Assembly (NCBI GenBank): GCA_045617125.1
Contig: JAZLIA010000034.1
Location: 3,739 to 67,738 of the forward strand
Direction: 5' to 3'
Length of the DNA: 64,000 nucleotides
Source of the DNA: Clostridia bacterium
Lineage (GTDB): Bacteria > Bacillota > Clostridia > Christensenellales > Aristaeellaceae
Shown here: piece by piece, positions 1 to 64,000 of the stretch
Numbering within the stretch: position 1 is the stretch's first letter
How the letters are laid out: every line of letters starts with the position of its first letter
Notes under the pieces: model-generated
The model's database searches: none
Told to the model about the DNA's origin: nothing
Seen by the model: only the letters and a program-made list of their open reading frames with translations
Translations under genes and position numbers: made by a program

Positions 1-85
1 AATCCACTGTTGTTTATCAAATTCAACTCCATGGCGCAGCACAATTATGCTCAATCATGTTCCCACAAAAAGCTCAAAAAAAGGT

Positions 86-114
86 TTGACAAACCGCATA
101 TTATGTGTTATCAT
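86..114 (+). promoter_or_regulatory. SigA/sigma-70-type promoter upstream of tRNA-Ser
   Basis: TTGACA at 86-91, a 17-bp spacer, then TATCAT at 109-114 preceded by TGT (extended -10). It lies about 17 nt upstream of the tRNA 5' end. Confidence 0.5.
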
Positions 115-130
115 CTTCCCGTTGACCAGT

Positions 131-222
131 GGAGAAGTCGCCTAGCTTGGTCGAGGGCGCACGACTGGAAATCGTGTAACGGGTAAAACCGTTCGAGAGT
201 TCGAATCTCTCCTTCTCCGCCA
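131..222 (+). tRNA. tRNA-Ser (anticodon GGA), class II tRNA with long variable arm and encoded CCA
   Basis: Cloverleaf folded by hand. Acceptor GGAGAAG/CTTCTCC; anticodon stem CACGA/TCGTG with loop CTGGAAA (anticodon GGA). Variable-arm stem AACGG/CCGTT; T arm GAGAG-TTCGAAT-CTCTC; discriminator G followed by CCA. Confidence 0.9.
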
Positions 223-262
223 AAGAAAGTCAGGGATCTAACCGTTCCTGGCTTTCTTTTTC
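222..262 (+). terminator. Rho-independent terminator after tRNA-Ser
   Basis: A roughly 13-bp stem (AAAGAAAGTCAGG / CCTGGCTTTCTTT, one G-U pair) with a 12-nt loop, running into a T tract at 257-261. Confidence 0.6.
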
Positions 263-475
263 GTTGTAGTTTCAAAATACCACTGTCGTATCAAGTGAGA
301 AGGCAGACATCAAAAACGCACATATAAGAATGGGAAAAAATCTTTCCGTCATTATTGACGTTTGGCAAATTGCAATGGTATAATTATTAAGTCGATTGAA
401 ATATTATACGGTCGATTGAAATGGAAACGCGGAAAAAGCGCTCCTGTCAGTTCACAAAGAAAGGAAGATGCCGGA

Positions 476-1924
476 ATGATCACATTTCTGATGGGTATTG
501 CATTTCTCATTATAGGAGGATTTTTCTACGGGAAGTTTTGCGAAAAAATCATCCGTCCGGAGGATAACAGGCTGACCCCGGCAGAAGCGATGGCCGACGG
601 CGTAGACTATGTGGCGCTGCCGAAATGGAAAAACTGTTTGATCCAACTGCTGAACATTGCCGGGACCGGGCCGATCCTGGGGCCGATCCAGGGCATTCTC
701 TTCGGGCCGATCGCTTTTGTGACCATTCCGATCGGCTGCGTTCTGGGCGGCGCCATTCACGACTATATGACAGGCATGATCTCCATCAGAAACAAAGGGA
801 ATCAGATGCCTGAGCTGGTCAGAAAGTATATGGGCAAGGGCATCGGAAAAGTATATACGGTTTATCTTGGCTTTGTTCTGATTCTGGTAGCCGCAGTGTT
901 TGTTTATACGCCGGGGGATCTTCTGGCCTCTCAGATCACCGGCAGCAATGGTACGGACAATGTGTGGCTCTGGATCATATACGGCCTGATTTTCCTTTAC
1001 TACCTGATCGCCACCGTTTTCCCTGTTGACAAGATCATCGGCAAGATCTACCCGATATTCGGCGCGATATTGCTTGTTTCAGCTGTCGGCGTGCTGTCAG
1101 GGATCTTTATCAAGGGCTATCCCCTAACGGAGATCTGGAACAGCGGGAACCTTTTTAATTCGCATCCGCTGGGGCAGCGCTTTTTCCCTGTGTTCTTCAT
1201 CACCGTTTCATGCGGCATTGTTTCCGGCTTCCATACAACCCAGTCGACGATGATTACCAGGACCGTGACGAAAGAAAAGCATGGGCGCGCGGTTTTCTAT
1301 AACATGATGATCCTTGAGGGTATGATCGCCATGATCTGGGCCGCAGCCGCGATGGGGGTCTACAACATGGGCATAGCGGACGCCGCGACCCAGGCCGTCC
1401 CGGTGTTGAACATCATTTGCAGTGATTTTTTGGGCCCGGTGGGCGGATTTGTCGCGATGCTGGGAGTTGTGGTGCTTGCGATCACCTCCGGCGACACGGC
1501 GCTTCGCTCCGCAAGGCTGGCCATAGGCGAGACCCTGCATCTTCCACAGCAGAAAACGGGTCAGCGCATTTTGCTTTCTCTGGCAATTTCAACGGTCGTG
1601 ATCGGCCTGTTGATCTTTGCCAAGACCAATGCGGAAGGCTTCAATCTGCTCTGGCGCTATTTCGGCTTCTGTAATCAGCTGACGGCCTTCCTGGCGTTCT
1701 CGCTTTTCACGATCTATCTGAAGCGCCATCATCGGAAGTATCTGCCCACCCTGATCCCCGGTGCCTTCTATCTGGCGGTGATCATCGATTATATTATGAC
1801 TGCCTCCATCGGCTTCCGTCTGAGCAATCTTGCCGGCGACATTGCCGGAATCGCGGCTGTGCTGGTTTATGTGCCCTTCATGGTTCTGCACAAGTTTCCC
1901 GGCCCTGAAACGGAACTGACATGA
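476..1924 (+). CDS. cstA: Carbon starvation protein A family transporter (CstA; peptide/pyruvate uptake family)
   Basis: ATG at 476 is preceded by AAGGAAG at 461-467. The N-terminus is MITFLMGIAFLIIGGFFYGKF, with the motif LLNIAGTGPILGPIQGILFGP and many hydrophobic segments. The upstream 38 codons of the track ORF (from 362) look non-coding. Confidence 0.8.
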   Translation: MITFLMGIAFLIIGGFFYGKFCEKIIRPEDNRLTPAEAMADGVDYVALPKWKNCLIQLLNIAGTGPILGPIQGILFGPIAFVTIPIGCVLGGAIHDYMTGMISIRNKGNQMPELVRKYMGKGIGKVYTVYLGFVLILVAAVFVYTPGDLLASQITGSNGTDNVWLWIIYGLIFLYYLIATVFPVDKIIGKIYPIFGAILLVSAVGVLSGIFIKGYPLTEIWNSGNLFNSHPLGQRFFPVFFITVSCGIVSGFHTTQSTMITRTVTKEKHGRAVFYNMMILEGMIAMIWAAAAMGVYNMGIADAATQAVPVLNIICSDFLGPVGGFVAMLGVVVLAITSGDTALRSARLAIGETLHLPQQKTGQRILLSLAISTVVIGLLIFAKTNAEGFNLLWRYFGFCNQLTAFLAFSLFTIYLKRHHRKYLPTLIPGAFYLAVIIDYIMTASIGFRLSNLAGDIAGIAAVLVYVPFMVLHKFPGPETELT

Positions 1925-1947
1925 CCTGCGATCCGCCAGGAAAATTC

Positions 1948-2334
1948 TTATCTGGAGAAAATATCATTGGATCCATCCAAGCGAAACGAATCCTTTCCAC
2001 AGATGAGACTTTGCCGGTCCGGAGAACTGAGCATGATGCAGAAAACACTTATGTGACATTTGGCCGCATCCCGCCAATATAACGGAAATGCGGCCTTTCC
2101 TTTCATGTTTTCATTTTGCATTCCACGCCCGAATACGCAAAAACTCAAGCAGATCGGTTTAATCGATCCCGGAAGTGCATAAGCCGTCTCCCAACCGTGC
2201 TTGAGCTTCCGTTTTTCAATGTGCATTTCATTGACATTCAAGTGCTTCGCTATTATACTCGTATTCAGGGTCATGATCTTTTTTACTTCCGTTGACATAT
2301 TGGTTCCGTGGGAACAAGCCATACGGTGTACCAA
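1948..2334 (-). CDS. Hypothetical ORF, possibly a gene remnant
   Basis: Only an open frame of 128 aa. I recognise no motif, the composition is Cys-rich and odd, and it sits at the edge of the AT-rich patch. Confidence 0.2.
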   Translation of the reverse strand: MVHRMACSHGTNMSTEVKKIMTLNTSIIAKHLNVNEMHIEKRKLKHGWETAYALPGSIKPICLSFCVFGRGMQNENMKGKAAFPLYWRDAAKCHISVFCIMLSSPDRQSLICGKDSFRLDGSNDIFSR

Positions 2335-2631
2335 ATACCATCATTTCAGAGCTTCAGTATATTCAGACAAGTAATCCGGAAGGGAAAAGCTGATAAAATC
2401 ATTGATTCGTAAATTGCTCAGGTACCCAATATTCAGAAAAATATTTCTTTATTTAAGTACAAGAATTTTTTTCTTCTATCTCATTCTTCGAAAGCACAAT
2501 GATGAGATTTTTTATTCTTCTCAATGAGCGCAGAGGCGATATTTTATATTCGTTGGCTTTCTTAGATGATCTGAGAAAGAAATACAGATCTAAGAAAAAA
2601 CGTTCCGATCTGTGATAAATTTGTTGGAAGC

Positions 2632-3036
2632 ATGCTTTCTATGGGCATGGAAGCGGGATTTCTGCATACGAATTCTGCTGTTCATGGAGATCTCGGAATG
2701 GTTAAGCCGGGAGATCTGGTGATCATTTTGACGAAAAGCGGTTCAACAGCCGAATCCATTTATCTGACCGATATTTTAAAGAAAAGACCAGGAGTTCAGA
2801 TTTGGCTTTTAAGTGGAAAAAAGCAAAGCCCTTTATCTGACATGCTGGAAAATAAAGTGATTTATTCATTGCGGCACGAGGGTGACCTGTGGAATATTCT
2901 GCCGAATAATTCAACAGCAGTTAATCTTATCATATTGCAAACATTGGCTATGGAACTGGCAAAAAGGTCAGGTGCGACACTGGAAGATTTCAAAGCGAAC
3001 CATCCGGGCGGTGCGATAGGAGAAGCATTGAAATGA
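2632..3036 (+). CDS. SIS-domain protein (KpsF/GutQ-like sugar-phosphate isomerase domain), N-terminally truncated or degenerate; possible pseudogene
   Basis: HGDLGMVKPGDLVIILTKSGSTAES and the C-terminal NHPGG resemble the KpsF/GutQ SIS domain. The in-frame upstream reading is TDLRKNVPICDKFVGS where T-G-x-G-K-S-G is expected. In-frame stops occur at 2572-2574 and 2563-2565. Confidence 0.55.
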   Translation: MLSMGMEAGFLHTNSAVHGDLGMVKPGDLVIILTKSGSTAESIYLTDILKKRPGVQIWLLSGKKQSPLSDMLENKVIYSLRHEGDLWNILPNNSTAVNLIILQTLAMELAKRSGATLEDFKANHPGGAIGEALK

Positions 3037-3407
3037 ATGAATTGATACTTTCCTCTTTGGGGCACACATGGATCCTGGACTTGGATGGAACCATAGTAAA
3101 GCATAACGGATATAAGACGGACGGAATCGATTCTTTCCTCCCCGGCGCCGAGGAGTTTTTAAAGAACATTCCGCTCAATGACATGGTCATTATTCTCACA
3201 TCAAGATCCGAGGAATACCGACATATTACAGAAGACTTTCTAAGAAGCCATGAAATTCGATATAATCATATGATTTTCAATGCACCGTTTGGTGAAAGAA
3301 TACTTATAAACGATACTAAACCAAGCGGCTTAAAAATGAGTATATCCGTTGATGGCTGTCGTGATACGGCATTTATTCCATCAATAACAATTGATAAAAA
3401 TCTATAA
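3033..3407 (+). CDS. Small HAD-superfamily phosphatase-like protein
   Basis: DxDGT motif (WILDLDGTIVKHNG), a motif II-like LTSRS, and an ATGA overlap with the preceding SIS ORF. Confidence 0.6.
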   Translation: MNELILSSLGHTWILDLDGTIVKHNGYKTDGIDSFLPGAEEFLKNIPLNDMVIILTSRSEEYRHITEDFLRSHEIRYNHMIFNAPFGERILINDTKPSGLKMSISVDGCRDTAFIPSITIDKNL

Positions 3408-3582
3408 GGCATTTCCTGTTTGAGAAAACCGTTCGTTCCGCTCCGGCAGAACGCTGAATCCGCTCGGAACTGAGCAGTGTTTACTTCACGGATCTCCAAT
3501 GGGCGGTAAGAAGGGGATGGATCCCGCAGCATAGGCGGTTTTCAGGAAAATGCCTCCCCTTTTTACATCCATATCCTGATCA

Positions 3583-3610
3583 AGTTCACTTAAGTCAGAC
3601 TAAGTGAACT
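3583..3610. promoter_or_regulatory. Perfect inverted repeat (candidate operator) upstream of the 3644 ORF
   Basis: AGTTCACTTA (3583-3592) and TAAGTGAACT (3601-3610) are exact reverse complements separated by 8 bp. The site is 34 nt upstream of the ATG at 3644. Confidence 0.4.
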
Positions 3611-3643
3611 AAACGACAAACAGAAATTTGAGGGCACCATTTT

Positions 3644-3964
3644 ATGAATATAGAAATCAATGAGAATGGGAACTGGTTTCACGGTTCAAATCAGAGATTC
3701 ACAGTGCTTAAAAAGGGAAGCACAATAACACAGTGGCAGGCATTGGCCGAAGCCTTTTCTCATAAACCGAGCAGTTTGTCATATGAAGATAATGGAATCA
3801 TCAAGCACAACGGGACTGAATACGGATATTTATATGTTATTGATGAACCAATCGTGATTGGAACAGATATCTATCCGCATCCAAGAACATCGATGGACAA
3901 GAATGCAGAATTTCTGACTGGGAGAGATTTGAAGGTAAAACTGGTAAGAGAATTGATGGTATAA
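3644..3964 (+). CDS. Hypothetical small protein (106 aa)
   Basis: Open frame with protein-like composition. The N-terminal NWFHGSN motif is not assignable by eye. Confidence 0.4.
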   Translation: MNIEINENGNWFHGSNQRFTVLKKGSTITQWQALAEAFSHKPSSLSYEDNGIIKHNGTEYGYLYVIDEPIVIGTDIYPHPRTSMDKNAEFLTGRDLKVKLVRELMV

Positions 3965-4098
3965 GTCCGACAAATTCCGGTTGTCTGTGCCTTAAAGATC
4001 ATTATTTCGATATAGTTCATCAATTCCTTCAACCTTTACATTGTTAAGAATTGATCATCATCCATTACATCAGAAAACCAAAATGAAGCGGAATCAAA

Positions 4099-5208
4099 TC
4101 AACGTGCCAATACGTCAAAGAAGAATCGATCCTCCCAGCGGCGGTGAAGAGAAAATTCATGGGTCAGGTCTGTGATGTTATAGACTACCGTCCACTGGGT
4201 ATTGCTGATGATGCTTTCCGGATTGGGCGCTGTGGAAGCGGCTTTTGCGGCTTCCCAGGCAATTTCTCCTCCGGCGGCGCTGCCGGCGGCATTAATGACA
4301 GCTTCAACTCTGTCACGGCGTTCCTTGCCCTGACCGTAGATGCCGTTCTTTTGACCGGAGATCACTTTATCCTCATACATGGCAAAATAATTGGTGATGG
4401 TCCTGAGGGGCGTTACGACCATCGGGCGATCTTCCTTCTCACAGTCCCATTCCACAACGCGCCCGTCACCGCTGGCATCTGTGATATAATAATGATAATC
4501 TCTTCCGGAGGTCGCCATATAGTCGTATTGGGCGATCATGTCCACCGCTTCCTGGGTCGTTGCGCATCTGTCCAGCACCAGACGGATCAGAACCGGAGTC
4601 GGCAGGACCGGCTTTCCGTTATTCTGCCGGGTAGGTTCGCTTGACAGGGTGAGCACCGCGATCGCCAGCCCCTTTTCATTCATGCCGTCCAAAGGGATCA
4701 GGGGAGCGACCAGCATGGCAGCCAGGGTCGTTTCGGATTCAAAGGGGTCGTTCATTCCCAGATTGCTCAGCGCGGAGAAGCAGACAGAGCTGTATCCGTT
4801 CCGGGGATGGCAAAAACACATCATCGCGGACGTGTCATATTTGAAATCATAATTCCGGCCCATGTAGATCTTCCCGTCATTCGCTTTCAGGGTAAAGGCA
4901 GTACAGCCAAAATTGGGCGCTTCGATCTTAACAGGAATGCCGGGCAGGGCTTCATTGAGGAGCAGACCGACCATGCCCTGATCATCAAGCTCACCAAATG
5001 GAGTCAGATGATCGATATCGTAATCGTAGAACACTTCCATTGAGTACAGATTCAGCATGTCATCATAATCAGTCAGCTTCTGAATGGAGGCAATCGTCTG
5101 CCGCCTTTCCTCGGAAAGAAGAGGCGCGTTTTCTTCCGCAGCGGCAATGCCGGAACACAGGCAAAGCACGGTGCACATGAGCAGCAGGATAAATCTTATC
5201 ATTTTCAT
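4099..5208 (-). CDS. Secreted Ntn-hydrolase superfamily protein, peptidase C45 / isopenicillin-N N-acyltransferase-like (choloylglycine-hydrolase-related)
   Basis: Signal peptide MKMIRFILLLMCTVLCLCSGIAAAEE. A Gly101-Cys102 junction (APNFG|CTAFTL) is followed by GRNYDF, the pattern of autoproteolytic Cys-nucleophile Ntn enzymes. Confidence 0.65.
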   Translation of the reverse strand: MKMIRFILLLMCTVLCLCSGIAAAEENAPLLSEERRQTIASIQKLTDYDDMLNLYSMEVFYDYDIDHLTPFGELDDQGMVGLLLNEALPGIPVKIEAPNFGCTAFTLKANDGKIYMGRNYDFKYDTSAMMCFCHPRNGYSSVCFSALSNLGMNDPFESETTLAAMLVAPLIPLDGMNEKGLAIAVLTLSSEPTRQNNGKPVLPTPVLIRLVLDRCATTQEAVDMIAQYDYMATSGRDYHYYITDASGDGRVVEWDCEKEDRPMVVTPLRTITNYFAMYEDKVISGQKNGIYGQGKERRDRVEAVINAAGSAAGGEIAWEAAKAASTAPNPESIISNTQWTVVYNITDLTHEFSLHRRWEDRFFFDVLAR

Positions 5209-5287
5209 TTTCCTCTCTTTTCTTCATGTTCATTTGAAACCGCACAGAATTTCCCCTTTGATGTATCACATTTCGCGTTTTCTGCGC

Positions 5288-5301
5288 TTCGTTATAACGA
5301 A
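5288..5301 (-). promoter_or_regulatory. Perfect 14-bp palindrome abutting the -10 element (candidate repressor operator)
   Basis: TTCGTTATAACGAA is its own reverse complement. It lies immediately downstream (minus-strand sense) of the predicted -10 at 5302-5307. Confidence 0.4.
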
Positions 5302-5330
5302 ATTGTAACATAATGTCAGCCCAGATGCAA
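5302..5330 (-). promoter_or_regulatory. SigA-type promoter for the C45/Ntn gene
   Basis: Minus strand reads TTGCAT (5330-5325), a 17-bp spacer, then TACAAT (5307-5302) preceded by TGT. It is about 95 nt upstream of the start at 5208. Confidence 0.5.
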
Positions 5331-5338
5331 GAAAAACC

Positions 5339-5380
5339 GTTACGGTGATTATTTATTCGGTTACGGTGATTATTTATTCG
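5339..5380. repeat. Perfect 21-bp tandem duplication just upstream of the -35 element
   Basis: GTTACGGTGATTATTTATTCG occurs twice back to back, at 5339-5359 and 5360-5380. Confidence 0.85.
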
Positions 5381-5428
5381 GATGCTCAATATGGATATAC
5401 CCGTCGATCATTTTCTTTTCCTACTTCA

Positions 5429-6424
5429 TCAAAGCCCAGCATAAGGCAGCTCCTTGATCAGACATTCCGCAGCAGCATGAATATCCTCATCCTCCGGCAG
5501 TTCTCCATTCCTTGCACAGCACTCAAACTCATCCACGATATTCTCGATCAAAACCATATCAATGAACAGCGGCAGCTGCGCCAGCAATTCATCGGGAATA
5601 TCCGTCTCCGTCCGATACCCGGCAAGGACAGTATCAAAATAATGCCGCATATACGCCATCCGTTCGTCAGTGCCTGAAAGATGCCTGCACCAGCCTTCTC
5701 CGTGCGTCCACAGGTTGGCCAGATCAAACATATACCAGCAGTTCATGCAGTTGTCAAAATCAAATACGGTGATCTTACCGGTCTTCATATTGATGTGATA
5801 GTTCCCATCGCTGAAATCGAAGTGAACCATTCCATATATTTGGGGATCGACAGGCAGAGTATCAAACAGTTCAAGACGACGGAAAATCAAGGCTTTCAAA
5901 GCCTCATAACGGTCAGAAATCAGCCCGTCGATGTAAATCCTGTTGTATTTTTCCCTGTAGCTCATACGGGGATACTTTGGGTCATATTGCTTTGACAGCC
6001 GATGGAGGATGCCAAGCACCCTGCCGCAATTGAAGAAATACTCTTCCAACGGTACGCCTTCCCGATAGCGATATCCATTATCTGAGAGCAGCATTCCTTC
6101 TGCATACTCAAACATGCACAAAAACACAGGTCGTCCCTTCTGTTCGAGCCGTTCCACAAACCTGTGGTTAAAGGACTCGATAACATCGGCTACGGGCGCA
6201 CCGTTTTTTGCAAGGTAATGAACAAAGGCGGTTTCTGCCAGATAATCAGCTTCTGTCCGGTCCGTCAGTGCGGAAACCCGCAGCACCCTTTTCTTTCCAA
6301 CAGCCGAAGTGATGACAAACACGATATTGCGTCCGCCATCATGGCCGGGTACACGGTCGATCTCACAGTTTTCCAGTGAATATAACCGTTCCGCCTGCAT
6401 AAGGATCCATTTCTCATCCATCAA
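5429..6424 (-). CDS. Phosphotransferase enzyme family protein (APH/choline-kinase-like small-molecule kinase)
   Basis: Brenner motif HxDxxxxN (HFDFSDGN) followed by the DFD metal-binding motif (ITVFDFDNC). Confidence 0.7.
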   Translation of the reverse strand: MMDEKWILMQAERLYSLENCEIDRVPGHDGGRNIVFVITSAVGKKRVLRVSALTDRTEADYLAETAFVHYLAKNGAPVADVIESFNHRFVERLEQKGRPVFLCMFEYAEGMLLSDNGYRYREGVPLEEYFFNCGRVLGILHRLSKQYDPKYPRMSYREKYNRIYIDGLISDRYEALKALIFRRLELFDTLPVDPQIYGMVHFDFSDGNYHINMKTGKITVFDFDNCMNCWYMFDLANLWTHGEGWCRHLSGTDERMAYMRHYFDTVLAGYRTETDIPDELLAQLPLFIDMVLIENIVDEFECCARNGELPEDEDIHAAAECLIKELPYAGL

Positions 6425-6636
6425 TATACACCGCCCCGATCATCATACATGCTCCCCGCTGCAGGATCGCATTCATCCGCTCGACAGTTCAGCACCTTTC
6501 CATACCATATTACAGCATAACACGGTTTTCCTGTTTTTATTTGCGGGAATTTGTCCTGACGGCATTCTTTGAGCATTTGTTATAACCCTGCGCGGCATTT
6601 TGACCATATTAACCGGAATGATTCAAAAGATCACTA

Positions 6637-6665
6637 TTGAATCGCACGAAATAAAGTAATACAAT
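6637..6665 (+). promoter_or_regulatory. SigA-type promoter upstream of the GNAT/ACP/ligase cluster
   Basis: TTGAAT at 6637-6642, a 17-bp spacer, TACAAT at 6660-6665. It lies 40 nt upstream of the ATG at 6706. Confidence 0.45.
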
Positions 6666-6705
6666 AATAGGCAGTATAAGAAAGGTGTAAAATACAAGGA
6701 TATCT

Positions 6706-7824
6706 ATGTTGGAAATCAAAGAAGCAACAACAAAAAAAGAAAAAATAGAGTTTCTCGAACTGCCGAACAGGCTCTATAAAAACTGTCCTTGCTTCGTTCC
6801 GCCATTCTATACGGATGAGAAAAAGATTTTTGCCAATAAAAGGGCGAAAGACGGAAGTGCTGAGTCGGTTTTTTTTATTGCGTATGAGAATGGACAGGCG
6901 ATCGGCAGGATCCAGGGGATCTGCCATCACCTGAGCAATGAAAAGCGTTCGGAAAAAAGAGTTCGCTTCACCCGCTTTGACTGCATAAACAGCAAGGAAG
7001 CGGCAGCCGGGCTGTTTGAGCGTCTTGAAGCCTGGGCCGTTTCGCTTGGAATGGATACGGTGTGCGGCCCGCTGGGGTACTCGGATCTGGATAGAGAAGG
7101 ACTGCTGATCGAAGGCTTTGATCAAATGTCCACCTATGAAGAACAGTATAATTTTGAATATTACTCAGAGCTTCTGGAAGCAAACGGATACAGGAAGGAA
7201 AAGGACTGGCTGGAATACCGCCTGTCCATTCCCGTGAAAGAAGACGAAGAACTTGAACGCATGGCGGATTTTCTTCTGCGCAGGTACGGTTTGAAATACG
7301 TAAGCGCAGGAAACTTCAAAAAAATGTGCAAACTATACTATAACGAATTTCACGATGTTTTGGAACGCGGCTACGCAAACCTTTACGGAACGGCTCCTTT
7401 AACGGAGGAAATGAAGAAAGAGCTTCTGAAAACGCTGGTGGCACTCCTCGATAAGCGGTTTGTAAGGCTCGTAACGGATAAAGACGGAGAGCTGGTGTAT
7501 TTTGCAATTGCTCTTCCTTCATTAAGCAGGGCGCTTCTTCATTCAGGAGGACACATGAGTATCCCGGTGCTTTTTAAGCTGTTAAAGGCAAAAATGCATC
7601 CGGAAGTAATCGACCTGGGATTGGTCTCCGTTTCGGAAAAATACAAGGGAAAAGGCGTTGGCAGCCTTCTTGTCCGTGATATCATAGGACTGATGAGATC
7701 AGAAAACGTTCCCTATGTGGAAACCAATCTGTGTCTTGAGGATAACTACGCGATCCGTAATCTGTGGCATCAGTTTGACAGTGTTCAGCACAAGAGAAGA
7801 CGCGCATATGTAAAGCAGCTATAA
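6706..7824 (+). CDS. Large (372 aa) GNAT-superfamily acyltransferase, probably a tandem GNAT fold
   Basis: The N-terminus MLEIKEATTKKEKIEFLELPNRLYKNCPCFVPPFYTDEKKIF is typical of an uncharacterised roughly 370-aa GNAT family. There is a C-terminal motif-A-like YKGKGVGSLL and an AAGGA RBS. Confidence 0.6.
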   Translation: MLEIKEATTKKEKIEFLELPNRLYKNCPCFVPPFYTDEKKIFANKRAKDGSAESVFFIAYENGQAIGRIQGICHHLSNEKRSEKRVRFTRFDCINSKEAAAGLFERLEAWAVSLGMDTVCGPLGYSDLDREGLLIEGFDQMSTYEEQYNFEYYSELLEANGYRKEKDWLEYRLSIPVKEDEELERMADFLLRRYGLKYVSAGNFKKMCKLYYNEFHDVLERGYANLYGTAPLTEEMKKELLKTLVALLDKRFVRLVTDKDGELVYFAIALPSLSRALLHSGGHMSIPVLFKLLKAKMHPEVIDLGLVSVSEKYKGKGVGSLLVRDIIGLMRSENVPYVETNLCLEDNYAIRNLWHQFDSVQHKRRRAYVKQL

Positions 7825-7837
7825 CGGAGGAAGAATC

Positions 7838-8092
7838 ATGCTGGAAACAATCATATCCATTCTTGCAGATCGGTTCAAGGTTGACAAAGAAACGATCACA
7901 AGAGAAACCGAACTCATAAAAGATCTGGGAGCAGACTCCCTTGAACTGGTCCGCCTTTTGATGATCCTGGAGAATGACTACGGAGTATATATCGACGATG
8001 ACCGGGTCCAGGGCATCCGTACAGTCGGAGACGTTGCAGATATTGCCGAATCTGCAGCCGGAAAGGATCATCATGAAAATGAAAGGGGATGA
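7838..8092 (+). CDS. Acyl carrier protein (phosphopantetheine attachment DSL motif)
   Basis: LGADSLELVRLLMILENDYG in an 84-aa protein; GGAGGAAG RBS upstream. Confidence 0.8.
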   Translation: MLETIISILADRFKVDKETITRETELIKDLGADSLELVRLLMILENDYGVYIDDDRVQGIRTVGDVADIAESAAGKDHHENERG

Positions 8093-9581
8093 ACAGAATT
8101 TCTTCCGGTTCGACTTTCTGAAAAAGCCCGAAAAATGGAAAAGCTTTGGTACTGTACCGGAATTTCTTTCCGATATCAGCGGTTACGGCAATATACCGGC
8201 AATCTGCTTTGGTGAAAGCCTGTCCGTAACCTATTCAGAACTTTGCAGCGATATCTGCGGGATGTGCGGACACTTTGAAAAGATCGGGTTACTCAGATCA
8301 GGCAACGTAGGTTTATGTGCTGAAAACGGATATTATTTTATCGTCGTTTCCCTGGCACTGATGGCTTACGGATGCTGTGCCGTGCTTATACCGCCATCAT
8401 TTAAGGGAAATATACCGGAAACACTTATCAGCAAGTATGACCTTTCGCTGATTTTCGTTAAGGAAGAGGATATACAAAACGCTGAAACCGTTTTTGCCGG
8501 TGACCCCTTACTGCATCGCGGCACGGCTTCAAAAGCTGCCATAAAGGGAGATATTGACCCGGAAAGCCCCGCGTGTATATTCTTTACCGGAGGAACGACG
8601 GGAAAATCCAAGGGAGCCGTTCTTTCACACCGCGCATTGCTTCGCGGAACCGCAAACTGGCAGTACAATATGTTCTCGCTTGAGCATGAGGAGAGCTTTC
8701 TGGCGCTTCCTCTCACTCACGTTTTTGGCTACATCAGAAACTTCCTTGTCAACCTGCTTCTGGGAAATACAGTTCATTTCAGCACCGGGATGCGGAATTT
8801 CTTCAAGGATATGATGCGTATCCATCCGAATGAAACCGTGATGGTGCCAAAGATGGCGGATCTTCTTCTGGATACTATAGAAAGAAACGGAACAGGCGTC
8901 ACCGGCGGAAGGCTGACCACGGTCGTTTCAGGAGCCGCGCACGTACCGGAATTCCTGATCCGCGGTCTTGACCGGTATGGGATCCATGTATATCCGGGAT
9001 ACGGAATGACAGAAACAGCAAATCTGACCAGCGGCAATCCTGTCCCTTTGCAGAAAACGGGATCAGTCGGGCCGCTCTATCCGTATCAGGAGGCTCAGAT
9101 CATGGACGGCGAGCTTCTTCTTAAGGGACAAAATCTTTTCAGCGGATACTATGCAGATCCTGAGCTTAACCGTGAAGCATTCAGCGGAGGCTGGTTCAAA
9201 ACAGGCGACCTTGCCCATTTTGATTCAGACGGTTTTCTATATATCACCGGACGCGTCAAATCGCTGATCGTGCTCCCGACAGGAGAGAAAATATCTCCCG
9301 ATGAAATGGAGATCCGGGTAAGTGAGATCGACGCTGTGCGCGACGCGCTTTTATATCTGAAGGAACAGGAAGGTGTGGGCGGAAAACTGTGTCTTGAAGT
9401 CACACTGCGGCCCGAAATTGTGGAAAAGCTTAACACAGACGGAAAAAATGCAGAAAAATACGTGACCGAAATGATACGCGAGAAGATTTCCGGAATGCCG
9501 GACTGCTTTAACCCGGCTTCGATCGTGATCCGGGACCGGGACTTTGACAGGACCCCCTCCATGAAGATCAAACGTCCGTAA
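8073..9581 (+). CDS. Adenylate-forming enzyme (AMP-dependent synthetase/ligase; acyl- or aminoacyl-carrier-protein ligase candidate)
   Basis: FFTGGTTGKSKGAVLSH (AMP-binding P-loop), GYGMTET, WFKTGDLAHFDSDGFLYITGRVKSLIV and a C-terminal PSMKIKR. ATG at 8073 follows GGAAAGG, so the start overlaps the ACP gene by 20 nt. The ORF-track start at 7974 was rejected. Confidence 0.8.
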   Translation: MKMKGDEQNFFRFDFLKKPEKWKSFGTVPEFLSDISGYGNIPAICFGESLSVTYSELCSDICGMCGHFEKIGLLRSGNVGLCAENGYYFIVVSLALMAYGCCAVLIPPSFKGNIPETLISKYDLSLIFVKEEDIQNAETVFAGDPLLHRGTASKAAIKGDIDPESPACIFFTGGTTGKSKGAVLSHRALLRGTANWQYNMFSLEHEESFLALPLTHVFGYIRNFLVNLLLGNTVHFSTGMRNFFKDMMRIHPNETVMVPKMADLLLDTIERNGTGVTGGRLTTVVSGAAHVPEFLIRGLDRYGIHVYPGYGMTETANLTSGNPVPLQKTGSVGPLYPYQEAQIMDGELLLKGQNLFSGYYADPELNREAFSGGWFKTGDLAHFDSDGFLYITGRVKSLIVLPTGEKISPDEMEIRVSEIDAVRDALLYLKEQEGVGGKLCLEVTLRPEIVEKLNTDGKNAEKYVTEMIREKISGMPDCFNPASIVIRDRDFDRTPSMKIKRP

Positions 9582-9634
9582 AGAGCATGAAGGAAAACTC
9601 ATGAAAAAAGACAGCGCGGGATAAAGGAGCGTCA

Positions 9635-10393
9635 ATGGAAAAAGAAGTGATAAAGGTCGGTGGGCTGGTAAAGTGTTTCCAGCTTGAAAACATGACCCAG
9701 ACCATACTTGATCACATCAATTGTGTGATTTACAGAGGGGATTTTACCGTGATCATGGGTGCCAGCGGAAGCGGCAAATCCACACTCCTTTATGCTCTTT
9801 CCGGAATGGATACGGTAACGGAAGGGCAGGTCATTTTTAACGGAACGGATATTACGAAATTATCCTCCGATGAAATGGCCATGTTCAGAAGAGATCATTG
9901 CGGATTTATTTTTCAGCAAAGATGCCTTATCGGTTCCATGAACGTACTGAACAACGTTCTTGCAGCCGGATTGCTTAAAAAGGCGGATAAAGAAGAGCTT
10001 GTAAAAAGGGCAAAGGAGCTTCTCTGTGCAGTCGGCATAGAAGAACACACCTGGAAAAAATATCCCACCCAGATCTCCGGCGGTAAAGGTGCGAGGGTCG
10101 GGATCGTCCGCGCTCTGATCAATGAGCCGGAGGTGTTGTTTGCCGATGAACCCACAGGGTCTCTTAATTCAAAATCGGGCGAGGATGTGCTGAACCTCTT
10201 TACGGAATTCAATAATAAGGGGCAAAGCATCGTCATGGTAACGCACGATATCAAATCAGCCTTAAGAGGAAACCGTATTCTGTATCTGAAGGACGGAAAA
10301 ATCGTGAATGAATTGTACCTTGGTTCGTATAAAACCGATGACGAATACAGAAAAGAGAAACTGGATCAGTTCCTCAATAAGATGAAATGGTGA
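9635..10393 (+). CDS. ABC transporter ATP-binding protein, MacB/LolD-type, with an atypical signature motif
   Basis: Walker A GASGSGKSTLL, Walker B LFADEPTGSLNS, H-loop MVTHD. The signature reads QISGGKGARVGIVRAL rather than LSGGQQQRVAIARAL. Confidence 0.8.
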   Translation: MEKEVIKVGGLVKCFQLENMTQTILDHINCVIYRGDFTVIMGASGSGKSTLLYALSGMDTVTEGQVIFNGTDITKLSSDEMAMFRRDHCGFIFQQRCLIGSMNVLNNVLAAGLLKKADKEELVKRAKELLCAVGIEEHTWKKYPTQISGGKGARVGIVRALINEPEVLFADEPTGSLNSKSGEDVLNLFTEFNNKGQSIVMVTHDIKSALRGNRILYLKDGKIVNELYLGSYKTDDEYRKEKLDQFLNKMKW

Positions 10394-12741
10394 ATATGCT
10401 GAACAAAACTTTTCTTGTTATCCGGCCTAATATCAGAAAAACATACAGACAGCTGATCGCTGTGTTTTTTCTGGTGCTCATTGCGTCGCTTTTACTGAAT
10501 ATGGTCCTGGTTCTGAAACTGGATTACAATCAGAATTTTGAAAGAGACGCAGCCAGACTGAACGCCAATCATTTCAGGATCGCATATACAGACGTGTATC
10601 TCCGTGACTGCATGGATATGCTTGCTGATTGTCTTAATGAAGATGCAAGAATCAAAGGTTTTGAAATTGACCGCGGATTTATGGGAGAAGGAGACATCGA
10701 ATCTCCAAACGGCTCGATCAGCTCGCTGATCGTACTGGAAAAGTATTCGGATGCGGAAAAGGAACGGATCGACCGATTCGAGATCCTTGAGGAAGATATC
10801 CATATCACAAACGGAGCTTATGTCAGTTATTTTTTCAAAACTCTTGGAATGAAAACAGGAGATAACTGTTCCGTTTCGATAGGAAATAATTCCTTCGAAT
10901 TTCCGATCCGGGGCTTTTACAATAATCCCATGCTCGGAACGGTCAACTGCAGCGGAATCGCCTGTCTGTTAACCGATAAACTGTATGACGAAATTCTAAA
11001 AGATAAGCAGGAATCCTATCTTATCAAAGTACAATGCCGGGACAGGGAGAAGATCACAGAGGTCTTCAACGATACTGTAAATGCATTTGGCAGCCTGAGC
11101 CCCACCGGATATGTATGCCGCACAGCATTTGCAGACGAGGTGGGAGCATCCCGATATACCAATGCCAATCTTTTCAGGATCATACTTACATTTACCTCGG
11201 TCACAATGATCCTGATCACGCTTGCAGTCATAGCGATCGTCATGTCCAACTACGTAAAGGAAAATATCAGGGTTTTTGGAACCTATAAGGCCATCGGCTA
11301 CACATCACTTTCCCTTATTGTTCCCATGCTTTTTGAAGTGGCTCTTTTGTGTCTTGCTGCGAGCCTTATCGGAATCGGTTCATCCTATGCCGTGCTTCCG
11401 CTCATCAATCATGCGCTGGAAAGCCAGTCAGGGGTTCCGTATACGGTCCGCTTCCTTGTTATTCCGTGCATCGTGACCCTCGTGATCTGCGAACTCACGT
11501 CGCAAATAAGCACCTATCTTTCTGTGCGCAAGATCAGAAAGATTTCGACCGTTCATGCGATAAAGGATCCCAGGGAGAGCGCGAAAAAAAAGCCTGACAT
11601 ATTAGCGCTTGAAAAAACGAACCTTCCTGTAAATGCCGCTCTCGGCTTTGACACAGCATTCAAATCCGCATCCCGAAGCATTCTTCTGGTTCTTACATCC
11701 ATGGGGATCACTTTCCTGCTTGGCATATCCCTGTTCATTTATCAAAATCTGATCGTAGATAACACGGATCTTGTAAAGGCGATCTGCGGAGAGATCTCGA
11801 ATTATATCGTAAGTGTTGACACGGAGGATGAAGACAAATTGATCGGCTTCCTTCAGGATGATGACAGGGTCGATCTTTTTTACCTGTATCAGATGGAAGA
11901 CCAGGTCCCGGATGTTTATCCTGTCATCTGCTCCATCGGAGTTGATAAAGATGGATTTGTTTCAAACCTTGACTATCTGATCGTGAAAGGCAGATTCCCG
12001 AATGCCGATGATGAAATAACGTTAAATCAATTATACGCAACCAGAAACGGCCTTCGTCTTCATGACGAGATCATCTTCACCCATGACGGAAAAAGGGATT
12101 CCTACAAGATCGTCGGCTTCAACCAGGGCGCGTCAAGAAACGGAGTGGAAGGATATTTCACAAGAGAAGGCCTTGAAAAAATAAGCAGCAATGAAGGTGT
12201 CACATATTACGTATTCCTTCGCAGCATCGACGAAGAAAGCAGCTTCCGGTCTGATATCATGGAGAAGATCCCGATCCAGTATATGATAAACAGCCGTTTG
12301 AACGTTTCCAGCATAGTCGATATGTATATGCTTATCCTGATCGTTCTGGCGATCGTTCTGTGCATCATCAGCGCATTGATAGCAGGCTTTGTAACCTATA
12401 TCCTCCTCTCGCTCCTGCTCAGCAGTAAAAGACGCGAGCACGGCATATTGAAGGCGATCGGATATACAACAGGAAACATCGTGCTTCAGGCAGAGCTCAG
12501 CATCCTTCCGTTTACGGCTTTGGGAGCAGCGGCGGGACTGGTTCTATCCAGAAAGAACATAGGGATCCTTGTAAGCCGGGCACTCAATTCGATCGGGATC
12601 TATGACTTTGGAAACCCACTGAAGGTTTCCTATCTTATCATCCTCTGGCTGGTTTTGGTGATCCTGATTGCATGCTTCACAGCGTTTTTATGCCGCCCGA
12701 TCTCAAAGATCAGTACACGTGAGCTTTTTAACATGGAATAA
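10387..12741 (+). CDS. FtsX/MacB-family ABC transporter permease (784 aa, two FtsX modules)
   Basis: An N-terminal TM segment followed by a large extracytoplasmic region, in two repeats of that pattern. FtsX-like segments are FGTYKAIGYTSLSL and EHGILKAIGYTTGNIV. The start overlaps the ATPase stop. Confidence 0.75.
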   Translation: MVNMLNKTFLVIRPNIRKTYRQLIAVFFLVLIASLLLNMVLVLKLDYNQNFERDAARLNANHFRIAYTDVYLRDCMDMLADCLNEDARIKGFEIDRGFMGEGDIESPNGSISSLIVLEKYSDAEKERIDRFEILEEDIHITNGAYVSYFFKTLGMKTGDNCSVSIGNNSFEFPIRGFYNNPMLGTVNCSGIACLLTDKLYDEILKDKQESYLIKVQCRDREKITEVFNDTVNAFGSLSPTGYVCRTAFADEVGASRYTNANLFRIILTFTSVTMILITLAVIAIVMSNYVKENIRVFGTYKAIGYTSLSLIVPMLFEVALLCLAASLIGIGSSYAVLPLINHALESQSGVPYTVRFLVIPCIVTLVICELTSQISTYLSVRKIRKISTVHAIKDPRESAKKKPDILALEKTNLPVNAALGFDTAFKSASRSILLVLTSMGITFLLGISLFIYQNLIVDNTDLVKAICGEISNYIVSVDTEDEDKLIGFLQDDDRVDLFYLYQMEDQVPDVYPVICSIGVDKDGFVSNLDYLIVKGRFPNADDEITLNQLYATRNGLRLHDEIIFTHDGKRDSYKIVGFNQGASRNGVEGYFTREGLEKISSNEGVTYYVFLRSIDEESSFRSDIMEKIPIQYMINSRLNVSSIVDMYMLILIVLAIVLCIISALIAGFVTYILLSLLLSSKRREHGILKAIGYTTGNIVLQAELSILPFTALGAAAGLVLSRKNIGILVSRALNSIGIYDFGNPLKVSYLIILWLVLVILIACFTAFLCRPISKISTRELFNME

Positions 12742-12756
12742 CAAAAGGAGCGCAAA

Positions 12757-13851
12757 ATGATCGAACTCAGACACTTAAAAAAGCAATATGATATGTCAAC
12801 ACCGCTGATCGATGTCAATGCCACCATTCATGAAGGTGACATTATTGCCGTGATCGGTCCATCTGGAACAGGAAAATCAACACTGCTCCGCTGCATCAAC
12901 CTCCTTGAAGCCCCAACATCGGGGCAGATCTTTGTGGATGGCGAGGAGATCACAAGCCCGAAATGTGATCTGAGGAGCATCCGCCATAAGATCGGAATGG
13001 TGTTTCAGTCCTTTAACCTGTACGAGCATCTGACCGTTGTTGAAAACTGTATGCTGGCCCAGACGGTTCTGCTTAAACGAACGAAAAAAGAAGCCTATGA
13101 CAAGTCCATGGAGCTGCTGCTTTCGGTCGGTATGGAGGCTGCCGCCCTGCAGTATCCGTCAAATCTTTCCGGTGGGCAGAAGCAGCGGGCGGCGATCGCA
13201 AGAACACTGTGTACTGATCCTGAAATCATTCTGTTTGACGAACCGACTTCCGCTTTGGACCCGCTTTCCGTAAGGGAAGTAGAAAAGGTCATTGAGGATC
13301 TTGCCCGGCAGGGGCGCACAATGATGATCGTCACGCACAGCATGGATTTCGCACGCAGAATATCAAACCGTGTATTCTACCTGGATCAGGGCGGAATATA
13401 TGAGGAAGGAACACCGCAGGAAATTTTCGAGGCGCCCAAAGGGATCCTGACGCAAAGATTCATCCATCAGCTTCATACCCTCAAAATCATTTTGAGTGAA
13501 GAAAACCGCGATATTCCAAATGAATTTGCAAAGATCTTTTCTTTCTGCAGGGAATGCGGAATAGACAAAGATCGGACATTTAATGCCTGCAATATTTTTG
13601 AAGAAGGGGTGAATATCCTCTGCCGGTACGCTTACGGTAAAGAAAGAACCGTATGCATCACGATCAACTATAATATGTCATTGGATGTGCTTCAGCTTTC
13701 ATTTGCACCGTATTCCCTCACAACAGATCCTGGCATAAAACAGACGATACTCGAATCCATAGAGTACAAGCTGCTGCTGTACTATGCTAAAGAACACCGC
13801 ACAGAACCGTCTGAGAATGGAGCCGGCGTTCAGTACATCTTTAGTATATAA
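12757..13851 (+). CDS. Polar amino-acid ABC transporter ATP-binding protein (GlnQ-like) with an extra C-terminal domain of about 120 aa
   Basis: GPSGTGKSTLLRCINLLE, LSGGQKQRAAIARTL, ILFDEPTSALDP, IVTHSM. The extension after residue ~245 is unassigned. Confidence 0.8.
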   Translation: MIELRHLKKQYDMSTPLIDVNATIHEGDIIAVIGPSGTGKSTLLRCINLLEAPTSGQIFVDGEEITSPKCDLRSIRHKIGMVFQSFNLYEHLTVVENCMLAQTVLLKRTKKEAYDKSMELLLSVGMEAAALQYPSNLSGGQKQRAAIARTLCTDPEIILFDEPTSALDPLSVREVEKVIEDLARQGRTMMIVTHSMDFARRISNRVFYLDQGGIYEEGTPQEIFEAPKGILTQRFIHQLHTLKIILSEENRDIPNEFAKIFSFCRECGIDKDRTFNACNIFEEGVNILCRYAYGKERTVCITINYNMSLDVLQLSFAPYSLTTDPGIKQTILESIEYKLLLYYAKEHRTEPSENGAGVQYIFSI

Positions 13852-13854
13852 GAA

Positions 13855-15396
13855 ATGGGGATGAATAAGGTGAAAAGATTCATTTCGGTTTTGATCCCGG
13901 TGTGTTTTCTGTGTCTTGTGTTTATCCTTCTTCCAAGAAGCGAAAACAACAGAGCACAGCTTTCTTCCTTTGATGATCTGAACGGCCTGACAGTCGGTGT
14001 GCAGAACGGTGTAAACTATGATCTGATCCTGCAGGAGAAATATCCTGAGGCTAAACCCGTATTATTCAGCGATTTTGAAACAATGAATCAGTCGCTGCTT
14101 CAGGGAAAGATCTCCGCTTTACTGACAGAATCCGTCAGCTTTCCGACAGATAAAATCGAGCATCCGTCCTTTATCGCTCTGGACGGTTCACTTGAACAGG
14201 TCGGAAACCATATGATCTTAAAAAATGACATCCAGGGACGGGCGCTGGCAGCCCAGCTTAACGAATATATCGCTGCCTACGCTGAAAACGGCACGCGCGA
14301 AAAAATGTACTCATACTGGTTTACCAATTATGAACGCGGAAAGGTCTCTGTAGATAAATCCGGCATCACAGGTGAAAACGGGGTGTTGACGTTTACTGCG
14401 GAAGCAGGTTATGAACCCTCCTGTTTTGCCGGAGGCGATGGCGAACTGATCGGCTTTGATGTGGATTTCATTTACCATTTCTGTCGGGAATATGGCTATG
14501 AACCTAATATCATCCCTCTTGAATATGATGCCATGAGCGCAGCCGTTGTCAGTGGAAGATGCGATGCAGCAATCGGCATCGTAATGGATGAGGAACGTGA
14601 AGAAGAAGTATACTTTACGGATGCATATTATCATTACGATGTTATCGCCGTGTATAACGGCGAGGAGGTTAAAAACGGCAGCTTCTTTGAGAATCTGATA
14701 AACAGCTTCAACAAGACCTTTATCCGCGAGAACCGCTGGAAAATGTTTCTGGAAGGTTTTGAAACGACCCTTGTCATAGCGGTTCTTGCCGTTATATTCG
14801 GAAGCGGGCTGGGCCTTTTGCTGTATCTATGGTGTTTACACGGGAAAAAGGCAGAACGGAAGATTACAAACGGAATGTGCTGGCTGATGAACAGCACCCC
14901 TACGATTTTGCTGCTGATGGTTCTGTATTATATTGTATTCAGCCAGTATACATTAAGCAATGTCTGCACTGCGGTGATCGGATTTTCGCTGCAGTTTGGC
15001 TGCGGTTTCTATGAGCGGATCGTCTCCGGCGTAAATGCTGTAGGGATCGGGCAGGAGGAAGCAGCAATATCACAGGGCTTCTCCAGGAACCAGACGTTCT
15101 TCCGTATTCAGCTCCCGCAGGCAAAAAAATTTTTTATAGGTGCCTATGAGGGGGACGTGATCTCGCTGATCCTGGAAACATCCGTTGTCGGTTATATCAC
15201 CGTAATGGATCTTACGAAAATGAGCGACCTTGTACGGGCCAGAACCTATGAGCCTTTCTTCCCGCTCATCGCCACGACCCTGATCTATTTCCTGCTGATT
15301 TGGCTTGTCACTTTTCTGGTCAGACAATTGTCCTCTCTTTGGGATAAAGCGGGCAGAATGAGCAAAGCTTCTCTGGAAAGATTAAGGAACCGCTGA
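13855..15396 (+). CDS. Fused amino-acid ABC substrate-binding domain plus permease (GlnP/GlnH-like)
   Basis: An N-terminal TM/signal segment, SBP_bac_3-like segments (LIGFDVDFIYHFCREYGYEP, SGRCDAAIG, VYFTDAYY), then a permease with an EAA-like region (EEAAISQGFSRNQTFFRIQLPQA). Confidence 0.75.
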   Translation: MGMNKVKRFISVLIPVCFLCLVFILLPRSENNRAQLSSFDDLNGLTVGVQNGVNYDLILQEKYPEAKPVLFSDFETMNQSLLQGKISALLTESVSFPTDKIEHPSFIALDGSLEQVGNHMILKNDIQGRALAAQLNEYIAAYAENGTREKMYSYWFTNYERGKVSVDKSGITGENGVLTFTAEAGYEPSCFAGGDGELIGFDVDFIYHFCREYGYEPNIIPLEYDAMSAAVVSGRCDAAIGIVMDEEREEEVYFTDAYYHYDVIAVYNGEEVKNGSFFENLINSFNKTFIRENRWKMFLEGFETTLVIAVLAVIFGSGLGLLLYLWCLHGKKAERKITNGMCWLMNSTPTILLLMVLYYIVFSQYTLSNVCTAVIGFSLQFGCGFYERIVSGVNAVGIGQEEAAISQGFSRNQTFFRIQLPQAKKFFIGAYEGDVISLILETSVVGYITVMDLTKMSDLVRARTYEPFFPLIATTLIYFLLIWLVTFLVRQLSSLWDKAGRMSKASLERLRNR

Positions 15397-15457
15397 TCTA
15401 TTCGGCGCCAGCGCTGAAGATGGCTTTTCTGTAAGCGAAATCATGCAAAAATAAACA

Positions 15458-15522
15458 GTTTTCCAAAGAAATCACGCACAGGCGTTTCCCATGCGTTCAT
15501 CTTTGGAAAACCGCTCTTTTCG
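15458..15522 (+). terminator. Hairpin downstream of the amino-acid ABC genes (weak terminator candidate)
   Basis: GTTTTCCAAAG (15458-15468) pairs with CTTTGGAAAAC (15501-15511) across a 32-nt loop that has an inner stem. It is followed by CCGCTCTTTTCG. Confidence 0.3.
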
Positions 15523-15561
15523 ATGCAGCGACTTCCCTGACGATCCTATCTATCTGATCTC

Positions 15562-15724
15562 ATACTAAACGAGTTTTAAAACTGAACAGATGCGCCGCAT
15601 ATTTTTCTCTCTGGCTAAGCTGAATGGAGGGAGGCGTACGTGAAACGTACGTTGATCGGAATGAAGCAACGCCAGAGGGGAAAAGCTGCAAGCAAATGTT
15701 GGGTTTTTAAAATGAGTTTAGTAT
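15562..15724 (+). repeat. Roughly 163-nt hairpin-forming intergenic repeat, copy 1 (MITE-like or structured RNA element)
   Basis: Near-identical to 59395-59558. Imperfect 19-nt terminal inverted repeats (TACTAAACGAGTTTTAAAA / TTTTAAAATGAGTTTAGTA). Internal stem TTTTTCTCTCTGGC/GCCAGAGGGGAAAAG and apical CGTACG-TGAAA-CGTACG. Confidence 0.85.
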
Positions 15725-15965
15725 AAGCCAGCCCTTCTTTTCAATTCATTCCTGGTTCCGGTTTTCACGGGCGGAGCACTGACGCGAGCAGCCGGTCGAT
15801 CCCGGCCTCCATCCGGAAAAAAGTTTCTGATCGGGTCCGGTTCTCATATTTCCCGGCAGCATGGTTTTCCATCACAAGTTGATAACGTTCAATTGCTTTC
15901 ATTATACAACATTGGCAACCCCGTCGATCTCAGGCGGGAAAGACTCGTTGATCAGGCATATTTTT

Positions 15966-16841
15966 TCATCGGTGATCACTTTCCGGAAAAAGCCGCCCAT
16001 TCCGCTCATAAAGCGGAATAAAAACAGGATGCTCTTTCAGATGCTCATTTGGAGTATGCAGCGTAAGATAAAGCTGTCCCTCTCTGGTGCCAAACACCAT
16101 GCCATGGCCTCCGTCCTTCCTGAACAGAGGCTCCAGCTGCTCCCAGGGTCCAAAGATCTCCCCGCTTTTCGATAATGCCAGGCCTTCCGTGTATCCTTCC
16201 TCGGAAAAGCTGGCCCAAAGGCACAAAAGGGTACCGTCTCCGCATAAATGCAGGAAAGGTCCATCTGTCACACAACCATTCACCCCGCTGGAATGGTGCA
16301 TCGTTTTGCACCAGGGGGCCTGAGAAGCGGTGAACATCAGCTCCGGTTCTCCCTGAGGCTGTTTCAGATCCATCGTCAGGGGCAGGGCCAGGATCTGCCC
16401 GTCCCCCGCCTGGACCCATTCATGACAAAACACCATATAGGGCTTTCCCTCCCGGGATACATGGAAGGTGCCGTCCAGACACTCCCAATCCCTCGGAGTT
16501 ACGGGCCCGTCCGACCAGGGAATAAAGGGCCCTCTGGGCGTTTCAGCTCTCAGGATCTGCGTGCCGCGGCAGCGTTCCGGGCTTTTGAAGCTGGCAAACA
16601 TATAGTAAGCCCCCTGCCACACATGCACCTCCGGCGCCCAGTAATTCCGGTCCGCCCAGAAGGTGCCGTCATTATGGAAGCACTCTGCTGGGCCTTCCCA
16701 CTCTGAAAGATCCCGGCTGAAATACACATCAAACCCGTCTGCCGGGCCCCAGCAATCCGCTCCCCGGGTGCCGTAAAGATAATATCCTTCTTCCGTGACC
16801 AGCACAAAGGGATCCCTGATGTTGATCATTTCGGTTTTCAT
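15966..16841 (-). CDS. Glycoside hydrolase family 43 (arabinanase/arabinofuranosidase/xylosidase-type five-bladed propeller)
   Basis: MKTEMINIRDPFVLVTEEGYYLYGT, NYWAPEVHVWQGAYYMFASF. ATG at 16841 is preceded by AAGGAG. No signal peptide. Confidence 0.75.
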   Translation of the reverse strand: MKTEMINIRDPFVLVTEEGYYLYGTRGADCWGPADGFDVYFSRDLSEWEGPAECFHNDGTFWADRNYWAPEVHVWQGAYYMFASFKSPERCRGTQILRAETPRGPFIPWSDGPVTPRDWECLDGTFHVSREGKPYMVFCHEWVQAGDGQILALPLTMDLKQPQGEPELMFTASQAPWCKTMHHSSGVNGCVTDGPFLHLCGDGTLLCLWASFSEEGYTEGLALSKSGEIFGPWEQLEPLFRKDGGHGMVFGTREGQLYLTLHTPNEHLKEHPVFIPLYERNGRLFPESDHR

Positions 16842-16854
16842 ATTCTGTCTCCTT

Positions 16855-18249
16855 TCATTGCCGGTTCTCAAAGGCCTGCATCAGCGGCTGCAAACGGCTG
16901 CGCCCGGTAAAAAAGCAGGCGTTTTCCGTACGCGCCAGCACATAAAAATCATCATACGGCTCATAGGTCACCATAACCCCGGTGCCGTCCTTCAAACGGT
17001 AGACCAAAGTGAGCAAAGGCTCCCGTTCCGGCTGCTTTTCCATGCAGGGTTTATCCAGAAGGATACCGACTGCGGCACGGTAAAGCTCCGAGAAGCGTGC
17101 CGCAGAAACTGTTTCCCCATTCACACGGTAGTATTCCTCCCCGGCTTCCCCCACATTTTCCAGCGTTATTTTTTCTTCTCCCGCTTGCACCGTCAGCACA
17201 GACACATCCTGGGCATTGATCAAGCGCACAAAGGGGTCCAGCAGATAATCCGGAGTCGCGCTTTCCAGAAAAAGCAGATGTTCTCTGTTAACAAGGTATA
17301 CGTCCGTTCCCCGATCCATGCACGCATAGACCTGCCCGTTTTCCGCGTCCGCCCCTATCCGGATATCGCGGATCGTGCCGTCCTGAAGCACCAGCACCAG
17401 TCTGTCGGCCCGGTCCATTCCGTAAAATGCCGCGTCCTCCGCTTCTTCCATCGTGCCCGCGTAAGACATCGCCTCAAGCCCGGCAATGCCGGTGATCAGA
17501 CGCCCGATCCCCGCGGCATTGCCCGGATGGGAAAAAGGGGATGAGATCTCCCAGCCGGTTGCACCGTTTTCCGTTCCGGTGCGTTTCACGATCCACTGCA
17601 CCCCATCCAGCACATAAGCCGCCTGGACCGCTTCCGACGTCTCCGCCAAAAGCTTTCCCGGCAGCCAGTGCTTTTCCTTCAGGGAACCCAGCATCAGCTT
17701 TTTCAGATCCGCCGGGGCGGTATACACTGCCTGATCCTCTCCTGAAAGAAGAAAGCAGGAAGCGCCGTCGGCCGTTTCGTCTCCGATGCGCAGCTCCGTT
17801 TTTTTCCCGCTGCTCCAGTTGATCTCGATCACCCCGTCAGGAGAAAGCAGGCCGCAGGCATCCTTATCGATGCCTTCATATCTTCCCGTCACCGGCAGAT
17901 GCTGCGCCAGCACCATCACCGTCTGGAAAAAGGACGGAGACAGCCTGAAGCTTTCATTACCCTCCACCAAAACGGGCTGTCCCAGGGCGTTATAAACGCC
18001 CGCCAATTCCCCTGACGGATAGAAAGCCAGATCGCTCTTCAATAAATAGCTTTCCCCCGGCAAGGTGACACGCATGCTCTCAAACTGGTCAAGAGGCCGC
18101 TCATACAGAAAGAACCATCCGTTTTCCTCTTCGGTACTATTCTCCGTTAATACCGTTTTTCCTGTTTCCGGTTCCCCGCTCAGGAAAAAAACCGCAAAAG
18201 TCAGGCAAAGCAGAAAAGTCAGAATGAAAAGGACGCGGCCTTTTTTCAT
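16855..18249 (-). CDS. DUF4340-like membrane-anchored protein (accessory to GldG-type ABC systems)
   Basis: N-terminal anchor MKKGRVLFILTFLLCLTFAVFF. Its position directly after a GldG-like gene is the usual DUF4340 context. The start at 18249 makes an ATGA overlap with the upstream gene. Confidence 0.5.
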   Translation of the reverse strand: MKKGRVLFILTFLLCLTFAVFFLSGEPETGKTVLTENSTEEENGWFFLYERPLDQFESMRVTLPGESYLLKSDLAFYPSGELAGVYNALGQPVLVEGNESFRLSPSFFQTVMVLAQHLPVTGRYEGIDKDACGLLSPDGVIEINWSSGKKTELRIGDETADGASCFLLSGEDQAVYTAPADLKKLMLGSLKEKHWLPGKLLAETSEAVQAAYVLDGVQWIVKRTGTENGATGWEISSPFSHPGNAAGIGRLITGIAGLEAMSYAGTMEEAEDAAFYGMDRADRLVLVLQDGTIRDIRIGADAENGQVYACMDRGTDVYLVNREHLLFLESATPDYLLDPFVRLINAQDVSVLTVQAGEEKITLENVGEAGEEYYRVNGETVSAARFSELYRAAVGILLDKPCMEKQPEREPLLTLVYRLKDGTGVMVTYEPYDDFYVLARTENACFFTGRSRLQPLMQAFENRQ

Positions 18250-19685
18250 GTGCGGCGCCTCCTTGACAAAAGCACTCCGATCATCGTAAGCAGCACAAGA
18301 GCAGGCATGAAAAAGCACAGAAGAAGAGAAACCGTGTTCTTTTCCGCGTCATTATCAAACACGATCAGCCGGGCCGGCAGCTGCTTTACCCCGGCATCCA
18401 GGGAATACATGACTTCCCGGTCCGTCATATACCGGATCACCCCAGAGATCAGGGAAAGATTCCCGCTGATATCCTGAATGCTGACAGGCGTTTCCCCGGT
18501 GCTTTCATCCATACACGCTTCAGCAGAGGAAAGAAGAAAGATGCGGGTCCCCGCGCTGCTTTCGCTTTCACAGGCCAGGATGAAGCTGCCCACCGTATCC
18601 TCCTCACTGCTTTCCCCGCTCGGAAGGGAAGGATCCCTGTGCAGCACCGCATCCAAAGAAGTGCGGAGCAACACCCGGTGAACCACCCCCGGCCGGCTGC
18701 CGGGCACCTTCAGGGCAGAGGAACGCGGCAGGATCGGCTGCGTCGTCATTTCCTTCAGGATCCCGTTATCCGGTTCCGCCGCAGGAGACAGCCAATCCGT
18801 GCGCTCAGCATAAAACGCGGTCGCAGAGGCTTTTTCTTCCGTCAGACCCGCGCAAAAGCCCAGGCCGTACAGATCCAGAATACCGTTCAGATGCGTCAGG
18901 TTTTCCACCGGCGTATCCGCTCCCGCAGCCACGGCGAGCTTTCCGCCCTCCTGCAGGAAGGCAATCAGCTTTTCCGCCTCCAGCTGCGTCAGGTCGGTTT
19001 TCGGGTCCACGATCAGAAGAAGATCCCGGTTTGTCAGCTCGGCAGTATACAAACTGCCGTCTGAAACCGTGAGTCCCATCGCATGCAGCTGCAGGGCAAG
19101 GCGGGAGCAGCGCTCCGTTCCCGCTTCACCGTGTCCCAAAGAAAACACCGCCCGTACCGGGGTTTCAAGGCACACATCGGCAATGCCGCCGATCAGACAG
19201 GCTTCTCCGCAGTATACTGTGTAGATCTCCTCCCCGATCCTGCGGGAAAACAGAAAATCCTTTGCTTCCAGACGGGTGATCCGATGCTTTTCCGCGTTTT
19301 CAGCAAAACAGGTCCCATCAGGCACCCCGCTGATATCGCCTCCGTTCAAACGCCGAAGCAGCTGAGGCTCACGAATGGGATCCACAAAACGGAAAGTCAG
19401 CTTTGAACAAACCGCGCTCATTTTCTGCAGCGTTTCAGTTTGCAGATCGCGAAGATACTCTTTCTCCCCCGAATGCACCGCCCACACGGTCACCGGCTCA
19501 GTAAGGGAGGAGAGCCGTTCCAGCGTATAGGGGCTCAGGGAAGAAAGCCGGCTCTGGGACACATCCAGCTTCAGATAATATTTCTTTTCCAGTCTTTCCG
19601 CCCCCATCACGGCCAATACAAAAAGCAGCACCGCCATGATCACAGCCAGCACCCGGAAAACGGAAAATGGGATCGTTTTTTTCAT
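18246..19685 (-). CDS. GldG-family ABC transporter auxiliary protein (ABC_transp_aux)
   Basis: N- and C-terminal TM anchors, and YYLKLDVSQSRLSSLSPYTLERLSSLTEPVTVWAV, typical of GldG-like proteins. It follows an ABC-2 permease. Confidence 0.6.
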   Translation of the reverse strand: MKKTIPFSVFRVLAVIMAVLLFVLAVMGAERLEKKYYLKLDVSQSRLSSLSPYTLERLSSLTEPVTVWAVHSGEKEYLRDLQTETLQKMSAVCSKLTFRFVDPIREPQLLRRLNGGDISGVPDGTCFAENAEKHRITRLEAKDFLFSRRIGEEIYTVYCGEACLIGGIADVCLETPVRAVFSLGHGEAGTERCSRLALQLHAMGLTVSDGSLYTAELTNRDLLLIVDPKTDLTQLEAEKLIAFLQEGGKLAVAAGADTPVENLTHLNGILDLYGLGFCAGLTEEKASATAFYAERTDWLSPAAEPDNGILKEMTTQPILPRSSALKVPGSRPGVVHRVLLRTSLDAVLHRDPSLPSGESSEEDTVGSFILACESESSAGTRIFLLSSAEACMDESTGETPVSIQDISGNLSLISGVIRYMTDREVMYSLDAGVKQLPARLIVFDNDAEKNTVSLLLCFFMPALVLLTMIGVLLSRRRRT

Positions 19686-20407
19686 GTGTTTTTCCTCCCG
19701 GAAACTCGTTTTCCCTCCAAAGACAGCACGGTCAGGAACACCAGGAGCGCGATAAAAGCCGCAAAGACGATCATGTCAGACAGGCCGATCAGCCCATTCG
19801 CCAGATCCCCCAGCCGGTTCGTTCCCGGTAAAATTCGGAGAACTGTTTCCGCAAAGGCAAAGGAGGGCATCCCGGGAAGATACTGCTCCGCAAGATAAAA
19901 CAGCACGTTCACGCTCAGCGTGATCAACCCTGCGGTGATTGGTGTGCGGCAAAGGGCGCTGATCAGCATTCCACTGGAGAGCATGCAGCACCCGGAAAGA
20001 AAATATCCCAGAAACACACACGCTGTTTCCGCAAAGGAGACCTCGGCATATCGGGAAATAAACACAAACATTCCCCCGGTCAGCACCATCGCGGCTGCCA
20101 GCATAAGGCAGGCGGAGAAGAACTTTCCCAGCACGATGGAAAGAAGCCGCACCGGAGCCGTTAAAAGCAGCTGATCCGTTTTCATGCGTCGTTCCTCCGC
20201 AAAAAGACGCATGGTCAAAAGCGGCGCGATCAGCAAAAAAGGAAGCTGCATCGCGGAAAGGGTCAGGTTTGCACTGGCGCTCATCTCCTGGCCGATATTG
20301 ATGAGCACAAAGACCACGCCGGATAATAAGGTATACATGGCCAGAAAAATATAGCCCGCAGATGTGCGGAAATATCCTCCAAGCTCATGAAACAGCACCG
20401 CCCTCAT
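19682..20407 (-). CDS. ABC-2 type transporter permease (GldF-like)
   Basis: MRAVLFHELGGYFRTSAGYIFLAMYTLLSG and six hydrophobic segments. The start at 20407 gives an ATGA overlap with the ATPase stop. Confidence 0.65.
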   Translation of the reverse strand: MRAVLFHELGGYFRTSAGYIFLAMYTLLSGVVFVLINIGQEMSASANLTLSAMQLPFLLIAPLLTMRLFAEERRMKTDQLLLTAPVRLLSIVLGKFFSACLMLAAAMVLTGGMFVFISRYAEVSFAETACVFLGYFLSGCCMLSSGMLISALCRTPITAGLITLSVNVLFYLAEQYLPGMPSFAFAETVLRILPGTNRLGDLANGLIGLSDMIVFAAFIALLVFLTVLSLEGKRVSGRKNT

Positions 20408-21345
20408 CTTCTTTCCTCCCCATTTCCGGTCAGTTTCACGAAGGCATCCTCCAGGGTGCCCCTTTCCGGTACCATTTCGAGAAGCACCATCTCCTGTGCG
20501 GCGCACATACGGAATACTGCCTCCCGCACATCCGCATCCTGTTCACAGAAAACCCGGTAATCATACCGTGAATCCGCATTTCCGGTACACTCCGCCTGAA
20601 CGACACCCTGTAAGCCGGAAAGCAGCGGGGCCGGATCAAAGCAGGAGCGGATGCTTACCAAAAGCATGTTCCTGTTCCCAATCAAATATGTCATGGGCCC
20701 GTCAAAGCACAATTTCCCCTGATTGAGCACAAGTGCCCTTTCACAGATGCCGGTCACCTCTCCCAGGATATGGGAAGAAAGCAGCACGGTTTTTTCTTTT
20801 CCGGCCGCCCTGAGAAGGTCTCTCATGCCGATCATCTGCAGCGGATCCAGGCCGCTGCCGGGCTCATCCAGAATAAGCAGCGGCGGATCTCCGATCAATG
20901 CCTGTGCAAGACCGGTGCGCTGTCGGTAACCCTTGGAAAGGTGACCGGCCAAACGTCCGGCATGATCGGAAAGCCCGGTCAGCTCCAGCACACGCCGTAC
21001 CTCCTTCCGGATCCCGGCTGCGGGCAGCCGTTTTAAGCGGGCACAGTAGCGCAGATACTCCTCCACCGTCATATCCGCATATAAAGGAGGCGTTTCCGGA
21101 AGATAGCCGATCTGCCTGCGGGCAGCCACCGGATCCTCCGCTATGTTTTTTCCGTCAAGGATCACTTCGCCCCCGCTCATTGAAAGATAGCCGGTCAGAA
21201 TGTTCATCAAAGTGGATTTTCCCGCGCCGTTCCTGCCAAGCAAAGCCGTAACGCTGCCCTGCTCCGCAGTAAAGGAAATATGATCCAGTGCTTTCACGCT
21301 TCCGTAACTTCTGCTCACTCCGTTCACCTGAAGCCATGCGTTCAT
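20404..21345 (-). CDS. ABC transporter ATP-binding protein (ABC-2/GldA-like)
   Basis: GRNGAGKSTLMNIL, LSKGYRQRTGLAQAL, LILDEPGSGLDP, SSHIL. Confidence 0.8.
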   Translation of the reverse strand: MNAWLQVNGVSRSYGSVKALDHISFTAEQGSVTALLGRNGAGKSTLMNILTGYLSMSGGEVILDGKNIAEDPVAARRQIGYLPETPPLYADMTVEEYLRYCARLKRLPAAGIRKEVRRVLELTGLSDHAGRLAGHLSKGYRQRTGLAQALIGDPPLLILDEPGSGLDPLQMIGMRDLLRAAGKEKTVLLSSHILGEVTGICERALVLNQGKLCFDGPMTYLIGNRNMLLVSIRSCFDPAPLLSGLQGVVQAECTGNADSRYDYRVFCEQDADVREAVFRMCAAQEMVLLEMVPERGTLEDAFVKLTGNGEERR

Positions 21346-23567
21346 TTTTCTTCCTCCTTCCTGCGGCGGTACTGCAGCGGAGTTTGCCCCGTCTTTTGCC
21401 TGAAGCGGCGTATGAAGGAGCTGGCATCATAATAGCCTACCTGTTCGGCGATCTCCTTCACAGGCAGATCCGTCTCATCCAGCAGCTTGCGCGACATTTC
21501 CACGCGCAGCATGGTCAGATATTCGAGCGGAGTCATTTTCATTTCTTCCTTGAACACCATGCTCAGCCGTGCCATAGGCATCGAGAAGGTCTCAGAGATC
21601 GCGCTGATGGACAGTTCCTTATCCGTGCAGTGCTCCCGGATGAATCCTGCCACCTCATCCATCATGCCGGGTGTTTTCGCCGCTTCCTTTTCACCGCCCG
21701 TTTCCTCCAGAATAAAGCCGCACAGCTTCCTGAGCAGCTCGCTCAGGTCATCCGCGCTGGAACAACCGGTGAGCGACAGGATATCATACACCTCATGTGC
21801 GTCCCGCTCCCGGGTCAGCTTTTCAAGATGCTCTCTGAGCAGAGTCTCGATCACCCCGTTATAGATCAGACGGAATGCAAAAGGCGACATATTGGTGCCC
21901 TTCAGGAATTGCAGCAATTCCTCAATTTTGGCATTGAGCATGTCCGCATCCCGCAGGAGCAGAGCATGGCTGATGCCGTCGGTGATCCGTTCCGCCTGCG
22001 GCATCACGCCGGAGATGCTCGGTGAAATATCCCGGTAATGCATCAGATGCTCCGCGTCCATCACGAAGCGGTTCTCATAAGCCGTAGCCGCCTCCAGATA
22101 GGCCGCCGGAGCTTGGGAAAAATCGCTGTGCACCGCTGAGATCGCGGTCACTGCCTGCTCAAAGCCCTCCCGGTTTTCACGGGAAATGGCTTCCGCCATT
22201 TTTTCCAGTTCCTCCTCCCGGTCAGCAAACAGCAGATACAGATACACATCCATTGCGATCAGCTCTATGCCGCAACCGCTCACCCCGTGAAAATCCCGGA
22301 ACGCTTCATCATTCAGGTCAAAGGGTGCGCCGTTCATTTCCATATTGGAGCTCAGCACCACCGCGTAATACACCCGGTCCGCATCCAATTCCACCCTGTG
22401 CGCTTCAAACACCGTTTCCTCACGGCTGCCGAAATGATCCTTCAGAAAGCGGATCACAAACTCATGACGCAGCATGGGAAGCGAATGAGCCAGCCGGTCC
22501 GACAGGGTGTGATTGCTGGCGGAAAGACGGTCAATGCCCTGCCGGATCTGCTGCCAGTCATCCCGGGTGGGTCCCTCCTGCGGAAACAGCTCCGACAGCT
22601 CCTGCACGGGCTTCCAGTTATGCCGGGCCAGCGGATACGCCACGCAGAAAGCCGCCAGCGCTAAACCGAGCATCAGGATCAGGATACGTCCGATGTTTTG
22701 GGCCGCATCGCTCATCATATCCCTTTCCTGCAAAAGAGATACGTAGGAAAACTCTCCAAAACGACCGTTCACCCGGGTCAGGATCCAGCTTTCTCCCTGC
22801 CAGGGAATCCTTGTTTCTCCCTTTACAAGCGCATCGAGCAGCATTTCATCCGGCAAAGGGAACTGAAGGGAAGACACCGCGACCTCTCCGCCCTGCAGGA
22901 TATAGGTGTTGTTCTCATGAGCCACCCGGTCGGAAAACAAGTCAAGATACACATCCTTGCGGATCATAAACATCAGCGATCCTTTTTTTCCATCCGGAAT
23001 ACCAAAGGGAAACACCGCGGTCACCACAGGTGAGTTTTTCCCATCCAGCAGGGGGCTCACCACCGACTGCTCCGGAAGAAAGGTAAACCGTCCCGGATCG
23101 TGCAGCAGGTTTTTCAGCTGCTCATCCGGCACGTTTTCCAATTCCATCATATCCAGAAGCATATCCAGCGTCATGGAATTTTCAGGCGAATAAACATGAT
23201 CGTCCGTGTTGAAGCACAAAAACATCTTTTCGCAGAAGGTATTGGTCACAGAATAAGCACTGATCTGCTGGATCAGGTCATACGCTCGGTCTGGATGCTC
23301 GCTGTAAACAAACGGTTCCACGAAGGGAGAGATCCCCATCTGATCCGCCGTGTTCTGCATCATGGAAAGGATCTCCTCATTGCGCTGGGCAATGCGGGCA
23401 AGACGGTTCAGCTGGCTGTTCACCGCTTCCTCCCGGGCGCTGTTCCCGGTGCTCACCGCATAAAAAATGAAGAAGAGCAGAAGCACCAGCAATATCACGA
23501 TCGCATAGGATACCGCAAACTTCAAAAACGCATAGGAATGCAGGAATCGGTTCTTGTTTTCTTTCAT
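21342..23567 (-). CDS. Membrane-anchored AraC-family transcriptional regulator with an extracytoplasmic sensor domain
   Basis: TM1 FLKFAVSYAIVILLVLLLFFIFYAV and TM2 ILILMLGLALAAFCVAYPL flank about 250 aa. C-terminal AraC HTH (LSISAISETFSMPMARLSMVFKEEMKMTPLEYLTMLRVEMSRKLL..., YYDASSFIRRFRQKTGQTPLQYRR). Confidence 0.75.
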   Translation of the reverse strand: MKENKNRFLHSYAFLKFAVSYAIVILLVLLLFFIFYAVSTGNSAREEAVNSQLNRLARIAQRNEEILSMMQNTADQMGISPFVEPFVYSEHPDRAYDLIQQISAYSVTNTFCEKMFLCFNTDDHVYSPENSMTLDMLLDMMELENVPDEQLKNLLHDPGRFTFLPEQSVVSPLLDGKNSPVVTAVFPFGIPDGKKGSLMFMIRKDVYLDLFSDRVAHENNTYILQGGEVAVSSLQFPLPDEMLLDALVKGETRIPWQGESWILTRVNGRFGEFSYVSLLQERDMMSDAAQNIGRILILMLGLALAAFCVAYPLARHNWKPVQELSELFPQEGPTRDDWQQIRQGIDRLSASNHTLSDRLAHSLPMLRHEFVIRFLKDHFGSREETVFEAHRVELDADRVYYAVVLSSNMEMNGAPFDLNDEAFRDFHGVSGCGIELIAMDVYLYLLFADREEELEKMAEAISRENREGFEQAVTAISAVHSDFSQAPAAYLEAATAYENRFVMDAEHLMHYRDISPSISGVMPQAERITDGISHALLLRDADMLNAKIEELLQFLKGTNMSPFAFRLIYNGVIETLLREHLEKLTRERDAHEVYDILSLTGCSSADDLSELLRKLCGFILEETGGEKEAAKTPGMMDEVAGFIREHCTDKELSISAISETFSMPMARLSMVFKEEMKMTPLEYLTMLRVEMSRKLLDETDLPVKEIAEQVGYYDASSFIRRFRQKTGQTPLQYRRRKEEEK

Positions 23568-25135
23568 GGTTCCGTCTCCCTGCTTCTGTTTGTATAGCGG
23601 GAATACACCTGCTGATAGAGCACAGTATACTCTTCCGCCCCGGCTTCTTTCAGGTTCCGAAGGAAGGCGGCATATTTCTGATCCGTTCCCCCATTCACTA
23701 CCGTGTCCACAATATAGCTGTCTACGACCGTTTTCAGCCTTTTATGCAGTTTCATGATCCGGGCCGATTCCTCACTGGTCCGGGGCGCTTCGGTGATGAC
23801 CGTTTTGAAGCTCACCTCCTCCAGTACGCCTGCTTCCTCATACAGGCTACAGTAGCCGCTTTTTTCCAAACGGTGTGGGGCCGGCACATACACCTGACTG
23901 TAATAGTCCTCAGGAGCAAAAAACTGGCCGACGATCACCGGCACGATCTGATAAAGCTCATTCTGATCGGGCACGTGGATCACTTCATACCTCCCGTCCT
24001 CTCTCAATGAAAGCAGCTCCCCCACCGGTCCGTTCTGAGACACCAGCATGGTCTCCGTTTCCATTTGGGCATCCAGCCATTTAAGAGAGGCGGGAATATC
24101 ATGATTCTGCGTGGTAAGTGACGCCCCGAATTCGATCACATCCTTCAGCCGGCTCATCCGCACCCTGTAACCGGAAGCACTGACGGGCAGCATCAGCTCA
24201 AACTGATCGGCGATCTCCCTGCGCAGCGCCGTATTGCTCAAACGCCAGTAGGAAAAGAACCCTGCCGTATCCTTATTCACCTTGGCGCTCCAGAGAGTGG
24301 AGCCCTGCGTGAGGCTCTCCGGATCCATCAGCTTTTCTTCCACCAGCATATGAAGCCAATCCAGTGTTTCGCGGAAGCCATTCACATAAGGGGCAAAATA
24401 CACCGTCCCTTCTCCGTCCGCAAACACGAATTCTTCATTCATTGGGATGCCAAAGGAACTGAAGGCATTGTAAAGGCCGGTGTTGCAGTCATCCAGCGTT
24501 GCTTCATAGGGGACCTCATCCCTGAGCCCGTTTCCGTTGGGATCCCTGTCCCTGAAGGCGCGCAGCACCTCCGTCAGTTCCTCCACCGTCCTTGGCACGG
24601 AAAGACCCAGCCGGTCCAGCCAGTTCCGATTGATAAAGTAATGCCCGTTGGTATTCACATCCTGAGAAAGCAAAAAGCCCACATAATAGGTGTGTTCGTC
24701 AGAGGCAGGCACCGTTCCCTCAAGGCCGCTTTCCTTCAGCCTTGCGGAATAAACCGGCATATACTCATCCAGATATTCATCCAGCGCAATCAGCTTTCCC
24801 TGGGTAACACCGTACTCCTCCGTATCCAGGGAGCCTCTGAGCACCATGTCGGTGTAGGTTCCGGATGCAAACATCAGCCTTTCCCTGTTTTCCCATTCCG
24901 CATCCCGCACCGCCTCAAAATCCACATGCACCCCGATCTTCTCTTCAAGCTGCCGGTAGAACCAGAGACTGTCAAAATCCACAGCCTGGTTTTCCAGCTC
25001 ATACTGCAGCGCAGTAAGGCGGACCGTATCCTTTTCCGTTTCCGGAAGCTCCTTTTTCTGACTGCATCCGGCCAGCAGCGCACAGGCTATGAGCAGTATG
25101 GTTATACGTTGGATACGTTTGTTTTTTAAGATCAT
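23564..25135 (-). CDS. Extracellular solute-binding lipoprotein (LplA-like family-1 sugar binding protein), co-operonic with the AraC sensor
   Basis: Lipobox LLAGC|SQ. Paralogous to the 27384 binding protein (RLTALQYELENQAVDFDSLWFY versus NLTAFQYALENQNTDFNNMWYF). ATGA overlap with the AraC start. Confidence 0.75.
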   Translation of the reverse strand: MILKNKRIQRITILLIACALLAGCSQKKELPETEKDTVRLTALQYELENQAVDFDSLWFYRQLEEKIGVHVDFEAVRDAEWENRERLMFASGTYTDMVLRGSLDTEEYGVTQGKLIALDEYLDEYMPVYSARLKESGLEGTVPASDEHTYYVGFLLSQDVNTNGHYFINRNWLDRLGLSVPRTVEELTEVLRAFRDRDPNGNGLRDEVPYEATLDDCNTGLYNAFSSFGIPMNEEFVFADGEGTVYFAPYVNGFRETLDWLHMLVEEKLMDPESLTQGSTLWSAKVNKDTAGFFSYWRLSNTALRREIADQFELMLPVSASGYRVRMSRLKDVIEFGASLTTQNHDIPASLKWLDAQMETETMLVSQNGPVGELLSLREDGRYEVIHVPDQNELYQIVPVIVGQFFAPEDYYSQVYVPAPHRLEKSGYCSLYEEAGVLEEVSFKTVITEAPRTSEESARIMKLHKRLKTVVDSYIVDTVVNGGTDQKYAAFLRNLKEAGAEEYTVLYQQVYSRYTNRSRETEP

Positions 25136-25332
25136 TTTCCCGTTCCTCTTTCCTGGGCTGTGCGGGACCTTTCCGTTTTTCAGGTCCGGTCCTCCTTCAA
25201 GGGTGCAATCCGTTTTTTATACACCCATATTATAGTATAAAATCCATTCAAATCCTATTGACAGAAATTTTGACAATTCCGCAAACACCCGGAAAACCCG
25301 GTTTCCCGGGGTGTATGCATAATTTTTACTGA

Positions 25333-25361
25333 TTGAAGAGAGGGGCCTTCCTTTCTATGAT
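25333..25361 (+). promoter_or_regulatory. SigA-type promoter for the sugar ABC permease operon
   Basis: TTGAAG at 25333-25338, a 17-bp spacer, TATGAT at 25356-25361. It lies 52 nt upstream of the TTG start at 25414. Confidence 0.4.
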
Positions 25362-25413
25362 ATAAGCACAGGACAATGCCATCATTCTTAGATACCGGGA
25401 GGAGTGAATACAT

Positions 25414-26373
25414 TTGAACCGACCGATCCGCGTTTCCGGTGAAAAGTCCGGTGCTGCTCTGTCCATCCGGGGCAGGTTTGCACGCACCCTGAAAAGGGAC
25501 TGGCAGCTTTGGCTGCTTTTGCTTCCGGCACTGCTTTTCTTTCTTGTATTCTGCTATTTCCCGATGTACGGCATCCAGATCGCCTTTCGGGATTATAAAG
25601 CCGCCTTCGGCATAACCGGCAGCAAGTGGGTGGGACTGAAGCATTTTTCCACCTTTTTCAACACCTTCTACTGCGGCCGCATGTTTGCCGACACCTTCCT
25701 GCTGAACCTGTTTGGGCTGATCTTCGGCTTTCCCGTGCCGGTCCTTTTAGCCATCATGCTCAACCAGCTGAAAAGTCAGCGTCTGAAAAGCTTTGCACAA
25801 ACCTCGATCTACATCCCGCACTTCATTTCCACCGTGGTGCTGGCCGGTATCATCTATCTGTTCTTCTCCCCCACCAGCGGCATCGTCAACAAGCTGATCG
25901 AAATGTTCGGCGGAAAATCCATCTACTTTATGATCGAGGAAAGCTGGTTCCGTCCCCTGTTCATCGGCTCGGATATCTGGCAGAACGCAGGATGGAACAC
26001 CATTCTCTATATTGCCACCCTTACCAGCATCGACCCTCAGCTTTATGAAGCCGCCACCATCGACGGCGCCAACCGCTGGCAGAAGATACGGCATATCGAT
26101 CTGCCGCATCTTCTGCCTATCTGCGTCATGATGCTGATCCTCAACTGCGGCTCCCTCCTTTCCTCCAACACGGATAAAGCCCTGCTGCTGCAGACCGCCG
26201 GCAACATCAAGACCTCCGATATCATCGGCGTGTATGTGTACAACACCGGCCTTGGAAAGGCTCAGTTCTCCTACACCACCGCCATCGGTCTGTGCCTGAA
26301 TGTGATCAACTTCGTGATCATCATCACCGTGAACGCCGTGTCCAAAAAAGTAAGCGACATCGGTCTGTTCTGA
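25414..26373 (+). CDS. Sugar ABC transporter permease (LplB/YtcP-like)
   Basis: LKRDWQLWLLLLPALLFFLVFCYFPMYGIQIAFRDYK and an EAA-like region YEAATIDGANRWQKIRHIDLP. TTG start with a GGGAGGAG RBS. Confidence 0.75.
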   Translation: MNRPIRVSGEKSGAALSIRGRFARTLKRDWQLWLLLLPALLFFLVFCYFPMYGIQIAFRDYKAAFGITGSKWVGLKHFSTFFNTFYCGRMFADTFLLNLFGLIFGFPVPVLLAIMLNQLKSQRLKSFAQTSIYIPHFISTVVLAGIIYLFFSPTSGIVNKLIEMFGGKSIYFMIEESWFRPLFIGSDIWQNAGWNTILYIATLTSIDPQLYEAATIDGANRWQKIRHIDLPHLLPICVMMLILNCGSLLSSNTDKALLLQTAGNIKTSDIIGVYVYNTGLGKAQFSYTTAIGLCLNVINFVIIITVNAVSKKVSDIGLF

Positions 26374-26388
26374 GAAAGGAGAACCGGA

Positions 26389-27312
26389 ATGGCTGAAAAA
26401 AGCAAAAGCGTGATCCGCGAAACGAAGCAGGACCGGATCTTCAACGTGATCAATGTAATCTTCTGGGTCATCATTCTGGGCATCGTGCTCTACCCGCTGT
26501 GGCTGATCCTGATCGCTTCTGTATCCGATCCCGATGCGGTGCTGGACGGCAAAGTCCTTTTCCTGCCGGTCGATTTTTCCCTGATGGGCTATGAAGCCGT
26601 ATTTCAGTATAAGGAACTGTGGGGCAGCTACGGCAACTCCATTTTTTACACTGTGGTGGGTGCCGGTTTGAGTGTGATCGTGACCATGATGGCCGCATAT
26701 TCTCTCAGCAACCATTTTGCCGGAAAAAAAGCTGTAAACCTGGCGATCACCGTCACGATGTTCTTTTCCGGCGGTCTCATCCCGATATTCCTGAACATAA
26801 GGGATCTGGGGCTTTACAACACCCGTACCGCGATCATACTGGTGAACACCGTATCCGTGTGGAACCTGATGGTGGCCAGGACCTACATCCAATCCTCCAT
26901 TCCGCACGAATTATATGAGGCCGCTGTGATGGACGGCTCCGACCATATCACCTATTTCATCCGCTGCGTGCTTCCGCTTTCCGGCACCATTCTGGCGGTG
27001 CTGGCCGTTTATTACGCGGTCTCCCGCTGGAACGATTACTTTACGGGCCTGGTATTCCTGAGGGATCGCAGCAAGTATCCGCTTCAGACGATCCTGCGCG
27101 AGATCCTGGCCTCCCTTTCCTCCACCGGCAATTCCGACAGCTTCTTTGAAGCCTATGCGGATAACCTGGGTGGCCTGCAGGAAGCCCTGCGAAAAGCCCA
27201 GGTGGCCAAATACTGCTGCATCGTGGTATCCACCCTGCCCTGTGTGGCCCTGTATATGCTGATGCAGAAATACTTTGTGAAGGGCGTCATGATCGGCTCC
27301 CTCAAGGGCTGA
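26389..27312 (+). CDS. Carbohydrate ABC transporter permease (LplC-like)
   Basis: VLYPLWLILIASVSDP and an EAA-like region YEAAVMDGSDHITYFIRCVLP. Confidence 0.75.
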   Translation: MAEKSKSVIRETKQDRIFNVINVIFWVIILGIVLYPLWLILIASVSDPDAVLDGKVLFLPVDFSLMGYEAVFQYKELWGSYGNSIFYTVVGAGLSVIVTMMAAYSLSNHFAGKKAVNLAITVTMFFSGGLIPIFLNIRDLGLYNTRTAIILVNTVSVWNLMVARTYIQSSIPHELYEAAVMDGSDHITYFIRCVLPLSGTILAVLAVYYAVSRWNDYFTGLVFLRDRSKYPLQTILREILASLSSTGNSDSFFEAYADNLGGLQEALRKAQVAKYCCIVVSTLPCVALYMLMQKYFVKGVMIGSLKG

Positions 27313-27383
27313 CCTCCCTTTGGATCCTGCGTTTCCGGGCACCCCGGAACGAATGATCATATTATTGAAAGGAGATTTTCTTT

Positions 27384-28892
27384 ATGAAGAAGATCGCTGC
27401 TCTGCTTCTGGCCATCATGATGGTCGGAACGATGGCCGTCGCAACGGCCGAGGAGAAGGTGAATCTGACTGCCTTCCAGTATGCGCTGGAAAATCAGAAC
27501 ACCGACTTCAACAACATGTGGTACTTCGAGCAGATCGAAGAACAGACCGGCGTTCATGTGGATTTCCGCATGATCAAGGACGCTGACTGGTCCACCCAGC
27601 TCAGCCTCATGTTCTCCACCCCCAACAACATGGAAGACCTGATCCTCCGCAACCCCGTGGATGTGGAAGATTACGGCGTATCTCAGGGCCTGCTTCTGCC
27701 GCTTGATCAGTATCTGACCGAAGAGATCATGCCCAACTACGTTTCCCGTCTGGGCATGAACGACATCAACGCTTCCATTCCCGCTTCTGACGGCCAGAGC
27801 TACTTCATCGGCTACGTGATCGCCCAGAACGTCAACCACGAGCCCACCTGGTACGTGAACATGACCAAGCTTCAGGAACTGAACCTGGAAGTGCCCACCA
27901 CCATTGAAGAATACACCGAAATGCTGCGTGCCTTCAAGGCCGCCGGCGTCACCTATCCTCTGTGCGATGACGTTTCTGAAAACGGAGCCGAGGGCTGGCG
28001 TTATCTGCTCTCCTCCTTCGGTGTGCCCATCAACTACAACACTTTCCTCTACATTGATGAAAATGACCAGGTCACCTTCTCCGGCTTTGCCCCCGGCTTC
28101 TATGCCGCGATGGATTGGCTGCACACCCTGTATGCCGAAGGCCTGATGGATCCCGAGACCATCACTCAGGATTCCAACACCTGGGCCAACAAGGTCAATA
28201 ACGGCGATGTGGGCGCATTCAACTATCTGCGCCTCATCAACACCGCTTTGACTCCCGAGACCGCTGCCAACTACAAGGCCATCCTGCCTCCCGCTGCCGA
28301 AGGACTGAAGGTCGCCGTGCCCATGGTGATGGAACTGCCCACCGCCGGCGCCTACCTGACCAGCACCAACAAGGATCCCGTGGCTTCCCTGAAGTGGATC
28401 GACGCTCAGATGGAAACCGAAAACATGTTCGTAGCCCAGAACGGTAAGATGGGCGAACAGCTCAAGGTGAACGATGCCGGCCTGTACGAAGTGATCTCCG
28501 TGCCCGAGAACAACGGCCTGTACGATTTCGTGCCCGTTTCCATGGGTCAGTTCTTCGGCCCCGGCGACTACATGACCTCCAACTATCAGATGGCGCCTCA
28601 CCGCATCGAGCGCTATGAAGACAGCAAGGCCTATGCTGAAGCCGGCGTGCTGGAAGCCAAGTCCTTCTGGTATCTGACCACCATGTGCAAGATGAGCAAT
28701 GACGACTCCGTAGAAGCTTCCAACATCTGCACCGAAGTGCGCAAGTTCATGGATGAATCCATGGTGGAATTCATCAAGAACGGCATCACCGAAGAGAGCT
28801 ACGCTCAGTTCACGAACAACGCCGCCTCCCTGCAGGTGGATCGTTACGTGGAGCTCTATCAGGATGCCTACGACGCCTACCTCGCCAAGTGA
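27384..28892 (+). CDS. Extracellular solute-binding protein (LplA-like), transport partner of the two permeases
   Basis: The N-terminal hydrophobic leader MKKIAALLLAIMMVGTMAVATAEE contains no Cys. Family-1-like sequence throughout, with strongly biased C/G-ending codons. Confidence 0.8.
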   Translation: MKKIAALLLAIMMVGTMAVATAEEKVNLTAFQYALENQNTDFNNMWYFEQIEEQTGVHVDFRMIKDADWSTQLSLMFSTPNNMEDLILRNPVDVEDYGVSQGLLLPLDQYLTEEIMPNYVSRLGMNDINASIPASDGQSYFIGYVIAQNVNHEPTWYVNMTKLQELNLEVPTTIEEYTEMLRAFKAAGVTYPLCDDVSENGAEGWRYLLSSFGVPINYNTFLYIDENDQVTFSGFAPGFYAAMDWLHTLYAEGLMDPETITQDSNTWANKVNNGDVGAFNYLRLINTALTPETAANYKAILPPAAEGLKVAVPMVMELPTAGAYLTSTNKDPVASLKWIDAQMETENMFVAQNGKMGEQLKVNDAGLYEVISVPENNGLYDFVPVSMGQFFGPGDYMTSNYQMAPHRIERYEDSKAYAEAGVLEAKSFWYLTTMCKMSNDDSVEASNICTEVRKFMDESMVEFIKNGITEESYAQFTNNAASLQVDRYVELYQDAYDAYLAK

Positions 28893-28944
28893 TCTTTTTC
28901 CGGCCTGATGACCGGATCACAGCCGAGTGACCTCGGATGTACGG

Positions 28945-28983
28945 CGGGCCGGGTCCTGTAAAAAGGGGCCGGCCCGTTTTTCT
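28945..28983 (+). terminator. Rho-independent terminator after the binding-protein gene
   Basis: CGGGCCGG (28945-28952) pairs with CCGGCCCG (28969-28976), followed by TTTTTCTGTT. Confidence 0.7.
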
Positions 28984-29069
28984 GTTCTTCATGCAATAAT
29001 CAGGATCCCTCCGCCTGCCGACAGGGTCCGAAGGCTGAAAAAACACACAGCAGGAAAGAAAGGAATGCT

Positions 29070-30557
29070 ATGAAAACGGTAAAAGTGCGTCTGGACGGCC
29101 CCGGCGGGCTGCCCATGCCGGAAAAGGTGCTGAAAACAGTATATGCCTCCGGCCTCGATTTTGAGCCCGACGAGCGCCGACTGCAGATCCTGCCGGACGG
29201 CACCGTTGAGCTCACCGTATCCTCCTGCCCCTATATGATCCATGCGCAGATCACCGTGCCGCTCTACGGCACCCTCTGGGTGATGGCGGATAACCGGGGC
29301 GAAGGTTACACCGGCGATTTTGTCGATTTTGTTTCCGAAGCAGTGCGCACCTACCGCGCCTGGGCCACGCGGTTCGCAGATAGGATCCGCCTTTCCCCAG
29401 CGGTGAGCGGACACATCCTGGCCGCAGAGGAACTGGAGCATCAGGCCAACCGGGGCAATGACACCCCGGATAACCGACTCTATGCCCTGTCCCACGCGAT
29501 CCTGGCCGCAGAGGGAGCCCTGTATGAGCGTTCGCTCGCAAAGGCGCTCATTTCTCCCCGGTCCGATATGAAGCTGGGCTGTAACTTTTTCCGCTACAGT
29601 TCCGATTCCGCTCTTTACGCCAAGTATTTTTCAAAGCTGTTCAACTTTGCCACCCTGCCCTTCTATGCCTCCCGCACGGTGCCTGAAAAGGACCGGTATG
29701 ATTATTCCTATATCGACCGGGCGCTTTCCTTCCTTTCAGATAAGGGCATCGAAGCCAAGGGCCATCCGCTGTTTTTCGGACATAAGGAAGTGAACCCTTC
29801 CTGGATGTTCTCCCTTTCCTATCCGGAGCTGCGGCACGAAGCCGAAAAGATCGCCGCCCACCACGTTTCCGCCTACCGGGACCGCATTTTCTGCTGGGAC
29901 GCGATGAACGAAGCCCACGACTGGGCCAATTGCTTTGAGCTGACGCAGGATCAGCTGATCGACCTTACCCGCACCACCACGAACGCCCTGAGGGAAAGCA
30001 GCGGCAAGGCCCTTTCGGTGGTCAACGTGTGCCTGCCCTTCGGGGAATATGTCGCCGGCCGCTATAACTGCTACGGTGCGCTGCCGGAGCATCTGCGTTC
30101 CCCGCTCCGGTATTTCAAAACCATTCTGGAGGCAGGCATCGACTTTGACGTTGTGGGCATACAGCTGTATTTCCCCGTTAGGGACATGGTGGCGGTTTCC
30201 CGTATGCTGGATGCTTACGCCGCACTCGGAAAGCCCATCCACATCACCGAAATGGGCGTGAACGGCGGTTTTCGTCAGAAGGGCACCGAGGGAAGCAGCT
30301 GGAGCCAGCTGGATATGTCCCGGGGCACCTGGCACGGGGGCTGGAACGAGCACACCCAGGCCGACTGGATGGAACAATTCTACACCCTGGCTGCTGCCCG
30401 GGAGGAGATCAAAGCCCTCACCTGGTGGGACTTCATCGAGCCCAGCTTTTCCGGAAACGGAGCCTTCCTGTATGAGGATGAGAACCCCCGCGAGATCTAT
30501 TTCCGCCTGCTGGCGCTAAAGGAAAAGATCTTTACTGCTTCGGATATAAAGGTTTGA
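29070..30557 (+). CDS. Cytoplasmic GH10-like (clan GH-A) glycoside hydrolase with an N-terminal region of unknown function (about 190 aa)
   Basis: FNFATLPFY, GIEAKGHPLFF, WDAMNEAHDW (acid/base NE) and PIHITEMGV (nucleophile E) parallel the GH10 motifs. No signal peptide. Confidence 0.6.
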   Translation: MKTVKVRLDGPGGLPMPEKVLKTVYASGLDFEPDERRLQILPDGTVELTVSSCPYMIHAQITVPLYGTLWVMADNRGEGYTGDFVDFVSEAVRTYRAWATRFADRIRLSPAVSGHILAAEELEHQANRGNDTPDNRLYALSHAILAAEGALYERSLAKALISPRSDMKLGCNFFRYSSDSALYAKYFSKLFNFATLPFYASRTVPEKDRYDYSYIDRALSFLSDKGIEAKGHPLFFGHKEVNPSWMFSLSYPELRHEAEKIAAHHVSAYRDRIFCWDAMNEAHDWANCFELTQDQLIDLTRTTTNALRESSGKALSVVNVCLPFGEYVAGRYNCYGALPEHLRSPLRYFKTILEAGIDFDVVGIQLYFPVRDMVAVSRMLDAYAALGKPIHITEMGVNGGFRQKGTEGSSWSQLDMSRGTWHGGWNEHTQADWMEQFYTLAAAREEIKALTWWDFIEPSFSGNGAFLYEDENPREIYFRLLALKEKIFTASDIKV

Positions 30558-30569
30558 TACATACAGCAA

Positions 30570-30618
30570 AAGCCTGATCATCATCCCTCCGGATGAGCTA
30601 CGATCAGGCTTATTATTG
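30570..30618 (+). terminator. Hairpin after the GH10-like gene (weak terminator candidate)
   Basis: AAGCCTGATC (30570-30579) pairs with GATCAGGCTT (30602-30611) across a 22-nt loop, followed by ATTATTG. Confidence 0.35.
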
Positions 30619-30688
30619 TGCGGCAGGTAATTCCATGAACCTGCCTTATTGCATTTTTTCGTGCCTTATTGCATCTTTTCGTATTCTA

Positions 30689-30717
30689 TTGACAGAAAAA
30701 CCATGTGGTGTTATGAT
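30689..30717 (+). promoter_or_regulatory. SigA-type promoter upstream of the LacI-family regulator
   Basis: TTGACA at 30689-30694, a 17-bp spacer, TATGAT at 30712-30717 preceded by TGT (extended -10). Confidence 0.5.
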
Positions 30718-30778
30718 GCTCATGAAAACGATTACATGCTTTATATATTCAGGATGAGCCGAGGGGTGGGAATGCGCC

Positions 30779-31774
30779 ATGGTGAAACTCAAAGATGTCG
30801 CGAAGGCCTGCGGGGTCTCGATCGCGATGGTTTCACGAGCGATGAACGGAATGAGCAATGTCGATCCGCTCAAGGCGCAGATGATCCAGTCTGCGGCGGC
30901 AGAGATGGGCTATGTTCCCAACGCAGCCGCACTCTCACTCAAAATGAACAGTTCGCAGACCATCGGCGTTTTTTATGACGATGAAATGTACCATGAGTAT
31001 TATTCCCTGTTGCTCAACGCACTGCGCCTGTGTACAGAGGAAGCAGGATACGACTTTACCTTCATCAGCCGCAAAATGGAGGACGGAGAAACCTATTACA
31101 CCCACGCCCAGCGCCGTAATCTGGACGGTGTCATCATCATCCAGGCGGATTTTCGTTCCGCTGAAGTAGTCAAGCTGGCCAGAAACGAAGTGCCGGCTGT
31201 GCTCATCGATTATGCATTCAAAGATTGCAATGTGGTGCTCAACGCGAATAGCGAGAGTATGGAGGAAATGGTCAGCCGAGCCTGCAAAATGGGCCATCGT
31301 TCTCTTGCCTTTATCCACGGTCAGCACGGCAATGCAACCGACAGCCGCTTGAATGGCTTCTATAAAGCCTGTGCCGAGCATGGACTCACGGTCGCCAGGG
31401 ACAGTGTGCTGGAATCTGCCTTCCAGGATGCGGAAGGCGTGGCCCGGGCCACCCGTTTTCTGATGGAGCGCCGTGACCGTCCCACCTGCATCTTTTGCCC
31501 GGATGACTACAGCGCCGCCTGGTGTATGAAAGAAATACGCCGCTGTGGGCTGACAGTCGGTAAAAACGTCAGCGTGGTCGGATACGACGGTATCCGTATG
31601 AACGATCTGGTCGAGCCCTCGCTGGCCACCTGGCGGCAGGATTATGAAACCATTGCACGGCAGGCAGTGACACTATTGTGCAGCAATATCAGTGACCCGG
31701 AAATGGAACCAAAGCAGATCTATGTGCCCAGCTGGTTCCAGCCGGGAGATTCTCTCGGAAAGCCCGAAAACTAA
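30779..31774 (+). CDS. LacI-family transcriptional regulator
   Basis: N-terminal HTH MVKLKDVAKACGVSIAMVSRAMNG and YVPNAAALSLK, followed by a periplasmic-binding-protein-like sugar-binding core. Confidence 0.85.
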   Translation: MVKLKDVAKACGVSIAMVSRAMNGMSNVDPLKAQMIQSAAAEMGYVPNAAALSLKMNSSQTIGVFYDDEMYHEYYSLLLNALRLCTEEAGYDFTFISRKMEDGETYYTHAQRRNLDGVIIIQADFRSAEVVKLARNEVPAVLIDYAFKDCNVVLNANSESMEEMVSRACKMGHRSLAFIHGQHGNATDSRLNGFYKACAEHGLTVARDSVLESAFQDAEGVARATRFLMERRDRPTCIFCPDDYSAAWCMKEIRRCGLTVGKNVSVVGYDGIRMNDLVEPSLATWRQDYETIARQAVTLLCSNISDPEMEPKQIYVPSWFQPGDSLGKPEN

Positions 31775-31857
31775 AGCAAAACACACACGGAACCGACTGT
31801 GTTTTTTCCCTTTTGTGTAATCGATTACAATGAACGACAGGAAGGACAGAAGCGAAT

Positions 31858-33648
31858 ATGAAAAAAGGAATCATCTTTCTCTGTTTACTGGCACAGCTGT
31901 TCACATGCACGGTTGCCATAGCGGAAAAAACTGCAGGAGATGACGGTGTGATGCGGGATAAACTGACTGCGATAGAACTGACGCGTCTCATGGGAAACGG
32001 GATCAATCTGGGCAATACCATGGAAGCCTGCAACAATTCGCGCGGCTGTTTCAGCCGGTTTACATCGGTCTATGAGACGATGTGGGGTCAGCCGATCACC
32101 ACACAGGCCATGCTGGACGCGATGAAAGCCGCCGGCTTTGACACGCTCCGCCTGCCTGTTGCCTGGATGACAAACGGCACCGATATGCCCTTTGCCATGA
32201 AGGACCCCACGATCCATGAAACCTATTTGCTCCGCGTCAGGCAGATCGTGGACTATGCCAGAAACGCCGGGATGTATGTGATCATCAACGATCACTGGGA
32301 CGGCGGATGGTGGGGCATGTTCGGATCAGAAAAACCGGAGACCGCCGCTTTCGCCATGGAAGCCTACTGCAGCATGTGGCGGCAGATCGCCGAGTATTTT
32401 AAAGACTACTCCGATTATGTGATCTTTGAGAGCGCCAACGAAGAACTCGGTGCGCGATTCGATGAGGATTCGCCGTGCTTCTGTAAGGATTCCATCGTAT
32501 CCTATCTTTCAGATGAACAGCGTTATGCCCTGACCAACAAAGTGAATCAGGCCTTTGTGGATACCGTTCGCGCCACCGGGGGCAACAACGCCGAACGCTT
32601 TCTTTTGATCGCAGGATACGGTACCGCGATCGACAGCACGATCGATCCCCGCTTTCAAATGCCAACGGACACAGCGGAGCAGAAGCTGATGATCTCTGTG
32701 CATTTCTATGACCCGTGGAGCTACTGCGGCGCATCTTCCGCGTCCGGAGCGACCCATTGGGGCCGTGCGGAGGACTATGACAAAATGCTCAGCCTCCTCC
32801 GTCCAATGACCGCCTTTACAGAGCGGGGTTACGGCGTAGTGATCGGTGAATACGGCGCACTGCCGGCAGATGACGGTTTCAAGGACAACGCGGTCAATTA
32901 TCATCGGGCATTTCTCGATTGCTGTGACGCGCTGGACTTCACTTCCTGCCTGTGGGACTGCAGCGGGTATTTTATCCGCAGGAAGCTGGAAATGGCCGAT
33001 CCCGATATGGCTGCGCTCTATGCCGGGCGAAATGTCGCGGCTGAAAGCGGAAAGACCCTGAATGAGATCATCACAGCGGGCCTTCAATCCCTGGAGAATG
33101 CGAAAAACGCAGCACCGGCAAGTTTCCGTACAGACACGATCAAAGTGACTGACGATGCCTGTGTGGCCTGGATCATGTGGAACAGCGGCGACTGGGCCCA
33201 ATCTTACTCTGTGGGGGATGTATACACACCGGAATCCATCACCCCCGGCCTGAAAGTGACCGATGCCGTGATCGAAGAAAGCGGTGATTATACCATTGCG
33301 CTGGACTTTACAGGAACAGATAAGGGATACTCCAGCAGCGTGGCGTTCAGTGCCATCGGTATCGCCAACGGCGAAACACTGCATCCCGGCTGGTGTGTCC
33401 ATATCGCGGAATGCCGTATCAACGGTGAAACATATACCTTCACGGGGCGCCCCTATACCACCAGCGACAACGGTGTCTGCACGCGGGTCAATCTGTTCAA
33501 TGAGTGGGTGACCGCGGTTCCTGACACAGCCCGGGTGCTGTACGGCACGACAATCGGCGTTTCCGCGCAGCCTCTGGATCGAAACGATCCCGCGCTGAGC
33601 AAGATCAAAACGATCTCCATCACATTCCGTTATGCGCCCCGGGAGTAA
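31858..33648 (+). CDS. Secreted glycoside hydrolase family 5 (cellulase-superfamily) with a C-terminal domain of about 200 aa and unknown function
   Basis: Signal peptide MKKGIIFLCLLAQLFTCTVAIA. Also GINLGNTMEA, FDTLRLPVAW, VIINDHWDGGWWG, VIFESANEE (acid/base), SVHFYDPW and VIGEYG (nucleophile). Confidence 0.75.
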   Translation: MKKGIIFLCLLAQLFTCTVAIAEKTAGDDGVMRDKLTAIELTRLMGNGINLGNTMEACNNSRGCFSRFTSVYETMWGQPITTQAMLDAMKAAGFDTLRLPVAWMTNGTDMPFAMKDPTIHETYLLRVRQIVDYARNAGMYVIINDHWDGGWWGMFGSEKPETAAFAMEAYCSMWRQIAEYFKDYSDYVIFESANEELGARFDEDSPCFCKDSIVSYLSDEQRYALTNKVNQAFVDTVRATGGNNAERFLLIAGYGTAIDSTIDPRFQMPTDTAEQKLMISVHFYDPWSYCGASSASGATHWGRAEDYDKMLSLLRPMTAFTERGYGVVIGEYGALPADDGFKDNAVNYHRAFLDCCDALDFTSCLWDCSGYFIRRKLEMADPDMAALYAGRNVAAESGKTLNEIITAGLQSLENAKNAAPASFRTDTIKVTDDACVAWIMWNSGDWAQSYSVGDVYTPESITPGLKVTDAVIEESGDYTIALDFTGTDKGYSSSVAFSAIGIANGETLHPGWCVHIAECRINGETYTFTGRPYTTSDNGVCTRVNLFNEWVTAVPDTARVLYGTTIGVSAQPLDRNDPALSKIKTISITFRYAPRE

Positions 33649-33758
33649 ATCGAAAGCGGGTGACAATTGTGACACACTTCTTTGGGAGGTGATCACTACT
33701 ATGAGATCTATCAGATCAATGCGATTCTTTATAAATACAGTCAAAATGTGCTAGGGGC

Positions 33759-34181
33759 ATGAGCTCCCGGCTTTTTCATTTGTCGCCCGGTCGGCGACCA
33801 TTTAAGGATACGATTGTGATACAGTATCTCCACACCAAGGAACGGCGACCCATTATCGGTGTTGATTTTGATGACACCCTTTTCAGAAACAGCTACCCCT
33901 GTAATGACGCAGACCCGAACTGGCCGGTCATTCGATATCTGCAGAAACGGAAGTGGGAGGATAATGCTTATCTGATCCTGATCACCTGTCGTTTTCGCCC
34001 TTGGGAAATCGAATTTGCTGCAGAGGCAGCACGCAGGGTCGGCTTGGAATTTGACGCGATCAATGAAAACCTGCCCTTTATGATCGAGAAAGTGGGCGAT
34101 CCCCGGAAGATCTACTGCAATGAGTACATTGATGACAAAAATCTGTCGATCAGAAAAATTGAAAAAATCATGGCGCAGTGA
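33759..34181 (+). CDS. Small HAD-like (nucleotidase/phosphatase-like) hypothetical protein
   Basis: IIGVDFDDTLF is DxDxT-like. The likely true start is GTG at 33816, 7 nt after AAGGA, because the first 19 codons look non-coding. Confidence 0.45.
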   Translation: MSSRLFHLSPGRRPFKDTIVIQYLHTKERRPIIGVDFDDTLFRNSYPCNDADPNWPVIRYLQKRKWEDNAYLILITCRFRPWEIEFAAEAARRVGLEFDAINENLPFMIEKVGDPRKIYCNEYIDDKNLSIRKIEKIMAQ

Positions 34182-34182
34182 G

Positions 34183-34206
34183 TAATACTAAACGAGTTTT
34201 AAAAAC
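34183..34206 (+). repeat. 24-nt fragment of the left arm of the intergenic repeat family
   Basis: TAATACTAAACGAGTTTTAAAAAC matches 59393-59416 at 23 of 24 positions. It begins 2 nt after the stop codon of the 33759 ORF. Confidence 0.7.
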
Positions 34207-34236
34207 GGGATGGACAGGACCGTCCCGTTTTTCCTG
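34197..34236. terminator. Bidirectional rho-independent terminator between convergent genes
   Basis: AAAAACGGGATGG ... CCGTCCCGTTTTT forms a stem of about 9 bp or more, with an A tract on one side and a T tract on the other. Confidence 0.65.
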
Positions 34237-34240
34237 TTTC

Positions 34241-36679
34241 TCAGGTAATGTCGGTCAAGTCAAAACGGGCAGTCTGCTTCAGGGCTCGTATGGATATCAC
34301 GGTCATGATCACCGTCATGCCGACTGCGCCAATAACGGAAGCAAAAGCATTGAAGCCGGTGATGAAGGTCGTAAAATTCGTAATGAAGGTTCTGATCGAC
34401 AGGATGCCCATGGCGTAACCGAGAAAAGCGCTGATGATAACGCCCAGGGCTGCATTGATCACGGTGTCCGTAATGATATATTTTCTGACTGCCTTATCGT
34501 TATATCCGTTCATAAGCAGGATGATCATATCCCGCTTTTTTTCGTTGATATACATTTTCAGCAGATTGTTGCACACAAACACCGCCATAGATATGGAAGC
34601 AAACAGATAGATCAGAACAACCACCTTCATCAGCCGTATGATGATCTGAAAAGCCACATCCGCGTAAGTCATATAATCAAGAACAGAATAGCATTGGCTT
34701 GTTTCCGTCAGCTTTTTTTCGATGGACTGCGCATCAGCTTTGCCGGAATCAAACAGGAGCACGTTATCAGAATATTCCTGCTGTGTCTTTTCCTCATAGA
34801 TCCTTTTGCTGACATAGGTGTTGTATATCAGAGAATAATCCTCATAAATGCAGTCAACAGTCCATTCCGTCCTATGGGTGAAAGAATCGATGATCGTTAC
34901 GCTGTCACCCAGTTGAAGATGCAGATATCTGGCCATTGCGTCCGGAATGGCGATCCCATTTTCCAGATGAGCTGTGGCGCCGCTGTCCGCCGAATAGAAA
35001 TGAACAAAATCGCTGATCCTTTCGTCATCCGTCGCAAACAGCATGATGGAAGTGCTGTAGGATTCCGGCGCCATGTCGGCATTGGTTTTATACAGCATTC
35101 CTCGCATCAGTTGCACACTGAGGCAGGACGGAGATTCCCGGATCTCCTCCGGAGCCTGAGCGGTATGCTCGAAAAAGGCGATCCTGTCATAATTCTGGAT
35201 CTTTGAATACTGCGTTTCCCTGGTTTTGATCGAATTGAACAACAGGGTAAAGGATGAGATGATCAGCATGGTGCAGCTTGCAATGCTAATCACAGTAGCC
35301 AGCACCCTTTTTTTCTCATTGAAGGTGTTGTTGATCACCGCTTTTGAGAAAATAGATATTTCCTTCCAGAACGCCATTTTCTGATAGACTCTCGTTTTTC
35401 CTGTTTCCTCATTGCTGTTTGACAACATCTGAAGGATCTCTTTTTTTACGATCTTCCTGCATGCAAGGACGGTCACGAGACCCAGAAAGCCAAGCTCTGC
35501 AACGATGATCAGCAGAAGATCCGCAAAATCAAACGCAAAGCCGATGCGGGTCACAACAATCAAAGGCGCAACAGAATGTTTGATGATGCTTTCGATGATC
35601 CAGACTCCTACCGGGATTCCCAACAGAATGCCCGGAACAACGGCAAGAACGGTGTAGCTCAGATACCACCGGGTGATCTCGCTTGTTGAAAAGCCAAGCG
35701 CGAGCTTGTTGCCAATGACCGGCGCACTGTCGCTCACCAGCCTGGAAATAGAAAAATAGCAAACGAACAGGCCCACCAGCACAAAGATCAGCGCCATGGT
35801 CCATTTGACCTGAGACAAAATGGAGTGGACGATCCCCAGCACGTTGTATCCGACATCGTTCAATCTTGAAGTAATGACCGGGGTCAGCTTTTCAGGCGCA
35901 TCCATCCCCATGCTTTGCATCAGCGTGCTGATATCCCGATACCGGTCCTCGTTCACCGCTTCAGCACGCAAATGGACCGGATCGAAGCTTTCATGGATGA
36001 TCTGTTTGTATTCTGATTCAAAAACGCTCTTTCCGCCGGTATGATCAAGACGCAGATAATACCCCTGGAAATCCTGTCCGTCAAAAAACGCATCGGACGC
36101 ATATCCGATAAGGTGAACAACCGAGGAATTCTTCCTTGAAAACCCAGGAATAAAATCCGATGTGCCAATATAGGCGCAGGATTCCATGAATCCGCACACG
36201 GTCACCTGCCTGGCCGTTCCATCCTCCATATCAAGGGTGATCTTCTGACCGATGGACAGGCCGTATTTCTTTGCAAAGCTTTTTGCGAGGGCAAGCTCAT
36301 CCCCGTTTTTCGGCAGATCGCCTTCCAGTTCAAAAGGAACATTCATGCTTTTTCCGATGCTGGTCAGACGGATCTGATAGGTATGATCCCCCTGATCAAA
36401 AAAAGCACAGGCTTCATGATAGCCTTCAGCCGCACCAAGCTCTGACAAACGTTCGATTTCCTGCTTGTCAAAACCGTAAGGCATGATGACCCTGTAGTCA
36501 TAAGCCAGATACCGGTCGGAAGTCTCGTTCAGCGTATTGGACATGACAACATCGGTCCCGCCGATGCCGATAAAGAGGAACACAGCGAAAAAAACAAGGA
36601 TGAGCATCGACAGATAGGTCGGCAGCGTTCCTTTGATGCTTCTGAATAATTCCGTTCTCAGCGTTCTTTTCATCGTCAC
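34241..36679 (-). CDS. FtsX/MacB-family ABC transporter permease (812 aa, two FtsX modules)
   Basis: N-terminal TM (YLSMLILVFFAVFLFIGIGG), large extracytoplasmic regions and two four-TM FtsX-like blocks. It starts immediately after the ATPase stop (TGA-GTG). Confidence 0.75.
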   Translation of the reverse strand: MTMKRTLRTELFRSIKGTLPTYLSMLILVFFAVFLFIGIGGTDVVMSNTLNETSDRYLAYDYRVIMPYGFDKQEIERLSELGAAEGYHEACAFFDQGDHTYQIRLTSIGKSMNVPFELEGDLPKNGDELALAKSFAKKYGLSIGQKITLDMEDGTARQVTVCGFMESCAYIGTSDFIPGFSRKNSSVVHLIGYASDAFFDGQDFQGYYLRLDHTGGKSVFESEYKQIIHESFDPVHLRAEAVNEDRYRDISTLMQSMGMDAPEKLTPVITSRLNDVGYNVLGIVHSILSQVKWTMALIFVLVGLFVCYFSISRLVSDSAPVIGNKLALGFSTSEITRWYLSYTVLAVVPGILLGIPVGVWIIESIIKHSVAPLIVVTRIGFAFDFADLLLIIVAELGFLGLVTVLACRKIVKKEILQMLSNSNEETGKTRVYQKMAFWKEISIFSKAVINNTFNEKKRVLATVISIASCTMLIISSFTLLFNSIKTRETQYSKIQNYDRIAFFEHTAQAPEEIRESPSCLSVQLMRGMLYKTNADMAPESYSTSIMLFATDDERISDFVHFYSADSGATAHLENGIAIPDAMARYLHLQLGDSVTIIDSFTHRTEWTVDCIYEDYSLIYNTYVSKRIYEEKTQQEYSDNVLLFDSGKADAQSIEKKLTETSQCYSVLDYMTYADVAFQIIIRLMKVVVLIYLFASISMAVFVCNNLLKMYINEKKRDMIILLMNGYNDKAVRKYIITDTVINAALGVIISAFLGYAMGILSIRTFITNFTTFITGFNAFASVIGAVGMTVIMTVISIRALKQTARFDLTDIT

Positions 36680-37885
36680 TCACCATGCCAGTTCGGAGGC
36701 CCTCAATGGATGATTGTTCACGATCGTCTCATAAACCAGGCCTCCCTTGAAACGGATGACCCGATCGGCCATCTTGGCGATCTCTTCGTTGTGAGTCACC
36801 ATCACGAGCGTGGTTCCATCTCTGACGATATCCTCAAACACAGATAACACTTCAATGCTTGTTTCATAATCCAGCGCCGCCGTAGGCTCATCCGCCAGGA
36901 TCAGCTTCGGTTTTTTCACCAGTGCCCTGGCAATGGAAACGCGCTGCTGCTGACCGCCCGAAAGCTCCGATGGAAAATTGTGCGATTTCTTTTCAAGCCC
37001 GACAAGGCGCAGCGCTTCGGCAGCATTCATCGGATCCCCGACCAGTTCTGCAATGATCTGAATATTTTCCAGCGCATTCAGATTGGCGATCAGATTATAG
37101 GCCTGGAAAATGTAGCCCAGATTTTTACGGCGAAATTCAGCGTACTCATCCTTGGATTTTCCGATGATCTCTTCGTTTTCAAACAAGATACTGCCGGAAT
37201 CGGCACGGATGAGGCCGCCGATGATATTGAGCAGGGTGGATTTTCCGCAGCCGGATTCCCCCAGAAGGCAAAGAAATTCTCCTTTATATACGGACAGGCT
37301 CACCCCTTTGAGCACCTTCGTTTCGATCTCACCATTTTGATATGCTTTTTTGATGTCCCTGCAGCTGAGAAGAATTTCCCTGTTTTTGAGCAGATCGACC
37401 GTGACAGCATGTTCATTGATCTCCATCTCGATCAGGGAAACAAGAATGCTGATCACATCGCTCTCCCGTTCGGTAAATCGGCCCTTTTCCTGATTTTTTA
37501 TCACCTCAATACAGCCGCTGGACTGATCCCTGTTCAGAAAAATCGGAACACATACGGAAGAAGCAGCATCCGGAACGGTTTTCCAATTCTGGAAATCCGG
37601 ATCAGAATCATGGCTTATGACCCGTTTCCCGGTTTGTATGCATCTTCCGACTCCATTATCCTCCGCATTTCTTTCCTCCGCGGACAGATCATATTTTCCA
37701 ATCCAGTAAAAAGGCCTGATCTTGCCCTGACTCTGCAGCCAAACGACCACATCATCGCAGAATTTGCCGTCGATCAACACATGAAGCGCGTTTCTGACAG
37801 CCTCATCGTATTTTTTGCTTTCTGTTATGGCAATATGAACTTTCCCTATTACCTTGAATATCCGGATGTCATCTTGATCGTTCAT
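36680..37885 (-). CDS. ABC transporter ATP-binding protein (MacB-type) with an N-terminal GAF-like domain
   Basis: Residues ~1-165 look like GAF: GVGRCIQTGKRVISHDSDPDF, ASSVCVPIFLNRDQSSGCIEVIKNQEKGRFTERESDVISILVSLIEMEI. The ABC part has GESGCGKSTLLNIIGGL, LSGGQQQRVSIARAL, ILADEPTAALD and MVTHN. Confidence 0.75.
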   Translation of the reverse strand: MNDQDDIRIFKVIGKVHIAITESKKYDEAVRNALHVLIDGKFCDDVVVWLQSQGKIRPFYWIGKYDLSAEERNAEDNGVGRCIQTGKRVISHDSDPDFQNWKTVPDAASSVCVPIFLNRDQSSGCIEVIKNQEKGRFTERESDVISILVSLIEMEINEHAVTVDLLKNREILLSCRDIKKAYQNGEIETKVLKGVSLSVYKGEFLCLLGESGCGKSTLLNIIGGLIRADSGSILFENEEIIGKSKDEYAEFRRKNLGYIFQAYNLIANLNALENIQIIAELVGDPMNAAEALRLVGLEKKSHNFPSELSGGQQQRVSIARALVKKPKLILADEPTAALDYETSIEVLSVFEDIVRDGTTLVMVTHNEEIAKMADRVIRFKGGLVYETIVNNHPLRASELAW

Positions 37886-38016
37886 CTTTTTATTTCTCTT
37901 TCAGAATACATGATGTAAGTCCCAGGGCGATCATAACACAGATCCCATCCAATAACAAGGATGGGATAGAGAGAAAAAATGTCAGAATGTGGCAATACTT
38001 TTCATGATTTGATAAT

Positions 38017-38033
38017 AAACCCTGCGCGGGTTT
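38017..38033 (-). terminator. Short hairpin downstream of the GH38 gene (weak terminator candidate)
   Basis: AAACCC-TGCGC-GGGTTT. The trailing U tract on the minus strand is poor (ATTATC). Confidence 0.3.
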
Positions 38034-38043
38034 ATCGCCCGGC

Positions 38044-41043
38044 CTATTCCAGCATCAGCGTTAATATCTCAAACGGTCGCAGATGCAGCGTCACATCGCG
38101 CTTTTTACCCCATTTTTCAAGAACACGTTCATCCATTGAGATAAGATACACGGAATATTCCCGGGGAAGGTGAACGATCGCGTCGGCGAAAAGGCCTTTA
38201 CTTTCATGCAGGCGAAGCACCGTTCCGGGGCCGTCCTCCGCAGGCTTCACGGTATCGATCACGGTGTTTTCCGCAGAGAAACCGGCTGTTTCACGGCAGG
38301 CAAAGGGCAGAACGCGCGGCGGGTTCTGATAGGCTTCCCCATCCCTGAATAGGTCGCTGTTCTCAATAGAGGCATCATACACCCGGATCGCATATTCCAT
38401 CTGCTGCGGACCCCTGTCACAGCTTTCATCCGGCACACAGGGCGAACGCAGCAGGGTAAGATGGATTCCGTTTTCCCGGCAGCGGACCCCGAAAATATCC
38501 CGTGCCAGCACCGCGAAGCACCGGTCGCTTTCAGAATAAGCCGTGTAGCGGTGACTGCACACCTCATACCGGTCCCGTGCAAAGGCGGTATCGTCATGGG
38601 CAGGACGCATCACATGGCAAAACTGCATATCATGCGCCGCCTCCCGGCAGGAAAGATCGGTTTCAAAGCAGGCTTTCAGCAGGCGGTGCTTTTCCTGCCA
38701 ATCGATCCCGGTCTCAAAATCGATACCCGCCCGGTCAGCATAAAAACGGATGCGTTCAACGCAGGGGCTGGAAAGGATGCGGCATTCAAAGCGAAGCGTC
38801 AGCTCCTCCGGAGACGCTTTTTCCACCTTAAGGCTTCCCGGTATGACCCCGTCCGGGATCAGATCCTTCACATAATCCCGGGAAAGCTCCCAGGCATCAT
38901 ATACCGGTTCCACATTCTTATAGACCCGGAAACAATTCATTTTTTGATCAGGGCGCTGAAGCATTTTCCCGGTTCTAAGATCGGTAAGACCATATATACA
39001 GCCGTCCTCCCTCACTTCAAAACGGATCAGACCATTCTCCGCCCGGATGCATCCGTTTTCCTCCCGGAACACGACCGGATGGCAGATCGGTTCAAAACTG
39101 TGAAGCACAATCGTTCCGGAAGGCGGCAAGGTCACATAGCCGCTTTTCCCGTCCGGCAGGGTTACATACTCTCTTCTTGCAAAGGAGAGGGTGTTGAGCA
39201 GCGCTGCCCCCTCTTCCCCGGTCCCAAGCGTCTGACGGGCCAGACGGATGATCAGTTCTTCCGCTTCCCGAAAACCCCCGGAAAGCGTTTCCTCCGCTTC
39301 CCGGTGCACGCATTCAAGGCCCACTCCCGCACAGATATCGTGGAACTGATGGGCGAGCAGCACCCGCCACAGGGCGGCCAAGTGCTTTTTAAACGGCTCC
39401 CGCTCTTCATTGGGCAGCTGGCACATTAACATTTCCGCATCGTGCAGCTGCCGTTCCAAACGCTTGATCCCCACCTTGGTGCCCCGCTGCACCGTGTAGG
39501 TTCCCCTGTGCCAGGAAAGGTACAGTTCACCCTGCCACACGTGTTTGTGCGCCCGCTCCCGGGCACTTAAAAAGTATTCCTCCGGGCTGCTCCAACGGGT
39601 TTTCGGAAGGCCCGCCAGATCCTTTTCCCTTTTCAGAAATTCCAGCATATCCCGGTCCGCTCCGCCGCCGCCATCCCCAAAGCCAAAGGGATAAAGCTGG
39701 CTGTCGGCATCCCCCTGAGGGTTGCTGTGCTTATGCCAGCGCTCCCAGAGGTTCCTTGGATCGGTGCGGGCATTGCTCTTGAAAAAGGACAAAGCCTGCA
39801 CCCGGGTGCCGTCCGCGCCCTCCCACATAAAATCCTGATAGGGAAAGCGTTCACATTCCGGGTCCGCCCGCAGCAGCTTCTGCGTGGCGAAATAGGGGAT
39901 CTCCATACTGTGCATCATCTGGGGAAGCTGGGCTGTAAAACCAAAGGTATCCGGCTGCCAGGCCACTTTGGTATCCGCTCCCATTTCTTTTTTGAACCAT
40001 CTTTTTCCCAGCATCAGCTGACGCACCAGGCTCTCGCCGGAGGGAATATTGGTGTCGCATTCCACATAAAACGCCCCGTCCGGGATCATCCTGCCTTCCT
40101 TCACACGGGAAAGCAGCCGGTCATACTGTCCCCGGTCCGTTTCGCGCAGCATTTCAAGCAGCCGCGGTTCACAGGCAAGAAAACGGTATTCCGGATATTC
40201 CTCCATCAGGGAAAGCTGGTTTGCGTAGGTCCTGCGCACCTTATGAAGGGTCTCCTCCATCGGCCAGAGCCAGGCCAGATCAATATGCGACTGGCCGATC
40301 AGATGCAGCACAGGGTCATCCTGCTTTCCCTTTGTTTCAAGAGCCTCCCTCATGCATTCCCGGGCCCTAAGGTAGGTAAGCATGCGCTCTTCATATTCCA
40401 GCTCCGGATCCGCCGTGTGGGTAAATGCCCTCAGAGCCTGCTCATATCTACTTCTGCGTTCATCCCCATCCGGAAGAAGAAGCGCCGTTCCCGCAAGGGC
40501 TTCGGCATCCATCAGAAGCTGAAACACGGTTTCCTCAAACACTGCGGCAAAGCTTGTCTTTATGACGCACTGCTTTTCCGGCACAGGCGGCACAGCCCGC
40601 CTTCCCGGTGGGCAGGGCAGCGTGTTTTCCAGCCGGGCTCCGTGGCCGGCATAGCTTTCCACCGCAATACGCAGCGTTTTCCCCGCTTCTGCCTCTCTTT
40701 TCAGCGTGACATAACGGTGTTCCTTGTCAATACTCCCGCAGGGCTCACCGTTTACAAACACCATTTGCTCTCCGCCCAGGCCGCTCAAAAAAACGAGCCG
40801 CTTTCCCTGTGCGTTTTCCAGCACGGTCAAATCAGCAAAAAACCATCCATACTCACGGTTTTCGCCCCAGGGAGTGCCTTCCCGCATCTCAAACAGGGGA
40901 AGCGTTTCCGCTTCCCCTATGGTAAGGCATTTTCTTGTAAACGCACCCCGGAACGGAACCGTACACACGGGTGTGAACAGCTCCTGTTTCAATTCTTCTA
41001 GCCAGGCTTCCAGTCTTTGACGAAACTGACGGTCTTCCGGCAT
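38044..41043 (-). CDS. Glycoside hydrolase family 38 alpha-mannosidase (cytoplasmic)
   Basis: LHLIGQSHIDLAWLWPMEETLHKVRRTYANQLSLMEEYPEYRF is the GH38 N-terminal catalytic signature. 999 aa, no signal peptide, GGGAGGA RBS. It lies 18 nt downstream of iolE. Confidence 0.85.
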   Translation of the reverse strand: MPEDRQFRQRLEAWLEELKQELFTPVCTVPFRGAFTRKCLTIGEAETLPLFEMREGTPWGENREYGWFFADLTVLENAQGKRLVFLSGLGGEQMVFVNGEPCGSIDKEHRYVTLKREAEAGKTLRIAVESYAGHGARLENTLPCPPGRRAVPPVPEKQCVIKTSFAAVFEETVFQLLMDAEALAGTALLLPDGDERRSRYEQALRAFTHTADPELEYEERMLTYLRARECMREALETKGKQDDPVLHLIGQSHIDLAWLWPMEETLHKVRRTYANQLSLMEEYPEYRFLACEPRLLEMLRETDRGQYDRLLSRVKEGRMIPDGAFYVECDTNIPSGESLVRQLMLGKRWFKKEMGADTKVAWQPDTFGFTAQLPQMMHSMEIPYFATQKLLRADPECERFPYQDFMWEGADGTRVQALSFFKSNARTDPRNLWERWHKHSNPQGDADSQLYPFGFGDGGGGADRDMLEFLKREKDLAGLPKTRWSSPEEYFLSARERAHKHVWQGELYLSWHRGTYTVQRGTKVGIKRLERQLHDAEMLMCQLPNEEREPFKKHLAALWRVLLAHQFHDICAGVGLECVHREAEETLSGGFREAEELIIRLARQTLGTGEEGAALLNTLSFARREYVTLPDGKSGYVTLPPSGTIVLHSFEPICHPVVFREENGCIRAENGLIRFEVREDGCIYGLTDLRTGKMLQRPDQKMNCFRVYKNVEPVYDAWELSRDYVKDLIPDGVIPGSLKVEKASPEELTLRFECRILSSPCVERIRFYADRAGIDFETGIDWQEKHRLLKACFETDLSCREAAHDMQFCHVMRPAHDDTAFARDRYEVCSHRYTAYSESDRCFAVLARDIFGVRCRENGIHLTLLRSPCVPDESCDRGPQQMEYAIRVYDASIENSDLFRDGEAYQNPPRVLPFACRETAGFSAENTVIDTVKPAEDGPGTVLRLHESKGLFADAIVHLPREYSVYLISMDERVLEKWGKKRDVTLHLRPFEILTLMLE

Positions 41044-41061
41044 AACGTTTTCCTCCCAGGA

Positions 41062-41958
41062 TCACAGTCCGGTCTTTTCAGCAATATACTTTCTGGCCTT
41101 CACGGCATATTCGAAGGGATTGGCCTTTGCGGGGTCCTGTTCCGCTTCCACCACTACCCAGCCTTCATAGCCGGCTTCCTCCAGCACGCTGAAAATGGGG
41201 GCAAAATCCACATCTCCGTCACCGGGAACAGTGAACACGCCGTTTCTCACAGCAGTCAGGAAGCTCCAGCCTTCCTTTTTCGCCTGGTCTCGCACATTCA
41301 GACGCACATCCTTGAGATGCACATGCCGGATGCGGCCGATATACTTTTTCAATACGGGAACAGGATCGATGCCCGCAAAGGTGAGATGGCCGCTGTCAAA
41401 AAGCAGGAACACCTTGCTTGGATCTACCAGACTCATGAAGGTGTCGATCTCCTCCGCAGTCTGCACGCCAGTGCCCATATGATGGTGGCAGGTGAGCACC
41501 ATTCCCTTTTCCTGAGCCAGGGCGCCCATCTCGTTATAGCCCTTCGCGATCAATTCCCACTGCTGCTGCGTGTAAACAGGCTTTTCATTTCCGAAAATAT
41601 TGATATTTTTGCCCTGAATGCTGTTGCCCTGCTCACTGGCGCCGATCACCCGTGCGCCAAGAGCATACAAGCGGTCGCGATGGGCAATGAAGTTGCGGAT
41701 GGTCACCTCATAGGGCTCGCTGGTAAACAGGGAAGAAAACCACGCATTGCAGATCGTAAGGCCGCGCACCTCCAGCTTATGCCGAAGCACATCGGTATCC
41801 TGTGGATACTTGTTGCCGATCTCGCTGCCCTTAAAACCTGCCAGAGCCATTTCACTCACGCACTGTTCAAAGGTGTTTTCCTTTCCCAGGTCGGGCATGT
41901 CATCGTTCGTCCATCCGATAGGCGCGATCGCCAGCTTCACTTTGCTCTTATCCAGCAT
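41062..41958 (-). CDS. iolE: Myo-inosose-2 dehydratase
   Basis: [46 protein letters not shown] closely parallels Bacillus IolE; iol operon context. Confidence 0.85.
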
Positions 41959-41978
41959 TTTTGTATCTCCTTTGAATC

Positions 41979-43832
41979 TTAGAATTTTCTTGTTTTTTCA
42001 ACATGAGCGCTCATATCGGCATAAGCTGCCTGCACTCTTTCCTGTGTGCTCACTTCCGCAACGCCCACACGCCACCAGCTGTCAAAGCCGGGGGTCATGG
42101 TACCGGGAAGCACCTTGATATCGTAAAGCACCGGCAAAGGCTGGGTGAGAGCGTCTCTGAGAGCCGTTTTCAGTTCCTCCTCGGTGTGAATGGAATAGGT
42201 CTTCAGTCCGTATCCCGCGGCACACTTTGCATAATCCACCGGCATCACAGGGCCGTCAAGCTCCCCTGTCGCTTCATTGCGGAAGCGGAATACCGTACCG
42301 AAGGTATCGTTTCCCTGGTTGTTCTGCAGATTTTCTATGCAGCCCCACCCGCTGTTGTCAAACAGGCAGAAGTGCACCCGCAGCCCTTCCTGCAGACAGG
42401 TAAGCAGCTCACTGTGCGCCATCAGGAAGGTACCATCGCCAAAGAAGGTGTACACCTCCCGGTCCGGACAGGCCAGCTTCACACCCAGAGCGCCGTTGGT
42501 TTCATAGCCCATGTTGGAAAAGCCGTATTCCATGTGATAGGTGTCGCGTTCGCCGGGGCGGAACAGACGCTGCATATCCCCGGGAAGACTGCCCGCGCTG
42601 CCGACAGCCACGTCGCGCTCATTCATGAATTCGTTGATGATGCCAAGCGCCCTTGTCTGGCTAAGGCCTCCGTCCGCCTTCGCATGATAATACGAATCCG
42701 CGATCTTCAGCCATTCATCCCGTTCCTGACGGGCTTCGCCACTAAAGGCATAGCGATAGCCCTGAAGGGCCTCCGTCAATTGATCGAGGGCTTCCCTTGC
42801 ATCGGCAATGATGGCTTCGCCATCCATCTTCACCGCGTCAAAGGGGCAGATATTGAGCGACACCACCTTCGCGTTTTCCTTGAAAAGCAGCTTGGAACAG
42901 GTGGTAAAATCGGTCAAACGGGTGCCCACCGCGATCACGGCATCGGCCTTAGCGCCAACACGGTTGGCTGCCTGCCCGCCGGTGACGCCGATGCCGCCAA
43001 GGTTGAGAGGATGTTTCCAGGAAACCGTGCCCTTGCCCGCCTGCGTTTCCGCAAAAGGAATGCCGGTGCTTTCGCAGAAGCGAAGCAGCGCATCTCCCGC
43101 ACGGGAATACCGGACGCCGCCGCCGCAGATCACGATGGGACGCTCCGCATTCCGGATGATCCGCGCCGCACGTTCCGTCTGATCCGGAGTGGGCACGCGC
43201 CGGTCCATATGCCATACACGTTTTCTGAAGAAGGAAACAGGATAATCATAGGCTTCCCCCTCCGTATCCTGCGGCAGAGCCAGGCACACCGCGCCGGTGT
43301 CGGCCGGGTCGGTCAGCACCCTGATGGCATGGATCAGCGCGGTCATCAGCTGTTCCGGCCGTTCGATCCTGTCAAAATAGTGGCACACACCCCGGAATGC
43401 ATCCGTCACCGTGCGGCCAAAGGAATCAAAAAACTCCGCCTGCTGAAGCACAGGATCCGGTTGACGGCAGGCAAAGGTGTCGCCGGGCAACACGAGAAGC
43501 GGGATGCGGTTGGCCGTGGCACAGCCTGCAGCCGTCACCATGTTCATGGCACCGGGGCCAATGGAGCTTACGCAGGGAATGATCTCCAGCCGGTTCTTCT
43601 GCTTGGCAAAAGCCATTGCAGCCAAAGCCATGTTCTGCTCATTTTTCCCCTGCAGAAAGCGGATGGAATGTTCCCCCTGGCTGAGAGCCTGGCCTACGCC
43701 CACCACACAGCCGTGACCAAACACTCCGAAAATGTTGTTGACAAATTTATGCTCGGCATGATCCGATTCCACATACTGCTGATCCAGAAAACATACAAGC
43801 GCCTGAGCCATTGTGAGACGTACCGTTTCCAT
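41979..43832 (-). CDS. iolD: 3D-(3,5/4)-trihydroxycyclohexane-1,2-dione acylhydrolase (ThDP-dependent)
   Basis: [19 protein letters not shown]...[17 protein letters not shown] parallels the Bacillus IolD N-terminus. 617 aa, ThDP enzyme layout. Confidence 0.85.
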
Positions 43833-43870
43833 TGCCTGTCCTCCAAACGATCAGAAATGATATAATGCCG

Positions 43871-44686
43871 TCAGCGATAATTGTCTCCCCAGTAAGGCGC
43901 ATCCTTTTCCTGCACCCAGAGATGATCGCTTATGAACACCGGATATTCCGGCTGGCGGTAGGGACAGCCGTTCAGGTGCCGTATTCCCCACAGATACCAC
44001 AGCGCATATCCCGGAGGAGTGCACTGGGGATGAGTAAGGCCCGGCTTAATCAAAACGGTGTCGTTGTTGTGCACCTTCACCACATCCTCCCCCAGCTCCG
44101 CATAGGCAAAGCCGCCTGAAGGATTGGTCTTATAGTAATACACCTCCGGCTGCGGGTGATGATGGGGCGGATAGCTGCTCCATTTTCCCGGGAAGCCGAT
44201 CACCTCGCCCAGCACCAGGTTTGCATAGGGCGCGTTTGAATAATCAAAGATCGTCCGCACGATGCGGGTGGAGGCTTCGTGCATGGTGCCCTCCCCGCGG
44301 AACTCATCGGGAGTATCCTCGGGCAGATACAGCCTGGAACCGAATTCCTTCTCATTATCGGTGCGCAGGATGTTCACTTCCGCATCGTCGCTGAGACACT
44401 CCAGCGTCACCTGCGTTTTCCGGTCGGCATGCAGGGCTGTAGGCGGCACATCAAAACAGTTTTTCCGGTCCTGTTCATGCGTTTTTCCGTCCCACACAAA
44501 GCGTACACACCCGTACACCAGCAAAAAAGCCTTCTCCAGAGGCGCTTCATCAATGAACCAATCGCCCTTTTTCATACGCAGGATGCCGAAATCCATCAGC
44601 ATCTCGCTGTTTTTCCCGTTCATTTCAGTAATGGAGGTGTAGCCGGGATCATGTTCTTTTTTCCCGCGGATAATCGGCTGCATCAT
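43871..44686 (-). CDS. iolB: 5-deoxy-glucuronate isomerase
   Basis: Cupin-like protein of about 271 aa between iolG and iolD. ATG at 44686 is preceded by GAAAGGAG. The upstream 36 codons of the track ORF were rejected. Confidence 0.7.
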   Translation of the reverse strand: MMQPIIRGKKEHDPGYTSITEMNGKNSEMLMDFGILRMKKGDWFIDEAPLEKAFLLVYGCVRFVWDGKTHEQDRKNCFDVPPTALHADRKTQVTLECLSDDAEVNILRTDNEKEFGSRLYLPEDTPDEFRGEGTMHEASTRIVRTIFDYSNAPYANLVLGEVIGFPGKWSSYPPHHHPQPEVYYYKTNPSGGFAYAELGEDVVKVHNNDTVLIKPGLTHPQCTPPGYALWYLWGIRHLNGCPYRQPEYPVFISDHLWVQEKDAPYWGDNYR

Positions 44687-44824
44687 TTTCTCCTTTCCCG
44701 AGCCCGCACGCACCGGCGGCGCTCCGGTCTGCACATTTGATACGCACTCGATGCTTCCCGGCACGGAAGACCATGTCGGGAAGAGAAAAAGCATGAAGGA
44801 ACTGCTGATCGATTCGGTGATTCC

Positions 44825-45838
44825 TTAAAGGATTTCGCTGATCTTCACGGGACGGTGCTCATCCAGGCTCTTCTTGGCTGCCTTGGCCAGCACCACGCTC
44901 ATCAGACCCGCATGAATGCCCACGGGCACCTCGGTATCGTTTACCACAGCGGATACAAACTGCCGCATTTCCTCAATGAAGGAAGCCATATAGCGCTCCA
45001 GGAAGAAATACTGAGGCTTGTCGGAAACGACTCCCCCTGCGGTGGAAACCTTCACCGTGCTGTCGCCGTCATTCTCACCGGCTGCCATGCCCAGGCTGCC
45101 GAACGCTTCCACGCGCTGGTCATAGCCATAGGCTGCGCGGCGGCTGTTGTCGATCACGCCCAAAGCGCCATTCTGGAAGGTAAGGGTCACGATGGCCGTG
45201 TCCACATCCCCGGCTTCACCGATGCGCTTATCCACCAGGGAGGTACCCATCGCGTACACTTCCGTCACATCGCTTCCGGCCAGGAACATCGCCATATCGA
45301 AATCATGGATCATCATGTCGATATAGAGCCCGCCGGAGGAAGCGGCATACTCGGGAGAGGGCGGCTCGGGGTCGCGGCTGGTGATCTTGATGATCTCCAC
45401 ATTGCCAAGCTTTCCTTCCTTCACAAGCTGCTGCACCCGTCCGTGATTGTGGTCAAAGCGGCGGTTGAAGCCGATCTGCAGCTTCCGCCCGGTCTGCTCC
45501 GCCACCTCAGCGGTCTTCTTGATCTTTTCAATGGTCAGATCCACCGGCTTTTCACAGAAAACGTGCTTTCCGGCCAGCATTGCCGCGATCGCGATATCCG
45601 CATGGGTGGGGGTGGGAGAACACACCAGCACAGCGTCGATCTCCGGGTCGTTGATGATATCCATGTAGTTATCGGAATAGAAGGGGATCGCATACTTTTC
45701 CGCCAGCGTTTTTGCGGCTTCCACGCGCACATCGCTCACACGTTTGATCTGAGCCTCGGGAATATGATAGGTGATGGACTGGGCATGCACATTGCCGATG
45801 CGTCCCGCGCCGACGATACCGATATTCAGCTTATTCAT
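44825..45838 (-). CDS. iolG: Inositol 2-dehydrogenase (Gfo/Idh/MocA family)
   Basis: Rossmann motif LNIGIVGAGRIGNVHA, then EKP in FCEKPV. Operon context. Confidence 0.75.
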   Translation of the reverse strand: MNKLNIGIVGAGRIGNVHAQSITYHIPEAQIKRVSDVRVEAAKTLAEKYAIPFYSDNYMDIINDPEIDAVLVCSPTPTHADIAIAAMLAGKHVFCEKPVDLTIEKIKKTAEVAEQTGRKLQIGFNRRFDHNHGRVQQLVKEGKLGNVEIIKITSRDPEPPSPEYAASSGGLYIDMMIHDFDMAMFLAGSDVTEVYAMGTSLVDKRIGEAGDVDTAIVTLTFQNGALGVIDNSRRAAYGYDQRVEAFGSLGMAAGENDGDSTVKVSTAGGVVSDKPQYFFLERYMASFIEEMRQFVSAVVNDTEVPVGIHAGLMSVVLAKAAKKSLDEHRPVKISEIL

Positions 45839-45908
45839 TCAGTTTTTCTCCTTTACTTTATCATCATTTTCACCGGCTCCTCCGCCGGATAAACGTTTCT
45901 GATTCTGT

Positions 45909-47420
45909 TCAGCGGCTGCCGTCCCAGGTGTCCACGCTGCTGTTTTTCATTTCCTCTTCGTCAAACCAGCGGGTGGTCACACACTTGCTTTCGGTGTAGA
46001 AACGGAAAGCATCCTTGCCATGGCAGTGCAGATCGCCAAAGAAGCTCTGCTTATGACCGCAGAAGGGGAACACCGCGATGGGCACGGGAATGCCCACATT
46101 CACACCCACCATGCCGCCGTCGGTATGCTTGGCAAACTCTCTGGCATAATAGCCGTTCTGGGTAAAGATCACGCTGCCGTTGGCAAAGGGATTGCGGTTC
46201 ATCATCGCGAGCCCTTCCTCAAAGCTCTTCACCCGCTTGATGCACAGCACAGGACCGAATACCTCACGGGTTCCGATGGTCATTTCCTCAGTCACATGAT
46301 CAAAGATCGTGGGCCCGATAAAGTAGCCGTCCTCATAGCCATCTACCTTCACATTGCGGCCGTCCAGGATGAGCTCGGCGCCTTCCTGAATGCCCTTGTC
46401 GATCCAGTCCAGAATGAACTGCTGATGGCTGCGGCTGCCCACAGGACCCAGCTTGCTCTGCTTATCGTAAGCAGGGCCCACCTTGATTTCCCTGCACAGG
46501 CGCACGATCTCATCTACCAGCTGATCTGCGATCTCCTCTTCCACCACCACAACAGGCAGCGCCATGCAGCGTTCACCGGCGCAGCCGAAGGAGGAATTCA
46601 TGATCCCGGCCGCGGTGCGGGTGATGGGGGCATCCTTCAGGACCAGGGCATGGTTTTTGGCTTCGCACAGGCACTGCACCCTTTTTCCGTTCAGCGCCGC
46701 GGTGGAATAGATATGTTTGCCCACATCAGTGGAACCCACAAAGGTGATGCCCTTCACATCGGGATGGGTAAGCAGGATCTCCGCTTCACTGCGGGAGCAG
46801 GGGACGATGTTGAACACGCCGTCCGGAACGCCCGCTTCTTTATACAATTCAGCAAACTTCAGGCAGGTCATGGGCGTGGTGGAGGCGGGCTTGAGCACGA
46901 AGGTATTGCCGCACACGATGGCCAGAGGCGCCATCCAGCCCACGGGGATCATCGCGGGGAAGTTCCAGGGGGCGATACCGGCGAACACGCCGATCGGCTC
47001 ACGGTAAAGCGTGGTGTCATAGCCGGAGGAAGCGTCCATCAGGCTTTCTCCCATCAATAAAGAAGGGGCGGAGCAGGCCAGCTCGGTCATATCCAGCGCC
47101 TTGCCCACATCACCGGCCGCCTCGCTCCAGCATTTGCCGTTTTCGGTAGCACACATACGGGTGAGCTCGTCCATATCCCGCTCGATCAATTGATGCAGCT
47201 TCATCATGATCGCGGCGCGCTTGCGCACGGGAGTATCCTTCCAGGCAGGGAACGCGGCCTTTGCAGCCGCCACAGCGGCCTCCACCTCATCGCCGGTGCA
47301 CTTGGGCACTTTGGCAATGGGCTTGCCGGCAGAGGGGTCATAGATGGTGGTGAAGCTGTTTGATCTGCTTTCCACGAACTGCCCGTTGATAAACGGTTTC
47401 ATTACCTTCAACTCTTCCAT
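45909..47420 (-). CDS. iolA: Methylmalonate/malonate-semialdehyde dehydrogenase (CoA-acylating)
   Basis: Aldehyde dehydrogenase family (FINGQFVES, catalytic-Cys region FGCAGERCMA). ATG at 47420. The longer track ORF to 47672 overlaps iolC and was rejected. Confidence 0.8.
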   Translation of the reverse strand: MEELKVMKPFINGQFVESRSNSFTTIYDPSAGKPIAKVPKCTGDEVEAAVAAAKAAFPAWKDTPVRKRAAIMMKLHQLIERDMDELTRMCATENGKCWSEAAGDVGKALDMTELACSAPSLLMGESLMDASSGYDTTLYREPIGVFAGIAPWNFPAMIPVGWMAPLAIVCGNTFVLKPASTTPMTCLKFAELYKEAGVPDGVFNIVPCSRSEAEILLTHPDVKGITFVGSTDVGKHIYSTAALNGKRVQCLCEAKNHALVLKDAPITRTAAGIMNSSFGCAGERCMALPVVVVEEEIADQLVDEIVRLCREIKVGPAYDKQSKLGPVGSRSHQQFILDWIDKGIQEGAELILDGRNVKVDGYEDGYFIGPTIFDHVTEEMTIGTREVFGPVLCIKRVKSFEEGLAMMNRNPFANGSVIFTQNGYYAREFAKHTDGGMVGVNVGIPVPIAVFPFCGHKQSFFGDLHCHGKDAFRFYTESKCVTTRWFDEEEMKNSSVDTWDGSR

Positions 47421-47463
47421 TTTCCATTCACGCTCCAATTTATTATCATGATTGTTGATCCAT

Positions 47464-48477
47464 TTAAATTTCCGTGACCACGCTTCCGCATTCTGACTGC
47501 TTTTCATTAATAAACGCATACAGCTGTTCCTCCCGCGGCATATCCCGGCTGCAGGCATGACTGGCCACCAGCATGGCGGCGCTGGCGCTGCCCATCGTGA
47601 GCGCCTCCGGAAGGCTCTTTCCGCTGAGCAGGCCGTGCAGGAAAGCGCTGGCATAGCCATCTCCCCCGCCAAAGCCCTTCATGGCCTTCACAGGGAAGGG
47701 GCGCACCCGGTAGCTGCCTTCCTTTGAATAGCAGAAGCTGCCTTCCTTTCCATGCTTGATCACCAGCACGGAAACACCCTTATTCTGCCAGTAGGCGGCA
47801 GAAGCCGCATCGGTCCCATCCAGCCCCGTAAGCTTTTCCATCAGGTCAAATTCCTCGCGGCTGCCCAGGATGATATCGGCCTTTTCCGCTACAAGGGAGG
47901 TGTAAAGTGCGATCTCATCCTTGTTTTTCCAGGTGTAAGCCCGGTAATCCGCGTCAAAGATCACGGTCACATTCTGCTTGAGCGCAAAGGCGAGCGCCTT
48001 CAGCGCCGCCTCGCGGGTGGGAGATGTGCAGAGGGAAGTTCCGCTGATCAAAAGCGAGCGGGAGGAAGCGATATAATCTTCATCCACATCGTCAGGATGC
48101 AGCATCAGGTCGGCTGCTCCTTCCCGGTACATCAGGATGGAGCTTTTCTCCGGGCTGAGGATCTCGGTGAACGTAAGGCCCAGACATTCCCCGTTCTGAC
48201 AGCGGGTAACATGGCTCACGTCAATGCCCTCGTTCACGAAATAATCGGTCACATAATCCCCGAACTGATCGTCCGACACCTTGGCCAGAAAACCCACGCT
48301 GCGGCCAAAGCGGGCCATGCCCACAGCAATGTTGGCGGGCGAACCGCCCAGATATTTGTTGAAATTGCTGCTTTCAGAAAGCGGCCGGTTCATATCGGTG
48401 GGGTTAAAATCGATCGCGATCCTTCCCACCGGAATAATATCCAGCCGGCAATCCGTTTTCCCGAACAACGTTTTCAA
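47464..48477 (-). CDS. iolC: 5-dehydro-2-deoxygluconokinase (PfkB family)
   Basis: LDIIPVGRIAIDFNPTDMNRPLSESSNFNKYLGGSPANIAVGMARFG parallels the Bacillus IolC N-terminus. Confidence 0.8.
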   Translation of the reverse strand: MKTLFGKTDCRLDIIPVGRIAIDFNPTDMNRPLSESSNFNKYLGGSPANIAVGMARFGRSVGFLAKVSDDQFGDYVTDYFVNEGIDVSHVTRCQNGECLGLTFTEILSPEKSSILMYREGAADLMLHPDDVDEDYIASSRSLLISGTSLCTSPTREAALKALAFALKQNVTVIFDADYRAYTWKNKDEIALYTSLVAEKADIILGSREEFDLMEKLTGLDGTDAASAAYWQNKGVSVLVIKHGKEGSFCYSKEGSYRVRPFPVKAMKGFGGGDGYASAFLHGLLSGKSLPEALTMGSASAAMLVASHACSRDMPREEQLYAFINEKQSECGSVVTEI

Positions 48478-48489
48478 TGCTTTTCCTCC

Positions 48490-49314
48490 TTAATCTGCAC
48501 TAAAGCTTCCGAAAATATCCAGATGCTGAAGAGCCGTTCTGTATGCCGCATCCTCCGCCCGGGCGGAAAAGTCGAAATAATCCCCCGCCCCATCGGCTGC
48601 CGCACGGCAGGCCATGAAAATGGCGGTGGCAATGTTGATCTTCCTGACTCCAAGGGAAATGCAGCGCCTGAAATCCGCTTCGCTGATCCCGGAGCCGCCG
48701 TGCAGCACCAGGGGGACCGACGTCCCCATCTTGATCTTTTCCAGCAGGTCAAAACGAAGCTGCGGTGTTCCTTTATAGATCCCGTGCGCGTTTCCGATGG
48801 CGACAGCCATCGCGGTCACACCGGTCGCACGTGCAAAACGGATGCTTTCGTCGGGATCGGCACACCGGGGAACGACCTTCATGCCATCCTCCGAACGCCC
48901 GATCACGCCCACCTCGCCCTCAGAATCAGCCCCATGGGCGCGGGCAAGAGACGCCACCTCCGCACTTAAGCGGATATTCTCTTCCATATTATAGCGGCTT
49001 CCGTCAAACATAACAGAAGTAAAGCCCTGCCGGAGCGCCTCCAGCACACACTCCCGCGTAAGGCCGTGATCCAGATGCACACACACAGGAACAGAGGCGT
49101 TCCTCGCGCCCGCAAGCATTGCCGGGCCAAGCAGACGCAGGGGCGTATGCTTCAGCCGGCACTCCGCCACCTGAAGTATCACGGGTGTGTTTTTTTCCTC
49201 CGCCGCCCTCAGCACCCCGCCGATCATTTCCAGCGAGGACACCGAAAAGGAACCTACCGCGGCATTCTGCTTCTCCGCAGCTTCCAAAAGGGGCTTCAAC
49301 TTACTCAGAGACAT
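48490..49314 (-). CDS. iolJ: 6-phospho-5-dehydro-2-deoxy-D-gluconate aldolase (class II aldolase family)
   Basis: Class II FBP/tagatose-bisphosphate aldolase-like: AVGSFSVSSLEMIGGVLRAAEE, VCVHLDHG, VMFDGS, LVLHGGSG. iol context. Confidence 0.75.
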   Translation of the reverse strand: MSLSKLKPLLEAAEKQNAAVGSFSVSSLEMIGGVLRAAEEKNTPVILQVAECRLKHTPLRLLGPAMLAGARNASVPVCVHLDHGLTRECVLEALRQGFTSVMFDGSRYNMEENIRLSAEVASLARAHGADSEGEVGVIGRSEDGMKVVPRCADPDESIRFARATGVTAMAVAIGNAHGIYKGTPQLRFDLLEKIKMGTSVPLVLHGGSGISEADFRRCISLGVRKINIATAIFMACRAAADGAGDYFDFSARAEDAAYRTALQHLDIFGSFSAD

Positions 49315-49315
49315 C

Positions 49316-50101
49316 TTATTCCTCTTTTTCGTCTTTTCCGGCTACGATCAGATGCACACCGGCGTTTTCAAGCAGCTCGGAATATTCTTTGGACGGAGCT
49401 TTATCCGTCACCACCATGTCAAAATCGTCCATGCGGGCAAAGGTGAGCATACCCGTCACGCCAAACTTGCGGCTGTCCACCAGCAGACACACGACCTCGC
49501 TGTTTTCCACCGCGGCCTGCTTGATCTCATACTCCTGCGCGGAAGAATTGGTGGCGCCGTGCACAGATAAGCCAGTTGCCGCCATGAATGCCTTGCTGAT
49601 ATTATATTTTTTCAGATATCTCACTGCGTCGCCGCCGGTAAAGGAATTGGTTTTTCTGCGAAGCGACCCGGGCAAAACGATCACATGCAGGTTTTCAAGG
49701 GGAGCCGCCTGTACGATCGCATCGAGGTTGTTGGTGATGATCGTCACATTCTTTTTATCCCGAAGGCCCTGGATCATGCGCAATGTGGTGGTACCGGAAT
49801 CAATAAAAATGATGTCGCCATCCGTCACCAGCGCAGATGCGGCCGCGCCGATCAGCCTCTTGGGCTCCTCGGCACTGATGCGCCTTTCATCGTAGGGAGT
49901 CAGCAGCGCTGATTTCTGATGAGAACAGACTCCGCCGTACACCTTATCCACCGTGCCCTTCAGGATCAGCTGAGCGATATCCCGTCTCACCGTGTTGGCG
50001 GAAACGCCGAATATCTGGATCAGCTCCTCCATCGAGGCGGTACCTTTTTCCAGAATGTATTTTTCCATTTCTATGATCCGTGATGCTTTCATCATTGACA
50101 C
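49316..50101 (-). CDS. iolR: DeoR-family transcriptional repressor heading the iol operon
   Basis: DeoR HTH (EELIQIFGVSANTVRRDIAQL) plus a sugar-phosphate-binding C-terminal domain. Its stop is 1 nt from the iolJ start. The gene symbol is contextual. Confidence 0.6.
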   Translation of the reverse strand: MSMMKASRIIEMEKYILEKGTASMEELIQIFGVSANTVRRDIAQLILKGTVDKVYGGVCSHQKSALLTPYDERRISAEEPKRLIGAAASALVTDGDIIFIDSGTTTLRMIQGLRDKKNVTIITNNLDAIVQAAPLENLHVIVLPGSLRRKTNSFTGGDAVRYLKKYNISKAFMAATGLSVHGATNSSAQEYEIKQAAVENSEVVCLLVDSRKFGVTGMLTFARMDDFDMVVTDKAPSKEYSELLENAGVHLIVAGKDEKEE

Positions 50102-50200
50102 ACTCCTTTATATCCATATATATTTTATCCCAATTCTCCGGTTTGTAAAGCAAATTTGAGCATGTTTTGATTAACTTTTTGTAAACTGTTCTTTTTTTGA

Positions 50201-50229
50201 TTGAAAATATGTCCGTATTCTGCTATACT
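50201..50229 (+). promoter_or_regulatory. SigA-type promoter for the GH105/88 locus
   Basis: TTGAAA at 50201-50206, a 17-bp spacer, TATACT at 50224-50229 preceded by TGC (extended -10). Confidence 0.45.
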
Positions 50230-50261
50230 CAATCCATCATAGACGGAAAAGGAGCGAACAC

Positions 50262-51299
50262 ATGACGGACGCTGCAAGGATTTCCTCTCTTGTTCTGGAT
50301 AAGCTGATCGGTCAGCACGGATGCACCGATTTTCACGATCATATGACGTTGGATACCTGGGAATGGCCCCAGGGCGTTGCGCTGTATGCCATGATGAAGC
50401 TGTACCGTTCCACCGGAGACAGCGCCATTTTGGAAAAGCTGAAAAACTGGTACGACGCACAGATCGAAAAGGGGCTCCCCTCCCTCAACATCAACACCAC
50501 AGCCCCCATGCTGTGCCTCACTTTTTTATATGAAGAAACCGGAACAGCAAGTTATCTGGACCTGATCGCCTCCTGGGCGGAACAGGTGATGACCAAATTG
50601 CCCCGCACCAGCGAGGGCGGTTTTCAGCACCGCACCAGCGACGATGTGAACGAACAGCAATTGTGGGATGACACCCTGTACATGACCGTTCTGTTTCTCT
50701 TCAGGGCCGGCGTGGTTCTGGGACGCGAGGATTACAAAAATGAAGCGAAATACCAGTTCCTGCTTCATATCAAATATCTGCACAGCACAGAAAACCACCT
50801 GTGGTATCACGGCTACTGCTTCATTGGCAGTCATCATTTCGCCAATGCCTACTGGTGCCGCGGCAACAGCTGGTTCACTGCCTGCGCGCTGGATTTCTGT
50901 GAATGGCTCCCTGAGGGGGATCCCGTGCGCCGCATGGTGGAAAACACCTTCATCGCACAGTGCGAAGCACTGAAAAAATATCAAGATGAAAACGGTCTTT
51001 GGCGCACCCTGATCGACGATCCCGCCTCCTACCCGGAAACCTCCGGCAGCGCCGCCATCGCCTACGGCATAAAGAAGGGGCTGCGGCTGGGACTGCTCAG
51101 GCAGGATGAATTCGGTCCCTGTGCCGAAAAAGCCGTTCAGGGCGTGCTTTCTCAGGTAGGACCCGACGGCGCGGTGAACGGCGTATCCTACGGCACCCCC
51201 ATGGGGATGGATCTGGACTTTTACCGGAATATTCCCATCCGGCAGACGGCCTACGGCCAGGGGCTGGTATTCCTGATGCTCACGGAAGTGATGAGCTGA
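50262..51299 (+). CDS. Unsaturated rhamnogalacturonyl/glucuronyl hydrolase (GH105/GH88, YteR-like)
   Basis: WEWPQGVALYAMMKLY, GGFQHR, LWDDTLYMTVLFL, YWCRGNSWF, YPETSGSAAIAYG. Confidence 0.8.
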   Translation: MTDAARISSLVLDKLIGQHGCTDFHDHMTLDTWEWPQGVALYAMMKLYRSTGDSAILEKLKNWYDAQIEKGLPSLNINTTAPMLCLTFLYEETGTASYLDLIASWAEQVMTKLPRTSEGGFQHRTSDDVNEQQLWDDTLYMTVLFLFRAGVVLGREDYKNEAKYQFLLHIKYLHSTENHLWYHGYCFIGSHHFANAYWCRGNSWFTACALDFCEWLPEGDPVRRMVENTFIAQCEALKKYQDENGLWRTLIDDPASYPETSGSAAIAYGIKKGLRLGLLRQDEFGPCAEKAVQGVLSQVGPDGAVNGVSYGTPMGMDLDFYRNIPIRQTAYGQGLVFLMLTEVMS

Positions 51300-51349
51300 C
51301 CACCCATATAAAAACAACAACAGCATATTTATGAAAGAAGTGTGAAATA

Positions 51350-53005
51350 ATGAAGCATCGTCCGGAATTGATAAGGGACCTGGATGAACGGGTCGCCGGG
51401 CTTCTGGAAAGACAGATCACACTGGAGGGAGATCCCCGTTTCGGAGGCTTCTGGACAGACGAGTTTCATGTTGAACCGCGGCAGAGCGGCTTTTTTCTGG
51501 GAGACATGGTTTCCGCCTTCGTAACAGAGGAGAGCAGGTGGTATCTTCATCCCGACATGGCCGAAGCGATCCGGAGAGATCTTGCATACATGAAGGAGCA
51601 TCAACGTCCGGACGGCTGTTTTGACCTGACTCCCTGCAATTACGCCTCTCCCCCGGACACCGCCTTCATGGTGAACGCCATGCTGAGCGGCTGGTGGCTG
51701 CTGGAAAAGTGCGTGGCAAAAGAAGCGGATTTTATCCGCAAGCCCATGTATGAGCTGATCGATTCCGCCTCCCGCGGCATAGCAAAGGGCGGCTTTCATA
51801 CGCCCAACCATCGCTGGGCCATTTCCTCCTGCCTGCTCAACTGTGAAAAGATCACCGGCAATCCGGAACTTTCCCAAAGAGCGCGGCAGTATCTGCAGGA
51901 AGGCCTGGATATCAATGAGGACGGCGAATTTGCCGAACGCAGCGCCGGCAACTACAACCAGGTGAATGACGATCAGATGATCCGTCTGTTCAAGGCGACA
52001 GGAGACATCCGTTTCCTCGAAGCTGCCGCAAAGAACCTGGAAATGATGTACTGCTACTTTGACCCCGACAATTCGGTATTCACCAACAATTCCACACGTC
52101 AGGATATGGGAAAGAAGGTGTATGCCGATACCTATTATATTTTCTATCTTTTCACCGCCTGGTTCCTCAAAAGGGAGGATCTGGGCCGCATGGCCGGCTT
52201 TATCTGGCAGGACTGCCGCAGGCGCGGCACGGTTCCGCCGGGTGCGGAATGGGTGCTGCTTTATCCCGAAATGGACGGTTACGGCGAGGAAGAAGGATTT
52301 ATTCCCCCCATCGCGAAGGTGGACCGGCTGTTTCCCCAAAGCGATATCGCCCGTATCCGGGAAGGCAAATGGAGCTGTTCCCTTCTCAGGGGCAAGCCCA
52401 ACTGCCTGTATTTTCAGCACGGCAGCTTCAGCATGTACATGACCATCTATTCCAACCTGTGTGACCGGCGCAATTTCCTGGCTGACACCCTGGAAAAAAC
52501 CAAAAACGGCTACATTATGCGTTCTCACGCGGCAGGCTGGTATTACCTGCCCTATGATGAAAAGCCCGCCACCTCTGACTGGTGGAAGATGGATTGCCCG
52601 CACACAAGAAAAAAAACCGAGGGTCTCCCCCTGGATACCGAACTGATCATTGAAAAAGCAGAGGACGGCATCGATCTCACGATCCGCACCTCCGGCATCG
52701 ATCAGCTTCCCCTGAGGGCGGAATTTTCCTTCCTGCCCGGCGGTTATGTGCGCACGGAGCATTTTATCCAGCGAACGCTTCCCGGAGAAAGCATCAACGT
52801 GCTGGGCGGCACGGTGGAGGCCTGCGGCCCCAGGGGTGAATGCATCCTGCTGGACAGCGCTTTCGGCGCCCATGATTTCCGCGACCGGATGGGCGGCGCA
52901 TATCCTCTCAGTTCCAATCACTACACGGTGCTCTTTACCGCCTATACCCCGGTGGAAAAAACCGTACGCATCCGGGCCGCGAGGGCGGACCGGCACCCGG
53001 TATGA
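51350..53005 (+). CDS. Uncharacterised cytoplasmic protein, probably alpha/alpha-toroid plus beta-sandwich (candidate oligosaccharide lyase or hydrolase)
   Basis: Protein-like composition, no signal peptide. The motifs EHQRPDGCFDL, HTPNHRWAISS and INEDGEFAERSAGNYNQV are reminiscent of toroid-fold polysaccharide-active enzymes. The family was not identified by eye. Confidence 0.45.
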   Translation: MKHRPELIRDLDERVAGLLERQITLEGDPRFGGFWTDEFHVEPRQSGFFLGDMVSAFVTEESRWYLHPDMAEAIRRDLAYMKEHQRPDGCFDLTPCNYASPPDTAFMVNAMLSGWWLLEKCVAKEADFIRKPMYELIDSASRGIAKGGFHTPNHRWAISSCLLNCEKITGNPELSQRARQYLQEGLDINEDGEFAERSAGNYNQVNDDQMIRLFKATGDIRFLEAAAKNLEMMYCYFDPDNSVFTNNSTRQDMGKKVYADTYYIFYLFTAWFLKREDLGRMAGFIWQDCRRRGTVPPGAEWVLLYPEMDGYGEEEGFIPPIAKVDRLFPQSDIARIREGKWSCSLLRGKPNCLYFQHGSFSMYMTIYSNLCDRRNFLADTLEKTKNGYIMRSHAAGWYYLPYDEKPATSDWWKMDCPHTRKKTEGLPLDTELIIEKAEDGIDLTIRTSGIDQLPLRAEFSFLPGGYVRTEHFIQRTLPGESINVLGGTVEACGPRGECILLDSAFGAHDFRDRMGGAYPLSSNHYTVLFTAYTPVEKTVRIRAARADRHPV

Positions 53006-53070
53006 CCCCTATATCCGTTTCCTGCCGCACACGGTGCGGTGAAATAAACATTTTAAGGAGGAACTCCCAC

Positions 53071-54966
53071 ATGAAGACCCGGAAAATCGTTTCCGTGCTG
53101 CTTGCGGCCGTGATGCTGATGACCCTCGTGTCATTCGCCTCTGGCGAAGCGGTAACATTCACCCAGTCCCCCTATCTGGACGGACAGGATCTGCCCAATG
53201 TGCAGGATCGTCTCCCCGTCGATGTGATGGTGGAAGACGTGGCCGAGGTTGGCCAGTACACCGATTACATCACCCTGCTGCAGGGCGGTTCTAGCAAATG
53301 GGGCCCCGGCAAGCCCACTGAGGAAGCGCTCTTCCGTTTCCGCACCGACGGCACCGTTGAACCCAACGTGGCCAAGGGCTTCGACGTGAACGAAGACTGC
53401 ACCGTGTGGACCATCTATCTGCGTGAAGGCATGAAGTGGTCTGACGGCGAACCCTTCACTTCTGAAGACTGCCGCTTCTTCTATGAAGAGTGCCTGCAGA
53501 CCGGCTTCACCGGCAAATCCACCTGGGAAGCGGTCAAGGCTGCGGACGCGAACGGCGAAATGCAGGTCGCGAAGCTGGACATCGTGAACGACACCACCTT
53601 CACCATGACCTTCGCTTCCTCCAAGCCCGAATTCCTTCGCGAGCTGGCCATCAACGGCAAGTGGTTCTTCGCTCCCAAGCACTGGCTGCAGGAATCCGTT
53701 GCTGTGTACAACGATCCCAACAAGACCGCCGAAGAAAAAGACGCCTATGCTCAGGCGCTGGGCTTCTCCGACATGAAGGCTCTGGGCAACAGCTACACCT
53801 ATTATTACTGGATCGTGAAGGATCGTCCCACCCTGCGCGGCTGGGTGATCGACGGTGACTTCAACGACGAAATGTGCGTGTGGAAGCGCAATCCCTACTA
53901 CTGGAAGGTGGATGCCGAGGGCAAGCAGCTGCCCTACATCGACGAGCTCCACTTCCGCCGCTACAGCGATGACAGCCAGGCCCTTCTGTGGATCATGGAC
54001 GGCACCTGCGATATCGGTTCTCTGGCTTTGACCGATGCCGAAACCGTGCTCAACAGCGACGCTAATGTGAACCTGGTTGAATGGTCCTCCACCGGCTGGA
54101 CCAGCGAATCCATGCAGCTGAACCTGGCTGTGCAGGATGAACTGAAGCGCCCCCTGTTCCAGGATGTCAATTTCCGTCATGCGCTCTCCATCATTGTGGA
54201 TCGCAACCAGATCGCTCAGCTGATCGACAACGGCTACACCGTGCCCGCTCAGTCTGCTCCCGGCGAAGGCGCTCAGGGCTATGACCCCGAGTGGACCAAC
54301 AAGTGGATCGAACAGGATCTGGATGCTGCCAAGGAACTGCTCACCGGCTGTGGCCTCGTGATGGGCGCGGACGGCTTCTGGGCCTTTGCCGACGGCACCA
54401 AGCTCACCCTCAACCTGCAGTATCAGGATGAAGCCCATGCCAACCTGGCTGAGCTGATCAAGAACGACCTGAACAAGGCCGGCATCGATGCGACCACCCG
54501 TATGTATGACCGTTCCATCATGGAAGAAATGCGTTCCGCCAACGAACACGAGATCGTGCTCAACTACGAAAACTTCGACACCTTCTCCATCTCCCTGCGT
54601 CCCGACTACTTCGTCCCGATGCGCGACTACTGCGTGTGGGGCTCCGCCTTCGGCCTGTGGTATCTGAGCCAGGTGGACGGCATCGAGCGTGAAGGCGCCG
54701 TGGAACCTCCTCAGGACGTGAAGGACATGCTGGATGCTTACACCGCAATGAAGAACGCCACCTCCTCTGAAGAAAAGGAAGGCTACGCTCTGAAGGTGCT
54801 CGACTGCCTGAAGGAAGGCATTTACGAGATCGGCTTCACCTCCTCCAACCCCGTGATCTACGCTGTCAATACCAATATGCACAACTTCCGTGAAGACGGT
54901 ATTGCCTGCGACGAATTCCGTGATCTGGGTCTGGCCAACTTCGCCTGCCTGTGGGTAAGCAAGTAA
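53071..54966 (+). CDS. ABC transporter substrate-binding protein, family 5 (Opp/Dpp-type)
   Basis: ATG at 53071 is preceded by AAGGAGG. Leader MKTRKIVSVLLAAVMLMTLVSFASGE has no Cys. About 630 aa, typical of family 5, with very strong codon bias. Confidence 0.75.
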   Translation: MKTRKIVSVLLAAVMLMTLVSFASGEAVTFTQSPYLDGQDLPNVQDRLPVDVMVEDVAEVGQYTDYITLLQGGSSKWGPGKPTEEALFRFRTDGTVEPNVAKGFDVNEDCTVWTIYLREGMKWSDGEPFTSEDCRFFYEECLQTGFTGKSTWEAVKAADANGEMQVAKLDIVNDTTFTMTFASSKPEFLRELAINGKWFFAPKHWLQESVAVYNDPNKTAEEKDAYAQALGFSDMKALGNSYTYYYWIVKDRPTLRGWVIDGDFNDEMCVWKRNPYYWKVDAEGKQLPYIDELHFRRYSDDSQALLWIMDGTCDIGSLALTDAETVLNSDANVNLVEWSSTGWTSESMQLNLAVQDELKRPLFQDVNFRHALSIIVDRNQIAQLIDNGYTVPAQSAPGEGAQGYDPEWTNKWIEQDLDAAKELLTGCGLVMGADGFWAFADGTKLTLNLQYQDEAHANLAELIKNDLNKAGIDATTRMYDRSIMEEMRSANEHEIVLNYENFDTFSISLRPDYFVPMRDYCVWGSAFGLWYLSQVDGIEREGAVEPPQDVKDMLDAYTAMKNATSSEEKEGYALKVLDCLKEGIYEIGFTSSNPVIYAVNTNMHNFREDGIACDEFRDLGLANFACLWVSK

Positions 54967-55077
54967 TGATCTTTCTCCGGTCCCGATAACAGGGCCGGAG
55001 GGGCGGGAAGGCACGATGCCTTCCCGCCCCGCATTTTCCGCCATCGTTTCAATCACAAGCAAGGAGGGAGAACGCGT

Positions 55078-56103
55078 ATGGGCAATTACATCTTAAAGCG
55101 CGTCCTTACATTCATCCCCATACTGCTGATCATGTCTCTCGTGATCTTTTTTATCATCCAATTGCCCCCCGGAGATTACCTCACCTCTTACGTGGCCGGC
55201 CTGAAGGCCGAAGGGCAAATCGTGGATGCCAGTGAAATGGCCAGCCTCAAGGAGCGCTATGGCCTGGATCAACCCTGGATCGTTCAATATTTCAAGTGGA
55301 TGGGCAACATTATTACCCATTTTGATTTCGGATATTCCTTCGACTATGAAAAGCCGGTGTGGCCGGTCATTGCCGAAGTGCTGCCGATGACGATCATCGT
55401 TTCCATCGTCACGATGCTGTTCAACTACCTGGTCGGCATCCCCATCGGCATATACAGCGCCGTTCACCAGTATTCAGTGGGAGATTACTGCTTCACCCTG
55501 TTGGGATTTTTGGGAATGGCGGTCCCTAATTTCCTGTTTGCCATTTTGCTGATGTACGGCACCTACATCTGGACCGGCACCGCCTTCATCGGCCTTTATT
55601 CCAACGAGATCCTTCTGGGTCTCAAGCAGGGCACCCTGCAGTGGTGGGATCTGCTCGTGCGCGGGGATTTCTGGGGAAGAATGGCGATTCCCATCATTGT
55701 GATCGGCACCTCCGGCACCTGCGGCACGCTGCGTTCCATGCGTGCTCAGATGCTGGATGAGCTGGGCCGCAACTATGTGCTGTGCGCCCGGGCCAAGGGT
55801 GTGTCTGAAAAGCGCATCATTTACAAATACTGCCTGCGTGCCGCGCTGAACCCCACGGTGAGCGGCTTGAGCGGTGTGCTTTCCCACATTTTCAACGGTT
55901 CCACCATCTCAGCCATTGTGATGAACCTGCAATTGGTGGGCCCCCGCCTGTATGACGCGCTGAAAGCGCAGGATATGTACCTTGCCGGCACCATCCTGCT
56001 GGTGATGGGCTTCCTGATCGTGGTGGGAACCCTGCTTTCCGATATTATGCTTGCCTGGCTGGATCCCCGCATCCGCTTTTCCGGAAGGAGGGCCGAAGCA
56101 TGA
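55078..56103 (+). CDS. ABC transporter permease (OppB/DppB-like)
   Basis: MGNYILKRVLTFIPILLIMSLVIFFIIQLPPGDY and YVLCARAKGVSEKRIIYKY (EAA region). Confidence 0.8.
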   Translation: MGNYILKRVLTFIPILLIMSLVIFFIIQLPPGDYLTSYVAGLKAEGQIVDASEMASLKERYGLDQPWIVQYFKWMGNIITHFDFGYSFDYEKPVWPVIAEVLPMTIIVSIVTMLFNYLVGIPIGIYSAVHQYSVGDYCFTLLGFLGMAVPNFLFAILLMYGTYIWTGTAFIGLYSNEILLGLKQGTLQWWDLLVRGDFWGRMAIPIIVIGTSGTCGTLRSMRAQMLDELGRNYVLCARAKGVSEKRIIYKYCLRAALNPTVSGLSGVLSHIFNGSTISAIVMNLQLVGPRLYDALKAQDMYLAGTILLVMGFLIVVGTLLSDIMLAWLDPRIRFSGRRAEA

Positions 56104-57290
56104 GTGAAGACAGAAAAGCGCTCCGCGCAGCCCGAAAGGCTGAAAAAGCGCGGATCAAGGAAGAAAAGTATTACCTGGCCTCCCAATGGAGCCTGATGGC
56201 CCGGAAACTGCGCAAGCATTCCCTGGCAAAGGTGTCTCTGATCATTCTGGGTTTCCTCTATTTTGTCGCGCTGTTCGGAGATTTTATTGCCCCCTACAAC
56301 CTCACCTCCTATGACGGCGACTGTAAGGATCTTCCCCCCACGACCGTCCATTTTATGCTGGACGGCAAGCTGACCGGCCCCTACATTTACAGATCCAGCT
56401 GGCAGACACTCAAAATGAGTGTGTCTGAAATGAGCAAGGCCAAAAAAGAAGCGGCCGAGCGGGGCGAGACCTTCTCCACCCGGAGGATCGTGACCGACGA
56501 GACCACGCCCCTTCCCATTCAGTTCTTTGTGCACGGATCCCCCTATAAGGTGCTGGGCTTCATCGACTGTGACCTGCATCTTTTCGGAGTGGAAAACGGA
56601 AAGGTGTTCCTCTTCGGCGCCGACAACATGGGGCGCGACCTTTTCAGCCGCATCATTCTGGGCAGCCAGGTATCCCTGACGATCCCCTTCGCGGGCACGC
56701 TCATCAGCTTTGTGCTGGGCCTGCTCATCGGCTCGGTTTCCGGTTACTTCGGCGGCTGGGTGGATAACGTGATCCAGCGTGTCATCGAGGTGCTCAATTC
56801 TCTTCCCTCCCTGCCCCTGTGGATGGCGCTTTCCGCCGCGATCCCGGCCGGCATTCCACCGGTGCAGATGTACCTGCTGATCACTGTGATCCTTTCCCTG
56901 ATCGGGTGGACCGGGCTGGCCCGCGTGGTGCGCGGAAAATTCATGAGCCTCAAAAATGAAGACTATGTGATGGCTGCCCGCCTGGCCGGTGTGAGCGACA
57001 TGAAGATCATTCTGAAGCACATGGTGCCCGGCTTCATGAGCTACCTGATCGTGAACCTCACCCTGGGCATTCCCAGCATGATCATCGGCGAGACCAGCAT
57101 GAGCTTCCTGGGCCTGGGCATCCAGGCGCCGGCCACCAGCTGGGGCGTGCTGCTCAAGGAGGCCCAGAATGTGACCAACATCGTGGAGCATCCCTGGTGC
57201 CTGATCCCACTGTTCTTTGTGGTGCTGGCGGTGCTGGCATTCAACTTCCTGGGCGACGGCATGCGCGACGCTGCGGACCCCTACAAGTGA
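56100..57290 (+). CDS. ABC transporter permease (OppC/DppC-like) with a basic N-terminal extension
   Basis: LFGADNMGRDLFSRIILGSQVSL and YVMAARLAGVSDMKIILKHMVP. ATGA overlap with the preceding gene. Confidence 0.8.
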   Translation: MSEDRKALRAARKAEKARIKEEKYYLASQWSLMARKLRKHSLAKVSLIILGFLYFVALFGDFIAPYNLTSYDGDCKDLPPTTVHFMLDGKLTGPYIYRSSWQTLKMSVSEMSKAKKEAAERGETFSTRRIVTDETTPLPIQFFVHGSPYKVLGFIDCDLHLFGVENGKVFLFGADNMGRDLFSRIILGSQVSLTIPFAGTLISFVLGLLIGSVSGYFGGWVDNVIQRVIEVLNSLPSLPLWMALSAAIPAGIPPVQMYLLITVILSLIGWTGLARVVRGKFMSLKNEDYVMAARLAGVSDMKIILKHMVPGFMSYLIVNLTLGIPSMIIGETSMSFLGLGIQAPATSWGVLLKEAQNVTNIVEHPWCLIPLFFVVLAVLAFNFLGDGMRDAADPYK

Positions 57291-57304
57291 CGGAGGTGGC
57301 GTAA

Positions 57305-58319
57305 ATGAGCGAAAACCAAGAACCGATCATCCGGGTGAAGGACCTGCGCGTCAGTATCAAAATGGATGAGGGGATGCTGACCCCCGTGCGCGGCGTCAGC
57401 TTTGACATTCGACCCGGTGAAACGCTGGGACTGGTGGGCGAATCCGGCTGCGGAAAAAGCCTTACCAGCAAAGCGATCTTAGGCATCAACGATAAAAAAT
57501 GCCGTTCCGAAGGCGAAATATGGTTTAGGGACGACAAGGATAACGTGACTGACCTTCTGAAATTGAACCCCCGCGGAAAAGAAATACGCCAGATCCGCGG
57601 AAAGCAGATCTCGATGATCTTCCAGGAGCCGATGGTAGCCTTCTCCCCGATGTATACCATTGGCAACCAGATCAACGAATGCACACGGCTGCATATCACG
57701 AAGGATAAAAAGGAATCCAAGGCGATCACTTTGGAAATGATGAAAAAAGTGGGCATCGCCAACGCGGAAAAACGCTACGACCAATATCCCCATGAGTTTT
57801 CCGGCGGCATGCTTCAGCGTGCCCTGATCGCAATGGCCCTGGTGTGCAAGCCGAGGCTGCTGATCGCCGATGAACCCACCACCGCCCTGGACGTGACCAT
57901 TCAGGCTCAGATCCTGGAATTGATGCAGGAATTGCAGAAGGAATTGGGCATGGCCATCCTCTTCATCACTCACGACCTGGGCACCGTTGCCAAAATGTGC
58001 GACCGGGTGGCCGTCATGTACCTTGGAAAGATCGTAGAGACCGGCACGGCAAGGGAGATCTACAAGCAGCCGGCGCATCCCTACACAAGAGGCCTGATGG
58101 GCAGTGTGCATAAGATCGGCACCCGCAAGCTGGACCGGCTCTTTTCCATCGACGGCACAGTTCCTCTGGCCCTCAACCTGAAGCCGGGCTGCGGCTTCTT
58201 TGACCGCTGTGATGTGCATGATGAACAGCTTTGCATGAAAAACGAGCCCGGGCTGATCTCGCTTGGCGGCACCCACTGCGCCGCCTGCATCCGCTGCATG
58301 GGAAAGGAGATGAAGCAGG

Positions 58320-58327
<8 letters not shown>
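57305..58327 (+). CDS. ABC transporter ATP-binding protein (OppD/DppD-like)
   Basis: GESGCGKSLTSKAILG, FSGGMLQRALIAMAL, LIADEPTTALDV, and the C-terminal oligopeptide-type region HPYTRGLM. Confidence 0.85.
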
Positions 58328-59342
<1,015 letters not shown>

Positions 59343-59394
59343 GGAACAGGATAAGCACAACTGACAACATGACCGAAGAAAGCTCTCTCCTGTA

Positions 59395-59558
59395 ATACTA
59401 AACGGGTTTTAAAAACTGAACAGATGCGCCGCATATTTTTCCCTCTGGCTAAGCTGAGTGGAGGGTGGCGTACGTGCAACGTACGTTTAACAGAATGAAG
59501 CAACGCCAGAGGGGAAAAGCTGCAAGCAGATGTTGGGTTTTTAAAATGAGTTTAGTAT
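59395..59558 (+). repeat. Roughly 164-nt hairpin-forming intergenic repeat, copy 2
   Basis: Hand alignment to 15562-15724 gives about 10 differences, including one 1-nt indel. Same orientation; it begins about 50 nt after the oppF-like stop codon. Confidence 0.85.
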
Positions 59559-59699
59559 AAGGCGGGATCTGCTCCGGTCATTTATTTCTTTATAATCGGG
59601 TCACTCAGTGATATACTGGAAGCGGTGAGCAGCTTTTCTTGTTCAGCCGTCCCATGCAGCCCCGTCTGCCCTGTCAAATGTACAACCCAAGGAGGAACC

Positions 59700-61052
59700 A
59701 TGGTCGATATCAGATATCGTGGGCCTTTATCTTACCGCGGGCTCCGCTTTATCGCATTGCTTGCCATGACACTGAGCCAGATCGCAGCCCTGTTTCTGGG
59801 GCTTCGAAGCATCGCAGCCTGGGCCGGAGAGGATTTTGCAAACCGTCTCATGGGTCCAAACGAGGTCATCGTCCTTACCCTTTTCCGATCTCTCGGAGGC
59901 ATCACCTTTCCGCTGCTGCTGATCTCTTCCATGTCCATCGTGGTTCGGAAACGGGAAAAGATCCTCCGCGTGATGCTGAACAACTTTCTGCTCGCAGCCA
60001 TCACCTATTGGTTCATTGTTTCGCTGGCGGAGGAGATGATCGTCATCCTGATCAAGACCCTCCCGAGGATTCTGCCGGACATCAAAAATCTGGATACGAC
60101 GCTGGCGATCCTGCTAAGCCGCGTAGTCGAGCATGCAACCAACGGAGATCTGATCAAAACGCTTTCCAACAGTGGGATCACACCGGAAATGATCGCCGCG
60201 ATGCTTGAATCCCTGACCGGCCAGGCCGTCAGTGCGGATCAGATGCTTTCCTCCATCAGCGACCCAAGCACCACGATGGGGCTTGCGGAGCTGATCATTC
60301 AGAGCATTCCGGCCATTCTGGATACGTTGGGGATCACCAGTGAGCAGGCAATGGATGAGATCGCAAGCTATATTACGCAGGAGATGGTCCGCAGCCATCT
60401 GAATGTGAATGTGTTTTTGGATCTTTTCCTGTGCACGGTGTTCTGGTTCTTTATCGCCTGGCAGCCGAAAAAGCTGGCAGGCGGGAAGCTGCTGCTGTTT
60501 CGCTGCTGCGCCGTATTCCCCATGCTTTATCTGGCCGTCGGCGCGTTCCTGTCGGGCATGAACCGGGTGGACTGGATCCAGCTGAGCCTGCCCCTCTGGG
60601 TTGTCGGCCTGCTTCCCAGCCGGAAGATCCCCGGCATTTTGCTGTTCCTCGCCATGACGCTTTATATCAAATACCGCGAGGCGGAGGAATTCCGACGCGG
60701 CGGAAACGCCGACACGTTCCGGAGCTTTCTGCAGACGAACCGCAACAGCCTGCATTTCGCGCTTTTCATGTGTGCGATCCTGCTCCTGCTGAGCGGAGCG
60801 GACTGGCTGCTTGGGCAGATCGACACCGCAAGGCTTTCCTCCTGGGGCATCGGTGTTTCTACGACCATGTATCTCGCGATCCCCTTTGTGCTGCTGTTCA
60901 GCTATAATCGGGAGCCGCGTTTCCGCATCCTGAACGCATTTGTTCCCGTATATTATGTGCTCAGCTTTTTCCTGATCTTCCTGCTCGTGCTGGCCACGAT
61001 CTACGCAGCGCCGCAGTTCTTAAACGGGGTCCCCCTCAGCGCCATTGAGTAG
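59700..61052 (+). CDS. Uncharacterised polytopic membrane protein (about 450 aa)
   Basis: ATG at 59700 is preceded by AAGGAGG. About 10 hydrophobic segments surround a soluble, helix-rich insert of about 110 aa (NLDTTLAILLSRVVEHATNGDLIKTLSNSGITPEMIAAMLESLTGQ...). Confidence 0.6.
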   Translation: MVDIRYRGPLSYRGLRFIALLAMTLSQIAALFLGLRSIAAWAGEDFANRLMGPNEVIVLTLFRSLGGITFPLLLISSMSIVVRKREKILRVMLNNFLLAAITYWFIVSLAEEMIVILIKTLPRILPDIKNLDTTLAILLSRVVEHATNGDLIKTLSNSGITPEMIAAMLESLTGQAVSADQMLSSISDPSTTMGLAELIIQSIPAILDTLGITSEQAMDEIASYITQEMVRSHLNVNVFLDLFLCTVFWFFIAWQPKKLAGGKLLLFRCCAVFPMLYLAVGAFLSGMNRVDWIQLSLPLWVVGLLPSRKIPGILLFLAMTLYIKYREAEEFRRGGNADTFRSFLQTNRNSLHFALFMCAILLLLSGADWLLGQIDTARLSSWGIGVSTTMYLAIPFVLLFSYNREPRFRILNAFVPVYYVLSFFLIFLLVLATIYAAPQFLNGVPLSAIE

Positions 61053-61123
61053 TGCGGACGCATCCGAAAAAAGAAAACGAAATACGATACTTCAATAAAA
61101 CGATAAATAGAAAGGAAAACATC

Positions 61124-62056
61124 ATGCCTTTTAATAAAAACGATCTGGCCTTCTCCACGATGTGGAACTATCGAAAAGCCTCCTCCGGAGACGAGCTGAT
61201 CGATCAGATATTGCAGCTGGGCTTTAAAAAGGTGGAGCTCAATTACCGGGTGAAACCGGAATGGCTGCCGCAGATCACAAAAAGGATCAAAGCAGGAGAG
61301 GTCGAAGCGGTGAGCGTTCACAATGTTTTTCCGGAAACAAAGGATGAACGCTTCGGCACCGACAGCGTGCTTCTGGGCTATGAGGATGATCGCCTTCGCC
61401 GCCGGGCAGTGGAGCTGGGCTGCCGTTCCATCGACCATGCCTGCGATCTGGGCGCAAAAGCGGTGGTGTTTCACCCCACTGAGGTGCCCCTTTCTCCCGA
61501 AAAATACGATATCCCCTTAAAAAAGTGGGTAGCTGCCAAACGGCAGGACAGCGAAAAATTCAAAGCTCTGCAGGCGGAAATGCTGAAAGCCCGGCAAGCC
61601 TCGCCCTATCTTGCACAAATAATGAAAAGCATTGAAGAATTGTGCGATCATGTGGTGAAAAACGGTTTATCCGTGCGTCTTGGCATGGAAAACCGGGCCA
61701 TGTGCCATCAGATCCCGATTTTTTCCGAGTTTGAACTGATCGCGGAACACTTTTCGGGCAGCCCTGCAGGCATCTGGCTGGATACCGGACACGCGATCAT
61801 GATGCAGGAATTGGGTCTTCAGCAGCTTCCCCTTCCAGAAAAAGCAGCTGGCTGCATCGTGGGCATGCATATTCATGACGCCGCGGACGGGCTGGACCAC
61901 TATGCCCCCTGCACCCTGCCCGGAAATGTTCTGACAGGCTTTGCTCCCTATATTTCTGCCTCGCCCATCCGGGTGCTGGAATTATCCGGGCGGCTGAGCG
62001 CACAGGAGATCCTGACCGGAACCGACCGTTTTATTCAGCTTTACGGCGCTCTGTAA
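61124..62056 (+). CDS. Sugar phosphate isomerase/epimerase (xylose isomerase-like TIM barrel, AP_endonuc_2)
   Basis: ATG at 61124 is preceded by AAAGGAAAA. GAKAVVFHP, RLGMEN, WLDTGHA and GMHIHD resemble the metal-ligand pattern of this fold. Confidence 0.65.
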   Translation: MPFNKNDLAFSTMWNYRKASSGDELIDQILQLGFKKVELNYRVKPEWLPQITKRIKAGEVEAVSVHNVFPETKDERFGTDSVLLGYEDDRLRRRAVELGCRSIDHACDLGAKAVVFHPTEVPLSPEKYDIPLKKWVAAKRQDSEKFKALQAEMLKARQASPYLAQIMKSIEELCDHVVKNGLSVRLGMENRAMCHQIPIFSEFELIAEHFSGSPAGIWLDTGHAIMMQELGLQQLPLPEKAAGCIVGMHIHDAADGLDHYAPCTLPGNVLTGFAPYISASPIRVLELSGRLSAQEILTGTDRFIQLYGAL

Positions 62057-62071
62057 CAGAAAGGAACAAAC

Positions 62072-62944
62072 ATGAAATGCATCTGCATTGATGGGGGCGG
62101 CACCTCCACCAAGCTGGCCGTGATCGAAAACGGCACCGATATCATTTACCGTGAAACGCGTCCATCTCTTCGGGGAGGGGACGCCACTGTAAGCCTGATC
62201 TCTTCCATGATCCAAAGCGCACAGGAACGGTTTCCAGATACACCGGCAGCCCTGTCCTTCGCCGGTTACATCACACCGGACGGAAGAGTGACCGGCAACC
62301 AGGTGGACCTGTGGGAATATCCCCTGCGGGAAAAGCTGATGGAGGCGACCGGAGACGACATTCCCGTGGAAAATGACGGTGTATGCGCCATGATCGCAGA
62401 AATCGAATATGGGGCGCTGAAGGGCTGCTCCACCGGGGTGCTGATCACGCTGGGCACAGGCATTGGCGGAGGCATCCTTTCTCAGGGACATATCTACCGC
62501 GGAAACACCGACCGCAACATGGAGATCGGCCACATGATCACCCACGCCTATGGCCGCAGATGCTCATGCGGACAAAGAGGCTGCTGGGAAGAATATGCTT
62601 CCTGCCCAGCCCTGAGCCGTTCCTGCGGCGGCCTTCCCGTGCGGAAGATCGTGGAAAAAGTGCGGCGGGGCGAATATGCACAGCAGTGGAGCGATCACAT
62701 CCGGGAGATCTGCCTGGGATTGATGTCGCTTGGAAGCCTGTTTTACCCGGAAAAGCTGGTGCTGGGCGGCGGGCTTGCCAACTGCGGCGATCTGCTTTTA
62801 CGATCCATCCGGCAGGAGCTTGAAAAGGATGAAGGCTGGCAGAACAACCTGAGCGGCATTCAGGTGTGCACGGCAGCATTTTTGAACGATGCCGGTGTGA
62901 TCGGGGCGGGAGTGCTGGGCGCAAGGCAGAAAACAAATGAGTAA
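62072..62944 (+). CDS. ROK-family sugar kinase
   Basis: MKCICIDGGGTSTKLAVIENG (ATP-binding DxGGT), LGTGIGGGI, and the zinc motif GHMI...CSCGQRGCWE. Confidence 0.8.
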   Translation: MKCICIDGGGTSTKLAVIENGTDIIYRETRPSLRGGDATVSLISSMIQSAQERFPDTPAALSFAGYITPDGRVTGNQVDLWEYPLREKLMEATGDDIPVENDGVCAMIAEIEYGALKGCSTGVLITLGTGIGGGILSQGHIYRGNTDRNMEIGHMITHAYGRRCSCGQRGCWEEYASCPALSRSCGGLPVRKIVEKVRRGEYAQQWSDHIREICLGLMSLGSLFYPEKLVLGGGLANCGDLLLRSIRQELEKDEGWQNNLSGIQVCTAAFLNDAGVIGAGVLGARQKTNE

Positions 62945-63146
62945 TACAGCGGTCTTTGCAGGGAGTACAAAGAGCACTGCATTTCTGCTGCTTCCCTGTT
63001 GGGCCTGCATTCCGGAAAAGAAGCACCGTCGGGGCCATTTCAACCTGCCCAATGCGGAAACCCCATCTCCCACAGGCCGAGATTTCTGACAGGGCACTGC
63101 GATTCCTGAATGGAAAACGAATTTCGGTATCCATAAGCAAAGGCTC

Positions 63147-63182
63147 TCTTCTGTATCTGAAAAATACAGAAGATTTTTTATT
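63147..63182 (+). terminator. Rho-independent terminator about 200 nt downstream of the ROK gene
   Basis: TCTTCTGTAT-CTGAAAA-ATACAGAAGA is a perfect 10-bp stem, followed by TTTTTTATTT. Confidence 0.55.
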
Positions 63183-63618
63183 TCTGTACAGTTGCTGTAC
63201 ACACCCCCTCAGCCTTAAGATGGCACTGTCACCGGAACGACCGGGAACCTCCTATCCAGACAGACCGGGAACCAAAGAGGCGCTGCCATGAATGCCTTTG
63301 GCTGAAGTTGGCGGAAACATCACGGGTACAGGATCCGGTATCCGTTTTATATAGATGGTTCTCTCAAGGCAGGGGCTCCGACCCCTGCCGTTTCACTTGA
63401 AGCGGCAACGCATTCATAAATAGGCAAAAAAACCTGTATATGACGGAATACTCCTTTTACCGTTCAACCGTTTTCAGAATCGGGACCGCCCAGCCATGAA
63501 ACACTGAATTCTCAGTGCTTTCATGATTTATTCAAACTTTGTTCACAATTTTCATTTATAATAAGTCCGTACCTGAAAAGGCACACTACCATTTCGACTG
63601 ACCCTGGAGGCGACAAAA

Positions 63619-64000
63619 ATGAAAAAAAGCATTCTCACAACCCTATCTGTTCTTATCCTTTCCGTTGTGATGATCACGACGCTCGCGGCCGGCGCGACAG
63701 CAGAAAACGACTCGATCCCTGCGGAGGAGATCGACCGTCTTTTGAACGTTGAAACCGATCCCGCACAGGTGACCAGCCCCTTCATAGAAGTGGGTAATAA
63801 AAACCGCGAGAGCATCGTGGGCATCCGCAATTATCAGGAAGTGACCACCTATTCCGTTAATGATTTCGGTTTTCCCTTCGATTTCGGTTTCCCCTTTGAT
63901 TTTGGCTTCGGCGGCGGCTACGGAAACGGCTACGGCGGAAGCAACCGCACAGAAGAACAATTGGCTGCCACCGGCAGCGGCGTGGTGATCACCTCCTACG
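63619..64000 (+). CDS. HtrA/DegP-like trypsin-family serine protease, 5' partial (runs off the window)
   Basis: Not in the ORF track because there is no stop in the window. My translation from ATG 63619 (GGAGG RBS at 63606-63610) is MKKSILTTLSVLILSVVMITTLAAGA...SPFIEVGNKNRESIVGIRN...ATGSGVVITSY. It shows a signal anchor and a GSGVVI motif typical of S1C proteases. Confidence 0.6.
   Translation, partial: MKKSILTTLSVLILSVVMITTLAAGATAENDSIPAEEIDRLLNVETDPAQVTSPFIEVGNKNRESIVGIRNYQEVTTYSVNDFGFPFDFGFPFDFGFGGGYGNGYGGSNRTEEQLAATGSGVVITSY

Follow-up and report, generated by a model that had tools for sequence, protein, structure and literature searches.

A conserved three-gene cassette of tandem-GNAT protein, acyl carrier protein and ligase with a proposed acyl-ACP-dependent role in Clostridia

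The window, a 64,000-nucleotide stretch of a Clostridia bacterium contig, contains a run of seven genes, all on the + strand, preceded by a candidate promoter:

6637–6665, + strand: candidate sigma-70-like promoter (TTGAAT, 17 nt, TACAAT) upstream of the GNAT gene; consensus match only
6706–7824, + strand: tandem-GNAT acyltransferase, 372 aa, proposed to be acyl-ACP-dependent (Pfam C-terminal GNAT domain, predicted fold)
7838–8092, + strand: dedicated acyl carrier protein (ACP), 84 aa, GADSL serine motif (PP-binding, 2.6e-11)
8073–9581, + strand: ANL-superfamily ligase, 502 aa, putative fatty acid:ACP ligase, acyl-ACP synthetase-like (AMP-binding, 4.6e-47)
9635–10393, + strand: MacB/LolD-type ABC ATPase, 252 aa (ABC_tran)
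10387–12741, + strand: internally duplicated FtsX permease, 784 aa (two FtsX stretches)
12757–13851, + strand: GlnQ-like ABC ATPase with a C-terminal extension of ~125 aa (GlnQ model, 261 bits vs cutoff 379)
13855–15396, + strand: fused binding-domain/permease of a polar amino-acid importer (SBP_bac_3 and BPD_transp_1)

A check of the open reading frames agrees with the coordinates and junctions of the first-pass annotation. The GNAT stop and ACP start are 13 nt apart, the ACP and ligase genes overlap by 20 nt and the ABC ATPase and FtsX genes by 7 nt, and gaps of 15 and 3 nt precede the GlnQ-like and fused importer genes, respectively; a further gap of 53 nt, omitted previously, separates the ligase from the ABC ATPase. 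The mechanical ligase ORF opens at 7974, and aligned homologs begin at the Met of 8073. The proposed "one good promoter" was found by promoter scan (9 of 12 consensus matches), and both hexamers and the 17 nt spacer length are kept in two relatives, L005 and L006, whose synteny with the window (~88–89% identical) begins at 6625; the match alone, however, is weak evidence because comparable matches are common in the region (38 observed vs 19.3 ± 4.5 in shuffles). No convincing + strand terminator was found within the seven-gene block, in accord with the earlier reading that no hairpin precedes ~15458, and a modest hairpin lies beyond the block at 15474–15496. A search for riboswitches or T-boxes in the region found none.

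The conserved core of this locus is not the seven genes, which had been proposed to form one system, but the triad of GNAT, ACP and ligase. The triad recurs at falling identity, with flanks that differ in every lineage, in L005 and L006 (89%), L172 (83%), L173 and L174 (78%), L008 (55%) and L009 (49%), and the ACP is kept between GNAT and ligase in L005, L006, L008, L009, L172 and L173. A distant GNAT clade (29–32% identity) directly adjoins ligase homologs in 10 of 80 ligase-anchored loci, with the order GNAT(−)/ligase(+)-ACP(+) in L161, the distant-clade locus annotated in detail. The anticipated co-occurrence of GNAT, ACP and ligase across genomes was found in both of these independent gene orders. 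The triad clade is rare, comprising ~10 clusters at 90% identity (the neighbor-joining tree was built without support values). In L172, head-group genes lie 3' of the triad, encoding a CDP-alcohol phosphatidyltransferase, an LPG_synthase_TM protein and a LicC/LicA-like fusion.

The GlnQ-like/binding-domain-permease pair, in which the binding-domain halves of the fused protein are in permuted order, is a strain-specific local insertion outside the conserved system. It is absent beside every other triad and from all related loci, including the 83–89% identical relatives, and in L005 and L006 synteny ends at 12745 and returns at 15789. The pair may or may not feed an acceptor. Two upstream genes on the minus strand, identified by Pfam and NCBIfam as a C45/CBAH hydrolase and an APH kinase, had been suggested to belong to the same chemistry, a suggestion that lost its footing when tblastn placed them beside none of ~170 related loci.

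The ABC/FtsX pair (9635–12741) is a probable partner of the cassette, yet a separable module. It accompanies the triad in close relatives only (in L005 and L006 the ATPase is 90% and the permease 83% identical), while other triad lineages have a different duplicated-FtsX ABC system, and no ABC system lies within 10 kb of the L173 triad. Duplicated-FtsX ABC systems adjoin the triad in four of five distinct triad arrangements, compared with 0/160 non-triad loci. The window permease belongs to a small family (55 homologs) with members that occur without the triad, in one case as RR-HK-ABC-FtsX modules; the ABC/FtsX family also stands alone or, in a Bce-like layout, beside two-component systems, and the ATPase is 59–69% identical in the triad-free loci L175–L177. 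Its best NCBIfam matches are LolD, DarD and MacB, all below cutoffs. Of the co-occurrence predicted for GNAT, ACP, ligase and FtsX, the triad part stands, but ABC/FtsX and triad each occur without the other.

The ACP passes the NF002148 acyl carrier protein cutoff (72.1 vs 71 bits), and its 15 NCBIfam matches are exclusively to acyl carrier proteins, most of them of FAS type; DltC models are absent. It appears to be a dedicated carrier, as proposed, and not a chance neighbor, since 57 of the 71 evaluable ligase-family loci have an ACP gene immediately after the ligase. The best NCBIfam matches of the ligase are MenE, long-chain fatty-acid (FadD-type) ligases and the C-terminal half of Aas, all below cutoffs, and its alignment shows no variation in PLTHVFG, GYGMTE or the C-terminal K498. 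NRPS and DltA enzymes carry FDxS at the position of PLTHVFG, and the ligase has His where amino-acid-activating enzymes carry the alpha-amino-binding Asp. Judged by this motif, the substrate-type check classes the ligase as carboxylic-acid type and not amino-acid type, and it scores 168 bits with acyl-ligase models vs 110 with the amino-acid adenylation model. Because every curated NCBIfam cutoff was missed, a fatty acid substrate is suggested by one motif together with the gene neighborhoods.

These results bear on the Dlt-like or FemX/MprF-like pathway put forward in the first-pass annotation, in which an amino acid is loaded on the carrier and transferred by the GNAT to an envelope acceptor. 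A ligase, small carrier and transferase do fit the Dlt outline, an amino-acid importer lies downstream in the window, and the Foldseek list of the GNAT model includes FemX, L-PGS and tandem GNATs that depend on aminoacyl-tRNA. However, MBOAT/DltB and DltD are absent, the importer is not conserved, and FemX and L-PGS reach a TM of only 0.38–0.41 vs 0.60 for tandem GNATs that are N-acetyltransferases. Given the ligase His in place of Asp, the AcpP-like carrier, the lack of DltB and DltD and this fold ranking, the aminoacyl pathway is unsupported and we regard it as highly improbable.

The 372-aa protein has Acetyltransf_1 as its sole Pfam match (residues 298–355), but its predicted structure (AF2, pLDDT 85.8, pTM 0.83) bears out the tandem-GNAT claim. 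In Foldseek the model comes closest to tandem-GNAT N-acetyltransferases (5kf1, 2wpw, 7q3a and MshD; TMq 0.53–0.61), and the C-terminal domain has a canonical pantetheine/pyrophosphate loop, Y313-KGKGVG, after the strand at 302–309. The OlsB-like (PF13444, at E ≤ 0.01), FemAB and DUF2156 folds that had been raised as candidates gave no match in profile searches, and a sequence search against PDB chains returned nothing below E = 0.1. The family is large: it forms 3831 clusters at 50% identity, and species-representative genomes contain at least 571 stretches that match it. As first noted, it is uncharacterised, with no curated model or solved structure found for it.

The normal home of the GNAT family is usually the core membrane-lipid (phospholipid) operon of gut and rumen bacteria, in the order fakA-fakB-GNAT-plsX-acpP. 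DegV/FakB lies immediately upstream of the GNAT in 59 of 77 loci, PlsX immediately after it in 47 of 74, and both adjoin it in 40 of 71; gaps in this context are often <20 nt. The ligase family has its own characteristic neighbors: a PlsC-type acyltransferase directly upstream (47/60 loci), an MFS_2 transporter (25/80) and frequently a phosphopantetheinyl-transferase (PPTase), DegV and FakA. It pairs with the PlsC-type acyltransferase or with the GNAT family, never both, the PlsC-type gene being found in 0/10 GNAT-bearing ligase loci vs 48/50 others (Fisher p = 9e-10, for loci that are not phylogenetically independent). This mutual exclusion suggests that one acyltransferase partner has been exchanged for another beside the ligase-ACP pair.

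The same neighborhoods bear on a rival reading, in which the GNAT hitch-hikes beside ACP and ligase as an ordinary N-acetyltransferase that uses acetyl-CoA to modify a small molecule or cell-wall sugar. The GNAT could be such an ordinary enzyme because the pantetheine loop, canonical for CoA, equally suits acyl-CoA or acetyl-CoA; its sole Pfam match and its closest folds (glucosamine N-acetyltransferase 5kf1, MshD, Eis) agree with acetyl-CoA use, these top structural neighbors being small-molecule N-acetyltransferases and not known acyl-ACP users, and in 14 of 71 mainstream loci the GNAT adjoins neither DegV nor PlsX. Three independent arrangements, however, link the family to fatty-acid activation (fakB-GNAT-plsX, GNAT-ACP-ligase and divergent GNAT/ligase-ACP), the linked genes overlap or sit a few nucleotides apart, and mutual exclusion with PlsC-type enzymes is seen at the ligase-ACP pair, so that we consider a plain acetyltransferase unlikely.

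A regulatory role for the GNAT, in which it would inactivate the ligase, or other enzymes of lipid metabolism, by lysine acylation or acetylation, is in our estimation quite unlikely. AcuA and Pat acetylate the A10 lysine of acyl-CoA synthetases, K498 is retained in the ligase, and the divergent layout of GNAT and ligase in 10 loci resembles the acuA/acsA arrangement. Against such a role, a ligase is found in 0/80 mainstream GNAT loci, the ACP sits between GNAT and ligase and overlaps the latter, the lysine context is SMKIKR and not the usual SGK, and the best fold matches are small-molecule enzymes.

A GNAT, ACP, acyl ligase and MacB-type exporter also make up the parts list of lipopeptide and lipo-RiPP clusters, in which the GNAT would acylate a peptide, ribosomal or other, from the ACP (goadvionin- or selidamide-type) and ABC/FtsX would secrete the product. 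The locus holds all four parts, and its ATPase resembles bacteriocin-export ATPases (172.8 bits to TIGR03608). We nevertheless find this very unlikely: the conserved block 6625–12745 contains no precursor-peptide ORF or other maturase and has intergenic gaps of only 13 and 53 nt, its flanks vary with lineage, and the GNAT family resides mainly in a phospholipid operon.

The explanation that we favor, with moderate confidence, is that the triad is a functional unit for acylation in which a fatty acid is loaded on the ACP for the tandem GNAT. The ligase would adenylate a free, probably exogenous, fatty acid and load the acyl group onto the ACP's phosphopantetheine arm. The tandem GNAT would then hold the acyl-pantetheine in its C-terminal GNAT domain and hand the chain to an acceptor amine, or less likely a hydroxyl, bound by the very conserved N-terminal domain and the linker (residues 121–153). 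A lipid or lipo-amine associated with the membrane would be the likeliest product, more so than a secondary metabolite that diffuses away. The MacB-type ABC/FtsX system, placed 53 nt downstream in this lineage, probably acts in transport or extraction, either of the acylated product or of its lipid substrate. The ligase motif and the gene neighborhoods of both families agree with the donor half of the first reading of this locus, a fatty acid on the ACP; the acceptor half of that reading, an imported amino acid, is unsupported.

This logic parallels Aas/LplT lysophospholipid re-acylation in E. coli, with its split form CT775/CT776 in Chlamydia trachomatis (PMC5693948), and the gut-Clostridia fatty-acid-amide NRPS-like pathway, OaaA/OaaACP/OaaC of Coprococcus eutactus (PMC13310621 and its reference 28); the tandem GNAT would replace the PlsC-type acyltransferase or condensation domain of these pathways. 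In Aas/LplT, as proposed here, an acyl-ACP synthetase activates free fatty acid for a membrane-lipid acyltransferase and a transporter is encoded alongside. Aas model PRK06814 aligns with the window ligase over the model's synthetase half (1.2e-31, although at 109.5 bits far under the cutoff of 1349), and the wider ligase family occurs in the order MFS, PlsC-type acyltransferase, ligase, ACP. Unlike Aas/LplT, the cassette carries its own ACP, and the window has a tandem GNAT and ABC/FtsX instead of a PlsC-type acyltransferase and MFS transporter. The amide pathway likewise divides the work among three free-standing proteins: a discrete ACP is charged with a fatty acid by an adenylating enzyme, and the acyl group then passes to an acceptor through the third protein. 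Its hosts, too, are gut Clostridia-type bacteria. In this organization the ligase and ACP resemble OaaA/OaaACP. The cassette differs in having a tandem GNAT as its transferase instead of a condensation domain, with PF00668 proteins absent from the locus, and the main context of the GNAT family is the fakAB-plsX operon and not a biosynthetic gene cluster.

Among GNAT-superfamily enzymes, N-acyl amino acid synthases and aminolipid N-acyltransferases (FeeM with ACP FeeL; OlsB/GlsB, PF13444; reviewed in PMC11631085) take the acyl group from acyl-ACP, the donor proposed here, and couple it to an amino acid through an amide bond, and FeeM also has a dedicated ACP encoded nearby. These enzymes, however, are single-domain, and FeeM-like structures are absent from the top 50 fold matches of the GNAT. 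The tandem-GNAT N-acetyltransferases (the C. acetobutylicum enzyme 5kf1, MshD, CBG 2wpw, MAB_4324 and Eis) share the two-GNAT fold with E as low as 5e-14 and the cofactor loop in the C-terminal domain, but are only 11–15% identical in sequence; in the family described here conservation is highest in the N-terminal domain, and the surrounding genes belong to fatty-acid activation rather than to acetyl-CoA chemistry. The cassette would represent a conserved, uncharacterised variation on known acyl-ACP-dependent acylation systems.

The first-pass annotation described seven co-directional genes as one system, and the ORF listing agrees on all seven:

6706–7824, + strand, tandem-GNAT protein
7838–8092, + strand, acyl carrier protein (ACP)
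8073–9581, + strand, ANL ligase
9635–10393, + strand, ABC ATPase
10387–12741, + strand, FtsX permease
12757–13851, + strand, GlnQ-like ATPase
13855–15396, + strand, fused binding-domain/permease

The gap of 13 nt between the GNAT and ACP genes and the later junctions of 15 nt and 3 nt are as originally reported, as is the 20-nt overlap of the ACP and ligase genes, given the ATG at 8073, which is the start used by ligase homologues. The overlap of the ABC ATPase and FtsX permease genes measures 7 nt, and the earlier list of junctions lacks one, the 53 nt that separate the ligase and ABC ATPase genes. Every domain call was upheld by Pfam and NCBIfam. The promoter proposed at 6637–6665 does match the consensus at 9 of 12 positions, but matches of such quality are common in the region; its hexamers and spacing are unchanged in two loci 88% identical to the window, and synteny with these loci starts just 12 nt upstream of it. 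No riboswitch or T-box was found ahead of the genes in 3000–16500 (Rfam, gathering and permissive thresholds). The block is contained in a low-GC stretch (0.38–0.50 over 1800–16200, with one 600-nt bin at 0.56, vs. 0.52–0.61 beyond 16.2 kb). A tRNA gene is located at 131–219, at the window start, and no integrase was seen in the first 3.4 kb, which contains CstA (362–1924) and a SIS-domain fragment (2632–3036).

Relatives of the window GNAT, which come from Clostridia-type MAGs, retain only part of this block. Aligned at the nucleotide level with its closest metagenomic relatives, L005 and L006 (GNAT 89% identical), the window is syntenic over 6625–12745, comprising the GNAT, ACP, ligase, ABC ATPase, and FtsX genes, and again from 15789, where the GH43 and DUF4340 genes lie. 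Both loci are missing the importer genes (12757–15396), with a glycosyltransferase at that site, and their upstream flank is without the APH kinase and C45 hydrolase of the window. The sequence on either side of the importer insertion (12746–15788) carries no meaningful repeats. In L172 (83%), the genes after the triad of GNAT, ACP, and ligase encode a CDP-alcohol phosphatidyltransferase, an LPG_synthase_TM protein, and then a LicC/LicA-like fusion, all of them head-group functions, with a different duplicated-FtsX/ABC pair beyond; in L173 and L174 (78%), the triad stands alone between unrelated genes; in L008 (55%), a GAF-domain ABC ATPase is divergent to it; and in L009 (49%), a duplicated FtsX permease lies 14 nt upstream. 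Since arrangements vary among these relatives, the invariant unit is GNAT–ACP–ligase. Co-occurrence therefore holds for these three genes of the proposed seven-gene system and fails for the importer genes. Homologues of the importer, C45 hydrolase, and APH kinase were all lacking from approximately 170 related loci searched by tblastn, so the earlier suggestion that the hydrolase and kinase share the chemistry of the cassette is not borne out, and both were rejected as components of it.

The LicC/LicA-like fusion of L172 combines HTH, nucleotidyltransferase, and choline/ethanolamine-kinase domains, and this region (4511–8213 of that locus) looks like a head-group pathway set beside the triad; its LicA-like kinase has no detectable similarity to the window APH. 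The Ntn-hydrolase at 4099–5208 (− strand) is a secreted protein with a signal-peptide-like N-terminus that matches C45/AAT and choloylglycine-hydrolase models, scoring 81.1 against a C45 subfamily cut-off of 85 bits, and has a counterpart beside no related locus.

The description of the tandem GNAT as a member of an uncharacterized family of ~370 aa stands; database names are only “GNAT family N-acetyltransferase” or “hypothetical.” The family comprises 3831 clusters at 50% identity, 309 of them below 1e-30, and is uniform in length; no PDB chain matches the sequence or the family profile below E = 0.1. The Pfam GNAT model matches solely in the C-terminal third, and only PF00583 and PF13508 are found at E ≤ 0.01. 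The OlsB-like, FemAB, and DUF2156-type folds considered earlier for 6706–7824 thus find no counterpart in Pfam, with no match to PF13444, PF02388, or PF09924. An AlphaFold2 model built from 55 homologues (pLDDT 85.8, pTM 0.83) bears out the tandem-GNAT architecture, all top Foldseek matches being tandem GNATs. The best PDB folds (TMq 0.53–0.61) are a Clostridium acetobutylicum glucosamine N-acetyltransferase, CBG, MAB_4324, MshD, and Eis; the FemX, L-PGS, and N-myristoyltransferase folds reach only ~0.4, with FemX (1xe4, 0.41) and L-PGS (4v36, 0.38) at ranks 28–29 vs. 0.60 for tandem GNATs that are N-acetyltransferases. The C-terminal domain has the canonical pyrophosphate/pantetheine loop YKGKGVG (residues 313–319, beta4-alpha3) after strand 302–309. 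The N-terminal domain is without this loop, yet contains most residues that are invariant across the family (G67, R68, R87, G121, P122, G132, G137, Y148, Y152, Y153, and G161). An unrelated acetyl-CoA N-acetyltransferase, the reading that these fold matches would suit, is in our view unlikely.

The ligase holds the ANL core motifs and the invariant C-terminal lysine. An alignment of 18 family members has an invariant PLTHVFG with His at the A4 position, a site that, by the established literature on ANL and NRPS enzymes, corresponds to the FDxS of NRPS A domains and DltA, where Asp binds the alpha-amino group. Acyl-ligase models score 168 bits vs. 110 for the amino-acid adenylation model, all under the curated NCBIfam cut-offs. 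The ligase also matches the synthetase half of Aas (1.2e-31), although PRK06814 (Aas) gives 109.5 bits over model positions 779–1077 only, against a cut-off of 1349, and Vibrio harveyi AasS (8hsy) is matched at E = 2.5e-16, with CoA ligases equally good or better. The ACP passes an acyl carrier protein cut-off and its NCBIfam matches are all acyl carrier protein models, mostly of the FAS type, with no DltC model among them. A Dlt-like aminoacyl pathway, one of two readings offered by the first-pass annotation, is contradicted on every testable feature: the ligase lacks the amino-acid Asp, DltB (MBOAT) and DltD are absent from the seven genes and from related loci, the ACP lacks a DltC match, and the profile and fold comparisons do not support a FemX/MprF-like GNAT. 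We consider such a pathway highly improbable.

Ligase homologues 35–45% identical to that of the window were sampled as the best 80 metagenomic loci, which are not phylogenetically independent, and neighbors were counted by tblastn, as for the GNAT loci below. The gene immediately after the ligase encodes an ACP in 57 of 71 evaluable loci, and the one immediately before it encodes a PlsC-type acyltransferase in 47 of 60; 25 of the best 80 have an MFS_2 transporter, and phosphopantetheinyl-transferase (PPTase), DegV, and FakA genes are also common. The recurrent set, exemplified by L108, L106, and L144, consists of MFS_2, PlsC-type acyltransferase, ligase, dedicated ACP, PPTase, alpha/beta hydrolase, DegV, and FakA, and resembles a split Aas/LplT-like arrangement that brings along its own carrier and PPTase; Chlamydia CT775/CT776 (PMC5693948) offers a comparable case. 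A full-length GNAT-family gene adjoins the ligase in 10 of these best 80 loci, mostly divergently. A PlsC-type gene was found in none of these 10 vs. 48 of 50 others (p = 9e-10, loci not phylogenetically independent), and a PlsC-type (PF01553) acyltransferase is absent from the window and from every triad locus. Because the two genes exclude each other, the ligase–ACP pair comes with either of two acyltransferases, and this exclusion is the strongest argument that the tandem GNAT may use acyl-ACP. L161, the only one of these 10 to be annotated in detail, has a PP-binding gene after the ligase. After its GNAT and on the same strand (7196–9818, − strand) are a hemerythrin-LuxR-type regulator and an AhpC/TSA-type thiol peroxidase, which hints at an oxidative-stress link in this clade.

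The exporter described as MacB-type is conserved in the closest relatives of the window, and only there is this ABC/FtsX pair kept with the triad, but it is a separable module that also occurs without the triad. Its ATPase has LolD and MacB as best NCBIfam models, with scores under the cut-offs, and its permease has two FtsX stretches and no match to PF12704, the MacB periplasmic core (Pfam). The 55 homologues of the permease include genes found alone (L175, L176) or in RR–HK–ABC–FtsX modules (L177). Three other triad lineages (L008, L009, and L172) have a different duplicated-FtsX system right next to the triad, in which the ATPase carries a GAF or other N-terminal extension, and the window encodes a system of this type elsewhere:

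34241–37885, − strand, second ABC system of the different duplicated-FtsX type, with an N-terminal-GAF ATPase (401 aa) and a duplicated FtsX permease (812 aa)

The ATPases of L008 and L172 are 48% and 41% identical to this copy, and the L009 permease is 26% identical over 744 residues (E = 3e-62). As FtsX systems are found by triads and no FtsX gene was found across 160 non-triad loci, it is plausible that the triad and FtsX-type transporters are functionally linked. The second system sits in a second low-GC patch (0.47).

The importer genes have unusual features of their own. In the extracytoplasmic part of the fused protein (13855–15396), residues ~34–157 match family-3 solute-binding proteins in their C-terminal half and residues ~176–289 in their N-terminal half; this part is colinear solely with the GlnP SBD1–SBD2 tandem (6h30, residues 100–323) and could be a circular permutation or a tandem remnant. 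The GlnQ-like ATPase (12757–13851) has a C-terminal extension of ~125 aa (residues ~240–364) with no Pfam or NCBIfam match.

The likeliest reading of the cassette, which we hold at somewhat better than even, is lipid acylation by way of ligase, ACP, and tandem GNAT with ABC/FtsX handling. The ligase would charge the dedicated ACP with a free fatty acid, the tandem GNAT would move the acyl group to an amine-bearing acceptor, probably a membrane lipid or lipid precursor, and the ABC/FtsX system would handle product or substrate. We infer these substrates from motifs and gene neighborhoods. A peptide acceptor, i.e., peptide lipidation, is given little weight. Functionally, the cassette is like the gut-clostridial fatty-acid-amide pathway OaaA/OaaACP/OaaC (PMC13310621), here compared by its parts, in that a free-standing adenylating enzyme and a free-standing ACP are encoded together, with the 20-nt overlap; a free-standing condensation domain, the feature of OaaC, was not found by Pfam in the ten proteins scanned (3644–15396). 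It is also like FeeM/FeeL-type N-acyl amino acid synthesis and the aminolipid N-acyltransferases (PMC11631085), without their PF13444 domain, and like Aas/LplT, without its PlsC-type domain. As these defining domains are all missing, the cassette belongs to none of the systems named.

Relatives of the GNAT are encoded in at least 571 stretches among species-representative genomes, from gut and rumen Clostridia, Bacilli/Mollicutes-like lineages, Treponema and Bacteroidales MAGs, and Eubacterium ruminantium ATCC 17233. In most of these genomes the order is fakA–fakB(DegV)–GNAT–plsX–acpP (e.g., L071 6360–12382 and L065 7298–13672), often preceded by an MGDG-synthase-like glycosyltransferase. Among the best 80 such loci, which are not phylogenetically independent, DegV/FakB is immediately upstream of the GNAT in 59 of 77 evaluable loci and PlsX immediately downstream in 47 of 74, both together in 40 of 71; FakA is farther upstream in 34 of 61, and an ACP lies ≤3 kb downstream in 41 of 72. 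Operon junctions are typically a few nucleotides or overlapping. Exogenous fatty-acid uptake via FakAB/PlsX is well studied in Gram-positive bacteria and is a target of antibiotic research. Literature searches turned up no description of this GNAT family, nor of a GNAT gene within a fakAB–plsX operon. A ligase is beside the GNAT in none of the best 80 loci, which counts against the triad GNAT being an AcuA/Pat-like regulator of the ligase, a reading that we think improbable. In a neighbor-joining tree without support values, the GNATs of the triads group as a single clade, with these mainstream GNATs as its sister clade.

We propose, tentatively and at less than even confidence, that the tandem-GNAT family (~372 aa) is an unrecognized acyl-ACP-dependent acyltransferase acting at a lipid step of membrane-lipid metabolism in many gut anaerobes. 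If so, the GNAT would be the standard member X of fakA–fakB–X–plsX–acpP across many Bacillota of gut and rumen as well as Treponema and Bacteroidales MAGs, making an undescribed lipid class or catalyzing an undescribed step of exogenous-fatty-acid incorporation. The window cassette would then be a paralogue that has acquired an ACP and a fatty-acid ligase of its own, together with an ABC/FtsX transporter for lipids. As the cassette has only three genes in 2.9 kb, it is directly testable by heterologous expression. A lipid acyltransferase role for the family would give many gut and rumen anaerobes a lipid or lipid-remodeling step absent from current pathway maps. Two enzyme classes are known for the host-active N-acyl lipids of gut bacteria, the PF13444 synthases and stand-alone C domains, and a third widespread class, if confirmed, would enlarge the search space for these lipids.

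Follow-up and report, generated by a model that had tools for sequence, protein, structure and literature searches.

Can the motor of a MacB-type ABC system carry its own cytoplasmic sensor? This question is raised by a two-gene locus in the window (the whole 64-kb stretch of DNA analysed here), where the original prediction recognised a GAF domain at the start of an ABC ATPase. Type VII ABC systems such as MacB, LolCDE, FtsEX, BceAB and YbbAP drive envelope processes and antimicrobial resistance, and the control that we know of for these systems is exerted by transcription or by partner kinases. Both genes of the pair lie on the minus strand. The ATPase gene (36680..37885) is an open reading frame of 401 amino acids plus stop, whose product scores above the Pfam cut-offs for GAF_2, GAF and ABC_tran, and the permease gene (34241..36679) encodes two FtsX Pfam stretches in a protein of 812 residues when read from the GTG at 36679, or of 810 residues from the ATG at 36673. 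The junction reads ...GCA TGG TGA GTG ACG ATG AAA..., with the GTG directly after the TGA, and thus bears out the earlier description of a permease start abutting the ATPase stop. The gene callers of public assemblies place the start at the ATG two codons past the GTG (P0183, 100% identical), and an SD-like GGTGA stands 5' of this ATG; depending on the codon used, the permease begins 0-6 nt past the end of the ATPase. The two genes share a frame across the TGA, and a readthrough fusion of ATPase and permease was considered and rejected as a coincidence, the frame relation not being kept in homologs. We regard this anatomy, a two-gene machine made of a GAF-ABC ATPase and a double-FtsX permease, as almost certain.

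An assembly or frameshift artefact that joined separate GAF and ABC ATPase genes might be suspected from the state of the source genome (149 contigs, 79% complete) and from a close relative, L030, whose ATPase is cut short before residue 191, close to the end of a contig. Against this, a single uninterrupted ORF spans the GAF domain and the nucleotide-binding domain (NBD), four independent assemblies contain this 401-aa protein unchanged, a full-length search returned more than 100 clusters of about 400 aa from different sources with 45-57% identity and the same architecture, and the structural model is confident across the GAF-NBD junction. The fusion is therefore genuine, and the probability that it is an artefact is negligible. 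L030 was also considered as a possible GAF-less state, being the closest short-form relative, and was set aside as uninformative, its ATPase breaking off 137 nt from the contig end. A phyletic survey found that the GAF-ABC architecture recurs in uncultured gut and rumen Firmicutes and is not rare in metagenomes. Its distribution is patchy: roughly 1% of the species of the class carry it, and a search of 18 genus and family relatives found no intact copy. The source genome holds a second GAF-ABC paralog without an adjoining permease, which suggests that the GAF-NBD protein may have roles beyond gating an adjacent permease. Searches with the GAF part alone were poor, as this domain is too divergent for a single-sequence search: a word-based homolog search returned only the window's own protein, and exhaustive HMMER gave 51 representatives only, many of them fragments or multi-GAF giants. 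Other ORFs of the phylum, 374-462 aa long, gave weak GAF matches and were rejected as remote fusions, no NBD adjoining them. Consistent with the earlier statement that no example had been characterised, a full-text literature search found no published work on a GAF domain fused to an ABC ATPase.

The GAF domain occupies residues 1-160 (37406..37885, minus strand), with the Pfam match at residues 27-156. Both GAF_2 (PF13185; 39.1 bits against a cut-off of 28.6, residues 27-153) and GAF (PF01590; 31.3 bits against 22.4, residues 43-156) exceed their thresholds, and all the sequence patterns on which the module had first been recognised, namely GVGRCIQTGKRVISHD, SSVCVPIFL, GCIEVIKN and FTERESDVISILVSLIEMEI, are found in the 401-aa translation. 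Since the full-length model compared with the PDB gave NBD matches only, the GAF part was modelled separately with AF2 (pLDDT 86.6; element order H-H-E-E-H-E-E-E-H, as expected of a GAF domain, whose antiparallel beta-sheet lies between N- and C-terminal helices), and the best 50 Foldseek matches of this model in the PDB were all GAF domains, with TM scores of up to 0.72. They include Lcd1-cAMP (5w10), Nlh2 (4g3v), PtsP (3trc), fRMsr, PDE5/6/10 and CyaB2 (1ykd). These solved GAFs resemble the window GAF in fold (TM 0.6-0.72), whereas identity is only 9-20%. To our knowledge, the output domains of sensor GAFs are cyclases, phosphodiesterases, kinases and AAA+ activators, and never an ABC NBD. 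Among the fold matches are several entries of the free methionine-R-sulfoxide reductase type, fRMsr (3ksf, 3ksg, 1f5m, 3rfb, 3mmh and 4mn7; TM 0.66-0.72), which would be in line with a catalytic GAF enzyme of this or another type. Enzymes of the fRMsr type need conserved catalytic cysteines, however, and several members of the family, including the paralog, have A, I, T or F in place of C112 (in VCVP) or C125 (in GCIE); identity to fRMsr is only 11-17%. We reject an fRMsr-type enzyme because the cysteines are not conserved in the family, and a catalytic role is highly improbable.

What such a GAF domain might bind is less clearly indicated. The profile match of the GAF part to Lcd1 (5w10) has an E-value of 2.6e-9, and in the profile alignment the likeness to cNMP-binding GAFs is concentrated in the C-terminal half, a part common to all GAFs. 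The NKFDE motif of cNMP-binding GAFs (PDE2/5/6/10, CyaB1/2 and Lcd1) is only partly recognisable in the alignment, as K/N...F..E.D. In addition, the beta3-beta4 'lid' region varies in both length and sequence across the family alignment, which argues against a single common ligand. We surveyed class III cyclases (PF00211) in four carrier genomes and found one in G185 and none in the other three (G000, G180 and G330), two of which are 96-100% complete. Across the family the GAF part is about 30% identical overall, and its conserved residues are G14, A29, W49, P58, Y60, W61, D66, P114 and G124; that family-specific residues (W49, P58, Y60, W61 and D66) are kept despite such low identity indicates that the domain is under selection and is not decaying. 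A metabolite would be as likely a ligand as a cyclic nucleotide, and the GAF domain of CodY provides a precedent for a response to a metabolite.

The GAF domain is fused, as had been proposed, to a canonical MacB/LolD-type NBD (residues 171-388; 36722..37375, minus strand). ABC_tran scores 126 bits at residues 192-336, and the Walker A motif (GESGCGKST, 209-217), Q-loop (Q261), signature (SGGQQQR, 309-315), Walker B (D332-E333), D-loop and H-loop (H365) are complete and do not vary within the family alignment. The top NCBIfam models are of the DevA, LolD and MacB types, each under its equivalog cut-off. A profile search of the PDB gave 5xu1, MacB (5lj9), MJ0796, YtrE, BceA, LolD and YbbA as the best NBD matches, and Foldseek aligned the NBD with that of MacB at a TM of 0.9. 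The linker that leads from the C-terminal helix of the GAF domain to the first NBD strand (approximately residues 161-170; 37376..37405, minus strand) has the lowest model confidence, with pLDDT values of 63-75 in the blocks covering residues 151-170, and its alignment columns are variable. The AF2 model of the full-length ATPase nonetheless reaches a pLDDT of 87.9 and a pTM of 0.83, and the latter suggests that the GAF domain packs in a defined way against the NBD. Beyond the NBD lies a conserved C-terminal tail (residues 389-401; 36683..36721, minus strand) with N390, P393, A396, L399 and the last residue, W401; these columns are invariant in the family, and the PDB matches of the NBD stop by about profile position 397.

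The partner had been predicted to be an 812-aa double-FtsX permease, and, apart from the 810 residues given by the gene callers, this description is confirmed by its two FtsX Pfam stretches (63.6 bits in total against a cut-off of 25.5; the second at residues 690-801). Hydropathy reveals eight hydrophobic segments, which fits a 4+4 arrangement, and two large extracytoplasmic domains, one of about 255 aa and the other of about 204 aa. The first (approximately residues 42-296; 35792..36556, minus strand) lies between hydrophobic segments 1 and 2, and the second (approximately residues 482-685; 34625..35236, minus strand) belongs to the second FtsX unit. The match of MacB_PCD, the model for the Porter/Sabre fold, is weak; it covers residues 120-174 and, with 17.7 bits, stays below the cut-off of 27, and some relatives do score for this model. 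The window permease is a short, stalk-less form without the long insert of most relatives, which in long-form relatives comprises 300-650 aa near the end of extracytoplasmic domain 1, judged by BLASTP segment boundaries against nine relatives. A sequence search of the PDB with the permease gave no significant or usable match to any solved structure.

By its NBD subfamily and FtsX units the pair classifies as a type VII (MacB/FtsX-type) ABC system. Systems of this type as a rule work by mechanotransmission, their substrates belonging to the envelope or membrane, and YbbAP(-TesA) of E. coli is a type VII ABC lipid-hydrolase complex (PDB 9GE6-9GE8) in which two copies of the ATPase YbbA serve one YbbP, a 2:1 stoichiometry, and YbbP has 10 TM helices with a TM5-6 linker (PMC12646458). 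The window pair is similar to YbbAP in that one polypeptide holds two FtsX units and two large extracytoplasmic domains and is served by a separate MacB-type ATPase, and YbbA resembles the window NBD with a TM of 0.85-0.89 and 39% identity. In contrast to the window ATPase, YbbA has no N-terminal domain; moreover, a simple hydropathy scan finds eight segments in the window permease where YbbP has 10 TM helices, and no hydrolase like TesA, the periplasmic partner of YbbAP, adjoins the window pair. The segment count, the lack of a PDB match and the absent hydrolase lead us to see the pair as an analogue of YbbAP-TesA in architecture and not as a member. MacB, LolCDE, FtsEX, HrtBA and YtrEF have an NBD of the same subfamily, the PDB matches including 5xu1, 5lj9, MJ0796, YtrE (9o9x), LolD, FtsE and HrtA, and share the FtsX unit with a large domain between TM1 and TM2. 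Their 4-TM permeases are separate or homodimeric, unlike the fused permease of the window, and their partners MacA/TolC, LolA and EnvC/PcsB were not found at the window locus. We know of no sensor domain on the ATPase of any of them. BceAB is likewise built from a MacB-type ATPase (BceA 7tcg is among the matches) and a large FtsX-family permease in a Firmicutes host, but BceB has one large extracellular domain, between TM7 and TM8, where the window permease has two, and BceAB adjoins the BceRS two-component system, whereas no kinase or response regulator lies near the window pair. Accessory domains on NBDs are known to gate transport, examples being the C2 domain of MetN, the regulatory domains of MalK and ModC and the CBS domains of OpuA and OpuC; MetNI (3tui) is among the fold matches of the NBD and OpuCA (8s7v) among the PDB profile matches. 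These systems share the principle of a cytoplasmic ligand-binding domain on the motor that gates ATP hydrolysis, although their domains are C-terminal, are not GAFs and belong to importers of other ABC types.

The surroundings of the pair agree with the earlier observation that no two-component system or other regulator adjoins it, which had set it apart from Bce-type systems: the upstream neighbour is a GH38 alpha-mannosidase and the downstream neighbour a convergent 140-aa HAD-like gene. The pair had also been described as sitting alone in a lower-G+C patch. The dip in G+C is real and modest (0.48 for the pair, with GC3 of 0.56-0.60, against 0.54-0.575 and GC3 of 0.63-0.66 for neighbouring genes), the mean of the window being 0.524 and an unrelated ABC/FtsX pair in the same window lying lower still, at 0.45. 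Standing alone, however, is not unusual and is the rule for the family, as only the ATPase and the permease are conserved in the 15 loci compared. A consensus scan, which is weak evidence, points to a promoter-like site, TTGTTA-17-TATGAT with TG (37930..37967, minus strand), whose -35 is overlapped by a 9-bp inverted repeat, ATCCCATCC-N8-GGATGGGAT; together they may be the pair's own promoter and operator. A separate hairpin is seen in the intergenic sequence just 3' of the GH38 stop. Between the convergent permease and HAD-like genes, a hairpin with a 13-bp stem and flanking A and T runs (34201..34232) probably serves as a terminator in both directions, closing the two-gene unit. At two of nine loci examined, in the distant lineages Dorea (L019) and Anaerovoracaceae (L025), a membrane SpoIIE-type PP2C is encoded directly upstream on the same strand. 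This would be consistent with a GAF domain that acts as a docking site for a signalling protein of the PP2C/partner-switching kind, or as a phosphorylation target, in a phospho-relay type of wiring. The PP2C is absent from the window and from the other seven loci, however, and no third gene is conserved in the 15 loci, and we consider such docking improbable. HD-GYP and EAL genes are found on the flanks of another locus, L033, and this recurrence of signalling genes beside some members, the PP2C included, also favours a regulatory role of the GAF domain.

Related systems that lack the GAF domain place the fusion in context. These GAF-less sisters pair an ATPase of 233-235 aa with a double-FtsX permease of 770-1130 aa, examples being those of Clostridium tertium (L028), Streptococcus urinalis (L034), an Oscillospiraceae member (L032) and Paenibacillus (L035), and as far as found in the literature they are themselves uncharacterised. 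Their permeases are homologous to the window permease (19-24% identity), and a sister ATPase is 43% identical to the window ATPase over the NBD. The tail N..P....[IL]EW is common to the GAF-less ATPases of C. tertium, L032, L035 and L036, whereas that of S. urinalis ends in LEY, unlike the window tail. On a tree built from NBDs only, the GAF-bearing NBDs form a single clade, all 39 sampled being separated by a long, well-supported branch (support 95/94, length 1.48) from five GAF-less NBDs, the partners of related permeases. A divergent TetR gene adjoins three of five GAF-less loci and none of 12 GAF-bearing loci (hypergeometric p ~0.02, computed by hand for a small, non-independent sample of 17 loci that were chosen by similarity and not at random).

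These comparisons also bear on whether the GAF domain could be a constitutive structural or dimerisation module that holds the ATPase copies together or docks them on the permease, carrying no signal and leaving control to transcription. GAF domains commonly dimerise via terminal helices, and long helices of this kind (H3-21, H26-39 and H139-159) are present in the models; moreover, the variable lid suggests no shared ligand, and the palindrome over the promoter-like site hints at a remote transcription factor. Yet permeases of the same family work with GAF-less sister ATPases, which have no handle of this kind, and the conserved family-specific aromatic and acidic positions occur in beta1, beta2 and the loop after beta2, not in the terminal helices only. 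A purely structural role is thus unlikely, though it is the most serious of the rivals.

We favour, with a probability of about 0.5 for the reading as a whole, a GAF domain that serves as a cytoplasmic regulatory input gating the ATPase. That the GAF domains dimerise, gate the motor and bind a ligand, and what kind of substrate is handled, are inferences within this reading. By analogy with YbbAP, two copies of the ATPase would serve one double-FtsX permease; in each copy, the long helix at the C-terminus of the GAF domain and some 10 linker residues lead into an NBD whose catalytic motifs are intact. The two GAF domains would pair beneath the dimerised NBDs, and a small-molecule ligand or a partner protein could set their state, on which NBD closure and ATP hydrolysis would depend, so that switching would occur after translation instead of by a TetR-type repressor as beside the GAF-less sisters. 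The more specific proposal that the GAF domain is a true ligand sensor, for a second messenger (c-di-GMP or cAMP, for instance) or for a metabolite, and directly gates the ATPase, with TetR swapped for an allosteric switch, is put forward somewhat more tentatively. Outside the membrane, such a machine would be more likely to extract or otherwise handle a hydrophobic compound of the envelope than to export in the classical sense.

If this is true, a conserved sensor on the motor would represent a new control point for the type VII ABC superfamily, and ABC ATPases would join cyclases, phosphodiesterases, kinases and AAA+ activators among the outputs of GAF domains. Should the ligand-sensor proposal hold, the MacB/FtsX superfamily would gain its first sensor-gated member, and regulation via a GAF domain would be seen for the first time in an ABC system. 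Moreover, the GAF-bearing systems and their GAF-less sisters offer a natural comparison between a built-in switch and a TetR repressor, and the cultured carriers of GAF-less systems, Clostridium tertium and Streptococcus urinalis, provide an entry point to the function of the permease family. Finally, the GAF-ABC family is restricted to uncultured Firmicutes of gut and rumen, and its substrate may therefore matter for life in these environments.

Our analyses show that the fusion of a GAF domain to an ABC ATPase is genuine and that it forms a family. In the window, the ATPase (401 aa) is encoded by a single unbroken ORF at 36680-37885 on the minus strand. Its N-terminal module scores above the gathering thresholds of two Pfam models, GAF_2 (39.1 bits against 28.6) and GAF (31.3 bits against 22.4), and a profile built on the first 180 residues of the family matches solved GAF domains, including Lcd1 (5w10, E 2.6e-9) and, further, those of Nlh2, PDE5/10/6, PtsP and CyaB2. 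In addition, when modelled by itself with AF2 (pLDDT 86.6), the module displays the helix and strand order of a GAF domain, and a Foldseek comparison of this model with the PDB gives GAF domains for all of its best 50 matches (TM up to 0.72). Because HMM, profile and fold agree, with neither a low GAF score nor another fold emerging, the original prediction of a GAF module is borne out. The C-terminal part, predicted to be a canonical MacB/LolD-type nucleotide-binding domain (NBD), is by its sequence signatures an intact NBD of this type: it reaches 126 bits with ABC_tran, its top NCBIfam models are of the DevA, LolD, DarD and MacB types, every one below its equivalog cut-off, and Walker A, Q-loop, signature, Walker B, D-loop and H-loop are invariant across the family alignment. 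The top PDB matches of the ATPase are 5xu1, MacB, MJ0796, YtrE, BceA, LolD and YbbA, none of which covers residues 1-170. Family-wide identity is about 30% in the GAF part and about 60% in the NBD, and the window copy retains all of the invariant or nearly invariant GAF residues (G14, A29, W49, P58, Y60, W61, D66, P114 and G124), while the GAF lid region varies across the alignment. The full-length AF2 model (pLDDT 87.9, pTM 0.83) suggests, judged by its pTM for a two-domain protein, that the GAF domain packs against the NBD in a defined manner.

An artefactual fusion does not account for these data, since besides the unbroken ORF a protein of identical length (401 aa) occurs in four independent assemblies, and searching with the full-length protein yielded over 100 clusters, about 400 aa long and 45-57% identical, nearly all with precomputed GAF and ABC_tran matches. 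The architecture is already visible in public annotations. In full-text literature searches, we came across no publication describing a GAF domain fused to an ABC ATPase or FtsX system, in line with the earlier statement that no characterised example was known.

The few named clusters come from MAGs of Clostridia, Lachnospiraceae and Eggerthellaceae, and the named genome records with the module, all MAGs, belong to Erysipelotrichaceae, Solobacterium, Dorea, Lachnospiraceae, Oscillospiraceae and Anaerovoracaceae. In an even sample of 399 species genomes across the class, only three besides the source genome encode a GAF-ABC ORF of about 410-427 aa, and none of the weak GAF matches in a phylum-wide sample adjoins an NBD. 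The module was not found in three genomes of the same genus, which are 75-89% complete MAGs whose gaps leave absence unestablished. One of 15 other genomes of the same family (G404) has a match, in which the GAF region (contig C45, 2044-2593) is divided between two open frames (117 and 136 aa), which suggests either that the copy is decaying or that sequencing introduced an error. In the closest short-form relative (L030; permease 61% and NBD 80% identical to the window proteins), the ATPase frame breaks before residue 191 (1-775) and is preceded by 137 nt of unrelated, AT-rich sequence; at this contig end, truncation and an assembly break are alike possible and cannot be told apart. The lower-G+C patch that had been reported around the pair is real but modest: G+C is 0.48 against 0.54-0.575 in the neighbours and GC3 0.56-0.60 against 0.63-0.66, and an unrelated ABC/FtsX pair in the window (9635-12741, plus strand) is lower still at 0.45. 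The patchy distribution and the lower G+C are consistent with lateral acquisition, the relatives searched being incomplete MAGs.

The ATPase is followed by an 812-aa permease ORF (34241-36679, minus strand) with two Pfam FtsX matches, a sub-threshold MacB_PCD match and, by hydropathy, 4+4 hydrophobic segments whose two extracytoplasmic domains measure about 255 and 204 aa, which confirms the predicted double-FtsX partner; a PDB sequence search gave no significant match to a solved structure. At the junction, GCA TGG TGA GTG ACG ATG, the ATPase stop does abut a GTG as described. The gene call of a public copy (P0183) begins at the ATG two codons further on, giving 810 aa, so the gap is 0-6 nt whichever start holds. 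The stop and either start share one reading frame (36671-36685), and readthrough of the TGA would yield a MacB-like NBD-permease fusion. We rejected such a product, as the frame relation is not kept among homologs and the shared frame is therefore probably chance. A promoter-like site 5' of the ATPase (37930-37958, minus strand), a weak indication from a consensus scan, and a strong hairpin (34201-34232) lie at opposite ends of the pair and thus bracket a two-gene unit. Overlapping the -35 element of this site is a perfect 9-bp inverted repeat, ATCCCATCC-N8-GGATGGGAT (37942-37967), a possible operator for a regulator whose gene lies elsewhere. HMM scans of the pair's window neighbours revealed no adjacent kinase, response regulator or other regulator of the pair, as anticipated. 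The hairpin separates the permease from a convergent HAD-like ORF of 140 aa (33759-34181, plus strand), which matches the BT0820-family HAD-type phosphatase model weakly (34 bits, cut-off 165) and lies inside the same lower-G+C patch. The surrounding genes encode a GH38 mannosidase, a GH5 enzyme, a LacI regulator and inositol-catabolism proteins.

The pairing itself is conserved. A large FtsX permease directly follows the ATPase in every context with a readable downstream gene, except in one paralog lineage. When the ORFs of 15 loci were compared all against all, no genes other than these two proved conserved, and the immediate neighbours shared no third gene in Pfam scans. Most permease relatives are longer (1098-1475 aa) and align with the window protein in two blocks. 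Their insert of 300-650 aa lies outside both blocks, close to where the first extracytoplasmic domain ends, and in several cases has coiled-coil-like Pfam matches. The short, stalk-less form occurs in the window and at three further loci (L025, L031 and L033). As the GAF domain is kept with short and long permeases alike, its role does not depend on the insert. At two of nine loci examined, from distant lineages (Dorea, L019:4392-6185; Anaerovoracaceae, L025:6463-7971), the gene immediately upstream of the GAF-ATPase, in the same orientation, encodes a membrane-anchored SpoIIE-type PP2C phosphatase. In a single case, the short-form pair at L033 is flanked by response-regulator-HD-GYP (210-2042) and FIST-EAL (8224-10349) genes, both tied to c-di-GMP turnover.

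The source genome carries a second GAF-ABC ATPase on another contig (C139, L003:5908-7128, plus strand; 406 aa, 49% identical), which belongs to a different subclade. No FtsX permease was found directly after it among the downstream genes to 11559, which encode LPG_synthase_TM, DUF1538, P-II-like and CHAP-domain proteins. The same synteny in two other assemblies (L026 and L027) shows that this is no assembly accident, and since a member of the same subclade (P0025) has an 891-aa permease, the orphan state is derived.

Remoter permease relatives pair with GAF-less ATPases of 233-235 aa, in Clostridium tertium (43% identical to the window NBD), Streptococcus urinalis, a Paenibacillus and two MAGs. 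Four of these five share the C-terminal tail N..P....[IL]EW with the GAF-bearing family, which ties the tail to the partnership between ATPase and permease rather than to the GAF domain; a GAF-less, tail-bearing sister was also present in four of five genomes checked in the phylum-wide sample. The unrelated pair at 9635-12741 consists of a GAF-less 252-aa ATPase (35% identical over the NBD), whose last residue is likewise W, and a 784-aa double-FtsX permease. In an NBD-only tree, all 39 GAF-bearing sequences stand opposite the five GAF-less partners (branch support 95/94, length 1.48), and for this sample a single GAF gain would be enough to explain the topology.

Anatomically, the system is a type VII ABC machine whose double permease is fused into one chain. 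Among characterised architectures, E. coli YbbAP-TesA comes closest, with two ATPase copies serving one pseudosymmetric permease (PMC12646458). The window system is not a member of the YbbAP family, because it has eight rather than ten hydrophobic segments, no permease sequence match and no adjacent hydrolase partner. The relatives that have been characterised act on membrane and envelope substrates by extracting or handling them, or else actuate partners; export is a putative role here.

Finally, the fusion is real and unstudied, and its mechanism is what we infer. We favour, at roughly even odds, a GAF domain that would act as a regulatory input gating NBD closure: it is conserved under selection, it sits on a helix plus linker directly ahead of the NBD, and accessory domains gate other ABC ATPases. 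Its likeness to cNMP-binding GAF domains is generic at the sequence level, searches of three of four carrier genomes found no class III cyclase, GGDEF genes are present in all four, and amino acids, 2-oxoglutarate and haem are also among the ligands known for GAF domains; from the cNMP-GAF likeness, the cyclases, the GGDEF genes and the variable lid, no ligand can be named. Gating is also favoured by a divergent TetR gene (TetR_C_8) that adjoins three of five GAF-less pairs and none of 12 GAF-bearing pairs (hypergeometric p ~0.02, calculated by hand), a contrast we regard as a lead and not a result because it draws on a small number of loci that were selected by similarity and are not independent. 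Transcriptional control by TetR may have been swapped for built-in control by the GAF domain.
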